From the NCBI GenBank assembly GCA_010405405.1, contig MU004234.1, forward strand, positions 2,515,697 to 2,579,696: a stretch of DNA of 64,000 nucleotides, read 5' to 3'. Made by a program: the position numbers and the translations under genes. Origin of the DNA: Microthyrium microscopicum. Its lineage: Eukaryota. The notes below the pieces were generated by a model. The model had not been told where the DNA came from, did not search any database, and was given only the letters and a program-made list of their open reading frames with translations. Every line of letters begins with the position of its first letter. Within the stretch, counting starts at the first letter, position 1. Of the stretch, positions 1 through 64,000 are shown piece by piece.

Positions 1-343
1 GAGGAAATTATTAAATACTATTTTAAGGAATATTTAACTAATTAAGAAATACTATAATAGCTTACTTACTAAGGTTTTCTAGATATTATAAAGGTAATAA
101 TTATAAAGGCTTATTTTTAACTTAGTCTTTATTATAGAGTTAATAACTTTATTAAGTAAGAGAGAATATAAATTCGTCTTTATATATTAATTTACTAAGA
201 ACTTACTAGAGGAACTACTAAAGATTATAACTACTATTATTTAGTAATTTATCTTCTCTAAGCTAAGATAATAGTTTCTATATATAAGGTTTAAGAAGTA
301 TACTAATAAGTAGATCTAATAAGTATAGTAAGGTAGAAATAGG
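1..343 (+). pseudogene. 5' part of a RIP-inactivated integrase-core (IS3/IS481-like) DNA transposase with Clr5-like/HTH N-terminus
   Basis: De-RIP reading gives EEIIEHYFKEHLTDQEIL...DYGRRHL...VDPVGVARRKR. The frame continues at 7907 once the Gypsy element and one ATAGG copy are removed. Confidence 0.75.
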
Positions 344-505
344 TGTTATAGATTAGATAACGAAGAGACAAGTTATATTATAAGCCTACTAAATAGAAAG
401 GTAACTTAGAGAGAAAGAAGAGTTAAGAGACTCTTTAATTAAGGTGTTTATATATAATAGGGGTAGCCTAAATAAGTATAGCTTTAGGGGGTTTAACCCT
501 TAATA
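344..505 (-). repeat. 3' LTR of Gypsy A
   Basis: Direct repeat of 7740-7901; starts TGTTA; a pyrimidine run (PPT on the minus strand) follows at 506-520. Confidence 0.95.
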
Positions 506-1034
506 TTACTCCTTCTATCTAAAAAATTCTAGCTAAAATACTAAGTTAATTATAAAATCCTAATCTTATCTAGCTATATCTAATGCTTACTATTCTTATA
601 GTTTACGATAAAGCTTCTATTTATAATATATAGATCTATGTATTTACTTTTAGGTATAAAATATAAAGCTTAGATTATTAACTATTAGTTCTATACTAGT
701 ATTTTATCTATTTTAGACTAAATTCTAGGTATAAGGCCTCTTTCTTAGCATATAATATTAGTTCTTTTTAATTATAATTCTATAAAGGTTACTTAATTAG
801 CAAGTCGTCTTATTTATACTTAGTTAGAGCTCTATTATAATATTAAAGAATAAGATTAGAAGAATATAACTATAGTTAAGTTATTATACTTTTGTCTATA
901 TATTTAGAGGGTATAAAGTAATATTATTCTATAGAGTTAACTATTCTTCCTTTATTATACTTTAAATAAACTTCTTCTCTTTTAATTAGTCTTTATTAAG
1001 TTTCTTCTTCCTTGCTTAATTAATTAATTAATTA

Positions 1035-1955
1035 ATTAAGTAAGTTATTTATTATAGTGGCTATAGCCTTACTAATTATATAGAGATAGCTACCTTAATT
1101 ATTAACGCTTTTAATAATACTATTAGCTTTAACGGTTATATCCTTATTACTATTACTCCTCCTTATATATATGTTATTAACTATAATACTCCTTAACCTT
1201 ATTTGCCTACTATATATAAGGTAGCTATACGTAAGGCCTACTAAAATAATATAAATAAGAGCCTTTACCTTCTTAACTAAGTCCTACTTTATTACTAAAA
1301 TAATATTATTTATAACCCTTATTTCTATCTACTAACTACTCTCTAATATAAGAAAGTATATATAGTTATTAACTACTATAATCTATAAAACTATACTTTA
1401 TTTAAAATACTTTATATTAATTAGACTATACGTACTTCTTTAGCTTTTCTTAATTTATACTAATATATTTATAGAGTAAGGCCCTTTATACTATAGCTAA
1501 CTATTCTCCTAACTTCTCTAATAAGCGTCTTAACTTATTAAACGCCTCTTCTAAAGAATTTACTAATAATTTATAGCCTAATATTTATAGTATTATAATT
1601 TATTAGAGCTTCCTTAGTATAATTTAGTTAACTAGTAGCTAGGCTAGTTATCTTAAAGCCTTAGGTATTTATTATATAGATATCCTATAATTCCTTACTA
1701 AAAATAAGTAGAATAAGACTTATAAAGAGTAGCGTTATACTTATTATATTAGCTATTCTAATTTAAAGAATTAGCTATAATATATAGGTTGTATTTAGCT
1801 TTTAGGATTTTATAATAATATATATTTAAACTACGTCTATAATAATAATATTAGCTTAGGTAAGAAGTATCCTTATAATAATAAGAAGAAAGTTACTAAG
1901 AAGGATAAGAATTCTTTACTATTAATTATCTACTTTAGTCTTTCTATGCCTTAAA
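1035..1955 (+). pseudogene. Extra ORF antisense to gag-pol inside Gypsy A (RIP relic, probably spliced, unknown product)
   Basis: The plus-strand frame 1080-1355 has only five stops, all TAA (explainable as RIP of CAA). A GTATAT donor-like site at 1356 precedes a frame change, then a second protein-like frame runs to ~1955. Boundaries are approximate. Confidence 0.55.
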
Positions 1956-2099
1956 GTACTACTTAAGTTTATCTTCCTTAGTAGTAAGGGTTTATTAAGC
2001 GTGTCTTATTTCTTTAGTTTTCTTATATTTTTATAATTTTTTAGTTTTATTTAGTAGAAAAGAGAGTCTTAATATAAATAAAAGAAAGTATTTCTATAC

Positions 2100-5000
2100 G
2101 TAGGTTATAAATAGTACCTCTAATTATATTTCTATAGAGTTAATTACTATAATAAGAAGACTAGTTTTTAATCTTAATTATACTTAAAAAATAGACTAGT
2201 TTAGTACTAATCTTCTATAATTATTTTATACGTACTTTATCTTCTTTATTTACTTTATATAAGCTTCTAACTATTTAATAAAATTAATTAGTTCTTTTAT
2301 TATATCTAGATAACTTATCTACTTAATAATATAGACTATATAAAGTTTATTTTTTATTATCTTCTTATATTTTTTAGCTATAATCTTCTCTACTAGCTAC
2401 TCTTTTTATTCCTCTCTATCTAAGTTTTTAACTAAGATTAGTAGTAGATAAGAATTATTAGTATCTTAACTTAAGAATAGGTTATCTATTATTAGTCTAA
2501 GTAGATTAACGTAGAATTTCTTAGTTCTCTATAGTATATTTAATATAATTATATATAAGCTTATTATTTTTATAACTTAGAACTTAGAGTAATAGTAATT
2601 AAACTTCTTCTTTACTTATTTAGTCTTAGTATTCTTTAGGTTTAGCTAGACCTAATTACTAACTTTATACTTAGGCGTTTAGATCTTTATTTAATTAGCT
2701 TATTCCTATATCCTTTCTTAGGTAAGGGTTATAGTATCTTAAGCCTATTTTATAGCTTTTAAAATTATATAAGTAGCTTTTTTCTTCTTCTCTTTTAGAA
2801 TGTCTTTCTATTTAGATAAGGAAGCTTACTTAGGAAAGTTTAGAAAGGTAGAGTTTTTAAAGCTATAGAATAAAAAAAAGGATAAGAGTTCTATTATAGA
2901 TAAGTATTATAAGTTAAGTATAAGTTAAAGTATTAGTATTAGTAAGAACTAGTTTAATTATATATAATTTATATATATTTATACTTTAGCTTTAATATCT
3001 AAGTTTTATTATTCTATAAAGCTATCTATCTAGGAGTAAAATATAGTTAATAGCTATAGCTCTATCTATAGTAATATATAGAACTTTATCTAAAAGTCTC
3101 CTATAAATACTAAGTTATAATTATAAATAATTATATTAGGAATACTATAAAGGAAATAGATATATTATAAGAAAATAGCTATAACGTCTTTAGCTTCTTT
3201 CTAAGTAAGAAAGATTAAGATTACTTCTTTACTTAGCTAATTAGTAATAACTATTAAGATTATATATTTATTTAATAGAGAAAAGTTTATTATAAAATCT
3301 ATAGATAGTTTTTACTATTATTAGCTTAAGATAAGTAAAGGCTTTAGGAAGCCTCTTTTCTACTTATAACTAACCTTTAATTAGCTATATATACTATAAT
3401 TTCTTATAAAATGCCTTATATTAGCTATAATTCTAGGCTAGAAGAAGTATAGCTATAGAGCTTAGTAAGTATCTTTATAGCTAGAATAGCCTTAGGTTAA
3501 GGATATATAAGCTACTTATAGTATTACTATTTATAAAGATTCTAAATTTAGGATTTATAGTTATTCTCTTTAGTAAAGGTAATCCTTACTATTAATTAAG
3601 TAGTTAGAAATAAAGATTTTAATATTTATAATTAATAAGAAAAACTTTCATCTACTAGCTTTAATTATCTAATAAGCTACTTAATAGGTATTATTAGCCT
3701 ATACTACCTTATTCTACTAGGTTACTAATAGTTTAGAAACGTTTAGTATTAGTAGTAGTAAGCTAGAGATTAAAACTTTATTAGCTAATAGAGTTTCTAC
3801 TAATTTATTTTTAACTACTATAGAAAGGGTAGTAATATAGATAAATAAAGCTTATAGTAATTTAAGTAATTAATCTTCTTAGATATAAAGTAGTTAGAAA
3901 GTTCTAGCCTAAATCCTTTTATTAGCTATATTCTAAGGTATATTTTATTTATAATAAGAAAGATTATCTACTATGCTATTCTATAGGCCTAGTTAGTACT
4001 TAATTATTATATTATACTTTATAAGTTTAATAGATTATTAAATGTACTTTTCTATAAGCTTCTATAGTTTTATAAAATACTCTAGGTTTTTATAATTAAA
4101 TATTACTTTAAACTTCTCTATTACTTATAGCTTTAAGTCTTATTCTTCTAGAGTAAGTATAATTATAAGTATCTCTTTATTATAGATTAGGTAGTTACTT
4201 TAAGTAGAGTTATACTTTTTAGAAAAATAGACTATTAATTAAAACTTACCTATTTTATCCTTTTATATTAATATAGCTTCTAAAGAATAACTAAAAGAGT
4301 TAGTATAAATAAGAGTCTCTTTATTATAGTTAAATAAGACTAGTATTTAGTTAGTAGTAAAAAGCTATTTTAGCTTCTTAAATATAGCTCTTTCTAAGTC
4401 TTTAAATAAGAAAAGAATATCTTTCTAAATAAATTAAATAAGAGGTTCTATAATTATTTAAAAGTTTAGTATAAACTTATAATAGAAGTTAGCAAAGCTA
4501 AGAAAAGCTTAAACTCTATAAACGTTCTTAAGAGCCTTTTATTCTTAGATTGCTTTAACTTTAGCTAAGTCTATTAAGATTCCTTATTTAGCCTTAATAA
4601 TATAACTTAAATATATTATCTAAGTAGTTATAAATTTATACTTCTAAATATTAAGGTAGAGTTCTACTTTTTATAGCTACTTAAAGACTTTATAAATATA
4701 GGCTTTATATTACTTCTTAGTACCTAAGCTAAAGATTAAGACGTTATTTAAGTATATAAAAATATAGTTATCTAAGATATTTTAAAGAGTAGAGTTAATA
4801 AACCTTTAAAAGGTACTTAGAGTATTTAATAACCTAAATAGTATTACTATCTATTTAAATAAGCTATATTATATTTAAAAAGCTATTTTTTACTTATTAT
4901 CCTTATATATCTAAATCTTATAGAATACTTAAGATACGTCTAGCTTAGTAAACTATTATACCTTTCCTAAAGCGTTTAGTATCTTATAGATAAGTAGTAA

Positions 5001-7300
5001 GGAGTAATAGTCCTTTATAATTAACTTATTTAACGTATAGTAGTTATAATAAAACTAAATTAATCTATCTACTTTACGAATAAAGAGAACTAATACTCTA
5101 GTAAGTAAGTTACTTACTTAAATAAACCTACTTTCTAGTAGATTATTAAGGATTTTTCTAAGGGCTAGTAATTTATCTTAATTTATAAAGTATAATACCT
5201 ACTAAGGTAACTAAGGTTCCTTTCTATTAGCGTCTAGGATTAGGTTAATCTTATAGTCTATAGAAAGGCCTTAGATAAGTAGCTATTTATTAGTTAGCTT
5301 TCTTTAAAAAAAGTTAAGATAATCTAAATATTATTTAGGAAGCTTCCTATGAGGGTTAATATGCTTCTTTAAAATAAAAGCTTTTTATAAGTTATAAAGA
5401 CTTATAGTAAAGATTTATATAATTAGTATTAAGCCTTCTTAAGACTATCTTACCTACTTTTTAGCTTATTAAGTAAGTATCCTAAATACTATAGCCTTAA
5501 TTACTATATAGTTATATTTCTTTTAAGAAGTCTTTAGACTTATAACTATATAACTTATTTTATTAAAGACTAGCTTCTTAGGTTTTATATAAAGAATAAT
5601 ATCTTATTTCTTTATTTAAGGTAGACTAAGGATTATATTATAGCTTAAGGTCTCTTTTACTATAAAAGCTTAAATAGTTTCTTTATAGCCTTTAATATTA
5701 ATCTTTATAATTACTATTTTATAAATTTCTTTAGCCTTACTATTTATCTTTTTAATAGAAATTACCTAAGGTAGCAATATATATTTAAGTTTACGTCTTT
5801 AGGCGAAGTAGAGACTTATAAGGAAATAGGTTAAGTAGCTACTATTAATAAAGCTTATATATAAAGAAAGTTAATTTACTATTAAAAGTATTAAAAAGGG
5901 CTCTATAACTATATTCTAAATAAAGAACTTCTAACGCTATTCTAAAATAATATTTTTATAATTTTCTAGCTTAGTATTATATCTTTAATCTAAGCTTACT
6001 AGTTTTCTAATTCTATATTAATAACGTTATATAGATTATTATAAGGATTATTATTTCTTAGCTAAGTAGTAGTAGCCCTTACTAGCTAGCTACTCTAGAA
6101 GATATTTAGAGCGTTAGTAGTATTAACCTAGAATCTACTAGTATTATTTTATAAGTATTTACCTCTAGTAGTATCTCCTCTATCTTATTCTTATTTATAG
6201 CTAGCCTAGCTATAAAAGGAATTCTAACTTTTAAATAACGCTTAGAGTGCTTATTTATAATCCTAAATCCTATAATTAGCTAAGCTATAGTAAAAATAAA
6301 GGTTATTTTACTTATAGTAGTTACGCTAAGCTTAGCTAGCTCTAACTTAGACGTCTTTTATTACGTCTAGGTCTTAATTCCTAGATAGTTAACTCTACTA
6401 AGTACTTATTTTAGTGCTTAGGCTTCTTAGGCTATAATAGCTTATATAAGCTTAAATTATTTAATCTTAGGTTTCTAAAGCTTCTTAGGTAAAGGTATCT
6501 AAATTATTAAGCTAGAGATAAATAATTAAAGTTATTTTAAGATTAGAATCTATAGTATTTTTTAAGAACTATATTTAGATAGGAGTAGCTTAAAATTATA
6601 CTCTAGTATAGATAAAATACTACTAAAACTTAGCCTAAAAGATTCTCTATTCTCTACCTTCTTATTAAATTCCTTAAAGGTTTACTAAAGCTTTTATTTT
6701 TTTATATAGGTTATAAAAGAGAAGGTCTATTTATTCTATAAACTTACTAAAACTTATAATACTATAGCTAGTAGGATTCTAAATCTAGGGAAGGACTTAT
6801 TAAGTAGTATCTTTTATAAGCTAATTAAATATATAGTAGATTTAGGTATAGTTATTTATGTAAATTTATTTATTAATATATAATTTTACTTTAATTATTT
6901 AGTAAAAACTAGAATAAAGAGTTAAGTCCTTATATAAATATTATTCTAGGTTTAAGAGAGCTAGTTAGAGGTTTTATAGTAGTAGTTAAAGTAGCTTATA
7001 TTAGGCGATTAGAGAATTTATTAAAGGAGGTAAAGAAGGAGCTACTAATTTAGCTATTATAATTAGAGTCTAAGAAAGATTAGCTTATAAAATTAGAAGA
7101 AGATAGTAGCTATAGTTAGAGATTTTTCTAGTAAAAAGTATAATTAGTATTAAAGAAAAAGTTATACTAAGTATTATAAATTCCTTCTAGAGTTATTCTT
7201 ATTCCTACTACTACTACTAGGTTAGTATCTTATAAGTAGTATTATTTACTTATTATATAAGAATCTTACTATTAGTATAAATATTAGTAAGCTATTTATT
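2100..7300 (-). pseudogene. gag-pol relic of Gypsy A (PR-RT-RNaseH-IN-chromodomain)
   Basis: Degenerate YLDD motif at ~4745, integrase-like region at ~2900-3550, chromodomain-like region at ~2130-2300. Boundaries are approximate. Confidence 0.8.
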
Positions 7301-7739
7301 CTAGCTATTAACTTAAGCCTAGAGTTTAGTATAGACTATTATAATCTATTATATATTCTCGTTTAATTATATATAAATTTTGCTAGTTAACTTATTTAGT
7401 TATTATAAAGCTTATCTATAACTAATAGTAGTTATATATAATTATAAGATAAATAAATTAAGCATATTATTAAGTAGTAAAATACTATCTATTACTTATT
7501 ATAAGCTATTATTAGTTACTTTCTAGAATGCGTCTAAGTAGTTCTATAGCTCTATCTATTATTAGTTAATATACGTAAAGTACATTTCTACGTTCTTATA
7601 AGTAAAGCCCTTAAAAGACGTTTCTTTATCCTATCTAGTAGTTATTAGGCAAGAAGGATCTTAGTCTATTATTCTAGCTATTTATTAACGAATAGAGAGA
7701 AAGTAGGTAAAAAGAGGGGTTAGTTTTAAAGTTACCTAA

Positions 7740-7901
7740 TATTATAAGTTAGATAATGAAGAGACAAGTTATATTATAAGCCTACTAAATAAGAAGGTAA
7801 CTTAGAGAGAAAGAAGAGTTAAGAGACTCTTTAATTAAGGTATTTATATATAATAGGGGTAGCCCAAACGGGTATAGCTTTAGGGAGTTTAACTCCTAAC
7901 A
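7740..7901 (-). repeat. 5' LTR of Gypsy A
   Basis: Direct repeat of 344-505; ends TAACA and is followed by TSD ATAGG. Confidence 0.95.
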
Positions 7902-7906
7902 ATAGG

Positions 7907-8950
7907 ACTTATAATACTATTATAGGAAATATTAAGTATTTAGACCTAATTACGTTTAGTCTATAAATAGTTATAATAAGTTAAAACCTTTTAGATTCTA
8001 GATCTATATTACTATTAATATATACTCTTATAAGATTATATAGATCTATATTAGCATTTTTAATAGTATAGTAATAAGTTACGTTTACTAGTACATTAAA
8101 ACTATTTAGGCTAAAGGATATACTTTAAAGTAGATTTAGTCTAATTAAGGTATTAAAACTATTATAATAGCTAATTACTATTATAAAATTTATAAGCGCT
8201 AGAGTAGTAATAACCTTTTTAACTTTCTTTATTACTAGATATATAGAATAAGCATAGTAAACTAGCAAATTAAGATATAATAAAACTAGCTTACTACTTA
8301 AACTCTTTATTAATTTATTATATAATATAAAGTACTACTTATACTAATAGTTACTAATATCCTAATAATAGTTTTTTATAAAACTTATTAACTAACGTAG
8401 TTTTAATTTAGGAAAGTTAGTAGATAGAATTACTTTACTTACTATCTATATACTACTAATTTAAAAGGATATTAATAAGTTTTAATATACTTAAAATGCT
8501 TATAAAATTTAACCTTAAGGAGCTAAGCCTAATATTAAAAATAGTAGACTAAACTTCCTTTATAATATTATTACTCTTAACTATTTAGATTAGAGTATAC
8601 CTCTTAAGAAAGAAATATTTAAGGACTTAGAACTATTATTATTATATTAAAATATAGATATATACTTATTTACTAAAATACTAGCTTAGTACGAATTAAA
8701 ATTTTAAGCTATAGGTTTTAATAGAAATTTAACTCTAATATTTAATACTAAGAATATAATAGCGCCCTAGGTAAGAGTCTATAATAAGTTTTAAATAATA
8801 GTTTAGGCTTATATTATAAGTAAGGTAAGTCTAAAACTTAGCTAACTACTAATACTAATTAGAGCTATTAAATAAATAGCAAAAATAGAATAATTAATAG
8901 CTTTAAACGAAATTCTTATAAGAATATATCTAGAACTAGTAGCTAAAGAA
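7907..8950 (+). pseudogene. 3' part of the integrase-core (IS3/IS481-like, IS3EU-type) transposase
   Basis: De-RIP reading gives VPGPNYVWSIDGHDKLKPFGFQIYAAIDAYSRKIMWIYVGISN...IRSDRGVET...YGTSTANQRIETWWNQL, then an intron-like gap at ~8332-8371, then DRIALLAIYMP...WNAHKIRPQ. This matches the motif series of fungal integrase-core transposases. Confidence 0.85.
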
Positions 8951-9499
8951 AGTAAACTAAATTTTCTATTAAATATTAAATAGAGTAAATCTAGAGTACT
9001 TTAGTCTTATATATAATATAGTTTTTTATTAAATTTTTTTATAAATACGTAATAGGCTTAATAAAAATACTTTCTTTTATATATAATTAGATAGATAAGG
9101 TAAAAAGTCTACTCTTTCTATATAGTATTTATTACCTTTATATTATTAAATAAAGTATATAGTTAGATAATATATATAAAACTACGTAATAATTAGAAAT
9201 TAAATAATCTTTAAATATCTTTATTACTTCTAATATAATATCTTATCTAGATATAATAGGACGAATTTAGTATATATTTAGTAACTATAGTCTTAAGTTA
9301 TATATCGTTCTGCCCTAAGATAGGCTATAGTTATAGAGAAATAATAAGTTAATATTATAAAAAATATAGTTTTATTATTAGCGTTTAATAACTTATTATT
9401 ATATCTAGTACTAATAATAGTACATTAGATTTAACTAGTAATAATAATAATAATAAGTAATAATAATAGAATCTAGGATTTAATATTCTTACTTTCCTA

Positions 9500-11250
9500 A
9501 TAATAGCGCCTTATATTTTACTTATGCTAATAGATTTAGAATCCTTATAATATTACTAAATAATATTAATAGATAGGAATAGCGTAGTAAGAGTCTATAG
9601 TAATCTCTCTACTAACACTAAAGTAGTATAATAGGTAAGCTTAAATATAATACGCCTTATAGCTATTATAAGAATAATAGCTATAATACTTATAGTTCTT
9701 TCTTACTAATATATTTACTATAATAAATTAATTAATAAAGATAAATATATTGTTAAAAAATTTATTAGTAGCAAATATTTTAGTAAGTAGTAGAGCCTAT
9801 TTAAATAAACCTAGTTTAATTTATATTTAGCTTATTAATTTATAATACTTCTTCTAACCTTACTTATTCTAATACTTAATAAGACTAAGCCTCTTCTTAA
9901 CCTAAATATTATACTTAGCTTATAAATTTAAATATATATTTTAAATATAAACTAGAACTTAAAATAAGAAGCCTAAAGAAGTACCTCTTATTTCTTAGTA
10001 ACTTTAATTAAGAAGATAAACCCCTTTATTATTTTATCTAACGTAACTATAATAGCTTATTATACCTTAAAAGACCTTCTAAAAAAATATTTATAGAGAA
10101 AAGTAAATAGAAGTACTATAATAATATACTTAAGGTTTAAAAAAGTTAGTAATTATACTATTAATAATACTCTACTACTAGTAGAACTTAATATACTTAA
10201 AACTTTGCTTAATACCTCTAGAGTAATATTAACTTCTAAATAAATAGGCTAAGATAATAAAGCACTACGAGAGAGTAAAGCTGCTCCTTAAGGTTAAGAA
10301 GGCAAAACTAAAAAAAAGGTTAAGCTAGTAGTTAGTAATAATAATAAATTTATTAAGAAAGAAAAGGAGAAGCTTATTTCTTTTAATAATAATAATAAGT
10401 ATAAAGATAAGAATAAGGATAAGGATAATATATTACTAAAAGGAAGTACCTTATATAAATAGAATTAGTTAAGGACTTTAGACGTTATTTCTAACTATAG
10501 CTTTTAATAGAAGAAAAGTAAGAATAACCTTATAAATAATACGTAATTATAAGGCTATTATTACTCTTCTTTACTTTAAATTTAAGGCTTTTCTCTTTCT
10601 TTTATACTCTTAATATACTTTATATTTTACTTTAGTTCTAATATAAAAGTATATAGGTTATACTATTTTTTTTCCTTTATTATTTACTATAACTCTATAT
10701 TTAAGTCTAGCTTTTAAACTTTAGTTTTTTTATTTACTTAAAGGACTATTAATTAACTATTATATAGACTTAATTATATTTAACTATAAAGACTTTGCTA
10801 TTAGCTAGTAACTATTATAAAGCGCTACTAATATTATAGCTTTTTAACGTTCTTAGCGTCTCTTAGAAGAACTTATACTTTTTTCTAATATTTAAAATAA
10901 CTTTATAGGCTTGTTAGTGCCTAATAATAAAGTATATAAAGGACTTAAAGCTTATTAGCTAGACCTTAGAATTTATAAGTAGTTTATTAACTTATAGGTT
11001 AAACCTAAATAAACGTTAGTAAGTATAATAATTACTATAATTTATTAAGTAGAAGTTATAAAATATAGTATAGAAAACTACTATATAAAGATAAAATAGT
11101 TAAGAAATAAGCTTAAGGAATTTATATAATATTACTATAAATATTACTAGAACTAGAACTACTAACTAAAAATTAAATTAATTAAAAGCTATATTAAACT
11201 ATAAATCTAGAGGTTAAGGAAGTTAGAAGTTAAGTATTAATATAATCTTA
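9500..11250 (+). pseudogene. RIP relic of unidentified coding sequence
   Basis: Protein-like frames at ~10200-10500 (AAT/GAT/AAG run consistent with a former D/E-rich tract) and ~10770-11250. No family recognised. Confidence 0.35.
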
Positions 11251-11559
11251 TAAAAAATTAGTTATGTTTCTATTTAATACTATTAGCTACTTATTAGGAT
11301 ATATAATAATAGTCATTAAGCTTTAATATTAATTTTAATAGACTTTCTTAGGCTATTAGTTTATAGAGAAGTTATAGTCTCCTTTAAAATAAATATAATA
11401 TTAGTTAGTAGGAAATAACTTAAGAAAGGTTAATAAAGTTAATTATTAGGCCGCTAAATACTTAAGAGTAAAGGTAGTAAGCCTTTTAATATCTAGACTA
11501 TATACTTTTAAGACTCTCTAATTAGGAGTAACTTTATTTTTTTCCTTATATATAATATA

Positions 11560-12995
11560 GTTATTTATATCCTTATTATTAAATTTATAATAGCGCTTTA
11601 ATAACCTCTTACTATTATACTTACAAAGAGAATAACCTTTATTAAAGTTAACCTCCTAAACTAATTACTTATTCTCTTCTTATTCTTTCTTAATCTTTAC
11701 TTTATTTATCTCTTTTAAAGCTCTTAAAGATATATTAATTTTTTTAGCGTTATTTAAAATATAAATAGGCTAGTAATACTCTTTTTGTTTAATACTATTT
11801 ATCTAAATAAAGCTTACCTTAGCCTTACTTATACTTTTAAGAATTCTTCTTACTTACTTATATAATCTCTATAGTCTACCTTAAAAGCGTATTAATAATA
11901 TTAATATATCCTTACCTTTTAGAAGATTTAAGTTACTAAACTTAACTAATAAGCTTATTATATTACTATTATAATTTATATATATCTTTATCTCTTCTAC
12001 TTTTAAATATACCTTAAAAATATCTAACTTCTCTTTACTATTTATATAGCACTAAAGGTCCTTATAGAAGAGCTTTAGGTAAGATTCTTTAATTTAATAT
12101 TATATTATATTAATTTATATTTAGTTATTAGTATTATATTAAGGACTTAATTAAATTTATAACTCTTAGAGTAAATATTATTAAGATAATATATAGGATA
12201 AAATAAAGCTTATAAATTCTTAGCTACTCCTTAGTAAACTAAGAGAGTAGTTAGGAACGTATAAGCTTTATTTATTTTAAGGACTTTTTAGCTAAATCCT
12301 TCTATATTAGAATATTTTATAAAGTAGTAACTTTAATTATAAAATAAGATCTAGAAAAAGTTATACCTATATTAACTTATAATTTTAATCTATCTTTTAT
12401 CTTAGATAATATATTACTAAAAGGTATACTATACTAAAAGAGGGTTAAATTTAACTTATATATACTTTCCCTAGTATTTTTAAGTCTTTATTTTTTAATA
12501 TTAAACCTTAACTACTTTTTAAGTAAATTAAGAAAATAATTAGGGTCTAATATAGCTTTAGAGGAGCTAATGCCTACCTAAATTAGGATTTTTGTTAGTC
12601 TATTATTAAGTTAGTATTATTTTTAATTATAAGTAGAAGTAAATAAATTCTTATATATTAGTTATCTTATTACTAATATATATTTCTTCTATATAAAGTA
12701 TTACCTTAATTAATAATATAGTAGGTAAGGATCTAGTACTTTATTAATATATATATAATAAAGTTCTTAATAAAGATATACTATTACGTTAGATATAACT
12801 ATCTTTCTAAAAAGAAGTACTATTAGCTATACTTTAATTAATACCTATAATATATACCTAAGTTTATAATTAGCTTTAACTTATTAATATAATACTATCC
12901 TTATAGATAGAAAACTTCCTAAAAAGATAAAAGAACTAAATATATAATAAGTACCTAAAGTAAGTAAAGTAGTATACTTACTTTACTATTTTAGG
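11560..12995 (-). pseudogene. RIP relic of an unidentified intron-containing gene whose 5' end lies at the Gypsy B insertion site
   Basis: Long minus-strand frame with stops mostly explainable as CAA/CAG/TGG. GTAAGT donor at ~12981 and a CTAAT...TAG intron at ~12808-12856. Confidence 0.4.
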
Positions 12996-13000
12996 CGTAG

Positions 13001-13268
13001 TGTTAGAAACAGGTCGTTCTAAGTAAGTAAAGACTATAATTATTATAGTTTAAGTAGACACATAAAAATAGAGACGAGAGTAATTACTAGAGAGTTACTT
13101 AGACCTTTATAATCCCTCTTTTTTATTACCTAGAGCTATAAGGACTTTACTAAGCTATCTATATTTATAATAGATTATTATTAGTTAACTTAACTAATAA
13201 TACTTTATTCTATATAGATGTATCTTATTAATAGTTATCTTAAACTAAAGGTATCCTAGTTCTTAATA
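13001..13268 (-). repeat. 3' LTR of Gypsy B
   Basis: Direct repeat of 21512-21779; starts TGTTAG. Confidence 0.95.
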
Positions 13269-13952
13269 TTATCCCTTTTCTTAAGGCTATTTATTTTAAA
13301 AAGTATATTTAAAGGTTTTAATAAATATTTCTTATACTTATATATAGCTTTTAACTATACTCTATTATACTAAGACTTAGAAGAGGATAAGGCTTAACTA
13401 AACGTATAGGATTAGGCTATTTATACCTTAAGGAGTCTTCTATAGCCTAGTAATATTCTTATTCTCTAGCTTTAGTATATTACTTATTTAAGATAAATAG
13501 CTTTCTATTTTTTATCTACTCTAAATAGATAGTTCTCTATTTTCTACTAGTCTTAAGCTATAATTAACTATATTAACTTAAACTTAAAGGAGTTTAGTTA
13601 TTAAGGTTTAATATATTAGTAAAATATTTAATAAGTAGTTAATAGCTCTATTAAGGTCTTAATTAGTTAATACTAGCTTTATTAGAGTTAAATTAACTTA
13701 TTTATAAATATAGCGTAGTATTACTATTTATATTTAATTAAATCTTATTAAAATACTACTAAATAGTTATTCTATATATAGTATAAGTTATCTAGTTATT
13801 AAAATATATATAGCTTAACTTAGTTAGTTATACTATATTAGATATACTAAATTTATATTAGTTTAATATAATTAGCTTTATAGTAGGTTAAGTAGCTATA
13901 ACTTATATATAAAACTACTCTATAAGCTTTATTTAGCTCTAGATTAGAGGTA

Positions 13953-16170
13953 TATTTTAACCCTATTTTATATTAAAAAGGGTTCTTAAAGGAGTACTCC
14001 TTATATATATATCTTAACGCTTCTTATATCTAATTAAGGGTTATTTTATATTATTTATAATAAGGTATTTAAATCTTTACTTAAAAGTTTAGAGATTCTA
14101 AGGCTAGGATTATACCTTCCTATTTAGGAAGTTATAATCTCTCTAAGTACTTATTATATTATATATAACTTTCTTTTACTATAGGAGGCTTTTATAGATT
14201 TTTACTAAGTATTATTATATTAATACTTAGCTATTTTAAGAAGGTAAGAAGATTTAGGTATAAAATAATCTTTCTTACTCTAAATCCTTTATCTCTTATT
14301 CTTTATACTCTAAATCTTAAGGTAAGTAGAAATTTTATAGTTTTATAAATATATATAAAGATTACTATTACTAACCTATTTTATATTATAGGTTCCTTTC
14401 TAGTAACTATAAATTTTCTCTTCTTAGTTATTAAGCTACTTAGCGTTTTCTTAAGTCTTCTTAACTTATTTTAGTATACTTTATATCCTTCTAACCTTTA
14501 ATAACTTATCTTTATTAACCTATATATTTTTAAACTTATCTTTATTTAAAGTAAGTATTAATATAAATAAGTTACTTAAAGATTTTATTAAAGGCTCTTA
14601 GGTCTTTACTAAGGGCAACTTTAACTCTAGTAAAACTATAGTAATTATTTTTACTAGTAAAAATATTAATATATCCTATAATAACTAAATCTTAACTATT
14701 AATATTATAAACCTTACTAAAGTAGTTTCTAAGAATAAGATAGAGTAAAAATATGCTAATAAGAGTATTATAGCCTTACTTAGCTTATTATAGTACTACT
14801 TAACCCTAAATCCTTATTAGTATTATATAAAGGTCTATATAGTATATTTCTTTCTTCCTTTAACTACTAAACTCTACCTTATTCTTAACTTAGACTATTA
14901 TTATACTTAATAAGTTAGTTTAAGTAAGTACTTTATTAAATACCTTAATATAAAGTTAACTAAGAATTATCTAGAGGTAATATCTTATTTTAACTTATTT
15001 TGCATTATATTATACTAATATAAGTAAGTTATTCCTTATTAAGACCTTTATAATAAGGCTAAGCTTATTTTAGTCTATATTATTATTAATAAGGTTATTT
15101 ATACTCTTAAGAATAGTTTTTAGAATAAATTATCCTATAAAGATAAGTATATACTTTATAATAGTATTTAGTATACTTATAAGTATATAGTAACTCTTTA
15201 TAAGTTATAAGTACTTATTTTAACTAATTCTAGTTTAGCTTTATATATTTAGATGCTAATTAGTTTATAATTATATATCTAAGTAGCTAGTAGCTAACTT
15301 CTTCTTATTATACTCTAGTATTACTAAGAATAGCTTCTATATAACCTATATACTTATTAACTATTATATAGGTACTAAAGCTACCTAAAAGCTAGTAAAT
15401 AATAGCCTTTTAAAATTAGAGAAGTATATTATAGCTTATCTAGCTTTCTTAAGTACTAATATCTAATTCTATCTTCCTAAGTACTTTAAGTGCTATAATA
15501 TGCTATATTCCTAGTATATAGACTTCTACTATATTATTAGTTCTTAAGGACCTAATATATCTTAAATAAGTCTTTTTATATTTATACTAAGTTATTTTAT
15601 ATTTAACTATCTTATAGTAATTTACTAATACTAAGAATAACCTAGCTAGTGTCCTTTTAAACTCTTAAGTATTTCTTAAGCGCTATAAGGTCTATCTTAG
15701 TATTTCTAAGCGCTAAGAGGTTAAGGCTTATATTAAAAAGGCTATTAAGGCTTTTTATAAGAATAGTTATACTAATAAGGACTATTCTAAGATTAAGGCT
15801 ATAGCTTTTACTATAAAAAAGCGTAAGATAAGCTAGGTAGCTTCTTCTTAAGTTAAAATAGAATTAGATAGGTTATCTTAGGTTTTTTTAGAATTTAGTA
15901 TTATCTATACTTAGTTTTAATTAGCTAAATAAAGCTATTTCTTATTATATTAAGTTATTTTACGTCTCTTAAGAATAAGTTAGTTAGTAGATACTTTTCT
16001 AAGACTTCTTAAGGATAGGTTTATTAATAGATACCCTTATAGAACTATTATATAGCTAATTTAACTCTTAGTTAGAAATTACTTATTCTTTTATATATTT
16101 TTTAATACGTATTTTAACTCTATTTTATATTATAAAGAGTTCTTAAAGGAGTACCCTTTATATATATATA
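13953..16170. repeat. Internal ~60-bp direct repeat pair (13953-14012 and 16110-16170) in Gypsy B
   Basis: TATTTTAACYCTATTTTATATTA...GTTCTTAAAGGAGTACYC(C/T)TTATATATAT occurs at both positions. Confidence 0.85.
14550..15885 (+). pseudogene. Extra spliced gene antisense to gag-pol inside Gypsy B (RIP relic, unknown product)
   Basis: Canonical intron upstream (GTAAGT 14322, CTAAC 14371, TAG 14391). Long plus-strand frames at 14550-15146 and 15634-15885; the latter de-RIP reads ...FLERHEVHLGISERQEVEAYIEKAIKAF...AFTVKKRK. Boundaries are approximate. Confidence 0.6.
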
Positions 16171-16399
16171 AAGACTTATTTTATATATTATTCTAAGTTA
16201 TTTTATATATTTATAACTTAGTAATTTTCCTATATACTTATTATTTAGTACTATTTTTAAGTTACTTTAAGTTAATTTATTATAATATATATATAAAGGA
16301 GTTAATTTAGGTTCTAATTAGTAAGAAAATTATAAAGTAACTATCCCCCTTCTTTAAAAGCTCGTCTTAAGTCTTTTAGGTCTTTTTTAGCCTTTTTAG

Positions 16400-19300
16400 C
16401 TATTTTTTTAGTCTTATAAAGTTAAGATCTATTAATCTATTTATAATATTATCTAGATATATTATTTCGTATTTAACTACTCTTTTAATTATATTTATTA
16501 CTAGTATAATACTCTTCTTAGCTAACTTTATATAATAGTACTTTAAAATAGTTAAAGAAAGGTTAGTTATAGGCTCTTAGGTTAATTTAGACTCTAGGTA
16601 ACCTTTCTATTTTATAAGGTAGTAATATTTATCTTTTTTATTTACTATATGCTTTATTATCTCCTCTATATTATATATATTTAAGTCTTCTAAGTTTAAA
16701 GAATTTTATAATAATATAGACTTCTATAAAAAGTAAGGGTTTAGTTTATATAGCTCTAATAAAAAGATATAGAATATATTATAAACTTATACGTTTTTTA
16801 GGAAGTTAAGCTAGTAAGTATTAGCGTTTATAATCTTTATAATCTTAAAGGAACCTATATACTTAATATTAAGCTTCTTCTTAATATAAGTAATCTAAAT
16901 ATTCTTTATATTAAGTAAAACTTAATTATTAACGTTTAAATAAACGTCCTTCTTTCCTTTATTATACTAGTTAGCTTAGTATAGCTATACTTTAACTAAT
17001 TTATTCCTTATTATATATTATAGGGATAGGATATAGTTTACTATCTTTTTAGCGTTAAGTATAATACTTTTTAATAGTATTTTAGCTAATTTAAAAGTAT
17101 AAGAGTTCCTTTTAATATATATAATAAAAGGAGTAATTCTAGTTAATAAGTAAATACTATTATTATAGTTAAACTTAGCTAAACTAAGCTATTTTACCTA
17201 ATTATTCTATTTCTAATACTTATAAATCTATAGGTAGTACTTAACCTCTTAGTTTAAGTACTCTATTTAACTATTAGTCTATAAATAGAATACTATTAAA
17301 AGCTTTCTAAGAATAAAAAAATAATAAAGGAATATTTTCTAGTACTTAGAAATAAAGAGAGGTCCTTAATTAAATATAATAGTATAAGGTATGCTATATA
17401 GGTATATAACCTCTTATAAGAAGATCTTAGTAAGGTTTTTTATATCTATATTCTTTCTTATTAAGATATAGTAGGCTATTTTAATTAATTTATTAATAAC
17501 TACTATAATAGAGTTATAGATTTAACTATTATAAATACTTAGAGGTAAATCTATAATAAAATTTATAATAATATTCTTTTATAACATTTTTAGGACTAGT
17601 AAGGCTATTAGCAACTCTTTCTAGGCTTATCTAATAGATTTATTATGTTAGTAGTTAAAGTAAGCTTTATAATAGTTCTTAACGTTCTTCTAGACGTAGT
17701 CCTAAGTATAGTAGCGCTTAATCTTCTTAAGTATCTTCTTTAATCCTTTATAATTACCTTCTATAGCGTTATTATAGAACTATTATAAGATTTTCTTCTT
17801 TTATAACTCTTCTTTAATAAAAATAAGATTTCTACTCGTCTATTTAGTTTTATCTAAGTTATTCTTAGCTAAAGGTAGTTTATTAATAGCTAAAATCTTA
17901 CTAGAGCTTATTTTTAGATACTTCTAGGTCTTAGTAAGCTTATCTTAACTTTTCTTAAGTTAGTTTATAGTAAGATACTATATATTAATACTAACGTATA
18001 TAATAATAAAGTCTATAAATCTAATAGTATTAGTTTTAGCTATAAAAGCGTTATTAAGCTATAACTTATTATAAAGTAGATTAAGTAATACTTCTATAGT
18101 CTTTTTCTATTCTCTTTAGCTCTCTTTAACGTAGTCTAAACGTCTTAAGAGTTTATTAGCTAGATTTATCTTACCTAGGTAGTGCTTAATATTAAAATTA
18201 TATTTTAAGAGTAAATTTATCTATTTTATATATATTAATAATATTTTTAGTATTATTTTAAGCAATTTAAGGTTTATATAGTCTATTAAGACCTAAAATT
18301 AGTCTAGTAAGCCTTATAAGTACTTTCTAAATACTTTTAAGGAATCTATAATTACTAAGAACTTTTATTATAAAGTTTTATAGTAGCTCTTTAGTAGAAA
18401 TAATTTCTAAGAATAGAATATAATAAGTTTCTATAAGCTATCCTAGCCTTTATTATGCTATTTTTAGCTTAATATCTTATAAATTATCTTTCTAAAGGTA
18501 TTAGTTTCTAACTATATAGAAAGTATAAGGTTAAAATAAACTAAAATTAGTACGTTTATAAAAGAATCTTTTAGTTTATTAAAAGAATCTAAGGCGTCTA
18601 GTAGTAATTTAATATCTATAAACTCTTTTTATTATAGCTTTAAGCCTTTTAAGGCCTAACCTAGTTCTTTTTAGGTTAAGGCGTTTAGTAGTATAGTAAT
18701 ATAAGAAAATCTAGCAATAAACTAATAATAGTAGTTTATAAAGCTAATAAATTCCTTTACTTAGTATATATTATATAGTTTTAGCTAATCTAGGTATATA
18801 TTAATCTATAACTAATCTATAATAGTACTATTTAAGGTTATAATATAACCTAGATACTCTATATTACTAGTATAAAACTTATACTTAGATAGTTTTACGT
18901 ATAAATAATACTCTATAAGTTACTATAAAACTTCTTAGATATTTTTAATATATTACTCTTTAATTTTAGAGTAAATAAGGATATTATTAAGGTAAATAAT
19001 ATATATTATGTCTACTAAGCCTCTTAATACTTAGTTAATATACGCTTAGAAGGCCGTAAGAGTATTTATAAGTCTAAATAAGACTATTATATATTTAAAT
19101 ATTCTATATTTAGTCCTAAACGTAGTTTTCTACTTATTACTATTTTTAATACGTAAATAGTAATAAGCTTTACGTAAGTTAAGACTAGTAAAGAACTTAG
19201 CGCCTTAAAGTTTATCTAAAGACTTCTTAATAAGAAGTAATATATACTAATCCTTAATAATAATATTATTTAGGCCTTAGTAGTTTATATAGAGTTATAA

Positions 19301-21300
19301 TATTTTATCTTTCTTCTTTATAAAAAGGATAAAGGCTTTAATAAGGAATCTTAACTTCTAGATTTAACCTTTTATAAGGTAAGTATCTAAGTACTTATAT
19401 AGAATAATTAACTTAGCTTCTAAGAGGCTATAAATAGGTTTATATAGTACTATAGCGCCTAGCTCTAGATTAATCTTAAGGTCTTATAGGCTATATTAGG
19501 CTAATTTAAGTATATCTTATTTATTAAAGGCTTTAGTAAACTATAAATACTTACTTAGGAACTCTTCTATAGATAAATTTAGGTCTAGTAACTTAACTAG
19601 ATAATTAAATAGTTAGGATAAACTATACTAAGCTAACTTAGAGAACTTATTAGCGTTTATAGTCTCTATCTTGCTATAGAAGCTACTAAAAGATTACTTC
19701 TATATAAGAATCTTATTCTTAAAGTCTAGAAGAAGATTTTATTTCTCTAACTAGAGTATTTCTATAATAATAGAATAATATAAAGAGTTTATAATATAAA
19801 ATAACTCTATCTTAGTCTTAAGGAGGCTATTTAAGTTAATTACTATTACTATAGCTTCTATAACTTTATAAATTTATATAAGAGTACTATCTAAGTATAT
19901 TATAAGTATCTTAGAAAGGAAAGTAATATAGAGCTAAAGTTTTTTAGCTAGCTTAATATCTATAATATTAAAGTATAATCTATAATTAACTATAATATTT
20001 AAGAATAAAGCTTTCTAGCCCTTATTATCCCTTAAACTCTTTTATAGATATATTTACTTTAACTTTAGTCTTATAAAGTCTACTTTATTAAGTAAGTTAT
20101 TATTCTTAGCTTTTAATATCTTTAAGATATATATAATAATAGTCTTATAGAGCTATTTAGCGCTAGGCTAGGCTATTTTATTAATAAGAAAGGCTACTAA
20201 GTCCTAGTTTATAACTTTATAACCTTATCTTTCTTTTATAACTTAGAGTATTCTATTTTAAAATAAGGTTTACTATATTTAAAGTATTTAACCTTTTTTA
20301 GGTTAGACTCTAGTAGAATATTTACGTTCTAAGTTATTTTAGATATAGCCTATTCTATTTTACTATTCTTTAAAGGATAAAAAGACTTTCTAAGTATTTT
20401 TAGCTTTTTTAAGCTCTTTTTATACTTATACTTATCTTCTAAGAAGCGTAAGTATTATTTTAAAAAAGGTTATCTTAGGTTTACTTTTTTAGAAGTAGAC
20501 TAAGCCTTAGCCTCTATAGAACTAAGAGTCTAGTATAAGTTAGCCTTTTTAAGAGCTTCTTTAACTATAGTAGTAGTAAACTTCTTATTAAAAAGAATCT
20601 TCTTCTATATATTTCTAAGGAGGTCTCTATAAAACTAAAAAAGGTAACTCTTTTAGTTATTATACTCTTATTCCTTCTATAACTTAAGGAGATTATTATA
20701 AAGCTTTTAAAAATAGTGTTAAATTAATTTAACTATCTAAAACTTCTTAAAAGTAATATATTCTTACTTTATAAAGTAGCCTAAATAGCTTAATATATAG
20801 TCTTAAACTACTTACTATATCTTTTAGAATCCTAAGTCTTAGAACTCTTTATAAAGAATAAGATTATCTAATCCTATTTATAATAGCTTTTTCTTAAGCT
20901 AATTATATTTATAAATATACTAGTAGAGTTACTAGTTATAAGTACTTTCTTAATAAAAAGGTTTAATAAACTTTTATTTAATATTATTAACTTAGAATAT
21001 ATATTCTTAAAGACTCTTCTCCTTATAAGGCTTTATCTTAGGCTTATCTTAGTTTAAAGGTCCTAAAAAGGCAAAAGCTTAGCTTAAAAGATACTAATTA
21101 GGTTTTGTTATATTAACTTAGCTAAAGTTCTCTAACTCTTAAGTAATTTTAAGCTTGCTAAACTAAATTACCTTAGCTTTTACTATTAGCTCTTATACTT
21201 TAAGCTCTAGCTTCTTTTTATTAATAAGCATATTAAGTTCCTCTTTATAGCGTATTATAAAGTTATTTTAAGTCTCTCTAAGCCTAAGTAGGTTAGGATT
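16400..21300 (-). pseudogene. gag-pol relic of Gypsy B
   Basis: RT at ~18600-19450, RNaseH at ~18100-18500, integrase at ~16800-17800 and chromodomain at ~16500-16680, judged from degenerate motifs. Confidence 0.85.
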
Positions 21301-21511
21301 AGCTAGTTTAATATTAAATAAGTCTAATAGACCTCTAAATATATTAGTTTAGAATATAATAAGTACTAGTAACCCTTAGCCTAATAGTTAAGGCTACCTA
21401 AGTCTTATTTAGATGCTAAGGTCTAAATATTTACTATTAAATATAGTTTCTAATTAGATAAAAGATAAAAATAATTTCTTTAGGTACTTAAAAGTTAAGA
21501 AGTAATTACTA

Positions 21512-21779
21512 TATTAGAAACAAGTCGTTCTAAGTAAGTAAAGACTATAATTATTATAGTTTAAGTAGATATATAAAAATAAGGATAAGAGTAATTACTA
21601 GAGAGTTACTTAGACTCCTATAATCTCTCTTTTTTATTACTTAGAGCTATAAGGACTTTACTAAGCTATCTATATTTATAATAAGTTATTATTAGTCAAC
21701 CTAACTAATAACGCTTCATCCTGCGTAGACGTGTCCTATTAGTAGTTATCTTAAACTAGAGGTGTCCTAGTTCCTAATA
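21512..21779 (-). repeat. 5' LTR of Gypsy B
   Basis: Direct repeat of 13001-13268, followed by TSD CGTAG. Confidence 0.95.
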
Positions 21780-21959
21780 CGTAGTAATAATAAGTAAAAG
21801 TAAATATATTAAAAAATAATTACTAAAATAAATAAGAATACTAAAAATAATCTTTACTATCTTAAAGTAAATTAGTAGATAATAAAGTAAATTTAGGACT
21901 TACTTAAAGCGTATGTTATAAACTTAAATCTAGTAAAGGATAGCTTATAATACGCTTTT

Positions 21960-24900
21960 TATGTTTTTATTTTTATTAATTATAATATATAAAATATAAG
22001 CCTACTATTCTATACTTCTAAATATTCTAAATAAACTCTTAATTTATTCTTAAAGTTATTAATTATTACTAGGTAATAAGGTAGATAGATATATAAGCCT
22101 TATAAGTTAAAAGTTTAATTACTTAGATTTTATAATATCCCTTTATAAATAAGCGTAATAACTAGTTAGTAATTACTATAGCTAGTAATATATTTTTAGA
22201 TATTAGCTAACTCTAAGCTACTCTTTTACTACTTAATTATCTAGTATTTAGATATATATTATAATTACTACTTTTACTTATTAAGGACTAGTACTTTTTA
22301 ACTTAAGGAGAACACTACTTAAATAAAGATATTTAGAAGTAGTTAACTAGCTTGCCTCTATATATTAATAAATTAATAATAATATTTATTAATATCTATT
22401 TATATTATTTAGTATATATTAATAGAAAGTATATCTCTATCTTTCTTATAATATACTACTAATTATATACTAAGTAATAAAGTTTCTCTATTTTTTTAGA
22501 GGCTTCTATATTTATGTTCTTTTAATAATAATATTTACTACTTTAGATTAATAATATATATTAAGATTTTTATCTAAAGAAAAATTAGGTATATCTAAAG
22601 TATAACTACTAGCTAATAAATAATATAGTTAAATTACCTTAATAAGGCTACCTAGAGTCTTTACCTAATAAACTTAACCTTTCTAAAAAAGATATATACT
22701 TTATACTAAAGTAAAAAGTATAACCTCTATTATATATTAAGGTTAACGTATTAGATATACCTATTAATATTAGATTAAGGTAGGATTACTTTTTATAGAT
22801 AGGAATACTCTTAGTAAAATTAAGAGCTTATAGTTTATATAGGTTAATAATTCTATAACCTACTTATACTATTTATATTATTCCTAATATAGTGCTTATA
22901 CTTCTTAAGAATATAGAGTAGTATATAGAATTATCTCTATATATAATAATAATAAGGCTATAATAATATTAGAAAGTCTTTAGAGAGCTTAGTTTAAATA
23001 AAAATTATAGTAGAAAATTATAGTAGTTAGCTTTAGTTTTTAGGCTTTACTTTCCTCCTAATTACTAACTTGCTAGTATTTAGTTTAAATAGTATTTAAA
23101 TAACATACTAGTTTTTAACTAACTTTCTCTTATATTATAAAATATAAGCTCCTCTAATATATAGAATAACTTAATCGCTATACCCTAAACTAAAGTATAA
23201 CTACTATATAAGCATAATAAGTTATATAAAACTATAGCCTTAAGAAAGCATTATTAGTAAAATAGGTAAAGAAAGAATAAGATTAGACTTAAAAGGTATA
23301 CTAGAATTACTCTATTATAACTAATAAGTCTATCTATAAGATAAAATCTCTAAATAAGGAGGTAATTAGTTATTATTAATAAGCCTACTATAGATAATAG
23401 TCTATAGTAAGCTATAACTAATAAAGAGTAGTAATATTATTTATATTCTATATATAGTATCTCTAAATAGTAAGTAGTTATAGTATTTAGTATAACTAAA
23501 ATACTAATTAATTAATAGTTAAAAACTATCTATATTACTATAGATTAACTTAGCGTAATATAATATATTAATATAAAACGTATTAATATTAAAAATATTA
23601 AGACTTTTTTTTAAAAGAAAAAAATTAATATAAAAAATACCTTACTATTTTAATTTTTTCTAGAAAGTATATTAAAGAAGGGTAATTAACGAAGTATAAT
23701 AAGATATTTCTAATAATAAATACTAAAGTATAAATAGTTATAAAGATTATTATAATATTATCACCTTAAAAGGGTCTTAATATTAATTAAGATTTATTAA
23801 GATACCTTTATAGTAATTTTACTAAGTATTAGTATAAATATACTACTTAATAAGCTTTATTATAGAAAGCTTTACTTACTTAAGTAATACGTAGTATTAA
23901 ATAATACTACTTAGTAATAGAAAGGCTTTATAGCTATCCTAGCTAGTTAATACCTATATATCTAGAAAACTAGACTAAGTTATAAAGATAGGTTAAACTA
24001 GTAATCTCTACTAATTTTAGCTACTTTAAAGCTAAGTAATTATTAAATAGTATTTTAAAAAGTAACTATAAGTTATTCTTTTTATTTTACTAAAATAAAT
24101 ATATATAATAAGTAAAATAATATCTTAATCCTTTATATAATAGGTAAAATAATATTTTAATCCCTTATATAAGGCATCTCTCTATAAAAAATAGATACCT
24201 TAATATATTCTAATAGATTATTTATAGAACGCGCGTTATAAGTAAAATACTAAGTATTTTATTATAAAGTATCTTATTATATATATTCTCTTAAGTAGTC
24301 CTTAGAGAGGAATAGTATAGTAAGCTTTATAATTAATTTTATGTATATAAAAGTATACTATATTAAAGAATATAGAATTAAGAGTAAAGAAAGCCTTTTA
24401 GCTAAAAAAGCTTACTCTATAATAGTAAGATATTATTCCTAAAGTAATATTTACTACTAAATTATTATAATAAGACTACGTAAGTATAAAACTACTATAT
24501 AGTATAAGCTTAATATTATTATAAATTCTACGCGATTTTTAACGTTATATATTAGAATTTATTAAGATTTTACTCCTATTTTTTTATAAAAGAGCTAAAA
24601 AAACATTATTCTCTTACTTACTTAGCTCTTAATATAGCTATAAAGAAACTTAATAAGACTTAAGTATATATACTACTTACTATATAAACTAGCTTAGCGC
24701 TACTTAAATATAATAGCTAGATTAGAGTTATAGTCTTCTTCTTACTTAATACTAAAAAATATTACTTTACTAAATCTTTTTTATTATAATTTTATTACCT
24801 AATTATATTAATTATACTTAATTTAATAAAGAAAGACAAACTTATATATAATTTAGCTTTATAAGATTATTATATAGTAATACTAACTATCTTAGTACTA

Positions 24901-25900
24901 ATCTTACGCTATTTCCTTACTTTTTTTATATTCTTATAGATATAGTATTCTATAATAGTAAGCTAGCTCCTTAAATATTTAAGTATAGATATATTTTATA
25001 AGATAATTAGTATTTATAAGAAATACTTACGTCTTTAATATTAGTAGTTTTACTAATTAGTAAGCTAAATAGTATATATAATAGTTTAGTATATAAGCTA
25101 AGAAATATAGGCCTACTAAAACGTAACTTTACCTTATATAATATAAATAGAAAAGTTTAAAATACTCTATATTAACGTTTTAAAGCTTACGTAATTATAT
25201 TAAAAGCTAGAAATTACTTTTAAAGATATAAATTAGTAATAGAAGAGTATTAGAAAATATTATAGCTAAAGAGATAGAAGTTTTTAATAACTTAAACTTA
25301 CTAAAAGTTAGTAAAGTAATTATAAGTAAAAAGGATAATACGCTAGAATAATATTATTTAGTAAGGAATTACGCTCTCTTTACTATTAAGATATAACGCC
25401 TAACCTAAAAAGATAATATATAAAGGAATAACTTAAGAACCTATAAAAAGGATAATACTATAAAAGAGATATCGTAGCTAAGGCTTACCTATAAGCTAAT
25501 TTAGTAAGGAACTACTACTACTAAGCTTTACTAAACTTTATTATAGTTATAAATTTATAACTTTATTTTTATTCTTTTAAGAAAGGAGCCTTATAATACT
25601 TACTTTAATTAAAACCCTTATATAGTATTATTTTATTTATTAAAGCTATTTTAAGAAAGATATTATAAGTATAGTCCTCTTAAAAAATATTCCTTTACTA
25701 AATTTAGTAAGCTTCCTTATAAATTAATATCTTTACTTATAATATATTCTTATAACTATACTAAAATTTACATATAGCCCTTTTATATAAGCTATAATAA
25801 TATATTAGGGCTCTCTCTTACTAATATTTAGTAATAATATTACTTTTAAAGAAGATTTATACTATTACGTAACTAAAAATAAATTACCTTAAAAGTATTT
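21960..25900. pseudogene. Unclassified RIP relics of coding sequence
   Basis: Protein-like frames on the minus strand at ~21960-23100 and on the plus strand at ~24290-24800. No TE or host family recognised. Confidence 0.3.
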
Positions 25901-28900
25901 TCTAAAAATAGCCCTTACTAAGACGAGTCTAATGGTATAAAGCATATTATGATTTAGTATTATAGTGGTAGTTATTTTGGGAGGTGAAGAGGCAAATTCT
26001 AAGTATTTTGGTATTCCAACATGAGGTACAGTTTGTTGCGTGTTCCAAAATGAGGTACGGTTTGTTGCACTTTGGCCCTTATTGCGCGCCGTACCAACCA
26101 CCAAATGATGGTTCTGAGTCAGTGAGTCCTGACTCTGCTAATCCACTCGTGCCACTATCGTCGGAGCATTCGTTGGTTCCATGATAAGATCAATGGCGTT
26201 TTGGTCGGTCGGTGCATCATCAAATAGGCCTGGTCTCCCTCATACTTTCCAGGACTGGTAAAGCACACCGTAAAGATGTTTGAAACAATGCTTAGCTGCC
26301 CACGCGAAAGCCACGAGGAGACCACGCGACGGACAAGATAATCGAATCGAGACAACCGAGTCCATTGAAACCACCGTGTCTGGGTGGCCTTGATGCGGCA
26401 ATGTCCACTTAGAAGCCCGAGGCCCCCCATAGCCGAATCATGGAAAGATTCCATCAGGCCAATTCCACGTGTCTTGGTCTTTTCTTCTTCTCTTTTTCCT
26501 TGTCTCATAAGCACATAAGACGTCCGATGGAAATCGAGCTTATTACTGCCTACTGCATATCATACTTCGTATAAAATGCCACGCGACTTCCACTGGTGCA
26601 TTATTTCCACATGTCCATACACAACTGCTTTTGCATCTTATTCCTCAACATTTGTATATCAAATAATCTTCACGATAACTATTCTTTCCATTGGCGGCGC
26701 TAAGACATCTCAGTCATTGCTTTCTGGTAGCCTAGCATTGACGCCAAGTACCGTACCATGTCTCGCAATTGTCTTCTCAAATTCCATCTAGGGATTCTAG
26801 ACCATTTCAAATTTAATTTGAATCAAGAACCGTCCTCTTGGGTCTTTGTTCTGCGAAATCACATAGTGCTAATCTATTCCAGATGGTCGAATTGGTACAC
26901 TACCAAGCCAAACACGTGGAATAGATTCATTCATCTGGTCCTTGTCAACTCTCCCAGATTTTCCAGATAGGTACAAAGTTATACCAATGGATATCCGTAG
27001 TATTTCTAGTATCATTTCAACGACCAACCGCGTTCACCAATGGCTGATTTACCTGTGGCGAATGATTTACTACTTGCAACCTCTTGTCTCACCTTTCTCA
27101 ATATGTCTACTATCTGAAACACTACATCCTACATCCCGCAATCCATTCCGACCATGGATCCTTGCCTTCAGCCTATATATCAGCTGCGTTAAGGTAGTTC
27201 TTGCCGGCTTCTCTCCAACCATGACTAAGGGGTCCCCGATGTTGCATGGATGGGCAACGGGTATCCAGTACATGTCCCAAGTAGCTGGAACTCGCCACAT
27301 GTAATCAATCCAGTTTCATATTCAGCTTGCCAAAGTACATGATAAGAGGCTGGAAATTACGACACTTGAAAAGCAATCGGGAGTTCAGTGTCTCAACAAC
27401 ACTTGTTCAGATTTCTAGAAGTCTTAGCCAAATTCTTGAACTTCCGTGCCGATTCCAGAACAAAAAGTATAATTTTGTTTCTCTGTACATCATCCGTGGA
27501 CCCAGACTGCCGACGACGGTTGTCTCATCACCACATGGCACACCTGCATGTCCACCAGGTTGTCAGCCACAGTATCACGCATCGGATGCATGCATGCAAC
27601 GTGGGAAACGACACGGGTATAGTCATATTTCGCCTCTGTGTCCGTGAGTAACAAATCGCCGCCGCCGTCGCTGCGTAGGCTACCTAGTTCATCATTGTTA
27701 GCACTTATAATTTAATGTTATGGCAAGACATCATATTTGGGTAGACTAGCAGCATCAAACAAAGCCAACCTTGCTCCGTCACTGTTGAACTTTCCGGCCT
27801 CGCCGGGCTGGGTAAACTAGAGCTAGGCTGTCCAGAATTAAAGGGCCACGCGAAGAACAGATAAGGACTTTTCTAGCCGAGATCCAAGGAAATGTTCCTT
27901 GATGGAAAAGGCCCGGCCATACTCCTTGCACACCGTCTTTGGTCCCATCGTCGTCCAATGGCGTTGGGTTACCTAGAAACGAATCATGGACCCAGGACCA
28001 CGTGGGCACAGGCAGCGGCACGATCCGGTCTAATGAATTGAGCAGAGAGTTGCCCATGAATAATGATGCACGGTGGATTGTGGTTGTTGAGTTCTGGATC
28101 ATCAAACTTGAGAAAGTCTTGTAGCGTCGGAGCCTTCGGGGCAAGACTGCTCTTTCTGATATAGTGTTCCCGCTAGCTATCGGATCCATTGTGTCGGCAT
28201 ATAATCCTGGAATATAAGTTCTTGGCTCATAATATGATTTGATGGCTCAGAGTGCTGCTTTTATTTATAGATAGGTGCAGGCATGGCTATAGAGCGCTAA
28301 CTTTGTAAATAGGAGAGGATTGGATAACAGGATTGTGGTAAATGACAAGGACATACTCTTCTTTAATGACACGCAGGCCAATTGCAGACCATTTCCTCCA
28401 GTAAGCTTTTCAAGATAACCTTGCGTGCATTGTTCAAAGAGTAAAGTTGCAAACGTTTAAAAAAGGCTTTCACGAAGTCAGATAACTTTGACAAGGCGAA
28501 GTTGCTGTTCTACCAGTTGCCGACTATCCATTCTTATGTCAACCATATGCACAATAGGTAGGTTCGATGTAGCTGTAGCTAGCACGATTAGAATGTGAGC
28601 ATATTTTGATGCCGACATCGTATGCTTTCGCATAAAAATACGAAGAGATAGGCAAGCGGATAGAAAACTAGATCCGGTCGAAATCAAACTAAGAAACTAC
28701 ACAAGTGAAGAAAGAGGAATATGAAATAGAGGTTCCAAATACGACTTTTGCAAGGGAGACAACGTTTAGGCGGAGGGTACATGATACTAATGTAGGTTTT
28801 TATAATACGCCGTATGGGATATGCACTGGCCAAACAACACGGCATCTCATGCAAAGTCCAATGCGAGTACGAATTACGACTATTGCCGAGATTTTGAGCC

Positions 28901-29624
28901 AGCAGGATGAATTAAGATCACGTTTCTTTTACTACTCTGACCAGGAAATCGTACCTTCATACTAAGTTCATATCTATTCTTACATGTTTCGTGCGCACTT
29001 TCGTTGCTTTGACAAATTCATTGTCAAGACCAGATTTCGAAAGTAAAGCCAGCCTTCGTAGAATAACACTGGGACATCAGGCACATGAATACAATTTGAA
29101 ACGGATTCTTGAAGATGCAAGATGTTCATTGTAGTCTGCCGCTCAGTACTTCTCCGTTATGTCATCAAGTATACTGTGAGCATTCTCATCGACTTGTAAT
29201 TCAATATAAGAACTACTTGGCCATTTCTAAAAGTTCCTATGAGCTTGGATTTGGTAAGCTGTACAATTATCTCCCCTATTCGAAAGTTATATCTCAAGGA
29301 AATAGAGTTCCTAGTCTACATAACTTTTACAAGGGCAGCCTCCCTTATAATCTTTGATATCATCACATTGGATCTTTTGTCCACCAAGTAGATTTCTTTT
29401 GAAGACGCCTGAGTGCTGCGTGAATTATACAACATACGAGTCGTTCGAGTAATAATATGAGGTCACACTGATGGGTTATACTTGAGATTGTGGTGAATGG
29501 GACAACTTATTCTCATTATAAATTAGCTTTAAACTTTGCAATTCTTGTACAATCAATCATCTTCCCGCTCCTGCTCCAAGCCTCTATCCAAGCTCTGTTT
29601 TCACACAATAATGACTTTGACTCT

Positions 29625-30848
29625 TCAAAAACCGTTCTTTTTGATGAAATTTTGAATGTGTTGGTATGCATTCATAGCTTCGTAGTGGAAGTTGATTCCA
29701 TGTCCGGAACCGGGCACGACGTACCAGTCGGAATTGTTATTGGCGTTTGGATAGAGATTGTCTTTGACTGCAGCGAGCTTGTTATATGGGAACATACAAT
29801 CACCGTGACAATTTGGTAGGTCGTACTCGCCAGTCACCACTTCTATAGGTCCAGTGAAGTTTTCGGCGACCGCAAATGTTCCAAACGTCAGGTATTCGCC
29901 CAAAGTGATGGTTGACTTCGTCGCGTCAGCAAGTTCGAGGATTTTTGGGTCAAATCCAGGTGCTCGAAAGAAGAAGAACTGGTCACCAAGTGCCGAACTT
30001 GAGGTCAGGTAGCCATTAGACAGATTGGAGAAGCGAGAAGGTACGGCTTGGGAAGCAATTGTTAGATCTAAACCAGCAAATGCAATAGGTTCGCCGTCCG
30101 TGGCATTGGAAAATCCCGTGAAAACGGCAGCGTCAACATCTTTGGGGTATGCGGCCGTGAGAAGTTGCAATTGGAAGCTGCCGTAAGAATGGCCCACGCC
30201 TACAACATGCTCAAATTTTTGACCTGCAATGCCGCCGGTTCGGAGAAGATGGACAAGTTCGTGTACGATGGAAACTTGGAGACCTGTTTGTACAACTTGT
30301 AACGCGTCAGGATGATCGGAGAGACCTGTACCAAGACGATCGAAGAAGAAAGTGGTGTATCCTTGCTCTGCAGCAGAATCTACATATGAGTAGCCCGGCG
30401 CGACATTCCAGTAATTTCGATCAAAACCGCTACCAGGCACGAGAAGTTGAATCGTCGTGGAGTTGATTACGCCCTGGGCAGCAGGGAAGCAGAGCTCCGA
30501 GTAGATTCCATAGGTTCCACTGACATGGGTTTGGTTCCCTACAAGCCGTTGTCTGACTGTTGAGTCGATTTGAACGCTCTCGACGAAGAGTTCCGTGACT
30601 GCAGTTTGATTTGTTGGCACTCCACCGTTGATGTGAAGATTTGTTCCCGATGCTGTGACATCTACTAAGCCTGAAATGCAAATGGCTTTGCCATTGGCCG
30701 ACGGCTGTACAGTTGCATTCGTGAATCCAGCCTTGTAGCCAGCTGGAATATTCGCAATGTCGGTCTGGCTTGTGGGATTTTGGTTGACGGGAGCGGCATG
30801 TACACATGCGATCAGTGCCATGACAGCCGAAAAAGTGCGCGAATGCAT
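29625..30848 (-). CDS. Secreted alpha/beta hydrolase
   Basis: Signal peptide MHSRTFSAVMALIACVHA from ATG 30848. DRLGTGLS, nucleophile elbow GHSYG, GEYD acid and GHG His motifs. Intronless. Confidence 0.9.
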   Translation of the reverse strand: MHSRTFSAVMALIACVHAAPVNQNPTSQTDIANIPAGYKAGFTNATVQPSANGKAICISGLVDVTASGTNLHINGGVPTNQTAVTELFVESVQIDSTVRQRLVGNQTHVSGTYGIYSELCFPAAQGVINSTTIQLLVPGSGFDRNYWNVAPGYSYVDSAAEQGYTTFFFDRLGTGLSDHPDALQVVQTGLQVSIVHELVHLLRTGGIAGQKFEHVVGVGHSYGSFQLQLLTAAYPKDVDAAVFTGFSNATDGEPIAFAGLDLTIASQAVPSRFSNLSNGYLTSSSALGDQFFFFRAPGFDPKILELADATKSTITLGEYLTFGTFAVAENFTGPIEVVTGEYDLPNCHGDCMFPYNKLAAVKDNLYPNANNNSDWYVVPGSGHGINFHYEAMNAYQHIQNFIKKNGF

Positions 30849-31613
30849 TTTCGTTGAAGTATGAATGATTAGGATCTGAAGTAGAGAAGACTGTCGTTTG
30901 AGATGTTCTGTTCTGAAGGTTTGGGTTTCTTCTATTGGCATCCAGGAGCCGCCTACTTATACTCGTGAAGATTCCACTTGCCTGTGTCTAGAGACATGGG
31001 ATGAAGGTTCCGTGTCTTCCGTGCCTCCTGCACACTTTGACAGAGGGACAACTTTCAAGCTCTTTACGGTTGACCGTATACGAGTAACAGTTCGCGACAT
31101 ACATGCATACTGACGTACCGAGACTAAATGTTCGTCAATATAATATCCTGGGAAATGGCATGCTTCAATAGCTTGGATGAAAGTAGTGCTGACAAATGAC
31201 TCGCTAGAAAGCGATGCTACATATTTTCAAGTTACGGGCTTCAGAGAATGTCGGAGTTGGTGTTGTCAAAAGTCAACTGCATTCAAGCTCAGGGGTTGTA
31301 CATTCGCATTTCGTATTTCGTATTTCGCATTTAGCCTGATATTCACCACCCGTTGACTTGGAATCGGAATTTTCGTATCTCGCATTCTGCTGTTTGTCTA
31401 AAGTATGTAATCAAATGCGGTTATACAAATTTGGAACGTGGTAACTCCTTTCCTCTTGTATTCCTGCGGAAAGTATATATATTCCATTTGAAGGTACGAT
31501 TTAATGTCCACAACATTACATCTTTTCCATTCACTTTCATCTACGAGTTCATTCTTCTAAAAGTCAATTAACTGCCACTCAAACTCAATCCGTCAGTCTT
31601 CACCTTCGCAAAA

Positions 31614-32484
31614 ATGCATTCTTCACGAGTTCGCTCCAGTGGATCTACTCAAGTGGTTCTCCCAGCTTCAAAGTCGAGCGCCTTCTCCAAGATGCTGCCT
31701 ATCGACAAATCGGTTCATATCACATCGAGTCTGACATTGGCATGGCTGCTAATCAGTATTCCACTCGTGATCTGGGTACCTATTCATTTCTGCCTTGTTT
31801 GTAGAGTTATACTTACCAACTCCTAGGACTGTGGATTTGTTCTTCTCAGACCCTGGACTATGCCTGGAGGTGCCCTTCACTGGCCCATTTGGGCTCCATA
31901 TGAGATCTACGTGCGAACAGATTACATCTATGGTTGGAAAGCCATCGAGGAGAACAACGGCTTCACGGCAGCGCAAGGGTTTATGAACATCCCAGAAACC
32001 ATGCTTTACCTCTATTACCTTTATGTCGTTTACACCCAAGGTGTTCAACCAAAGTCTCTCTCTGCAGGATCGAAACCCAGCTTTCTCGCCGAGAGATATG
32101 TTGGGGGTCGGGCTGGTGCACTGGCACTAACAGCCGTTTTCACTGGAGCTGTTATGACATTGGCTAAGACGGTGCTGTATGGTATGTATTTACTAGCTCG
32201 CTCTCAGCCATCAGACTGCTGACAATTGTAGGACTCAATGAGTTCTTTTCTGGGTATAGCAATGTGGGACACAATGATTTGAGTTCTCTCGTATCCTTTT
32301 GGATTATCCCAAAGTAAGCCTTTTCAATTTTCGTTATCCTTAGCAGAACTGATTGTGGTACAGTGGAGCATGGCTTGTAGCCACAGCTATCATGGCTGTT
32401 GCATACGGCAAAGAGATTGTGGAGAGATTATCTTTGGCCGTCCCAAGTTCACCAGAGGAGCTGTCTTCCGTAAAGAACGATTAG
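31614..32484 (+). CDS. Multi-pass membrane protein, EXPERA/emopamil-binding-like family
   Basis: Four exons (introns 31776-31826, 32182-32231, 32314-32363) splice in frame. Reads LVIWDCGFVLLRP...PYEIY..DY.YG...AQ...AKTVLY...FWIIPNGAW. Confidence 0.8.
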
Positions 32485-32738
32485 AGCTTGATGAGCATCG
32501 TGGGCACGCGGGATCAGGCTGACAGATCGTTGAAGTTGTAATGTTCCATACTGGACACGGAAGCTGTTCTTGAAGGCGAGCATGCCGGAGTTTCTGGGTT
32601 TATTTCTTAATTCATGTACTGCATATTCTGTTCGAATTTTAGATTGCGAAGGAGATAGTCTTAATAGCAAGTGTTGTCTTTTGAGGAAATACCAATTCTT
32701 ATAGCAGTAGTGAATAAGATACTCTCAATAGCAGAGTC

Positions 32739-34208
32739 TCAAAGTCCGCTGAATCCACCACCTAATGGCGAAGATAGGCTTTTGCCTGCCCCGTGTTGCT
32801 TGAACTCCGTCAGAACGAGATTTTGAAGCAGCCAAGTGATCCAGCCTTCCCATTCTTTACCAATCTTGCTATGAATGGTCTGAAGTAGACGTCTACTCAT
32901 GCCCTGCACAAACCACACATGTTCAGCCTTGTTGAGCAGTAGCGAGTAATGGGCCAGTATGATGAGTGCCTCTGGTCTGAACTCTTTAACCATGCTTAAG
33001 AACACTTCTGGGACTTTGATGGGCCAAGCGTATATGATTGTGACTATGTCGACCTGTCGATCGTCGGAAAATGATGCAACCAATGAACAATTGTCCTGTA
33101 GCAAAGCGACGGTATCGTTGAACGCTTGAATTTCCACTTCCGTGAATTTTCCTGGTGATTGTACCCAGAGTTGACTCAGCTCTGTCAGTTTGTCTCTGAT
33201 AACGGGATCCTCAGCATTCGGCGGCGTAGGGTCTTCTGGCCGAGGGAATAGAATTGGCTTCAGAAGGCTGGTTCCCATCCATTCGAACGTCGCATTGAGA
33301 AGTATATATACACCTCGTAGGAGACTGGCCCATTCGATTTGCGAATCCTCCTCAAACGTTGATGTGTCTGAGAAGAATAAATCGGCGGCTTGATTGGACG
33401 ATGCCCAGGCGTACGCAGCGATTAGTGTCGAGAAGGCAAGACACGCATCGCAGTTTTCAGGTGTGATGTTCGACATTGCAATGCGGAACTTGCTCAGTCC
33501 GAGTTCATGATGCGCAGAGGCTTCACCTTGTAGCAAAGCCTTGCGCTCTGGTTGAGAGAGTGCCAAATGTAATGCTGAGAGAGCCAGAATACCATGGAGG
33601 AGGAAGTCGTGCGTGAAAGCAATTTGAGGTACTACCTGCTGCCATATTTGTTGCAATTCTGTCCGATTTGACAATGTGAAGCTGGTAGTAGTGGTGTAGA
33701 AATGCAACAACTCGAGATTGCCTACCTCCAGGCTAAGACCACTCTGAGCGACAACTGATGGGCCGTCTGAGATAGTAGATGTAGATCGAGATCCACCGCG
33801 GATGTTGGGTTGATGTGGAGAGAGTAACGGTCCTCCTATTGTGGCGTTTGTAGCAGTAGACGAGGTCGATATTGTGCTGGGATAAGTGCACGTCGACTGA
33901 AGCCTCCTACAATGGCTACACGATGGTTTCCGCTCATCACACTAGATGAAAATAATCAGCGCCAATTAATCAAGCAAACGAGGTTTTGCAAGGAAGCACA
34001 AGCAATTAACACATGGGACAAGCGTCTTAATTCGACAAGATTTATGGCTGGAATAGATAGGTACAAATGATAGCGAGAGAACAAAAACGAGGCAGTGGCA
34101 TACCTTTATTTTCTTCTGCTTACATTGTTGACATCCGCTTCTACTCTTTTTGTGGGGTCTTCTCTGTCCAGGAACTTTGTGACCTGCGTCCGGCGGTGTC
34201 ACTGGCAT
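32739..34208 (-). CDS. Zn(II)2Cys6 transcription factor, Upc2/Ecm22-like
   Basis: RRPHKKSRSGCQQCKQKKIK|CDERKPSCSHCRRLQSTC across intron 33942-34103. C-terminal LELLHFY...VPQIAF..DFLLHGILALSALHL domain. Confidence 0.92.
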
Positions 34209-35129
34209 TCTTCCTTGGAATGCAGCCTGAAAGAAGCTCGATTACTATGGTACGAACGTGAGGCGATATGCAGACTCAATTTACTTGTCTTTTCAAGATA
34301 ATGTCAGCTAGGAGAGGGTTGAAGAGTTCGAGAGAGTTGTAGACAAAGGATGATACAGTGCTGCCAAGGTTATGTTGTCCCCCCGTCGATTTGGATGGTT
34401 TACGGAACACGCCGTAATTAGGTAGATGTATGGGACGAGATAGGCGTTATAGTGCAAATTTATAGGGCGCCGCCTAGTTATAGCCTATTAGCAACTCTTA
34501 AAAACTATTCTTTCTATATACTATATTTTAGGTTACTTTTAAAGCTATGCTAGTAATGTAAATAGTAGAATAGTAGTATTTAATTACTACTTATTTATTA
34601 CTTTATAATGTCTTAAAATAGTAGTATTCCTACTAGTTAATAGCGTTTAAAGCTCTTTAATAATAATTATATCTTAATAGAGCTAATTAGGCTATAATCT
34701 TAAGTTAGGTTCCTAAAGATATTAAAGCTAAAGTGAGTAGAAGAATAGTATTCCTACTAGTAAAGTTAAAGATCTAGAGTTAAAGATATTAAATAGCATA
34801 GAATTATTAACGCTAAGAGCTATTTTATTAGTAATTAGATCTAATAATAGTAAAGAAACTAAAAATCTAGTACTAGCGACGCTAATAGGGTATCGTTTTA
34901 AAGTTAATAAAGAAGTAAGAGTAATAACTATAAGATATTCTATTAATCTAGTCTAAAATTATTAAAATATACTTATTTAACGTTATTTTATCTTTAATAA
35001 TTCCTTAATATTTTCTATATAACTTCTTACTACTATTTTAGTACTAAAATACTTCTTAATACTATAGTTTATACTTATTAGGTCCTTAGTCCTATCTAAT
35101 CCTTAAATTGCTATATCTTAACGCGTATT

Positions 35130-36870
35130 ATAAGTAAATACTATATACTAGTACCTAAAAAGGCTATAAGATAGTTATTTAAGATCTATATAGATATAGG
35201 TAGAATTTCTTTACTAAAAATGCCTATACTAGCCCTAAAGGCTCTAGCTATATCTTTTTATCTTAGGGATTTAATTCCTATATCTTATATTAAGCCTACG
35301 CTATTACCTATTCTTTATAGTAAAGTTAATATAAATACTATTATTTTTAATTATTTACTAATACTATTAGCTTCTTAGATTTAACTAAATAAGTATTCTT
35401 TATAATAAAATAGTAAGACTTAAGATATCTTAGAATACGCTACTAATAGATTATATCTTTAAAATATTAATATTACTTAACCTCCTTTAGTTAAAGTAAC
35501 CTAAAATATTCCTAATACTACTTAGGATATTATTTATAAATATTAATATAGCCTAAACTATATCTAAGAAATATATTTACTTAGAACTAGTACTTAAAAT
35601 ATTATAATAGATAGTGCTTAGTATCTTAAAATATTTTTACTTAATTTTAGTGCCTTAGTTTTCTAGATTAACTCTACGCTATTAGCTTTACTAGTATCTA
35701 AATTCCCTCCTAAAATTACTATTATTATAAAGATTTAAAAGTAAGAAATACCTACTATTAAGAATAAATTTAATTATTTTTACTAAAGCCTAGTTAACGC
35801 CTTTAAAAAGACTTAGGAATAGCTTAATTTACGCTTAAAAGAGTAAGGAATAATATTTAGTTCTACTATCTTAATATAAACGTTTTTAAAGTAATAGATA
35901 AAGAAAAGTACTTAAGATCTTTAGTATAGCTTTAGTATTAATTTAGGCTTAAGTAATAAAGAGCTTAATAGTATTCTTACTCTAATCTAGCGCTAAATTA
36001 CTTACTAGTACTAGTCTAATTTCTATAAGAACTCTTAATGCGTTAGTAATTCTAAATAGAAGGTTTTATTTAGTATTATTAAGCTTAAATAACCTCCTCT
36101 AGCGTTAGTAATAGTAGCTAAGATGCTTAAATAGGCGAATTTACGTTATAAAGAATACTAACGCTATATAAATTCTACCTTAGAATTTGTTATATTATTA
36201 AGCAAATAGCTATATTAGGATAATTACTATCTAAATTACCTTAATAGTAGTTATTACTAGATTAATTCTCGTAGTAAATATATCTTCCTAATAGCTATAA
36301 TGTTAAACGAGTAGGCCTAAAAGATAGCCTCTAATAAGGCTAGAATTAAAGCATTACCTAAAATTATAATATTAAACCTATTAGAAGCTATAGCTATTTA
36401 AAGAGCTTGTTATTAAACTATAACTATAATAATAATAATAGCATTAAATTCTACTTTATAACCTATTTATATTAATATTTACTACGATTAAGAGAGCTTA
36501 AACTTACTTAGTAGAGCCTCTAGTAGGGTCTAGAGTAGCTAGAACTAGCGTATGCGCTTAGGCTCTTTACTACGTTGTAGTAGATTACCTATAGCTTTAG
36601 GTTTAATTCTTAAGCTATTGTTAGTCTAAAAATATTATCTAGAGGAAGAATTTAATATATTTAATAGCTAGTATAATATTAATTTAGGGTTCTAATAGTA
36701 TTTAGTGTTTTTAGCTATTATTAAGGCTCTTTAGGATAAAGGATATTATTTAGGTTATATAGTAGGTAAAGATTATACTTAGTTTAAGTACCTTTTAATA
36801 GGAGCTATAATATAGGATTTTAATGATATAATCTAACTTTATAAGGAATTTATTACTAATTTTCGTTAGT
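35130..36870 (+). pseudogene. Accessory ORF2 of the Tc1-like element (putative Zn-binding protein), RIP relic
   Basis: One frame is kept for ~1.7 kb with only TAA/TAG stops, and an in-frame ATG survives at 35220. De-RIP 36205-36360 reads KWPCQDNHCPN...YCWIDSRGKHIFL...LNEWA, followed by an S/T-rich tract and a helical C-terminal part. Confidence 0.65.
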
Positions 36871-36899
36871 ACTATATATATTAAATTTCTCTTCTTAAT

Positions 36900-38314
36900 A
36901 ATACTAGTTCTAAGTAGAATAGGTAAGATTTATAGTAGTAGTAGTTTAATATTAAATTCTTATTATAGTATAAAGAAGTTAGAATTAGAAGTAATAATTA
37001 AAGCTATTTCCTAGATATTCTTATATAACCCTAGGCCCTACTAGGTCTAAATAATATAACTACTATATTAAATATATTTTATAGCTTAATTCCTATTTGC
37101 TACTTCCTTACTTAAAACCTTTATTCCTATACTTAAAAACTATTTAAACGATATAGATTTTTTATAAGAATACTACTAAGTGTTGTTACCCTTAAGCTAA
37201 GCCTTTAAATTACTAAAGAACAAAGAACTCCTTAATAGGGTTAAAATCTAGGCAGTAAGGTAGTAAGAATTCTAATTATACCTCTATAGTCTTAAATATC
37301 TTATAGACCTCTTTACTATAATAAAAGGACGTATTATCTATAATAATAATACTTTAAAGAAGAGGATAAGGCTAATAGATATCTAGAAGCTTATTCTTAT
37401 ACTACTAAGTAAAACTATTACTATTACTATTAGCTTTATAGATATCTACTAATAGGATACTATTTATACTATATACTAGTAAGATATTATACTATTTAGT
37501 ATAGTTACTAATATTCTTTAATTTTTACTTATCTAACGCTAAAAAGCTCTTAATATTTAGTTTAATACCTACTTTACTCTATCTTATTATTCTTAAGACG
37601 CTAGTAATACTATATCTTACTTTATTAATAAAGATAAGCTATTTAGTAGTATATTTTAATATCTATAAGTAATATTTATAATAAGCTTTAGTAGAGCGCT
37701 AAGCTATAATAACCTTTAACTACTAAAGGTAAGAATACGCCTAAAGATTAATTAGTTTATTACTTACCTTCTTTTTAGTATAGTTATATTAATTTAGGAC
37801 TTAAGAGATAGTAGTTTAACTTAATACTACTTTATACGTATTCTAGATAAACTCTAATATCTTAATTTATATTAAATTAAGTTAATAAAGAAGATATTTA
37901 AATAATCTAACCTATATGTTAAAATCTATTACTAGTAGAGGACCTAAATATACCTTTATAGAATTAAATAAGCCTTTAATCTTTATTATTTAATACTAAT
38001 ATTTAATTATATTTTTATAGTATCTAATAGCTTTAGTAATAAAACTCTTATTATAGCTAAGCTTAATTATATCCTATACCTATTTTTAGCAATACTAATT
38101 AAGATAGCGCAATATATTAAAGAGTTATTTAGTATAGTGTTAAAATACTAAAAATTAAGATATTTAATAAAGATTTAGCTTTAGGATAGATAATATTATA
38201 ATTTAGGAAGAAGATAATATTAGTAAAATTAATCTAAGAGGCTATGCCTACAAATTTATATACTAACGCACTCTTTAGATCTTCTCGCCCTCTAATTAGG
38301 CCCTAAAGCGCCAT
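36900..38314 (-). pseudogene. DD34E transposase, RIP relic
   Basis: De-RIP motifs QLIFIDE (~37625), ILPAYSIDG, RSIIVMDNASFHH (~37337) and LEFLPPYCPDFNPIEE (~37233). There are 34 codons between the second D and E. A 7-bp duplication GTTCTTT frameshifts the gene just after the E. Confidence 0.9.
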
Positions 38315-38702
38315 TTCATAATTTCAGGGGGGGGACAACATAACCTTGGCAGCACTATAGAAGGATGATTTGTACCCAATGAAGTTATGCGCTCCTGCTC
38401 CGCCACACCCTATACGACGTATAACTTACAGAGCAGATAAGCCTCCTCCCACTTTGCTTGAAACCTGTGGAGTCCTGGTAATACTGGAACGAAAGGAGAA
38501 TAATAAATAAATTCATCTTGCATACAAATTTCAGATCTTGTTCCAAAATCTTATCACTGTGTATGACCTGGAATATCTTCAAAACAATCCTGATATACTC
38601 TTTTGATGCAAAGACAGCCCATATTTCATTATGATGGGAATAAAACGCCTAATATCAAAACTAGAGCGGCCAACTAATACTCTACGGTAATCGTCAGCCG
38701 AG

Positions 38703-40455
38703 CTACCAGCCCTCAACATTTCTCATTCGAACAGCCATATCTTTCTTTGGCTTGCTTGTGATTCCACCACCAATTTCCAGCACATAGTCCTTATTTCCAA
38801 ATTCAATCTCAAAGCGACCCACCCAAGTCGCCAATAAACACGCAAACTCCGCCTTTGCAAAGTCTCGCCCAATGCACCCGCGTGGACCATCCAAGAACGT
38901 CAAGAAGCTGTAATGGCTGTCTGCACCACCTGTTTTGGCTCGGCCAGGACCCATCCAGCGATCTGGGTTGAATATCTTCGCATCTGGACCCCATAGTTCT
39001 TCGTTGACGTTTACGCTCCACGGACAGACGACGACTGCTGTGTCCTTTGGTATGAAATGGCCTAAAATCGTGTCGTCTTCTTTCGCGATCCGGATTGTTA
39101 GTGGCACGGATGGGTAGACGCGCAGCACTTCATTGCACACGGCATTGAGATAGGGGAGTTTGTCGATGGAGGCGGATGTGATCGTGCTCTCCGGGTCAGA
39201 AAGTGATGGCAAGTTGGCGCGGATTTCCTCGCGCAGGCGCGATTGGACTTCGGGGTGTTGGCAGAGATGGTAGCAGGCCCAAGCCATGGCTGAAGCGGTG
39301 GTTTCGTGGCCGGCAGCAAGGAATGTCATAAGTTGGTTGGCGAGATCCTCATCGCTAAAACCGCCAGACTCGATGGCGACGGAGAGAATGTCAGTGCCTG
39401 TAGAGCCTTTTTCGAGTGCAGCGCGCTTTTGTGCAATGAGCTCGAAGGAGATCTTGCGGATGGTGTGACGGGCGGCGATGATGTCTTGGTTTCGCTTGAG
39501 AGGCAGTCTTGTTGTCAGCCAAGTGGGTAGGAAGAAGCCCATCAATTGGGCTACACGATTTCCACCGCCAATGTTGAACACATGTCGGTAGCAAGTGTTT
39601 AGCTCGCCACTTGGATCTTTGATAACGTTGAAGTCGTGGCCCATACCAGCAACGCCGATGATGTCTAGCGTGACGCGACTGGCCCAGTCATTGATATCTA
39701 TCAAACATCCATCCTTGGAATCCTCACCGGTTTGGTTGTTATCAATATGTTTACTCATGGCTTCTGTGACTTCTTGTCCCTTGGACCAGAAGGTTGGGTA
39801 TAGTTCTTGCGCTGTCAGTTGAGAGTCTTCGGATTCTCCATGCCACTAACCTTTGATATGTCTGAAAGAAAAGGCAGGATTTAAAAGCTTGCGCTGCCTT
39901 CTATGTTCATCGCCTTCAGCAAACAAGATCCCGTTCCCAAGCAGCCGGCCTATGGTCAACCGGAAGAAGCTAGGCTTGATGAATTGATAGCTCTTGGTTG
40001 ACAAGACCTCTTGGAGTGCTTTCGGGGATGTGAGGAGAACACGCTGCGAGTTGAAGATGTGGTTGTATCTCATGATACCATTATTGGGAACTTCATCAGC
40101 CCATCTTGCCATAGGTGCACCAGAAGGCTCTCTCATAATAGTTGGGAAATGCCCAAAAAGCAGATTGCCACCCTGTTTTAATTGTCAGTATTGTCTAGAA
40201 ATATATCGCAATTGGTGACCATACCTTAGGTGCTGGGAGATTTCGCAAGGGGCTTAAGAAGAAGGGATAGACGAAAGCTTTGAACGCAAATAATACAGGC
40301 ATTGAAAGTACATATAGTATTAAGAAAGCACGAAACCAACTGCTAACAGATCCCGACTGCAGCGCGATACCTGGCAAGAAACCGCGACTCTGCAAAAAAG
40401 ATAGAGCACCGCATATGTAGAATAGCTGCGCGTACGTTATCGACAAGTAACCCAT
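38703..40455 (-). CDS. Cytochrome P450 monooxygenase (CYP617/FUM15-like type)
   Basis: N-terminal TM segment, introns 40173-40224 and ~39806-39850. AAGHETT, EVLR, PDRW and heme motif FLDGPRGCIG. Family assignment is tentative. Confidence 0.93.
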
Positions 40456-42357
40456 CTTGACTGTATGCTGCGCGACTTTTCTGAGCCCGAGGAAAGGTAA
40501 TAAGAAAGGTGAAATCTTCAGAGATGCAGGTCGGCGAGAGGAAGTGATGTTCCAGTAAAGCAGATTGGGCTAACTTCTAATCAAGGTTGAGATGGAGATA
40601 GTGTTGAAGTCATTGAACAGGGCGGCCAGGCTTCAGCACGTACGAAGTATGTGGATCATGAATGCTTCTACCTATGCATATTCCCGCCCCCCAAATGAGA
40701 AGGCAACTTCCGTCGGCGTTTAAGAAGGCCCGCTGAACGCTGAGGAATAGGGAGCTGCTGATTTGTCCAATTTGTCCAATTTGTTTCTTCTGTTGCAGCC
40801 TTTCATCAAAAGCAACCCCGGCGGACTTCGGTCAAACTGATCAAGCCGCTGGTTTTAAACCTCTAAGCGAGGTGGAATGACGCGCATGTAGAAATGTGGC
40901 GTAGAAACAGAGTTGAGCCACTCCAGTCTTCCAAGGTTCCCGTCGCGTGGAGATGCGCCACGTTTATAGATCGGATCCAGGGCAGTCGCGTGGGGACATT
41001 GCAACTTCAACTTCAACACCATTCTATCCTCATCCTACCACCCCGTGTCTTTCACCACTCCAATCTGTAGTTCATTTCCAGTAGTCTGTGAAATCGAGCA
41101 TAATCCATGATCTTGAAACGCAAGTGTATGTCGACAGAACCAGTCGCTTGATGAAAGCAGATTGTAAGCCGTAGCATACAGCGGGACCATTGATTAACTT
41201 CATCATTGTCTCCATTAGCATGACCAAAAAGCATATCCAGAGAGTATGCATATTGTGTTAAAGAGCTAGGAATGGCGGAAAACAAGCAGGATTGATCATT
41301 TCGCCTCAACCTGGGAGCGAACTACTTCCAACACTACGTCGTCTGATTCGGTTCCTCTGCAACCCCAAAGGAGAAGAGTACTGGCCTATTCCAGAAACGA
41401 ATCAGTCAGATGCTTCTTCTCCGTAATCAGCAGCTGGATATCAGGCCACAGAACTATTATCTTGAGGCCGGATTGAGGCATTCATCATACGAAAGCCTCC
41501 TACTGCAAGCTTCTGTGCGCTATGCCATCACCTATGAGGCTCACGCACGTTGCTGCAGTAATAGAAGTCTGGAGACCCTGCCACTCACTTCTGACATCCT
41601 TCAAACAGATTTCATTGTCACTTCTCATCATGAGCACACCGAAGTAAGCTCTGGGCAAGGGGTCAATTTTGACCTTGTCCTGGTGATTCATTCCGCAATG
41701 GGCAGATTGTGCGCCAAATGCTCCTTGAAGCGTGATGAAGATGTTACCGGTATTTGATCTGTTGGAGAAGATCCAATGACTGGAGATGACCGCACATGCA
41801 CTTTTCCAAGTCACATTGGAGACGATGCAAACCTGCACCATGGGTATAAAACCTAGACATGCATCCTTCAAAGTACCGCACCCACACATCGATCCAGCTA
41901 AACGACCACTTGAGCGTCAATCAAAGCCATATTATATAGCCATTCTCAACAGTGTAAGTCAACGGTTAGGACACCGTGCAATCATTGATATACCCAAGTG
42001 GGTCGGTCTTAACACGTCGAGGGGTTCCTTCCATACTCGTTGAGAACCGCAACTTCCTAACACTCGAACACGTCGTAGACAGCAGGTGCGTTCGGAAGTC
42101 ACTACTTCCTGCTTCTTTCGTACCTTCCCAGCAGCAGTTACCTCTTTCCACCTCTGTCACTTTGTGTCAGTCATTGGGCCCACAGAACTCTTTGATCTTC
42201 TTTCAAAATCCTCTTGACCTCATCTCAACCATCCCACTTCCTCCTCTCACACCAACCTTTTCTCTATCCGCTGCTACACCATATCCGACCCGCAACACAC
42301 ATTCTCTCTTCTCCATCATAAATCTTTCTTATCATACCATTCACCTGAACAGTCACG

Positions 42358-43769
42358 ATGCCACTATATCGCGAGCTCGCACGTGAAGCCAAGGAGCAAA
42401 ATCTCAAAAGCAATTGGAACAAGAAGCCTTACCATACAGCTAAGTGCGAGGAATGTGGTAAACCAAACCTGGACGAGCTATTTGTTTGCAATTTCTGTGT
42501 CCACAAAGTCTGCACACCCTGTTACGAAAATCACGACGCGCTCTACGACTCTCAGGATGAGGAGGCGGGCGACACTTTTGAACGAGATCTTTCACACATA
42601 GGCTGCCCAGATCTCCTGAGTGGTGCTCCCAACGGGCAGACTACTACCGCGCGCCCGCAGCCTCCAAAGCCTCCGAAGAAAAAGCGCGCTGCGCCGAGGA
42701 AGAAAGCTGCCAAACCGACTCAGCCAGCTGATACTACAAATGGGGCACAGGCTGCAAGCAGTGCTACTCATGCCAGTGTAAGTAATCTCAGTTCATCTCA
42801 AGATCTCTAGACTGACAAGCTGTAGCCGTCAGGTAGCTATCAGAATGGCTTCAACGCCATCAACACGTCAACCGCGCGGTATATGGGCTACAATCCAAGC
42901 TCGGATCCATTTCCATCCAGCCCAGCCCCATCCGTCCAGCGATTGATTCAGCCAGCACAGCTTCAACAGACTAGAGAGCTGGTATCAAGCCTGGTTCAAG
43001 AGCAGCATACCTCTGAAGATCAGAGCTTGAGCACATCAGTTAGCTCTGCCCACGGTTCAGCCCGCGGTAGCTACATCCAGATTGAAAAAAGCGTTGCGAC
43101 ATTTGAAATTGTTCTGGTCAAGAACTACCTTCGTGCCCAAATAGAGCCAGCTGAAATCTGTTTTTACCCTGACCTTCCCTCTGAGACAGCATCAATGCTC
43201 AGTCCACCTATATTTGCAATTCTTGATCCTTACAATGGCAACGTTGAGCAGTAAGTTCTTTCCAATCATATACTGTCATCTTATTCTTACCCACTTTTCT
43301 AGTTTCAAAGCTCCACAGCCTCTCCTTCCTGATATTCACCAGGACCTCCAGTTCACTGCCGAATCCGGTGGGGTCTTCCAGACTGTGGTTGAACAGGGTT
43401 ACTCTTTTGAGGCGCGGCGACACGAGTTGTTGATCTTCAAGGACCTTCCCTCGGAGACATCCACTCTTCGCAAATTCGTCGGTGGCATTCGCCTAGCCCG
43501 CCCAGTCCCTTCTACGGAGGATCCTCTGTAAGTGCTTATTCCTCCCTTTCTAGACTATCACTAATTCCTTATTTAGCTTCTATAATATGCGTCCTGGAAA
43601 CGTGCCTGCCGGTGCCGCATATTCCTATATCATGGAAAGCGGCTACTTGGCAGGTGTTGTTCTGGAGGATGCGGCTGCCAGTGATGGTATGCTCGTTGAT
43701 CCAGAGGAGACGGAATCAGAAAGTGATGTGGACGAGGAGCACCCTCGTAAACGGGCAAAGCTCGAATAA
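42358..43769 (+). CDS. Hypothetical nuclear protein with N-terminal Cys/His zinc finger
   Basis: CEEC-x10-CNFCVHKVCTPC and basic PPKKKR / PRKRAK segments. GTAAG...CTRAY...AG introns at ~42778-42825, 43251-43302 and 43528-43577 link the four ORF pieces. Confidence 0.75.
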
Positions 43770-44498
43770 AGGGTGGTTGCGTTATCAAGAAGGATATATC
43801 GCCTTCAATGCCCTTGTCGCTAGTAGCAAAGTAGAATTAGATCCAATGTTATATACATGTCTTATATAAATTCTTCTTTAATCCGATGTAGAATACAATG
43901 CTTGTGTGATATAGACGTATCCCATCAGGTGCGGTGGCATTTATCGCACTCGATGGGAGAACTACAAATGATCTCACGAGTCGCAGCTACCAGATTTCAA
44001 GCAGAAAAACCAGCAGATATCAGTATTTTCATCTAATTCATCCAACATTTCGTTCTAGGATTGAGTCGCAGAAGCAGAAAAGCTAGTGTCGATTCACCCC
44101 TTACAGTAGTAGTAGGAATTCAATATTATGTCAAGTTCAGAATGAAATTAGTCGCAAGGGCGACTTTTCTACCCAAACTAATTAAATTAGACGCTAATTG
44201 TACATGACTCCTTGCCAAATGCACCTTTCGAAAACTTGGGTATCATTATTAGGAGAGGTTCGATTCAAGCAACAATAGGAGATCGAACAGCTGGAGAGGA
44301 CGGCCCAGCTTCTGAGGCTGGCATATCGCACCAAGGCGTTTCAAGATGAGGAGAAGGTAATAGAGGATTTGAGGCTTCCTTGACTTGCTCGCTTCGCTCG
44401 GCCTGCTCGGCCTCATGGATGGTTGAAGGGGGTCCTTCAATTGCGTAGTTGAGTTTTGCCAGGATCTGGCCCAATCGACTCGGGTCCAACGAGTTATT

Positions 44499-45035
44499 CT
44501 ACGACTCGTGGCTAGCGATGGGTGTATTTGCTGGCACAGGATTGGTGAGGCCGCGTCCATCTGGGTGTGGACGATCGTTGGCCATCGCATCCACGTTGAC
44601 GACGCCTAGCTCTCTGAAGTTTGTGGCGATTTGGTCGGGGGATTGAGCGTTGAAGAAGACGTGGTTAAAGCGGTCGCCGTCATCGCGAGTGTGGCTATCT
44701 GGGAGGGGAAGAGGAGGTGATGCGACGTCGATGAAGCGACTGAATGTGTTAGCATTTGACTGCGATCGCAGGAGAGTGGACTTACCTGGTGGTCTCCGTT
44801 ACCAAGCGCTCGAGATTCTCGCTTCGCTGTCTGAGGATATCGGGGTCTATGGAGGGAGTGTGATTGTTGTTGGCGGTCCCGTAAGACATTGCGGCCGGAT
44901 CTGCGAGTAGATTTTGTGATTCGTTGACCTAATTGAAAAAAAAGGGTGAGTTCATATGTTGCCTCGAGGATGCTTGGAACTCACATCGTCGTCGCTGCCA
45001 TGGCCAAGGCCAAAGCACGAAAGGCAGGCGCCCAT
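44499..45035 (-). CDS. Ego1/Meh1/LAMTOR1-like lipid-anchored vacuolar adaptor
   Basis: Exons 45035-44985, 44928-44786 and 44739-44499 splice in frame: MGACLSCFG (myristoyl/palmitoyl motif), ESQNLL (acidic dileucine), DPDILRQRSENLERLVTETTSRFIDV. Confidence 0.8.
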
Positions 45036-46533
45036 TTCGAGATGCAGCATGGAAGTTTGGCTCGCCTCAGCACTTGAGGGACGATGCTCTATCGATGGGA
45101 GGTACAATCGCAAAATCGTAGCGTTGTGGTAGAGGAGGGGATAGCATTGGTCTGTGCGGCCATTCAATTATCGAGGAGAAAAAACACATGCATGATGGTC
45201 CCATACCACTACCAACCTTTCTCAGTATCAGAACCTTATATACCTCATCATTGAATTCACGTACTCTGTACTCTGTTTGATAATCATTCGGTCTCCTATA
45301 CGTTCAACGACCCTCTGCTTACGAAATGTTCATTTGCGAAAGGTGCCATCGGCGGATGGAGCAGTGATCTTGATTCTTGACCAGAGCATGCTGATTGAGA
45401 AAGCAAATATACGAGAACTTTCACACCTCTAGTATTCTTGTATTGCCAGTTTTTGATCGACTTTTACCTCGTGATGTTGTGCTACACCTTCTAGTATCAA
45501 TCTAACTGGAACTCTGAAGGTTGGAGTGGCTAGAGTAACAGCGGCCATCAGTGTGCACCTGATAACCATCTATTTACTGCCAAACTTTCATTCTCGCATC
45601 AACCAAGAACTCAGATCACTAAACAGCTTGATCCTAGCAACGGATCATCTAGGAAAGATCATCTTGTGTTGTGGTGTTGCAGAGCAATGAGCTAAACTAA
45701 CGCATTGCAGATTCCTATTGAACTTCATCAAAGTTATCGCCCAACTTCATCCATTGTCAAATTTCCTGGAAAGGTAGTTACGCGTCAATTTGCCGAAACA
45801 TCCTTCTTCTTAAGCACTTGGCGCTACCTCATTTGGCTATCATAAAACCGCTATGAGCATTTTTGCCTCCTCGACACGTCGCCATGTACATTCCTCGGAT
45901 ACCCGCCGTTGAGCCAAGATCCGAACATGACGGTGTTTCACTATCTAAGATCTATCTAGGCTAAGTGTAGCATAGATCGGATTGGCAGATCACTAAGGCA
46001 TAGAATGGAATCGAGCTGCATACTTCCAGTCTTGTGTCAACCAGATTTGATGGCTATTACCTTACCTTTGCTCACATTTCCAACATGGCACGATATCTGT
46101 CTAGGAGACTTGATCAGTAACACCAGTCAAGGAATATCAAAGGCATTTGAAGCTTTTGAATTGGTTCTTCCCTTCGGTGGTTCAAGGTTTCGAGTAAAGA
46201 ATGAGTGTGGCTCGACGAGATAGTATGCAAGCAAGGGATCTGACGCAGGTACGAGCAAAGAATGTCGCATTTACAACCTCCTTTCGCTTTGGCCGGCATT
46301 ATGGAGGTAATGCTTAGAGAAAAACCACCTTTTCCATCGCCACTTTCTAATTGCTCCATTCAGTCCAGCCCTGCAAGGGAATTCCTCGTGTAGGACGTCA
46401 CTCCTTTTTGGCTGGTGGTTGGTTTCTCGTACTGTTGATCATATAAGATGGATGTCTTTCGTTAGAAGACAGGTAAGAAACTTCAAGATTCATTCGTTGT
46501 GATTCAAGACGCCTCTCTTTGGGATCCGACATT

Positions 46534-49500
46534 ATGCGTCTCTTCCATACATTCGCTGTTCCATTGGTGGCTTTCCTTTCGGCTGATTTGGCACAAGCTG
46601 GTGTTGCTAAAGATTCACGAGATCTAGCATTAGTAAAACGTGGAGGCCTCATTAATCGCTTATTACATGTTTTCCAAAAGAAGCAAGCGCCGTCTACGGT
46701 CATTTGCACAACAGATGCTGTCCTAGAATGGGCAGCCACCAACACATTAGCTACCGAAGCTTGTTCCCGTCTTTTCCAAAGTCAAAATTTCACTGTCACG
46801 GTTTCAGTAACCCGAACCACGTAAATACGCTCCCATACCCACCGTATGATTTGCTGACATTGAACAGGGCTGAAGTGTCGATAACTGGAGTAAGAACCGT
46901 CTATGACCCTTCTACTGTTCATGTCACTGCGACCGAGACCTCGACTGTTACCACACCTGATGCTGGACAGAAACGCGCAGCAGCGCCGGAGCCAACCGTC
47001 GCGGCTTTTCTAGAAGAGCGCGGTGAGCTATCGGCAGACTTCCAGAATGCAGTGGAATTGGTTGCTATTGCCCAAACCTATGACCCATCCGTCTTTGCGG
47101 ATTGGGCACCAGTGCTATCCAGCGCATGCGTTTGTCTCCAGCTCGGCGGCGCTACTGTTACATCGACTGGTACAACTACAGTGGTTAGTATTGACAATAC
47201 TTTTCTATTCGTTCGAGTTCTAACTTTCTCAGACTACGACAGTCAATGCATACCAAGTCGTCGAGGCTCCAATGAACGTTACGGTTGCGGATTCCACATC
47301 TACCACAACAGTAACGGTCATGCGCAATGGAAACAGTACTTACTCTGCACCAGTTGGTCTACCGACATATCCAAGTGGTGCTATTGGTCTCCGCGAAGGG
47401 ACTATGTGTCCCGCTGGAGCCAACGCCCAGCTACCAGAACAATCCGTTATCCTCAACTCGACTCTCTACTCCTATGTGCCGTTTTGTGGATACAACTTTG
47501 CCAATGAGACTGCACTGACAGCTCTGAACTCGCCAGATCTTTATTCCTGTGGTATTGAATGCTTCAATGTCGACGATAACGTCGACGGCGCTGGTTGTAA
47601 AGGATACACCTTCGACGGCACAACCTGCAGTCTCTTCGCCACCGCCAGTGGTAGCGGCCTTGTTACCGATCCGACCATGGAAGGAGGCATTCTGGTTTCC
47701 GTTATTCCACTTCAGCCGACCGAGACAGTCCCATTCAATTCCTCTCCTGATAGTGATCAAGTTAGAAGTGCTCTTGTAACCATCACTGGCCAGGTTGTCA
47801 CAATCACTTCCCCGCCAGCTATTACAACCATTGGACAAAATACTCTAACTTTTTCAAGCTGCTCCACGGGTAGTTATTCGAACTCGACAGACCACCTTGA
47901 ATACAGTACTTGGACTTGCACACAGAACTCCTCATGGACTGCAAATATCGTGGAAACTTATACCGCGGTTTATAGCTCAGATCTGACCATTCTTGCATCC
48001 GGAGCAGGTGGAAATGGCTCAAATGGTGGTGGAGCCGGCAGCGGTCCCACGACATCGACAATTGTGATTAATGGAACTACGATTCTTTCAGTCATCAGCG
48101 GATCTGGAGAAACTGGAACCGGTGGTGGCGGTGTTGTTTCAACCGTAACGACAACGGGAGAGAACTTTACAAGTACATATCTGACCACCATAGCTACTGG
48201 GGGAGCCGGTGGAAGTGGCATCGCAGGTGGCGGACCAATTCTCACGACCGTAACCACGACTGGAGAAAACTTTACCAGCACCTATCTTTCGACAGTTGAA
48301 ACCGGTGGCTCTGGAGAAACAGGTACTGGTGGTAGAGAGCCAGTTCTTAGCACTGTTACTGAGATTGGAGACAACTTTACGAGCGTTTATGTGACGACGA
48401 TCCCAATTGGTGGTTCTGGAGGAACAGGTACCGGTGGTGGAGGACCAATCCTTACGACCGTTACTCAACCCGGTGACAACTTCACCAGCACATTTGTCTC
48501 TACAATTACAACTGGCGGCTCTGGAGGATTTGGGACCGGCGGTGGTGGACCAATACTGACCACTGTTACCCAAACTGGAGACAACTTCACAAGTACCTTT
48601 GTGTCTACGATACCAACAGGTGGTGCCTCAGATTCAGGTAACGGAGGCGGCGGACCCATCTCGCCATCGGTCACACCAGCTCCATCGACATCATCCATTT
48701 TATGGACGACTATCACAACGGTGTCCAATGGAACGTTGACAACACTTACAATTCCAGTTGATAACCGAGATTTTGGCTCTGATAGCGACAGCTCAACTGT
48801 TCCTCCTGCTTCCTTGACAACGATCACAGTGGTGGTATCTAACATCACTATCACTCAAGTATCAACACTTCCAATCAGTGGTCTCAGTGGTACTGTTACT
48901 GGTACTGGAGGTACCGGCCCATTGACCTCATCCGAAGGTTTCTTCAACGGCAGTGCCCCATCATCAATGAGCGGAACTGGAATCGGCACAGGATCATTCC
49001 CATCAGCATCAGTCTCTGACAACAGCACCTTCCCGACCACCATCCCTTCAAACACTACTTTCCCCAACACCACCGCCTCCGTCAGCATTGACAACCCCAG
49101 CATTTCTGGCAACCCACGCAGCGGTGACGACTCTGATTCCTCCTCCACACCATTCCCAGGCACGATCTCCGCCTCACCAACCGGATTCCCCAACTCCACC
49201 TGCTTCGGCGGTCCCCCCCAAACCGTCACCGTGACCGTCAACAGCCCACCCGCCGGCTGCGAGCTCGTCTGCACAACCGACGCCTTCCCCAGCATGTACT
49301 CGCCCATTCTCCCACCCATCTACGGCGGCGGCGGCAGTCCCACCGACAGCGCCATCCTCCCCAGCGCTTCCAACGACAACGGCACCGTAAGCATCCAAAC
49401 CTCACCACCCACACCCCCAACCAGCGACACCACATCTCCTCCCTCCGCCACACCAACTCTCGACCGCGTAGGCAACCCGCCTTACCTCCCACGCGCAGCC

Positions 49501-50049
49501 GGCACGCCCGCAACACCGGACCAGATCGACGCCGCCTGCGCTTTCGCAGGCAACCAAGTCTACAATGGCGAATTCGAGATCTCCACTATGGGCGCCGGCG
49601 CACTCCGCCCATCAGGCTGGTCTTTCGCCACGAACGAGGGCGGCGAAGATCAAGTGTACATAGTGACCAACGCCACGGACCAAGAAACACTCGGCGGGTC
49701 CAACTATCTACGCTACGAAAGCGATGAGACTGCCGCGATCGCTACTCTATCGCAGCCTTTGACGCTCTGCCCAGGTAGGACATATAACCTGGACTACTAT
49801 GCACGCGCATCAGTGAATGGTATGTGTAGTGTGACGATGGGACTAGGAAATGATACAAGAGAGGCAATGATGCCGCCGACAGATGCCTGGGAACTAGCGC
49901 CCGTGGATATGTTCACGGTGGGCAATGAGACGGATGATGCGAGCGTGACTTTGATGATCACGCTTGCGTGTCCAGGCCATGATGATGCAAACAGTGAGGG
50001 TGACTTTGTGGATTTGGATAACATTGGGCTTGTGGAAGCCAGTATGTAA
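46534..50049 (+). CDS. Large secreted Thr/Gly/Ser-rich glycoprotein with PAN/apple-like domain, tandem repeats and C-terminal carbohydrate-binding-like domain
   Basis: Signal peptide MRLFHTFAVPLVAFLSA, KR sites, introns ~46821-46867 and ~47184-47232. Cys pattern CGYNF...CGIEC...CKGYTF...CSLF. C-terminal NQVYNGEFE...LSQPLTLCPG...LDNI domain. Confidence 0.85.
48115..48660 (+). repeat. Five ~105-bp (35-aa) coding tandem repeats
   Basis: Unit GGGPILTTVTxTG(E/D)NFTST(Y/F)xSTIxTGGSGxxGT. Confidence 0.9.
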
Positions 50050-52143
50050 GTTTATGGAATATGATGCATGGCTGAAGATTGGCATTTGGTGGTGGGTTAT
50101 TTTTGTGGAAATTATTTGATGAGTATATCTTATGACTGTGATGAAGTACACGGACTGTTGGCGGAAAGATTTCTTGGGGTAATTTGACCCTGGGATTATA
50201 GATGGTGTTTTTGGTAATTCTTGTATGATGAAATGAAAAGCCTTTCGATTATTTTGATACTTGGTTTCTTTGCAGTGACTTGCTTGTCTTCATAGTTTGA
50301 ATATTCTACAACTTTCAAAAACAGAACCAGAAGAGTGGCATGATGCTTGTACTAGCCTATTCGTAATATTATTGTTTTGATATCATACCATGTTCTGTTT
50401 GGACACACTTCACTCCTTCTAGCTACGAAAGCCATATACTCTCAAAAGCTATGATCGGATATGTCGCCTTACAGAACAGGATATTGATAATGTAACAGGC
50501 AGTGACCTAAATCCAAGTTCACATGCAATGTAAGTTCTGCTCAGGGTTCAACTTCAAGCTTCAATAAACAGTGCACTGTTTCAAACCACCTCATGCGGTC
50601 CATGCATATTGCAAACAAGTGTCGTTCGGCCTACGGAAGGGTAGAACCGCAGACAGGCCGATTTATGCTCTGCGGAGCAATGGAGTTTGCAGAAACACAG
50701 GTGACAGAAACAATGGTCAAGTACCTAGGTACCTACCTACTCTATGGCTCCGATGAGATGTGAAATAAGTAAAGGCCTAGAACAGAATGGAGCATCATCA
50801 GCAGCAGCATTGAGTCTTGGATTCGTCGAGTGATGAATACAATTGTATGTGTTACTCGTATACCTAACGACATCGACATAATGACCACTACACACAGGCC
50901 TGGTGGGCGCAATTGATTCGCAGATATTTTGCTTACAGACCTCGCTATGCAGAGGCGAGAGTCAGCGAAGTTAAAATAAGGTTGGTGATTTTATTTGGCA
51001 GGTGAGAATTGATGATTGAGACTGGGATTTTAATTAGGCGGCGCAAAGGATCTATATTTGGGCGAATATACGACTGATTACGGCGTAGGCGAGTATGGCT
51101 TCTAGAATACGAAAGAAGTGAAGTTTAACGGAGTTACTTGTGCTTGATTGCAACAAAGCAAGGATTCTTTGGGTGAAGGTTGATTCTTGAATCTTGAATT
51201 GTATAGTTCAAAGTTCAATGGTGATGCCGATGATTTCGATTCAGTTATGTTTGATTTGCTGGCCCACTCCCATTTTGATGCGAACCACCAAACAACCTAG
51301 AATGTAAAGAGTTTAGCGCCAGGAACAATGTGCACAAGCGCAAGCTATCCCGACTCTCACCATTGGCTGCATGGCCAGCGACTAGGATGTGGGTTGCAGA
51401 TCATTGGAAGATGGTGCCCCTGATTTCCTTTGTTCCTGCTGGATGTGGGACGTTGGGTCAGCCTCATTTGAGCCTCGAGACGGTCTTTACTGTCTCAGGA
51501 GTCGCGCGCTGTTTCCTCTCCCGGCCAATCCTTCCTGCCCGCTTGGCCAACAGTTCCTTCCCAACTTTCCCTGTGCGCCTGCCAAGTTGGTTTGGTCGCT
51601 GCTTCTGCGCTTGGCCTCAACCACCAACCCGTCGCTGCCCGTTTCAACGAGGTCGTCTCTCTCTCCACACTCCACACTCTCACATTCTTTTGATCTCTAC
51701 CCCGTCCTCCTCCACTATCTCTGTCGTCTCTATTAGGTCTTGCACCAGCTGCAAACACCGTCCCTTCTTTTTGTCCAACTTCGCCATCTTCTCTTTGGCG
51801 TTTGAAATGTCATAAACCCCTTGCCGGTTCAGTGCTCCTCCAAACGAGCACTCCAAGGACGACACTCTGCTATTGTGTCCATTCACTCTTTTCAACACTC
51901 AAATCCTTACAATCCCGCCGGTCGTGGCCATTCATTCTTTTCAGCCTTCAATAAATCAAATACATCATTCGACAATACCCAATTGTCTCTCACCAAACTA
52001 TCGTCGAAACACATTTCTTACCAGCCACATTCCGTTCGCGACCGATTCCTCAACCACCACCACTTTGTCACTCTGGACTTCCTGCCAACTCAATCAAGGC
52101 GAAACTCAGCCGGCTGAGTTGCGCTTAATAACTCTTGTACATC

Positions 52144-54135
52144 ATGTGGGGTGAGAATATGGGTCGCCGAGAGGTGAAGGAGATTCACAAGTGGCATTAC
52201 ATTGTATGAACTTCTCGTCATACAACCAATTCCTACTAACGAGACACAGAATCTCAACGACTTTCGCTCTTCATCATGCGGCCCCATTCTCGCATACATG
52301 TGGGTGTGGATAATGGCCTTGACTTCCATTGCCGTCTACGCCCTGGACACTTTTACCGCAGTTAATCTTCTCGTCTTTGACAAATGGCCAAGTCAAATTC
52401 AGCCTGCCGTCAACTTTAATGTCCAGAAATGGATTTTTAGTGGTTGCATCATGTTTTCTTGGCTTTTGCTATTCTACGAGTGGATTCGCGCCATTCGTGT
52501 AATGAAGCAGGAGAGCATTACTGAAGATTATCTCGATGATTTGGCTGTCACTTGGCAGTCTATCAAGATTCCTGGAGGTTGGAGGCGCTTTTTGGTCTTT
52601 ACTGAACTCACCAAGAGTAAGAAAAAGGCTGCTTGGGTAGCCATTTTTGTCTATTTCCAAAGAAAAGGTTGGTCATCACCAATAGCCCCTTATCTCTGTG
52701 CTCACATTTGCTAGGTTTTCTTCGTATCGTAGCTGCCGAAGGCCCTCGTAACGTCTTGAACGCCATAACCATTTATGCAGTGGCTAGGGCCGACTTGAAA
52801 ATCGACGGTGTCGTTAAATCATCCAACTTCTTTGTACAACTCTGGAAGAATATTGTAGCTTTGGCAGGTCGCAATCGCTCTGAAGCTCTTGTGCTTCTGT
52901 CCATCAGCTTTACCTTCGTCATTTGGGTCATGTCTATGCTCCTTTTGCTGCTGGCGTTCCTTATGTGGGTCTTCTTCATTTGGCACTATGTCGATAAAGA
53001 GACTCTCACTGGATACTGCCGCCGAAAGGTAGAGACTCGTCTAGCACGAATTGTCAAGGCCAAAACCGACAAAGCCTGGGCTAGAGAAGCAGCTGAGAGG
53101 GAAAAGGAAGAGCTCAAGGCCAAGAAGAAGGCTGTGGATGGAAAGCCGACGCCTGGCGATATGAAGCGCACAGCAACACTTCCAGTCCTCGGTGGTTTCG
53201 ATGATTCTCCACCAAACAGCTATTCCTCGCGCAACGAGTCTGTTGCCACTCTCCCACGATATCAATCACAACCAGGCACTCCATTTGATGAAGATGCGCC
53301 ACCTATGCCTCGTCAATATTCCGCCAGCTCAGGCCTCCTCGGGAACGCCGGCGCAATGGGTCAATCTGAACCATACTCTCGTCCAGGTACTTCAAACTCC
53401 AACCATGGGTACTCTCGCCCAGGTACAGCACAATCGAATCGTGGCCCAACCCTTCCATCCTTGAACACCGCTCCATCCTATCCACAATCTTACCGTGGCA
53501 ACACACCCGTTTCTGCCGCCTCCGAACCCGGTCGCCGATACTCTCCTCCGTCGGCGCAAAACTCTGCTCCCTGGCGCACACCCGTTTCCACTGTTGACGA
53601 AGACTCCCAAGGCTACGAAATGCAATCATCTCTTGGTCTACCACCCGGGTTACGACCACAAGGTCCACGCCGAGACATGTCGGCTCCGGGAGCAGCGACC
53701 CGTGGACCAATGGGCCAGAATCCGCCAGCACGAAGCTTTACCAGTCCGCCAGAGCAAGGTGGTCCACCGCGCTTCGGCACTCCTGGTCCACCACAGCTGC
53801 CGCGGAGCATGACGCCTGGCGGTGGTCAAATGCCCCGCAGCATGACTCCTGGTAACGGGCAACTGCCGCGCAGCATGACTCCAGGTGGCGGTCAAATACC
53901 ACGCAGCATGACGCCAGGTGCACAGTCAAATTACTCACCCGATCGATCGCCGCCCCGTAATATACCGCGTAGTATGACGCCAGGAGCGCAGCCAATGCGG
54001 CCTAATTACACAGGTGGAGAGCCTCCGCGAAATATGACACCAGGCGCGCTGCCGAGGTCGAATACCGGAGACGGGTATGGAGGCGGTGGTCCACCCAGAC
54101 ATGGAGGACCGCCTGGGCCTGGGATGGCAATGTAG
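52144..54135 (+). CDS. KCH1: Kch1/Prm6-family membrane protein (fungal K+ uptake regulator)
   Basis: KWHYI|NLNDFRSSSC...VYALDTFTAVNLLVFDKW...RRFLVFTELTKSKK...AEGPR. Introns 52204-52249 and ~52668-52714. Long Pro-rich tail. Confidence 0.85.
53793..54045 (+). repeat. PRSMTPG coding repeats (four tandem 33-bp units plus two spaced copies)
   Basis: QLPRSMTPGGG QMPRSMTPGNG QLPRSMTPGGG QIPRSMTPGAQ ... IPRSMTPGAQ ... PPRNMTPGA. Confidence 0.9.
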
Positions 54136-54806
54136 TTGTTGTCGAGGTAATGAAGTAATGATTTTGAACTAGCGTTGCTGTTAAACTTATATTTCTGGGC
54201 TATTGTGGATTACCTTTTGGCGGTGTTTGGTCTTTTGAGATACCAAAGATACCTTGAATACAACTTTTCTTCGATTCAGTGGTGCTTTTCGGGATCACTT
54301 GCAATACGTGATGTACCTTGTCTTATGTGATGGACGCGCCGTGTGGGAGCAGATGGAACGAGAGGGATTTTGGCGTTTGGTAAGCTCTTTTCATGCTGCT
54401 ATGGATCTACTGGGGAGCTAATTTGACATCAGACGATTGCTGCAGATGAAGAGTCGTATTAGCACCAAATACTGATAGCAACCTGAAAGCAACGACCAAA
54501 GTTCTCGCAGGCCCTAGAGTAGCACCCACGTTTGCTCTTTCCCAGTCGATCTTGCCATCAGCATGTCGTGCCTACCGAAAGCAACTGCCCGACGGAAGGC
54601 ACCATGGACTTCCGAATGGGGAAGGAAGCATTCAAGGCAACTACATCGCTCTTTCCAGAAGCGAGTACTGTTTGCGTCCCATCTCCAACTTCGCATCTCA
54701 TAACATCCACACTCTCTTCTCTTCAGACATCAATACATTCGTTCAATCGTTACGCCCGTGCCAATATCAACAACGCTTGTTCAGTCATCGGCTCAGTCTA
54801 ACTGCT

Positions 54807-57641
54807 ATGTATTCTCGCGCGGTCAGTGCGGCGTACCAGAAGATAGCTGATGCAGAGTTTGCCCGGCAGTTTGCAGCTATTGCTGTGGACGCGTCGGATA
54901 CGAAGCCGCCGGCTCAAACGAACACCCATGGCAGAACAAATGGCGGTGGTCAGTCGGTGGCTACGGATTCTCCACCCGCGCAGCATCTACCCATCCTGCC
55001 AGAAGTCCCATCAGAGAATGGCTCCGATCGGGATACACAGTCGACCCTCGTAGCAGCCGATGAGTCTCCAACAACTGAGCGATCCCGCATAGCGCAAGAG
55101 AAGCTAGATGCAGCTTGTAGATTGACCCTTCGAGTGTCTCAACAGAGACCTCGCAGCTTTGCGGAATGGAAGGCTTCTAAACAGGCTTGTGAGGTGCATA
55201 GGACTGCTTATGAGGAGGCTAGAGAGGCTTTTCAGGAGTCTGCTGCAATCTCTGAGTCCAAGAACAATCTTCAAATGACAGCCGTTGTCCAGCCTGCACC
55301 CGTGGTGGAGCCAGTACCCGTGGTCATACCTGCTGTCGTTGTCAAATCGGATGCCGTGATCAAAGCATCAGATATGGTCAAGTCAGCAGCCGTGGCCAAA
55401 ACAGTCGCCATAGTCAAACCAGCAGTCATTGTCGAACCTGCGCCAGTGGTCAAATCGGCACCCCTTGTCACGCCAGCAGTTGTCATTCAACCTGCACCCG
55501 CTGTCAAGCCGGCACATGCGGTCAAGCCAGCTTTGAAGCATGCGCAGGGAATTCTCTTAAAAGCTGCAGCTGCAAATGCTTCGAAGAGCAGTAATAGTTC
55601 CTCTTCAGCTGGCTCTCCTAGATCAAGTCAATCAGCAAGCACTTCGCTGTGCGAAACTTCTCCGCGAGGTTCAGTGGCTGCCATCAAACCTTCTGTGGAC
55701 AAGGAAACTCAAGGATCGCAATACAGCAGCCTCACTGTTAAAAAGGGGCCAAAAGCTCCACACTCCTCATCTCAAGTATCAAAAGAGAATATCTCTACCG
55801 CTCACGGACTTGCTCCAACACCTCCCCAACCTCGTCCTGCACCTCAAGCAGCCTCAAACAAGTGGGGTTATACTTTCTCTGGCTCCAAAAAGAAAGTCGA
55901 GGACGACGTGGCCTCCTCGTCTTCCCTCGAGGAGATCGATCAGCAAACGTTCATTCGCGCGAATACAAACAACCCCAAAGCCTCGCGTTCCCAATCTTCT
56001 CTGGAAGAGATTGATCAGCAAACCTTTCTTCGTACGAATCTCAACACCTCCACTACGATTCGCCAAGCCGCTGTTATGGCTCTTAGAAATGCTCAGCAGC
56101 AGCGGTCAGAGGTGGCTCCCAGCCAACGACGTCGAACCAGCTTCGAAAGATATAGTCAGTTTTTCGATCCTGCTAATACCACCAATACCACTCAGGGAAA
56201 TGCAACTTTGGAGGAAATGAAAATGGTTCCCCTTTTCACATACAAACTCAAGAATCAGCTTCAACGAACCTGCCCTCAAGCTTTCGTGTCATATGGTCTC
56301 CTTGGGGAGGTCCAAGATGAGCGAGAAAGTAAAGAAACCAATTTGATGTTCTTGAACGTCAACACTCCGTTCTCAGTCTTCCTTTGCGGTTCTCAAGGTA
56401 GCGGCAAATCTCACACTCTATCATGCATCCTCGAAAATTGCGTTATGACAAGCCCGATGCTGGGTAGAAATCCAAGTCCGCTTGCTGGTCTAGTCTTCCA
56501 CTTTGATCGCATGGCTGGTGAATCCGTGGCTGAGCCTGCCTATTTAGGTAGTCACATTCAAACTCGAGTACTTGTCAGTCCAAGCAATCTGGGACGCATG
56601 AGTAATGCGTACACGAAGCTCAAGCTTGGTAGCCGCCTAACAGTTGAGCCACTGTATCTACTGCCACGGCATCTCAATACAGAACGTATCAAACGGCTTA
56701 TGGCGGTTGGCAAATCATCAGAGATGCCCTTGTACATGCATGTTATTGTTCGAATTCTGCGAGACATGGCCTTGGCTTGTGGTGGTCAAGCTGTCTTCAG
56801 TTGGGCGCAGTTTCGTGATGCGGTCAGAAGGGAGCGCCTTACAGCTGGCCAAAATGGACCTCTCAACCTTCGCATGGATCTGATTGAAAGCTTTATGAAA
56901 CGCGAGGGGAGAGTAACTGTACAGCCCGCACAGCCAGCTGGACAAGGCTGGAGAGGTGGTAAACGAGGAAGACGACCTCAGCCGCAAACGCAAAACATCA
57001 TCAACGAGACCGGAGAGGACTTGGTAGGTAAGGAGGGTGTCCTTACCATCGTCGACTTGACTGATCCGGTTATTGACCCGGACTCGGCATGCGCGCTGTT
57101 TGATATTGTACTATCTATATTCGTCGAACAGACAAAATGCGGCAAAGTTGTGGCATTGGATGAGGCGCATAACTACATGTCTGCAAAATCGGAGGCTGCG
57201 ACCGAATTCACCAATACGATCCTGAAGAATGTTCGGGAGCAGCGACACAAGGCAGTTCGTGTTATTGTCGCTACTCAGGAGCCATCAATCACGCCTGCTT
57301 TACTCGACCTTTGCAGCTGCACTATCGTCCATCGCTTCACTTCTCCAGCATGGATGGCTGCGATTCGCCAACATCTGGCCGGCGCCCACTATGCACAGCG
57401 AGCCGCAGCAGATAATGAGAACGCTTTGGGACAGCCAGTACCAGAGACGATCGGAGCAAATGACGCCCTGATGAAGGAAGTTGTCCGCCTGAGGGTAGGC
57501 GAGTCTTTGCTCTTCTGCCCAACTGCAGCGCTAGGAGTGACATCCAATGGAGGCGTGGAGAAACTCCATGAGGGCTATGTCAAACACAAGACTCGTGCGC
57601 GCCTCACAGCAGACGGCGGTAAGAGCAAGATGGCTAACTAG
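54807..57641 (+). CDS. HerA/FtsK-superfamily-like P-loop ATPase with long low-complexity N-terminus
   Basis: First ATG at 54807; intronless. Walker A GSQGSGKS, Walker B VVALDEAH, REQRH (Arg-finger position), VIVATQEP and L+VGE motifs. Confidence 0.85.
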   Translation: MYSRAVSAAYQKIADAEFARQFAAIAVDASDTKPPAQTNTHGRTNGGGQSVATDSPPAQHLPILPEVPSENGSDRDTQSTLVAADESPTTERSRIAQEKLDAACRLTLRVSQQRPRSFAEWKASKQACEVHRTAYEEAREAFQESAAISESKNNLQMTAVVQPAPVVEPVPVVIPAVVVKSDAVIKASDMVKSAAVAKTVAIVKPAVIVEPAPVVKSAPLVTPAVVIQPAPAVKPAHAVKPALKHAQGILLKAAAANASKSSNSSSSAGSPRSSQSASTSLCETSPRGSVAAIKPSVDKETQGSQYSSLTVKKGPKAPHSSSQVSKENISTAHGLAPTPPQPRPAPQAASNKWGYTFSGSKKKVEDDVASSSSLEEIDQQTFIRANTNNPKASRSQSSLEEIDQQTFLRTNLNTSTTIRQAAVMALRNAQQQRSEVAPSQRRRTSFERYSQFFDPANTTNTTQGNATLEEMKMVPLFTYKLKNQLQRTCPQAFVSYGLLGEVQDERESKETNLMFLNVNTPFSVFLCGSQGSGKSHTLSCILENCVMTSPMLGRNPSPLAGLVFHFDRMAGESVAEPAYLGSHIQTRVLVSPSNLGRMSNAYTKLKLGSRLTVEPLYLLPRHLNTERIKRLMAVGKSSEMPLYMHVIVRILRDMALACGGQAVFSWAQFRDAVRRERLTAGQNGPLNLRMDLIESFMKREGRVTVQPAQPAGQGWRGGKRGRRPQPQTQNIINETGEDLVGKEGVLTIVDLTDPVIDPDSACALFDIVLSIFVEQTKCGKVVALDEAHNYMSAKSEAATEFTNTILKNVREQRHKAVRVIVATQEPSITPALLDLCSCTIVHRFTSPAWMAAIRQHLAGAHYAQRAAADNENALGQPVPETIGANDALMKEVVRLRVGESLLFCPTAALGVTSNGGVEKLHEGYVKHKTRARLTADGGKSKMAN

Positions 57642-58185
57642 AAATGTACCTCAGCAGTACATTGTGTCAGACGTTGATCTAGGCAACTGTTCAATAGAGG
57701 TCGCAAACAGGTGTTTATGGGGTAGCAATGTTTTGGTATGGGGACGATTTGTGTATTGTCCTTTGATTGTAGTAGTAAAAACCCCTGAGCCTAATCGATA
57801 AATGAAAGCTTAATATAATGTTCCATGTAAGTCTCGCATAGTTCGCGAATCCGGGGGAGTTTGTTAAATTTACAACAGTAGCTGGCTTATATTGTAAACT
57901 CCAGTTCTATTAATCTTCCCCAGGTCTTCTATAGATTAAATCTATAGTTCTCTACCAATGGTATAAGCAATCACAGCGCTCGGCCAGTTAGTCCTCAGCA
58001 TTGTAGGGTTCGACTTCGCACTTCTCGCAAAGGCTCGCTCACACAGATTAAGAGACTTGTCGCTGCTGCTGAGGTACAGTGGTTAGTGTCTTAGTGTATG
58101 TAGTAAATGTTGACTAGTATATCAATCACGGTATTCTTTTGTGCTTGAAGTGTTTGTCTCTAGATCGCTTTCTTGACTTGAAAAT

Positions 58186-59388
58186 ATGAAGTCTGCTCAC
58201 ATTCCTTTATTGTTTGCCTCGCTGGCATCTGCTCATAGTGCGGTCAGCTCTGTTATCTTCGATGGCACTAGGTATGTACTTCAGTGAACTACCAGGTTGT
58301 GATAAACTTCTAACGAGTTGTAGATATCCAGCTCGAGATGCCCGTATGGATCGCGACTTCAACGCCAGGCGCATTGAATGGAACTTCAAGGACATGAATG
58401 GCTTTCCTTGGCTCGCTGTCAATGATGTGCAGGATCCTGCCATCACTTGCGGCTTGTCGCCTACGCCGCCAGAGTTGACTGCCGTCGCACGAGCTGGCAG
58501 TGAGGTTACAGTCCAGTGGAGTGGGATTATCCAGATGCATTACGGACCAGTCTTGACCGTATGTCTCTCATCTTGTCCGTTTAATATGCTTCGATACTAA
58601 CAGGTATCAGTATCTCGGCAAATGGGAACCAGGCATGACCCCCCAAGAAGTCAACTTCTTCAAAATCAAAGGCAACGGTTTCGACACCGCCCAAAGTAAG
58701 TCCCATAACCACCACCCACCCTTCTCCAGTCTCTAACGCCCAATCAACAGAGAAATGGGCAAACGAAGAACTCATCGACACCCACACAGCCGACACCATG
58801 AAAATCCCCTCCGACATCCCCCCCGGAACCTACATTCTCCGCACCGAACTCCTCGCCCTCCACGGCAACACCCTCTCCTCCACCCCCGTCGCCGGCGGCG
58901 GCCCCCAATTCTACACGCACTGCTTCAACGTCAACATCACCTCCAACGGCACCGCCACACCATCGCCCACCGTGCGTTTCCCCGGCGGTTACAAGCGCGA
59001 AGATCCTGGCGTCGCATACGCACCCATGCGCAACCGCAACACCTGGTCTGAATACATCGTGCCCGGGCCCGCCGTCTACAAGGGCGTGTATGGCACACCG
59101 GTGGGCGAGAGGAAGGTGGTGGAGTTGAAGGATACGGGTGCGTTTCCGCCGGAGGTGGAGAAGGAGTATGAGCAGTTTAAGAAGGATAATGATGCGTGGG
59201 CGGCGAAGACGCATACGTGGTTTAATAAGATTGATCCGCATGGGAATGGGGGGGCTGATGCGCCGAAGAGTGATGCGGAGCCGGCGGCGCAGTTTATTGC
59301 TGAGCATTTGAAGGAGGGGGAGGCGTTGAAGGTTAGGCAGAAGGAGTTGAAGGCTAAGATGGTGAAGTTGGGGATTGCGAATCCGTGA
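58186..59388 (+). CDS. AA9 (GH61) lytic polysaccharide monooxygenase
   Basis: Signal MKSAHIPLLFASLASA then His1 (HSAV). CG, HYGPVLTY, PGTYILRTELLALH, QFY..C and FPGGY motifs. Three introns. Confidence 0.92.
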
Positions 59389-59712
59389 TTTTGATAGTTT
59401 AGATAAGACGTGGGCTGAATATATTGAGAGTGTCTTTTGAGTATCGGTATTGATTGTTCAGTGATGTTGTTTGTTTGCTGGTTGCTCTGACAATGTCGCC
59501 TGATTAGTTCAGATATAATGTACCGAATATGCTGTTGAACTTTTCATTATATCTGGTATATATGCTGATGCGTTGAGTCGTTTCCCATTCGAAACCATTC
59601 CATTGAACGCCGAGTAAGCCATTTTGGTTCCTTTTCGCTTCATCCCATCAAACTCCATAAGACACAACTTACACGCTTATCCGACAATCCTTCAACGCCC
59701 CGAGTCCAGTCT

Positions 59713-61557
59713 CTATGCAGCCAACGTAACAACACGAGCTTCCAAGACACCCTCATCCCCAATCAATCCCTTGACAATGTCTTCACCCACGGGCTTGTCG
59801 ATACCGAGTATCATCAACGCCTCATCCCCCTGAGTACCCTCATGCTCTTTCTGTAGTGGCGCAACACTCATGAAGTTGATATTCACACCGTGTTTACCCA
59901 ACTGACTACCTACATACCCAATCTTACCTGCACGATCGATGTTGCGGCAGATGAGCAAGTTGCCCTGCGGTACAAAGTTCGTCCGGAAACGATCTACGCG
60001 GGAGATGTATGGTGTGTTGGCGCTAACATAGCCTTGGATAATCTGCTCTACAGGCTGCTCCTTTGACTCTTGCACGCGAGAATGTGAAGCAGATCGCGAA
60101 GTCCGCGCACGCAGCGTGATGAATGAGGCGAATCCTTCTTCGACATGTTCACGGCTGCGTTGCTCGTTAATGAGGAAGCCGCGCTCTTTGGCGACTAGCT
60201 CTGCGTTGACAACATTGACGTTGATGTCTGATACGGGCGCGACGAGGCCTTTGACGAGAGCGGCGAAGAGTGGCTTGGTGGTGCCGAGGGAGGCGATTGC
60301 TCCTTCATAGCTGAGATCGAAGGTGGTTCGGAATCCAGACTGTTGTTTCGCGCCGTAGTGCTGGCTGTAGAGCGATCCTATCCGCTCGACAAGGTTGACA
60401 AATGGCTGCAGAGTGCGATATTCTTCGGGAAGGATAATGGGTGCGTTGACTGCGGAGCGGGGGAGTTCACCGCCGAGGATGGCGATGACTTGCTCGCAGA
60501 CATCAATGGAGACGTTTTCTTGAGCTTCTTTAGTTGAGGCGCCGAGATGTGGTGTGGCAACAACGGCAGGGTGGGCGACGAGTTTAGACGCGACTGAGTC
60601 GGCGGCTGGAGGCTCGGAAGTGAAAACGTCAAGACCAGCACCGGCGAGTTTGCCAGCTTCAAGAGCTTCTAGGAGAGCAGGTTCGTCGATTACACCGCCG
60701 CGACCAACGTTGAGAATCTTGGCAGTTGGCTTCATTGCTTCGAGCTCTTTTGTGCCGATCATGCCCCGGGTTGCTGGCATGAGAGGAGTGTGTACAGTAA
60801 CGTAGTCGCCAAGTTTCAGGCAGTCGTGGAGCGAAGCGTAGACAGTGATGTTCTGAGCATCAGCGATAGCTTGATTGGCATATGGATCGTATGCGATGAC
60901 AGTCATGCCAAACCCTTTCGCGATTCTGGCGACCGTGAAGCCAACTAATCAATGTTAGAAGAAATCCAGAGAGTAGACAATTATCAAGGTACCTTTTCCG
61001 AGACCAATAATTGCCAATGTCTTGCCCTTCAGTTCTGTTCCCACAAACTTGCTTCTCTCCCACTTGCTAGCCTTCATACTCGCAGCAGCCTCAGTAGTGT
61101 ATCGAGCAGTGCTCATCATTACTATAGACTATTAGTTCAGGTATATTTAAACTTTCACTCCGACTTACGGGCAATAGTCTGCTCAGCAGCAGCATTGATG
61201 TTTCCGGCCGGCGAGTTCACAACGATGATTCCAAGCTTTGTAGCAGCGGGAACGTCCACATTGTCAACACCAACACCTGCTCGTGCAACAACCTTGAGCT
61301 TCTTTGCAGCTTTGAGCAAGGTTTCGGTGACTTTTGTTTCTGAGCGGACAATAAGGGCTTCATAATCGCCTATACATGGAATTAGCAGTTGTCAATTCTA
61401 TGAGAGTGACTGACATACCAATGATTTCTAGGAGTTTTTCAGGGGTCAAACCCTTCTTCTCATGAACATCAAGAGTCTTCTGAAGCAGTGCGAGTCCATC
61501 AGGTGAGACTTTTTCTGGAACAAGGACCTGTGGTCGTTCTGCGGCGGGGATGGCCAT
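59713..61557 (-). CDS. SER3: D-3-phosphoglycerate dehydrogenase (with C-terminal ACT domain)
   Basis: [56 protein letters not shown]. Three introns. Confidence 0.95.
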
Positions 61558-62217
61558 GATTGGTATGCCAATGTATGTTTGTGGATGCAAGATCTGTCGG
61601 GTTTCTGAGCTATAATCCGCACACAATTGGAGTGCAGAGGATGCTATAAGGAAATGGCAAGCTGGCAATGGAGATATGTGAAGTTGTCACCAAGGCGAAG
61701 GTGCGAGACAAAAAAAAGTGACAGGAGCTACAGCCTTGTTGAAGACGCGATGGCCGACATCGGTGTAGCAGTGTCATTCAAGGCCAACCCACCAGTAAAA
61801 CTCTCAATTGTCATGCAAATATTTCAGACTTGCATCATTTCACTTTGGTGGCACTATTTTACCCCAGCCGGAATTCACTGAGGAATCTAGCTGGTTCATG
61901 TACGTTACTGCAAGCTAATGTGAAGCCCCGCAATAACTTTGCTTGATCTGGAGGGTTTATGAGAAAATATTGGAGAGGCCTGACATCTGCATCTTCCAAT
62001 GTTGGGGTAAAAGGCTTGGAGTAAGATCCTGCCCGGTGGCCGCGTGGGATGATCATCTTGGAGCTTTGTTGGAACTTGATATCTTGTATTCATGTCCTTC
62101 TCACAGCCTCTGTAAAGCTATACAGTTGAGGCAGCTGAAGTTGTCGTTTTCTTATGTACATTCATCAAAATCATAGAGTACTGCATAGACTTATCGGATG
62201 TGCATAGACGGTTGTGT

Positions 62218-63494
62218 CTACCATCCAGCATGCTTCTTGATGCTTTCATTCTGAACGACTTCAATCCAGTAACCATCGGGATCTGTATATTGTTAGCTTG
62301 CGGCTGTCATTGCAAAACTACCACTGACCTAGAACGAAAGCTGAGAAACAGCAAGTTAGCATTCATACCTCATATCTGTTGGGATGACTTACCAATGTTC
62401 TTCATACGCCCATCTGTCAGCCGTTTCTTCCAATTGACCTATGAAAATGTCAGCTTGGCCTACCAATTTGTGGACACACATACGCCCTTCTGATCGAAAC
62501 GATCACAAGCAGCTTGCAAATTGTCGACGCTGACACATATGTGACCAAATCCTTGAGGCTCGTCATTGCCATTGTGATACTTGAAACCCTCATCCTTCTC
62601 CGTGCCGTAATTCCAGGTCAACTCTAGCAAACCTTCGTAGCCAGAAGTTTTGTCGGAGGGCTCCGAGTACCCAAGAAAGTACAGGTTGAAGCTTGCTTGT
62701 GGTGCTTCCATTTTTCGAAGTAGCTTCATTCCCAAGGTATCCTGGTAAAATGCGAGACTCTTTTCGGCATCTTTGACGCGAATCATGGTGTGGTTCTATT
62801 CAGTTGTTAGTCGTTCTAGTTGTACAAAAACTGCCTGAAGGATGAATACCATTCGATAGGTTTCGACATCAGTGGTCGTAATATCTTCGGTCTCTGCGGC
62901 GTTCTTTTGAGAAACGATTTCTACCCAATAGTCGTCGGGGTCTTTCAAAATTAGCAATAGATCGTAGATGGTTCCTCTTAGATTGCGTCTTACCAAGCGC
63001 AAAAGCGATATGTTTCATTCTTCCATCAGTAAGCTGCAGTGATGTCAGTGCAAATCAAGGGACCATTGCGGATGGACTTGGTCTACCTTCTTCTGAAACT
63101 TGTAACCAGCATCCTCAATCCTTTTACAAGCAGCTTGGATATTGTCGACTGAGATACAAACATGACCGAAACCTCTATGGGGCTCGGAGTTGCCATTGAC
63201 AGTCTTGTAGTTGGGATCATCTTCGGTTCCATAGTTGTGTGTAAGTTCAATGAGGCCTTCACGATCGGTCCAGTGATTTCCTGATGAAACTGCCTTTGAC
63301 GAATCGTATCCCAGAAAGTACAAATCGAACTTGGCATCGGCATTTTCTATCTTGTTCACCACCTTCAAGCCCAAGAACTCATAGAATGCCACACTGCGCT
63401 TTGGGTCTTTGACCCGTAGCATGGAGTGATTGAACTTGTATTTGCTGGTATCGGTAGTCATCTTGCGTACGAATTGCCAACGAATTCTCAGCAT
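62218..63494 (-). CDS. GLO1: Lactoylglutathione lyase (glyoxalase I, two-domain fungal type)
   Basis: Duplicated NH(S/T)MxRVKD...LYFLGY...ELT(H/W)NYGTE...GFGHxCxSVDN...DPDxYWxE. Multiple introns, including those flanking a 12-nt exon at 62329-62340. Alternative ATG at 63461. Confidence 0.96.
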
Positions 63495-63668
63495 GAAAAT
63501 AATTTGAGAGTGAAGACGAGATGACGAGTGAGATCGTGGAAATAACCGTCATAAGTCTTGTGGCCCGTGCGCGATATCCCAAAAGTGGAATTCTTCAACT
63601 TCGCATCACCATTTCTACGACCAAACACCTCACATTCGCTCTAATATCTAATCAGACATACCGGCAAC

Positions 63669-64000
63669 ATGTTAGACTCAAGAAGACTAAATGACTGGCT
63701 ACAAACCAATGTCGAATATCCCGTGATTGATCATTTTCTGTAAGTTTTACAAATTCACCTCATATCATTCCCACATCTAAAGCTCTCTTCTCTAGCTTAA
63801 TTACGACTTCTGGGGATCTACTAGCTTATCCTAGACCAACCGACATAAAACAGTATCGCGACGAGGCAGCACTTGTCGTCAAAGCCTGGAAAGACTCTGA
63901 CCAGCTCTTGATGAACAAGTACAACCGCAAACTACCCAGCACAAGAAATAGATCCGCACATATCGCCGACAAGGAACTCCAAGCATTAACCATCAGTGCA
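63669..64000 (+). CDS. Partial gene, roadblock/LAMTOR2-like protein (runs off window)
   Basis: MLDSRRLNDWLQTNVEYPVIDHFL|LITTSGDLLAYPRPTDIKQYRDEAALVVKAW with an in-frame intron at 63740-63795. The pattern resembles the LAMTOR2 N-terminus (ML..+.L...L....LL....G.LLAY......AA+....W). Confidence 0.6.

What the first reader, a model, noticed from the sequence alone, without database searches (positions are those of the whole stretch)
13269..16366. Gypsy B carries a 3-kb extra module with an intron-containing antisense gene
Seen: 3.1 kb lies between the chromodomain and the 3' LTR, with a canonical plus-strand intron (14322-14391) and long plus-strand coding-like frames ending in a KKRK-containing segment. 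Established: introns antisense to the genomic RNA survive retrotransposition, and standard fungal chromoviruses have the PPT directly after pol. Inference: the element has its own separately transcribed accessory gene, possibly a nuclear factor (e.g. a silencing suppressor).
Basis: partly seen in the sequence, partly recalled or inferred. Interest (0 to 1): 0.75.

Follow-up and report, generated by a model that had tools for sequence, protein, structure and literature searches.

The report
Dead fungal retrotransposon with antisense ORF remnant
A mutation-wrecked copy of a common gypsy-type retrotransposon in a leaf-litter fungus carries a 3-kb insert after its polymerase gene that seems once to have encoded a protein on the opposite strand, a layout already known from a few plant and fungal elements.

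Summary
The 3-kb spacer is real. Element B is a complete minus-strand Ty3/gypsy chromovirus (13001-21779) with 268-bp LTRs and a CGTAG target duplication. It is saturated by RIP and has no ORF of 60 aa or more. The host is Microthyrium microscopicum, judged from a 100% identical host protein.

The insert (13283-16341, 3,059 bp) lies between two copies of the element's polypurine-tract 13-mer. That 13-mer occurs only at these two places in 64 kb (0.02 expected). This suggests one insertion at the PPT/LTR junction of a standard ancestor.

DNA runs of the organism hold many RIP-diverged sibling contigs. They cover the insert about as deeply as pol and cross both of its borders. None skips it. It is therefore part of the family, not a private nested insert.

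A codon model validated on the RIPped gag/pol frames finds a significant period-3 coding signal on the plus strand, antisense to pol, at 14470-15279. A weaker signal covers the KKRK segment.

The "intron" motif exists but is no more than chance, and the flanking frames do not fit it. No homologue was found, and no RNA evidence was obtained.

Antisense ORFs between pol and the 3' LTR are already described (Boty brtn; Grande, RIRE2, Retand). Verdict: partly supported; a new, dead member of a known kind.

The parts
12996..13000 (.). Target-site duplication CGTAG, left copy
   Evidence: Read directly; identical 5-mer at 21780-21784.
13001..13268 (-). 3' LTR of element B (268 bp; TG...TA ends, the CA end RIP-changed)
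   Evidence: 89% identical direct repeat with 21512-21779. Contigs of other copies run into unrelated sequence at 13003 (table 7).
13270..13282 (-). Polypurine tract, copy 2. Sense strand AAGAAAAGGGATA, 1 nt from the 3' LTR.
   Evidence: The pattern TATCCCYYTTCTT matches only here and at 16342-16354 in 64 kb; 0.02 expected.
13283..16341 (.). The extra module (3,059 bp) between the two PPT copies
   Evidence: Sibling contigs cover all of it at a depth similar to pol. No Pfam match in six frames even at E up to 10.
13860..14061 (.). Internal direct repeat D3, copy a. Core holds the palindrome AAGGAGTACTCCTT followed by a (TA)n run.
   Evidence: Transition-tolerant Smith-Waterman score 144 against a null maximum of 74.
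14322..14391 (+). Intron-like motif GTAAGT...TACTAAC...TAG (70 nt). Probably chance; at best it lies in a 5' UTR.
   Evidence: Present. Expected 1.5 per 26-kb strand. The downstream +1 frame has 6 stops in 26 codons. The upstream +0 'exon' has a negative codon score.
14470..15279 (+). Remnant of an ORF of about 270 codons, antisense to gag-pol (frame: coordinate mod 3 = 1). 15 stops, all TAA or TAG.
   Evidence: Codon-model score 10-15 against simulated maxima of 3.4-11.9. TAA counts of 9, 41 and 19 in the three plus frames, and A at codon position 1 of 0.45 as in pol. A model trained only on element A also picks +1.
15601..15840 (+). Weaker plus-strand coding-like stretch (frame mod 3 = 0) that holds the KKRK segment
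   Evidence: Score 8.0 at W=240, with a model that still held rare codons. The null for the trimmed model had a 95th percentile of 5.1 and a maximum of 7.0. Not re-scored with the trimmed model.
16018..16217 (.). Internal direct repeat D3, copy b
   Evidence: 208 columns: 147 identical, 23 transitions.
16342..16354 (-). Polypurine tract, copy 1 (sense strand AAGAAGGGGGATA), just downstream of the end of pol. Presumed to be the ancestral PPT.
   Evidence: CCCC occurs at only 3 positions in 26 kb, and 2 of them are here.
16355..20200 (-). pol of element B (frame: coordinate mod 3 = 1). Chromodomain at about 16556-16675.
   Evidence: Pfam RT_RNaseH_2, SH3_Tf2-1 and Chromo. Ty3/gypsy polyproteins at E as low as 7.6e-98. 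Alignment to P0001 through the chromodomain. Codon model.
20250..21450 (-). gag region of element B, in another frame (mod 3 = 0)
   Evidence: Codon model trained on pol only or on element A only. No domain match was obtained.
21512..21779 (-). 5' LTR of element B
21780..21784 (.). Target-site duplication CGTAG, right copy

Best explanation
Element B is a dead, RIP-saturated copy of a high-copy Ty3/gypsy chromovirus family of Microthyrium microscopicum.

In this family the usual pol-PPT-3'LTR junction is split by a 3,059-bp insert. The insert is bracketed by two copies of the element's own 13-14-nt polypurine tract. Inferred: a single insertion at the PPT/LTR boundary of a standard ancestor duplicated the target. 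That left a working PPT next to the LTR, so the composite could still replicate, and it then amplified.

The insert holds the remnant of at least one ORF of about 260-270 codons read on the strand opposite to gag-pol. That ORF has no detectable relatives. Structurally this is an antisense additional ORF between pol and the 3' LTR ('aORF-3R'), as in Boty (brtn) and in Grande, RIRE2 and Retand.

Inferred, not shown: when the family was active, the ORF was transcribed from its own promoter inside the insert, against the genomic RNA. The protein, or the antisense RNA itself, modulated the element's own cycle. Today every copy seen is RIP-mutated, and this copy encodes nothing.
For: Element anatomy, LTRs, TSD and PPT.

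The PPT 13-mer occurs exactly twice in 64 kb, at the two ends of the insert, where 0.02 is expected.

Family-wide presence:
- 1,171, 917 and 358 contigs were laid from three DNA runs of one sample, and all 30 bins were covered.
- The differences are almost all transitions.
- Depth in the insert (X1 about 1,800-4,300) is close to that of pol (about 3,000-3,800), and the LTR is 2-3 times deeper.
- A sibling contig spans 16253-16624, and sibling contigs cover 13277 with 51 nt or more on each side.
- The only joint listed in table 5 (16695 to 16896) does not skip the insert.

Antisense coding signal:
- The codon model picks the right frame in 8 of 8 left-out pol windows. The two gag windows pointed to frame -0 instead of my assumed -2, and I adopted -0.
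- It recovers element A's pol and B's gag without having been trained on them.
- An A-only model gets 8 of 8 B pol windows right.
- In the insert, frame +1 at about 14470-15279 scores 15.1 and 13.3 against a simulated maximum of 11.9 (100 simulations).
- With the trimmed model it scores 10.2, 11.8 and 11.3 against maxima of 7.0, 5.9 and 3.4 (0 of 200 simulations reached it).
- TAA is split 9, 41 and 19 over the three plus frames.
- Its 15 stops in 270 codons fall within the 9-23 seen in host ORFs RIPped in silico.
- No tandem array explains the period.

Relatives: 12 of 17 metagenomic relatives with an LTR pair have only 110-488 nt from the end of the pol alignment to the 3' LTR.

Precedent: passages in PMC7264820 and PMC8365987.
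Against: - No open frame survives, so the ORF is inferred from statistics on a single copy.
- The strand call is imperfect. In host ORFs RIPped in silico, the mirror antisense frame sometimes scores close to the true one, and the true frame was top in only 4 of 5.
- The plus strand is the T-rich strand here, unlike the coding strand of gag-pol.
- The A-only model gives only 6.9, and no null was computed for it.
- There were no homologues among 1.84 billion proteins, in Pfam or in 80 related loci.
- The PPT motif was defined from the two sites themselves, so the test is post hoc.
- A second PPT could be a functional internal PPT rather than a scar of insertion.
- The depths are not copy numbers, and the three DNA runs come from one sample, probably the one the window was assembled from.
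- Nothing shows that the ORF served the element rather than being a passenger.
Confidence: 0.5

Rival explanations
1. Passenger transposon. The insert is the remnant of another mobile element, for instance a 5'-truncated non-LTR element or another TSD-making transposon. It landed in the PPT of a master copy and was then carried along. On this view the plus-strand ORF is that element's own gene and not an accessory gene of the chromovirus.
For: - The insert is bracketed by a 13-14-nt direct repeat of the target. That is the length class I recall for target-primed (LINE-type) insertions, from memory and not from a call.
- A 200-bp internal direct repeat flanks the ORF-bearing core.
- The ORF's codon use resembles that of the RIPped TE genes the model was trained on.
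Against: - No TE domain appears in six frames even at E up to 10.
- phmmer found nothing with the ORF, although RIPped pol still finds relatives at 7.6e-98.
- All 10 simulated RIPped 270-aa fragments (five ORFs at two RIP levels) found their parent at E 5e-36 or better.
- There is no poly(A) or A-rich tail and no terminal inverted repeat at the insert ends (read).
- The D3 repeats lie 124 and 577 bp inside the ends and have no matching flanking 5-mers (by eye).
- D3 depth is not raised above its surroundings.
- The codon model also scores host genes RIPped in silico, so 'TE-like' is not specific.
Confidence: 0.25
2. No gene at all. The insert is a non-coding 3' region, such as accreted junk or duplicated UTR. 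On this view the period-3 signal is a statistical accident, or the mirror image of a short sense-strand frame.
For: - There is no open frame, no homologue and no RNA evidence.
- The coding signal covers only about 0.8 of 3.06 kb.
- Simple tests (period-3 chi-square, low-stop windows) cannot even prove pol to be coding.
- Weak minus-strand signals also occur (-2 at 14259-14700, p about 0.04-0.06).
- Two metagenomic relatives (three loci, two of them identical) have 2.1-2.5-kb spacers with at most a 75-aa sense ORF at the pol end.
Against: - 0 of 200 Markov-2 simulations reach the +1 score at any of three window sizes.
- The result holds under three training sets.
- The TAA split of 9, 41 and 19 over 810 nt needs a phase kept over the whole stretch.
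- Its mirror frame -0 scores about 0.
Confidence: 0.17
3. A spliced antisense gene uses the intron at 14322-14391, and its product ends in a KKRK nuclear-localisation signal and acts as a nuclear factor or silencing suppressor.
For: - The motif has canonical GTAAGT, TACTAAC and TAG.
- It lies on the same strand as the coding signal and 80 nt upstream of it.
- Its length of 70 nt would shift frame +0 to +1.
- The +0 stretch upstream has very few stops (1 in about 79 codons; best 100-codon window p = 0.03).
- The KKRK stretch has a positive codon score.
- Some plant antisense aORF products are nuclear (passage in PMC7264820).
Against: - The motif is at chance level.
- There are 6 stops in the 26 codons after the proposed acceptor.
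- The upstream 'exon' has negative codon scores.
- The low-stop +0 run goes straight through the 'intron' with one stop.
- The KKRK stretch is in a different frame and about 350 nt beyond the end of the main signal.
- Lysine runs are expected in RIPped DNA of 20% GC.
- Nothing bears on a suppressor function.
Confidence: 0.07

Closest known systems
Boty-like (BcGypsy1) retrotransposons of Botrytis cinerea and Sclerotinia sclerotiorum with the antisense gene brtn (Zhao et al. 2011, Virology 417:248). I saw this work only as a citation and in passages of PMC8365987, PMC7264820 and PMC4227169; the paper itself is not held.
   Same: It is a fungal Ty3/gypsy chromodomain element with an extra gene between pol and the 3' LTR, read antisense to gag-pol.
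   Different: The host class differs (Leotiomycetes against Dothideomycetes). By my recollection Boty is about 6 kb with roughly 600-bp LTRs, so its extra region is small; here the insert is 3.06 kb in an 8.8-kb element with 268-bp LTRs. No sequence comparison with brtn could be made, because no brtn sequence was held. The whole-library phmmer search gave no hit at all. Here only RIP-dead copies were seen.
Plant antisense aORFs between pol and the 3' LTR ('aORF-3R'): maize Grande gene23, rice RIRE2, Silene Retand, Phaseolus PvRetro13 (review PMC7264820, passages read).
   Same: The position and orientation match, and the ORF is present in most copies of a family. The products have no clear database similarity and their origin is unknown. 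Such ORFs sit in elements with long 3' regions.
   Different: Those are plant lineages and are not chromoviruses of fungi. For Grande an internal antisense promoter and nuclear localisation have been shown experimentally; nothing comparable is known here. The passages I read do not mention a duplicated PPT bracketing the insert.
Standard fungal chromoviruses (relatives of P0001 in metagenome contigs).
   Same: They share the order gag, RT-RNase H-integrase and chromodomain, short LTRs, and a PPT next to the 3' LTR.
   Different: In 12 of 17 relatives with a detectable LTR pair, the 3' LTR starts 110-488 nt after the end of the pol alignment. Here it starts about 3.2 kb after.
Internal (central) polypurine tracts of lentiviruses and Ty1 (recalled, not from a call).
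   Same: There is a second, near-identical copy of the 3' PPT inside the element.
   Different: Those lie within pol and are maintained for plus-strand priming. Here the second copy sits exactly where the ancestral 3' PPT would be, at the border of the insert, which fits a duplication scar at least as well.

Membership tests
Ty3/gypsy chromovirus (LTR retrotransposon) | Two LTRs in direct orientation flanked by a short target-site duplication | tested here: met
   268-bp LTRs, 89% identical. CGTAG on both sides.
Ty3/gypsy chromovirus (LTR retrotransposon) | pol with RT - RNase H - integrase order and a C-terminal chromodomain | tested here: met
   RT_RNaseH_2 (E 1.1e-6), SH3_Tf2-1 (5.8e-7) and Chromo (2e-4), in that order in one frame. 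RT_RNaseH_2 and Chromo fall slightly below Pfam's cut-offs because of RIP, and SH3_Tf2-1 is at its cut-off. Full-length Ty3/gypsy polyproteins match at E as low as 7.6e-98. The alignment to P0001 runs through integrase and chromodomain. The RVT_1 and rve models themselves did not match.
Ty3/gypsy chromovirus (LTR retrotransposon) | Polypurine tract directly upstream of the 3' LTR | tested here: met
   AAGAAAAGGGATA lies 1 nt from the LTR.
Ty3/gypsy chromovirus (LTR retrotransposon) | tRNA primer-binding site after the 5' LTR | not tested
   The sequence after the 5' LTR was read but not compared with tRNAs. RIP would have changed TGG.
Antisense additional ORF between pol and 3' LTR (aORF-3R: brtn, gene23, RIRE2, Retand) | Extra sequence located between the end of pol and the PPT/3' LTR | tested here: met
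   3,059 bp at 13283-16341.
Antisense additional ORF between pol and 3' LTR (aORF-3R: brtn, gene23, RIRE2, Retand) | An ORF on the strand opposite to gag-pol | tested here: inconclusive
   No open frame remains. A significant codon and period-3 signal lies on the plus strand at 14470-15279. The strand call is imperfect in controls.
Antisense additional ORF between pol and 3' LTR (aORF-3R: brtn, gene23, RIRE2, Retand) | Present in all or most copies of the family (as opposed to one-off transduction) | tested here: met
   Many diverged sibling contigs cover the insert at pol-like depth and bridge both borders, and none skips it. Limits: one sample, short contigs, and truncated tables.
Antisense additional ORF between pol and 3' LTR (aORF-3R: brtn, gene23, RIRE2, Retand) | Antisense transcription from an internal promoter | not testable with these tools
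   No RNA run held the stretch. That blank says nothing either way.
Antisense additional ORF between pol and 3' LTR (aORF-3R: brtn, gene23, RIRE2, Retand) | Sequence relationship to a named member (e.g. brtn) | not tested
   No brtn, gene23 or other member sequence was held. The general searches gave no hit.
Nested transposon insertion | Target-site duplication at both ends | tested here: inconclusive
   A 13-14-nt direct repeat of the PPT sits at both ends. The pattern was defined post hoc, and a functional second PPT is an alternative.
Nested transposon insertion | Terminal structures (LTRs, TIRs or a poly(A) tail) at the ends of the insert | tested here: not met
   No LTR-like sequence is in the insert. 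The D3 repeats are internal. No TIR or A-tail was seen by eye.
Nested transposon insertion | Recognisable transposon protein domains | tested here: not met
   0 Pfam families in six frames at E up to 10 and 0 phmmer hits. Sensitivity is reduced by RIP.
Spliceosomal intron (14322-14391) | GT...branch point...AG consensus | tested here: met
   GTAAGT, TACTAAC and TAG.
Spliceosomal intron (14322-14391) | More than chance, and joins two coding frames | tested here: not met
   1.5 expected per 26-kb strand. 6 stops in 26 codons after the acceptor. The upstream codon score is negative.
Spliceosomal intron (14322-14391) | Spliced reads | not testable with these tools
   No RNA holder.

The most novel reading that the evidence does not exclude
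An orphan gene of about 260 codons or more was captured at the polypurine tract of a Dothideomycete chromovirus. It may have had a TATA-bearing promoter in the duplicated D3 repeat and a 5'-UTR intron at 14322-14391. The capture was a single target-duplicating insertion, and the gene then rode to high copy number as an antisense accessory gene. That would be a second, independent fungal case of an aORF-3R. It would also be the first in which the scar of acquisition (a duplicated PPT) is still readable, and so it would show how such antisense genes enter LTR retrotransposons.
Probability: 0.25. Interest if true: 0.5.

Novelty: new member of a known kind. Interest (0 to 1): 0.3.

Why it matters
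Antisense ORFs between pol and the 3' LTR are known, but their origin and function are open (PMC7264820).

If the duplicated polypurine tract is an insertion scar, this family records how one such module was acquired. It would also show why the composite stayed mobile: the duplication regenerated the PPT beside the LTR.

The case further shows that coding remnants and their strand can be recovered from RIP-saturated DNA with a codon model trained on the element's own gag/pol.

The practical weight is small. All copies seen are dead, the host is a saprobe, and no function can be assigned.

Tried and rejected
- **Whole genome of the window:** not held, so no family alignment, RIP-corrected consensus or dN/dS was possible.
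- **Period-3 chi-square and lowest-stop windows:** these have no power. Even true pol is not significant, so they were dropped as tests.
- **First codon model:** this model mixed the gag and pol frames and failed. It was replaced.
- **Other copies in the window:** blastn of the module against the window found only the LTR pair and the D3 repeat.
- **Purine/pyrimidine-collapsed blastn:** this gave only noise apart from D3.
- **LTR remnant inside the module:** none; scores of 52-54 against a null of 47-65.
- **Extended similarity around the two PPT copies:** not significant; 34 against a null mean of 37.
- **Element A's spacer against B's module by tblastx:** only low-complexity matches.
- **Protein searches:** phmmer of the +1 frame (313 aa, X at stops) against 1.84 billion proteins gave 0 hits. 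Pfam on six frames gave 0.
- **Module six frames against 80 metagenomic Gypsy loci:** none at E up to 1.
- **Long spacers in metagenomic relatives (L078/L079, L071):** they hold only a 75-aa ORF at the pol end or none.
- **Nested LTR-element reading of D3:** no matching flanking 5-mers, checked by eye.
- **RNA:** no RNA holder was listed. The one run guessed to be RNA (X5) laid nothing. This is no evidence on expression.
- **Earlier findings of this scan:** nothing held.
- **Literature:** a search for 'Gypsy', 'fungi', 'antisense ORF' and 'retrotransposon' found 0 papers. Zhao et al. 2011 is not held.
- **Not used:** one of three homologue searches, both structure predictions and the protein atlas. 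An X-masked RIPped sequence would give meaningless folds.
Full report
**Setting**

The first 26 kb of the window are about 20% GC, against 41-60% in most 1-kb windows of the gene-bearing part. RIP here is extreme: (CA+TG)/(AC+GT) is 0.03-0.06, against about 1.27-1.29 in the genic part.

A host gene at 59713-60906 is 100% identical to D-3-phosphoglycerate dehydrogenase of Microthyrium microscopicum, a Dothideomycete. No whole genome is held for the window.

**The element**

A 268-bp direct repeat (13001-13268 and 21512-21779, 89% identical) is flanked on both outer sides by CGTAG. Read with X at stops, one minus-strand frame carries these domains in order:
- RT_RNaseH_2 (E 1.1e-6)
- SH3_Tf2-1 (E 5.8e-7)
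- a chromodomain (E 2e-4), at about 16556-16675

The same frame finds Ty3/gypsy polyproteins at E as low as 7.6e-98: 52 proteins at E 0.001 or better among 8,000 scored candidates. It aligns with the best of them through integrase and chromodomain.

Element B is thus a complete 8.8-kb minus-strand chromovirus.

In metagenomic relatives fetched with the best hit, 42 of 80 loci had an alignment to the pol end and 17 of those 42 had a detectable LTR pair. The distance from the end of the pol alignment to the 3' LTR was:

| Loci (of 17) | Distance |
|---|---|
| 12 | 110-488 nt |
| 3 (two are one sequence) | 2,070-2,487 nt |
| 2 | 4,882 and 7,441 nt |

I take the last two to be mis-assigned pol ends and did not verify them. 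Several of the 12 are near-duplicates.

**What is not there**

- There is no ORF of 60 aa or more anywhere in 5000-19000.
- Each frame of the module has 100-144 stops per 1,032 codons.
- The GTAAGT...TACTAAC...TAG motif at 14322-14391 exists, but it is at chance level. The strict pattern (GTAAGT, CTAAC, YAG) occurs once on the plus strand and not on the minus strand of the 26-kb block. Markov-1 simulations give 1.5 +/- 1.2 per strand. The looser pattern occurs 7 and 5 times against 8.4 +/- 3.1.
- Splicing there would move frame +0 to +1. Frame +1 then has 6 stops in its first 26 codons. The low-stop +0 run passes straight through the 'intron' with a single stop.
- The upstream 'exon' has negative codon scores.

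**Is the module private to this copy?**

No. Three DNA runs of one sample of the organism (probably the sample behind the assembly) gave 1,171, 917 and 358 contigs on 13001-17000 at 80% likeness or more.
- In X1, 217 were 99% alike or better, 287 were 95-99%, 438 were 90-95% and 229 were under 90%.
- The differences were almost all transitions, as expected for RIP-diverged siblings.
- All 30 bins were covered.
- Summed depth in the module (X1 about 1,800-4,300) is like that of the pol end (about 3,000-3,800). The LTR is 2-3 times higher (7,100-9,100).
- A sibling contig spans 16253-16624, across the pol/module border.
- Contigs that differ from the window at 13277 reach 51 nt or more to each side, across the LTR/module border.
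- The only joint listed (16695 to 16896, one contig) does not skip the module.

Limits: the depths are not copy numbers, the contigs are short, the tables are cut, and all three runs come from one sample.

**A coding remnant on the plus strand**

Simple statistics fail even on true pol. I therefore built a codon log-likelihood model (in frame against the five other frames) from the RIPped pol of B. Its controls were:
- Leave-one-out gave the true frame in 8 of 8 pol windows. The two gag windows showed that my assumed gag frame (-2) was wrong; the model pointed to -0 and I adopted it.
- Trained on pol alone, the model recovers element A's pol (frame -2, 1951-6000) and B's gag (frame -0), neither used in training.
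- Trained on A alone, it gets 8 of 8 B pol windows and 2 of 2 gag windows right.
- Host ORFs RIPped in silico score positive in frame in 5 of 5 cases, and the true frame is top in 4 of 5. Their mirror antisense frame is sometimes close.

In the module the only robust signal is plus-strand frame +1 at about 14470-15279:
- It scores 15.1 and 13.3 against a maximum of 11.9 in 100 Markov-2 simulations.
- With rare codons zeroed, it scores 10.2, 11.8 and 11.3 at windows of 240, 450 and 750 nt against simulated maxima of 7.0, 5.9 and 3.4, so 0 of 200 reached it.
- With the A-only model it scores 6.9.
- TAA is split 9, 41 and 19 among the three plus frames. A makes up 45% of codon position 1, as in pol. 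The mirror frame -0 scores 0.4.
- Its 15 stops in 270 codons fall inside the 9-23 seen after in-silico RIP of host ORFs.
- No tandem array explains the period.

The best minus-strand signal (-2, 14259-14700) has p of about 0.04-0.06. A second plus-strand stretch in frame +0 at 15601-15840, which holds the KKRK, scored 8.0 with the untrimmed model.

They are supported as a statistical remnant, not as open frames.

**No relatives**

- phmmer of the +1 stretch against 1.84 billion representatives gave 0 hits at E 0.001 or better.
- Pfam gave nothing in six frames even at E up to 10.
- The 80 related loci gave nothing at E up to 1, while pol found them at 2.4e-97.
- Power check: 10 of 10 simulated RIPped 270-aa fragments still found their parent, at E 5e-36 to 2.6e-66.

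A recent copy of an annotated gene, or a member of a large family, would therefore probably have been seen. The library is clustered at 50% identity, which lowers that power. An orphan product fits what the review says of other antisense aORFs (PMC7264820).

**How the module got there**

The sense-strand tract AAGAARRGGGATA (plus strand TATCCCYYTTCTT) occurs exactly twice in the 64-kb window:
- at 13270-13282, 1 nt from the 3' LTR;
- at 16342-16354, just past the end of pol.

Shuffles expect 0.02. CCCC occurs at only three positions in 26 kb, and two of them are in the second copy. Allowing transitions and one indel, the repeat extends to about 20 nt (by eye; not significant in a local alignment).

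The pattern was derived from these two sites, so the test is post hoc. Even so, the position of the second copy is exactly where a standard chromovirus has its PPT. I infer an ancestor with pol-PPT-LTR and a single insertion at that junction which duplicated the target. That duplication would have kept a PPT beside the LTR, which would explain why the composite could still amplify. A functional internal PPT is the alternative.

Inside the insert, a 200-bp direct repeat (13860-14061 and 16018-16217; score 144 against a null maximum of 74) flanks the ORF-bearing core. It is not at the insert's ends, has no matching flanking 5-mers and shows no raised depth. No LTR remnant lies in the insert.

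**Comparison with what is known**

Antisense ORFs between pol and the 3' LTR ('aORF-3R') are described for maize Grande (gene23), rice RIRE2, Silene Retand and Phaseolus PvRetro13. In fungi they are described for Boty of Botrytis cinerea and Sclerotinia sclerotiorum (brtn, Zhao et al. 2011). Their products lack database similarity, some are nuclear, and their origin is called unknown (passages of PMC7264820; PMC8365987; PMC4227169). The original brtn paper is not held.

The present case fits this kind in position, orientation and family-wide presence. Transcription and any relation to brtn could not be tested.

**Verdict**

I put 0.5 on a family-wide insert carrying an antisense ORF of the aORF-3R kind, acquired by an insertion at the PPT. 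The rivals are:
- 0.25 that the ORF is merely the gene of a passenger transposon;
- 0.17 that there never was a gene;

It is a new but dead member of a known kind, and interest is modest.

Noticed in passing
window 346-7913: Element A is a second, different minus-strand Ty3/gypsy element. Its LTRs are 346-517 and 7742-7913, its RNase H is at about 4023-4394, and its pol is about 41% identical to B's in the RT region. It too has roughly 1.6 kb between the end of pol (about 2100-2180; chromodomain-like motif seen by eye) and its 3' LTR. That spacer carries borderline plus-strand (antisense) codon signals at 1001-1400 (+0; 5.9-7.0) and 1601-2000 (+2; 6.2). tblastx finds no similarity to B's module.
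   Followed up: partly
window 9901-10650 and 11401-12150: The codon model gives strong coding-like signals in the AT-rich stretch between elements A and B: +2 up to 16.5, and -0 up to 14.4. These are presumably remnants of further RIPped transposon genes and were not identified.
   Followed up: no
window 13953-14020 and 16110-16177: The best-conserved core of the D3 repeat holds a perfect 14-bp palindrome, AAGGAGTACTCCTT (in copy a), directly followed by a (TA)5-6 run. Copy a lies about 450 nt upstream of the plus-strand coding signal, so it could have been a promoter element. (TA)n runs are common in RIPped DNA, and this was not tested.
   Followed up: no
window 15597-15633: In runs X3 and X4, two contigs match only this 37-nt piece and run into unrelated, partly GC-richer sequence on both sides. 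This is probably a short match to another repeat family (table 7).
   Followed up: no
window 15413-16082: Summed contig depth in X3 and X4 is 2-5 times higher here than in the rest of the module, but not in X1. This may reflect extra partial copies of this segment elsewhere. Depth from contigs is not a copy number (table 2).
   Followed up: no
window 34300-38700 and 38703-39758: A second AT-rich (22-33% GC) block abuts a cytochrome P450 ORF (Pfam p450, E 7.1e-65) that starts only at profile position 136. The N-terminal part may lie in an upstream exon or have been lost to the RIPped block.
   Followed up: no
L078/L079 10672-12742; L071 6276-8763: Two metagenomic Gypsy relatives (three loci, two of them identical) also have 2.1-2.5-kb spacers between pol and the 3' LTR. 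One holds only a 75-aa sense ORF at the pol end (10752-10979), and the other has no ORF of 60 aa or more. These copies look decayed as well.
   Followed up: partly

What the first reader, a model, noticed from the sequence alone, without database searches (positions are those of the whole stretch)
34356..38357. Two-gene Tc1/IS630 transposon: DD34E transposase plus a convergent ~580-codon accessory gene with a putative Zn-binding motif
Seen: TIRs, TA TSD, a 4002-bp length, the transposase confined to the right ~1.4 kb, and one uninterrupted plus-strand frame over 35130-36870 whose stops are all TAA/TAG. Established: Tc1/mariner elements normally encode only a transposase and are about 1.3-2.5 kb. 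Inference: the de-RIP motif W-x-C-x4-C-x-N...YCWID..GKH..L....L..W, followed by an S/T-rich linker and a helical tail, is a dedicated accessory protein (targeting, regulation or anti-silencing). ORF2 is as heavily RIP-mutated as the transposase, so it was probably part of a multicopy unit rather than a one-off capture.
Basis: partly seen in the sequence, partly recalled or inferred. Interest (0 to 1): 0.8.

Follow-up and report, generated by a model that had tools for sequence, protein, structure and literature searches.

The report
Dead 4-kb fungal Tc1-like transposon
This is a mutation-wrecked copy of a multi-copy fungal Tc1-like jumping gene that is twice the usual size, and its extra 2 kb still carries the three-base rhythm of protein-coding DNA, but what that extra part encoded cannot be read from this copy.

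Summary
The element is real. It spans 34356-38357 (4002 bp), with 29-nt inverted ends, TA on both sides, and a core at 23% GC against 46-48% in the flanks. Its dinucleotide indices are classic for RIP. A Tc1-like DD34E transposase remnant lies on the minus strand at about 38200-37049.

That frame has 56 stops in 580 codons, and all six frames have almost only TAA/TAG stops.

- Purine periodicity reached the observed value in 2 of 500 null sequences.
- 14 of 14 bins have the same sign.
- In a simulated-RIP model, the plus frame beats all 400 null sequences.

The strand leans plus but is not resolved. Contigs from the same sample show the left part is as repeated as the transposase, and short internally deleted derivatives exist.

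No homologue or Pfam domain was found for the left part. The known transposase also found nothing in single-sequence searches, so those blanks carry no weight. The proposed Zn motif is untestable here.

Verdict: probably a two-coding-region Tc1-like family. ORF2 identity and function are unknown.

The parts
34354..34355 (.). Left TA, one copy of the target-site duplication
   Evidence: Sequence; included in the inverted-repeat arms.
34356..34384 (+). Left terminal inverted repeat, 29 nt, starts CAGTG
   Evidence: pair I1 (97% complementary over 31 nt including TA).
34385..34490 (.). Left subterminal region, little RIP (34356-34480 is 0.49 GC). It shares islands with the right end: TAATTAG, GCGTTA, AAATTTrTAGG and CATAGCCT.
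   Evidence: Alignment of the two ends; composition.
34481..38240 (.). RIP-mutated core: GC 0.227, TpA/ApT 1.69, (CpA+TpG)/(ApC+GpT) 0.10
   Evidence: Flanks read 0.46-0.48 GC, 0.65-0.70 and 1.29-1.41.
34806..36905 (.). About 700-codon stretch with coding-like periodicity in a single register. Plus strand is favoured but not resolved.
36207..36320 (+).
   Evidence: Located. No domain match. Not testable on this copy.
37049..38200 (-). Tc1-like transposase remnant, about 380 codons. It is broken by many RIP stops and by a 7-nt duplication. The start is approximate. The end is taken at the first stop after the ...AIKYIXYSSY motif.
37222..37497 (-). DDE_3 (PF13358) match. The second D (IIIIDN) is followed by 34 residues to NPI-K, where the catalytic E now reads K. 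The first D now reads N (LIFINK).
   Evidence: translation.
37215..37221 (.). 7-nt tandem duplication (AAAGAAC twice) that most other copies lack. It shifts the transposase from the minus frame starting at 38355 to the one starting at 38357.
   Evidence: table 4: left out in 8 contigs of X1, 6 of X3, 6 of X4 and 1 of X5. Sequence and frame check.
38329..38357 (-). Right terminal inverted repeat. The last base is A where G is expected, a G-to-A change.
   Evidence: Other copies end ...GCACTG followed by TA (table 7).
38358..38359 (.). Right TA of the target-site duplication

Best explanation
This is a full-length but dead copy of a multi-copy, 4-kb Tc1-like (DD34E) cut-and-paste transposon in a fungal genome. 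It inserted at a TA between a Zn2Cys6 transcription-factor gene and a P450 gene, and RIP then destroyed it.

Shown:
- The ends, the TA duplication, the transposase remnant and the RIP signature.
- The left part is repeated in the genome like the right part.
- Short internally deleted derivatives exist.

Inferred:
- The 2.1 kb between the left end and the 3' end of the transposase gene was a second protein-coding region that travelled with the family.
- It most likely lay on the plus strand, tail-to-tail with the transposase.
- Movement was by the DD34E transposase acting on the inverted ends, as in other Tc1 elements.
- The second product was not needed for the chemistry. Whether it was an accessory factor or a passenger is open, and its fold and family are unknown.
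For: Element anatomy.

RIP.

Transposase:
- DDE_3 at E 4e-5 with D-34-E spacing.
- The C-terminus reads on canonically (NPIKEFF then SNLKAXLKG...) once the private 7-nt duplication is skipped.

Coding register in 34806-36905:
- Purine fraction by codon position is 0.543/0.490/0.431, chi2 17.4, p 1.7e-4, with the same order in each of three 700-nt thirds.
- In a scan against order-3 Markov nulls, 2 of 500 reach the observed value at 2100 nt and 3 of 500 at 1500 nt.
- The purine excess of position 1 over position 3 is positive in 14 of 14 consecutive 150-nt bins, and not on either side of that stretch.
- A periodic Markov model was trained on host ORFs after simulated RIP. It called the right frame in 23 of 24 held-out 1170-nt pieces and 6 of 6 2100-nt pieces. 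It puts the plus frame 21.5 nats above its antisense partner and 39-56 above the other four. Its lead over the six-frame mean, 37.2, exceeds all 400 null sequences, whose maximum is 36.5.
- The same models recover the register of the known transposase.

Repetition:
- 533 contigs of run X1, 543 of X3 and 404 of X4 (one sample) lie on the stretch at 80% likeness or more, in all 30 bins.
- Summed contig depth over the left part is similar to that over the transposase part and 5-25 times the flanks. The tool warns that this is not a copy number.
- Differences are mostly transitions in both directions.
- Joints 34435>38141 and 34548>38220 are end-to-end deletion forms.
- A second organism (X5, 27 contigs, 19 of 30 bins) holds pieces of both parts.
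Against: - No homologue or domain was found for the left part in either strand.
- The strand is not settled. 21.5 nats is 1.4 null SD. The control transposase is a tie on strand (-0.6 nats) and is called on the wrong strand by the purine/pyrimidine model.
- Stop-class (YRR) codons are 10.1% in the plus frame against 11.0% in its partner, which does not discriminate.
- The plus-frame signal is strong only in 34956-36005. Between 36006 and 36755 another minus frame scores as well or slightly better.
- No contig shown bridges the left part and the transposase in another copy, so physical linkage in other copies is inferred from similar cover only.
- The register is the same as the transposase C-terminal frame, which also fits a minus-strand reading.
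Confidence: 0.5

Rival explanations
1. The second coding region lies on the minus strand, in the same direction as the transposase. It would be either a downstream gene or a long C-terminal extension of the transposase, read in the frame that starts at 38357.
For: - After the private 7-nt duplication at 37215-37221 is skipped, the transposase continues in exactly the minus frame that shares the register of the periodic stretch. The chance of this is 1 in 3 if the two are unrelated.
- That minus frame is the best frame in windows 36456-37205 and 34506-35105.
- The purine/pyrimidine models cannot tell the two strands apart.
Against: - The simulated-RIP model favours the plus frame by 21.5 nats overall and by 15.8 in the first third.
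- The plus frame has fewer stops (56 vs 67 of 580).
- The transposase reads to a typical C-terminal motif followed by stops at 37049, 37043 and 37040. The typical Tc1 end is recalled, not tested.
- The minus-frame scores at 36456-37205 (7-10) are below the 95% null value of 11.7.
Confidence: 0.2
2. The left 2.1 kb is a passenger. It would be a piece of host gene, or the relic of another mobile element, picked up once by a Tc1-like element before that copy multiplied. It would be coding in origin but with no role in the element's life.
For: - Coding-like periodicity without any transposon domain.
- Tc1/mariner transposases are sufficient for transposition on their own (established knowledge).
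- A gene fragment inside the Aspergillus niger Ant1 element is a precedent (recalled, no call).
Against: - No internal inverted or direct repeats mark a nested element. In purine/pyrimidine letters the best inverted match at the borders scores 26 against a null 95% of 27, and there are no long internal repeats.
- The stretch keeps one register for 2.1 kb with no sign of frame-shifting introns or decay.
- It matches nothing else in the 64-kb window.
- None of this excludes a capture.
Confidence: 0.2
3. The left part never coded for protein. It is long non-coding filler, and the periodicity is chance or a by-product of repeat structure.
For: - No open frame, no homologue and no domain.
- The purine/pyrimidine hexamer scores beyond 36.0 kb are not individually significant (null).
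Against: - Scan-corrected periodicity gives 2 of 500.
- 14 of 14 bins have the same sign.
- The frame lead beats 400 of 400 nulls.
- The signal is at least as strong as that of the bona fide transposase (chi2 17.4 vs 4.6).
- No tandem or internal repeats explain it.
Confidence: 0.12

Closest known systems
Tc1-like (DD34E) elements of the Tc1/mariner superfamily, including fungal ones such as impala
   Same: - TA target duplication.
- Inverted ends starting CAGTG.
- A DDE_3-type transposase with 34 residues between the second D and the E.
- Short internally deleted (MITE-like) derivatives.
- Cut-and-paste mechanism inferred.
   Different: - 4002 bp instead of roughly 1.3-2.5 kb.
- About 2.6 kb lies between the 3' end of the transposase gene and the left end, and 2.1 kb of it has a coding-like periodicity.
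- This copy is inactivated by RIP.
TBE1 and Tec elements of ciliates, which are Tc1/mariner relatives with several ORFs
   Same: They have a DD34E transposase plus further ORFs inside one element. TBE carries a zinc-finger protein and one Tec ORF lies on the complementary strand (passages of PMC7325037).
   Different: - Ciliate germline elements, with very long ends in Tec (about 700 bp).
- Three ORFs, including a recombinase in Tec.
- No sequence relation was tested or shown here. This is an analogy of layout only.
RIP-degraded transposon relics in ascomycete genomes
   Same: - C-to-T and G-to-A mutation focused on CpA.
- TpA/ApT 1.69 and (CpA+TpG)/(ApC+GpT) 0.10.
- The edges of the repeat unit are spared.
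- Multi-copy family.
   Different: Nothing unusual, except that mutation stops sharply about 125 bp inside each end and does not reach the flanking genes.

Membership tests
Tc1/mariner superfamily, Tc1-like DD34E group | TA target-site duplication | tested here: met
   TA at 34354-34355 and 38358-38359. Other copies end ...CACTG followed by TA (table 7).
Tc1/mariner superfamily, Tc1-like DD34E group | Terminal inverted repeats bound by the transposase | tested here: met
   29-nt ends with one mismatch, plus imperfect subterminal similarity. Binding itself was not tested.
Tc1/mariner superfamily, Tc1-like DD34E group | DDE_3-type catalytic domain reaching Pfam's own threshold | tested here: inconclusive
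   PF13358 at E 4e-5 and 23.9 bits, against a cut-off of 28.6. The match is cut short by RIP stops and by the 7-nt duplication.
Tc1/mariner superfamily, Tc1-like DD34E group | 34 residues between the second D and the E | tested here: met
   Counted in the translation: IIIID, then 34 residues, then NPI-K. The E position now reads K and the first D reads N, both G-to-A changes.
Tc1/mariner superfamily, Tc1-like DD34E group | N-terminal paired-like helix-turn-helix DNA-binding domain | tested here: inconclusive
   No Pfam HTH match at E up to 10. The sequence there is too mutated to judge.
Tc1/mariner superfamily, Tc1-like DD34E group | Single gene, length about 1.3-2.5 kb (usual, not strictly defining) | tested here: not met
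   4002 bp, with a second coding-like stretch.
RIP-affected repeat | TpA/ApT above 0.89 and (CpA+TpG)/(ApC+GpT) below 1.03, on repeated DNA | tested here: met
   1.69 and 0.10 in the core against 0.65-0.70 and 1.29-1.41 in the flanks. Repeated in the source sample. The threshold 0.89 is quoted in PMC4112212; 1.03 is recalled.
   No Pfam match. The ligands are inferred by reading Y as C or H, and other copies could not be fetched to check.
TBE/Tec multi-ORF Tc1/mariner elements | Ciliate host, several defined ORFs, long ends | tested here: not met
   The host is a fungus: Zn2Cys6, Fungal_trans_2 and KCH domains in the flanking genes. The ends are 29 nt.

The most novel reading that the evidence does not exclude
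A family of fungal Tc1-like DD34E transposons that carries, as a fixed part of the element, a second gene of about 500-700 codons from no described family. The gene would lie tail-to-tail with the transposase and serve the element, for example in targeting, regulation or defence against silencing.
Probability: 0.2. Interest if true: 0.6.

Novelty: new variant of a known kind. Interest (0 to 1): 0.4.

Why it matters
Tc1/mariner elements are the textbook case of a one-gene transposon. A fungal family that multiplied as a 4-kb, two-coding-region unit would add a new layout to the superfamily. It would also offer a candidate element-encoded helper or a clear case of gene capture.

There is a practical point too. 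In heavily RIP-mutated DNA, stop-codon patterns and single-sequence homology searches are useless, but purine/pyrimidine periodicity survives and can still locate former reading frames.

As it stands this copy is dead and its second product is unreadable. The value lies in pointing to a family worth reconstructing from all its copies.

Tried and rejected
Homology for the left part, read with X at stops:
- Pfam on all six frames of the element found nothing but DDE_3.
- Pfam on both strands of 34806-36905 at E up to 10 found 0 families.
- phmmer of the plus frame (700 aa) against 1.84 billion representatives gave 0 hits at E 0.001.
- The word-seeded search of the minus frame gave 0 at E 0.1.
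- The same search of the plus frame against shorter proteins gave 0 at E 1.
- PDB sequences gave one chance-level row (ribosome-binding factor A, E 0.099) for the plus frame and none for the minus frame.

Control: the known transposase, read the same way, gave 0 hits in the word-seeded search and 0 in PDB at E up to 10. These blanks therefore say nothing about novelty.

Other routes that gave nothing:
- The protein atlas does not take translations with stops read through, and I did not pursue it.
- The whole genome is not held.
- Earlier findings held nothing.
- Scans of metagenome contigs with the 22-nt end and with a transition-tolerant 44-letter pattern from 36520-36563 gave 0 matches each.
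- blastn of the element against the window showed no other copy, and neither did a purine/pyrimidine-collapsed blastn. A first blastn with +1/-1 scoring gave only composition-driven 58% alignments and was discarded.

Ideas tested and dropped:
- A second transposase copy in the left part was suggested by a 119-nt, 74% DNA match between 35335-35448 and 37399-37513. Protein comparison did not back it.
- No ends of a nested element were found.
- Strand calls from stop-class codons and codon-class likelihoods failed on the control.

Further notes:
- Five well-supported transversions fall in the left part. By my own count table 3, three of them are at third codon positions, which is too few to use.
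- Absence of cover for organism B in 11 of 30 bins is not evidence of absence.

Literature:
- Three full-text searches, and passages of PMC7325037, PMC5751038, PMC4112212 and PMC3441728, turned up no fungal two-gene Tc1 element and no paper holding the first 14 nt of the end sequence in this context.
- Only listings and matched passages were read. Supplements were not opened and could hold element libraries that bear on this.
Full report
WHAT IS THERE

Positions 34356-38357 are a discrete 4002-bp insertion.
- The two ends are inverted repeats. The arms 34354-34384 and 38329-38359 are 31 nt including the flanking TA and 97% complementary.
- Islands of similarity continue to about 135 nt inside each end.
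- TA stands on both sides.
- GC falls from 0.46-0.48 in the flanks to 0.227 in the core 34481-38240.
- TpA/ApT is 1.69 and (CpA+TpG)/(ApC+GpT) is 0.10, against 0.65-0.70 and 1.29-1.41 in the flanks. This is the classical signature of repeat-induced point mutation aimed at CpA.
- The outer 120-125 nt at each end are largely spared (GC 0.49 and 0.44).
- The host is a fungus. The nearest ORFs carry Zn2Cys6 / Fungal_trans_2 domains (32742-33941, minus) and a cytochrome P450 domain (38706-39845, minus), so the element sits between two genes.

THE TRANSPOSASE

With stops read as X, the only Pfam family found in any of the six frames is DDE_3. It lies on the minus strand at 37222-37497, at E 2e-4 for the whole frame and at E 4e-5, 23.9 bits, for the 430-residue piece. 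That is below Pfam's 28.6-bit cut-off.

The translation shows ...LIFINK......IIIIDN... and, exactly 34 residues later...LDFNPIKEFF. This is DD34E spacing. The first D now reads N and the E now reads K, both G-to-A changes.

Most other copies in the source sample lack 7 nt at 37215 (8 contigs in X1, 6 in X3, 6 in X4, 1 in X5; table 4). In this copy AAAGAAC is tandemly duplicated there. Skipping it moves the reading from the minus frame that starts at 38355 to the one that starts at 38357. The protein then runs on as ...NPIKEFF / SNLKAXLKG...AIKYIXYSSY, with stops at 37049, 37043 and 37040. I take the gene as about 38200 to 37049. That this looks like a usual Tc1 C-terminus is my recollection, not a test.

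It does not hold as written.
- Every one of the six frames of the element has 142-186 stops in about 1333 codons, with 0 or 1 TGA. This is because RIP turns TGA into TAA.
- In 35130-36870 the named plus frame has 56 stops in 580 codons, so it is not uninterrupted.
- It does have the fewest stops of the six frames (the others have 67, 68, 75, 88 and 93) and the longest open run in that range, 67 codons.
- The proposed Zn motif lies at about 36207-36320. It requires Y to be read as C or H, N as D, S as G and stops as W. Nothing I could run tests that.

TESTS THAT RIP CANNOT ERASE

RIP makes only transitions, so the purine/pyrimidine string is that of the ancestor.

1. Purine/pyrimidine hexamer model. 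I trained a phase-specific model on 13 long host ORFs (15.6 kb). Leave-one-out gave the right frame in 31 of 46 pieces of 300 nt, 15 of 19 of 600 nt and 10 of 11 of 900 nt. On the element it picks the register of the known transposase at 37.0-38.1 kb. Through 34806-36905 it picks a single other register, that of the plus frame starting at 34356 and its antisense partner. Four windows reach 2.5-5.2, where the null 95% and 99% values are 1.3 and 3.0.
2. Model-free purine periodicity. The purine fraction at the three positions of that register over 34806-36905 is 0.543/0.490/0.431 (chi2 17.4, p 1.7e-4), in the same order in each 700-nt third. The transposase itself gives only chi2 4.6.
3. Scan correction. 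In a scan over all windows against order-3 Markov nulls, 2 of 500 reach the observed value at 2100 nt, 3 of 500 at 1500 nt and 36 of 500 at 900 nt.
4. Sign test. The excess of purine at position 1 over position 3 is positive in 14 of 14 consecutive 150-nt bins from 34806 to 36905. It is mixed on either side.
5. Simulated-RIP model. I mutated the host ORFs in silico with context-dependent rates that reproduce the element's dinucleotide make-up and trained a three-periodic Markov model on them. On held-out pieces it called the right frame in 45 of 57 (600 nt), 23 of 24 (1170 nt) and 6 of 6 (2100 nt). On the left part the plus frame is best, 21.5 nats above its antisense partner and 39-56 above the rest. 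Its lead over the mean of six, 37.2, exceeds all 400 non-periodic null sequences, whose maximum is 36.5. In 450-nt windows the plus frame scores 13.4-17.2 from 34956 to 36005, against a null 95% of 11.7 and 99% of 14.1. Beyond 36.0 kb it is not individually significant, and another minus frame equals or slightly exceeds it at 36006-36755.

STRAND

RNY periodicity is symmetric, so the register is firmer than the strand.
- The 21.5-nat lead of the plus strand is 1.4 null SD.
- The same model gives a tie for the known transposase (-0.6), while host genes of that size give +6.6 to about +23.
- The purine/pyrimidine model and codon-class counts put the transposase on the wrong strand or give nothing.
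- The periodic register equals the frame in which the transposase ends. This would be a 1-in-3 coincidence for an independent gene and is expected for a minus-strand continuation.

I therefore keep a minus-strand reading as a live rival.

REPETITION

No whole genome is held, and the window contains no other copy. Public runs were found: four from one sample (organism A) and one from organism B.
- Laid at 80% likeness or more, 533, 543 and 404 contigs of X1, X3 and X4 fall on the stretch, in all 30 bins.
- Summed contig depth inside the element is roughly 5-25 times that of the unique flanks. It is similar over the left part and the transposase part. The tool cautions that this is not a copy number.
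- Differences are mostly transitions in both directions. In X1 they are A>G 194, T>C 216, C>T 185 and G>A 168, against 209 transversions. This is what independently RIP-mutated copies should show.
- Joints 34435>38141 and 34548>38220, one contig each, are seen in all three runs of the one sample. They are end-to-end deletion forms of about 300 bp.
- Organism B contributes 27 contigs in 19 of 30 bins, from both parts.

Linkage of the two parts inside other copies is not directly shown.

HOMOLOGY

Nothing was found for the left part in Pfam, in 1.84 billion representative proteins, in the word-seeded collection or in PDB sequences. The known transposase also finds nothing by single-sequence search. 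These blanks only show that such searches are blind at this level of mutation. No ends of a nested element were found at the borders of the periodic stretch, and there are no long internal repeats.

COMPARISON AND VERDICT

By its ends, target site and catalytic spacing this is a Tc1-like member of the Tc1/mariner superfamily. It departs from the usual one-gene, 1.3-2.5-kb layout.

The only multi-ORF relatives I found in print are the ciliate TBE and Tec elements (passages of PMC7325037). These are an analogy of layout, not relatives shown by any test here. Three literature searches found no fungal two-gene Tc1 element.

I rate it a new variant of a known kind, with moderate interest. The second coding region is probably real (about three in four). 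Its orientation is probably convergent (somewhat better than even, if it is real). Its identity, and whether it is an accessory gene or a passenger, are unknown.

Noticed in passing
window 1-26000: A 26-kb AT-rich block (GC 0.21, TpA/ApT 1.70, (CpA+TpG)/(ApC+GpT) 0.06). It is presumably a pile of RIP-destroyed repeats and ends abruptly at about 26 kb. It holds no copy of this element, even in purine/pyrimidine letters.
   Followed up: partly
window 32742-33941 (-) and 38706-39845 (-): The element lies between a Zn2Cys6 transcription-factor ORF and a cytochrome P450 ORF. An alpha/beta hydrolase ORF lies at 29628-30956. RIP stops inside the element's ends and does not reach these genes.
   Followed up: partly
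window 34345-34355 and 38358-38369: The target site is itself a near-repeat. AAGGATGAT stands just left of the element, and again 3 nt to the right of it. The empty site would read AAGGATGA-TA-GAAGGATGAT.
   Followed up: no
window 34435>38141 and 34548>38220 (joints in contigs of the source sample): There are short, MITE-like derivatives of the family that keep only about 80-190 nt of the left end and 140-220 nt of the right end.
   Followed up: partly
window 36096-36352: A contig of a second, differently labelled organism (run X5) is identical over 257 nt. Its other pieces differ by 7-17%. This is possibly a shared or recently exchanged copy.
   Followed up: no
window 34506-35105: In the simulated-RIP model the minus frame sharing the ORF2 register scores 14.3 and 12.5 here, near the 99% null value. 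This is left of where the plus-frame signal begins. Unexplained.
   Followed up: no
window 36633-36666 / 36870-36903, and 36224-36277: A 34-nt inverted repeat (79% complementary, 94% in purine/pyrimidine letters) lies just left of the gap between the two coding regions. A 54-nt purine/pyrimidine palindrome lies at 36224-36277. Neither is significant on its own.
   Followed up: partly
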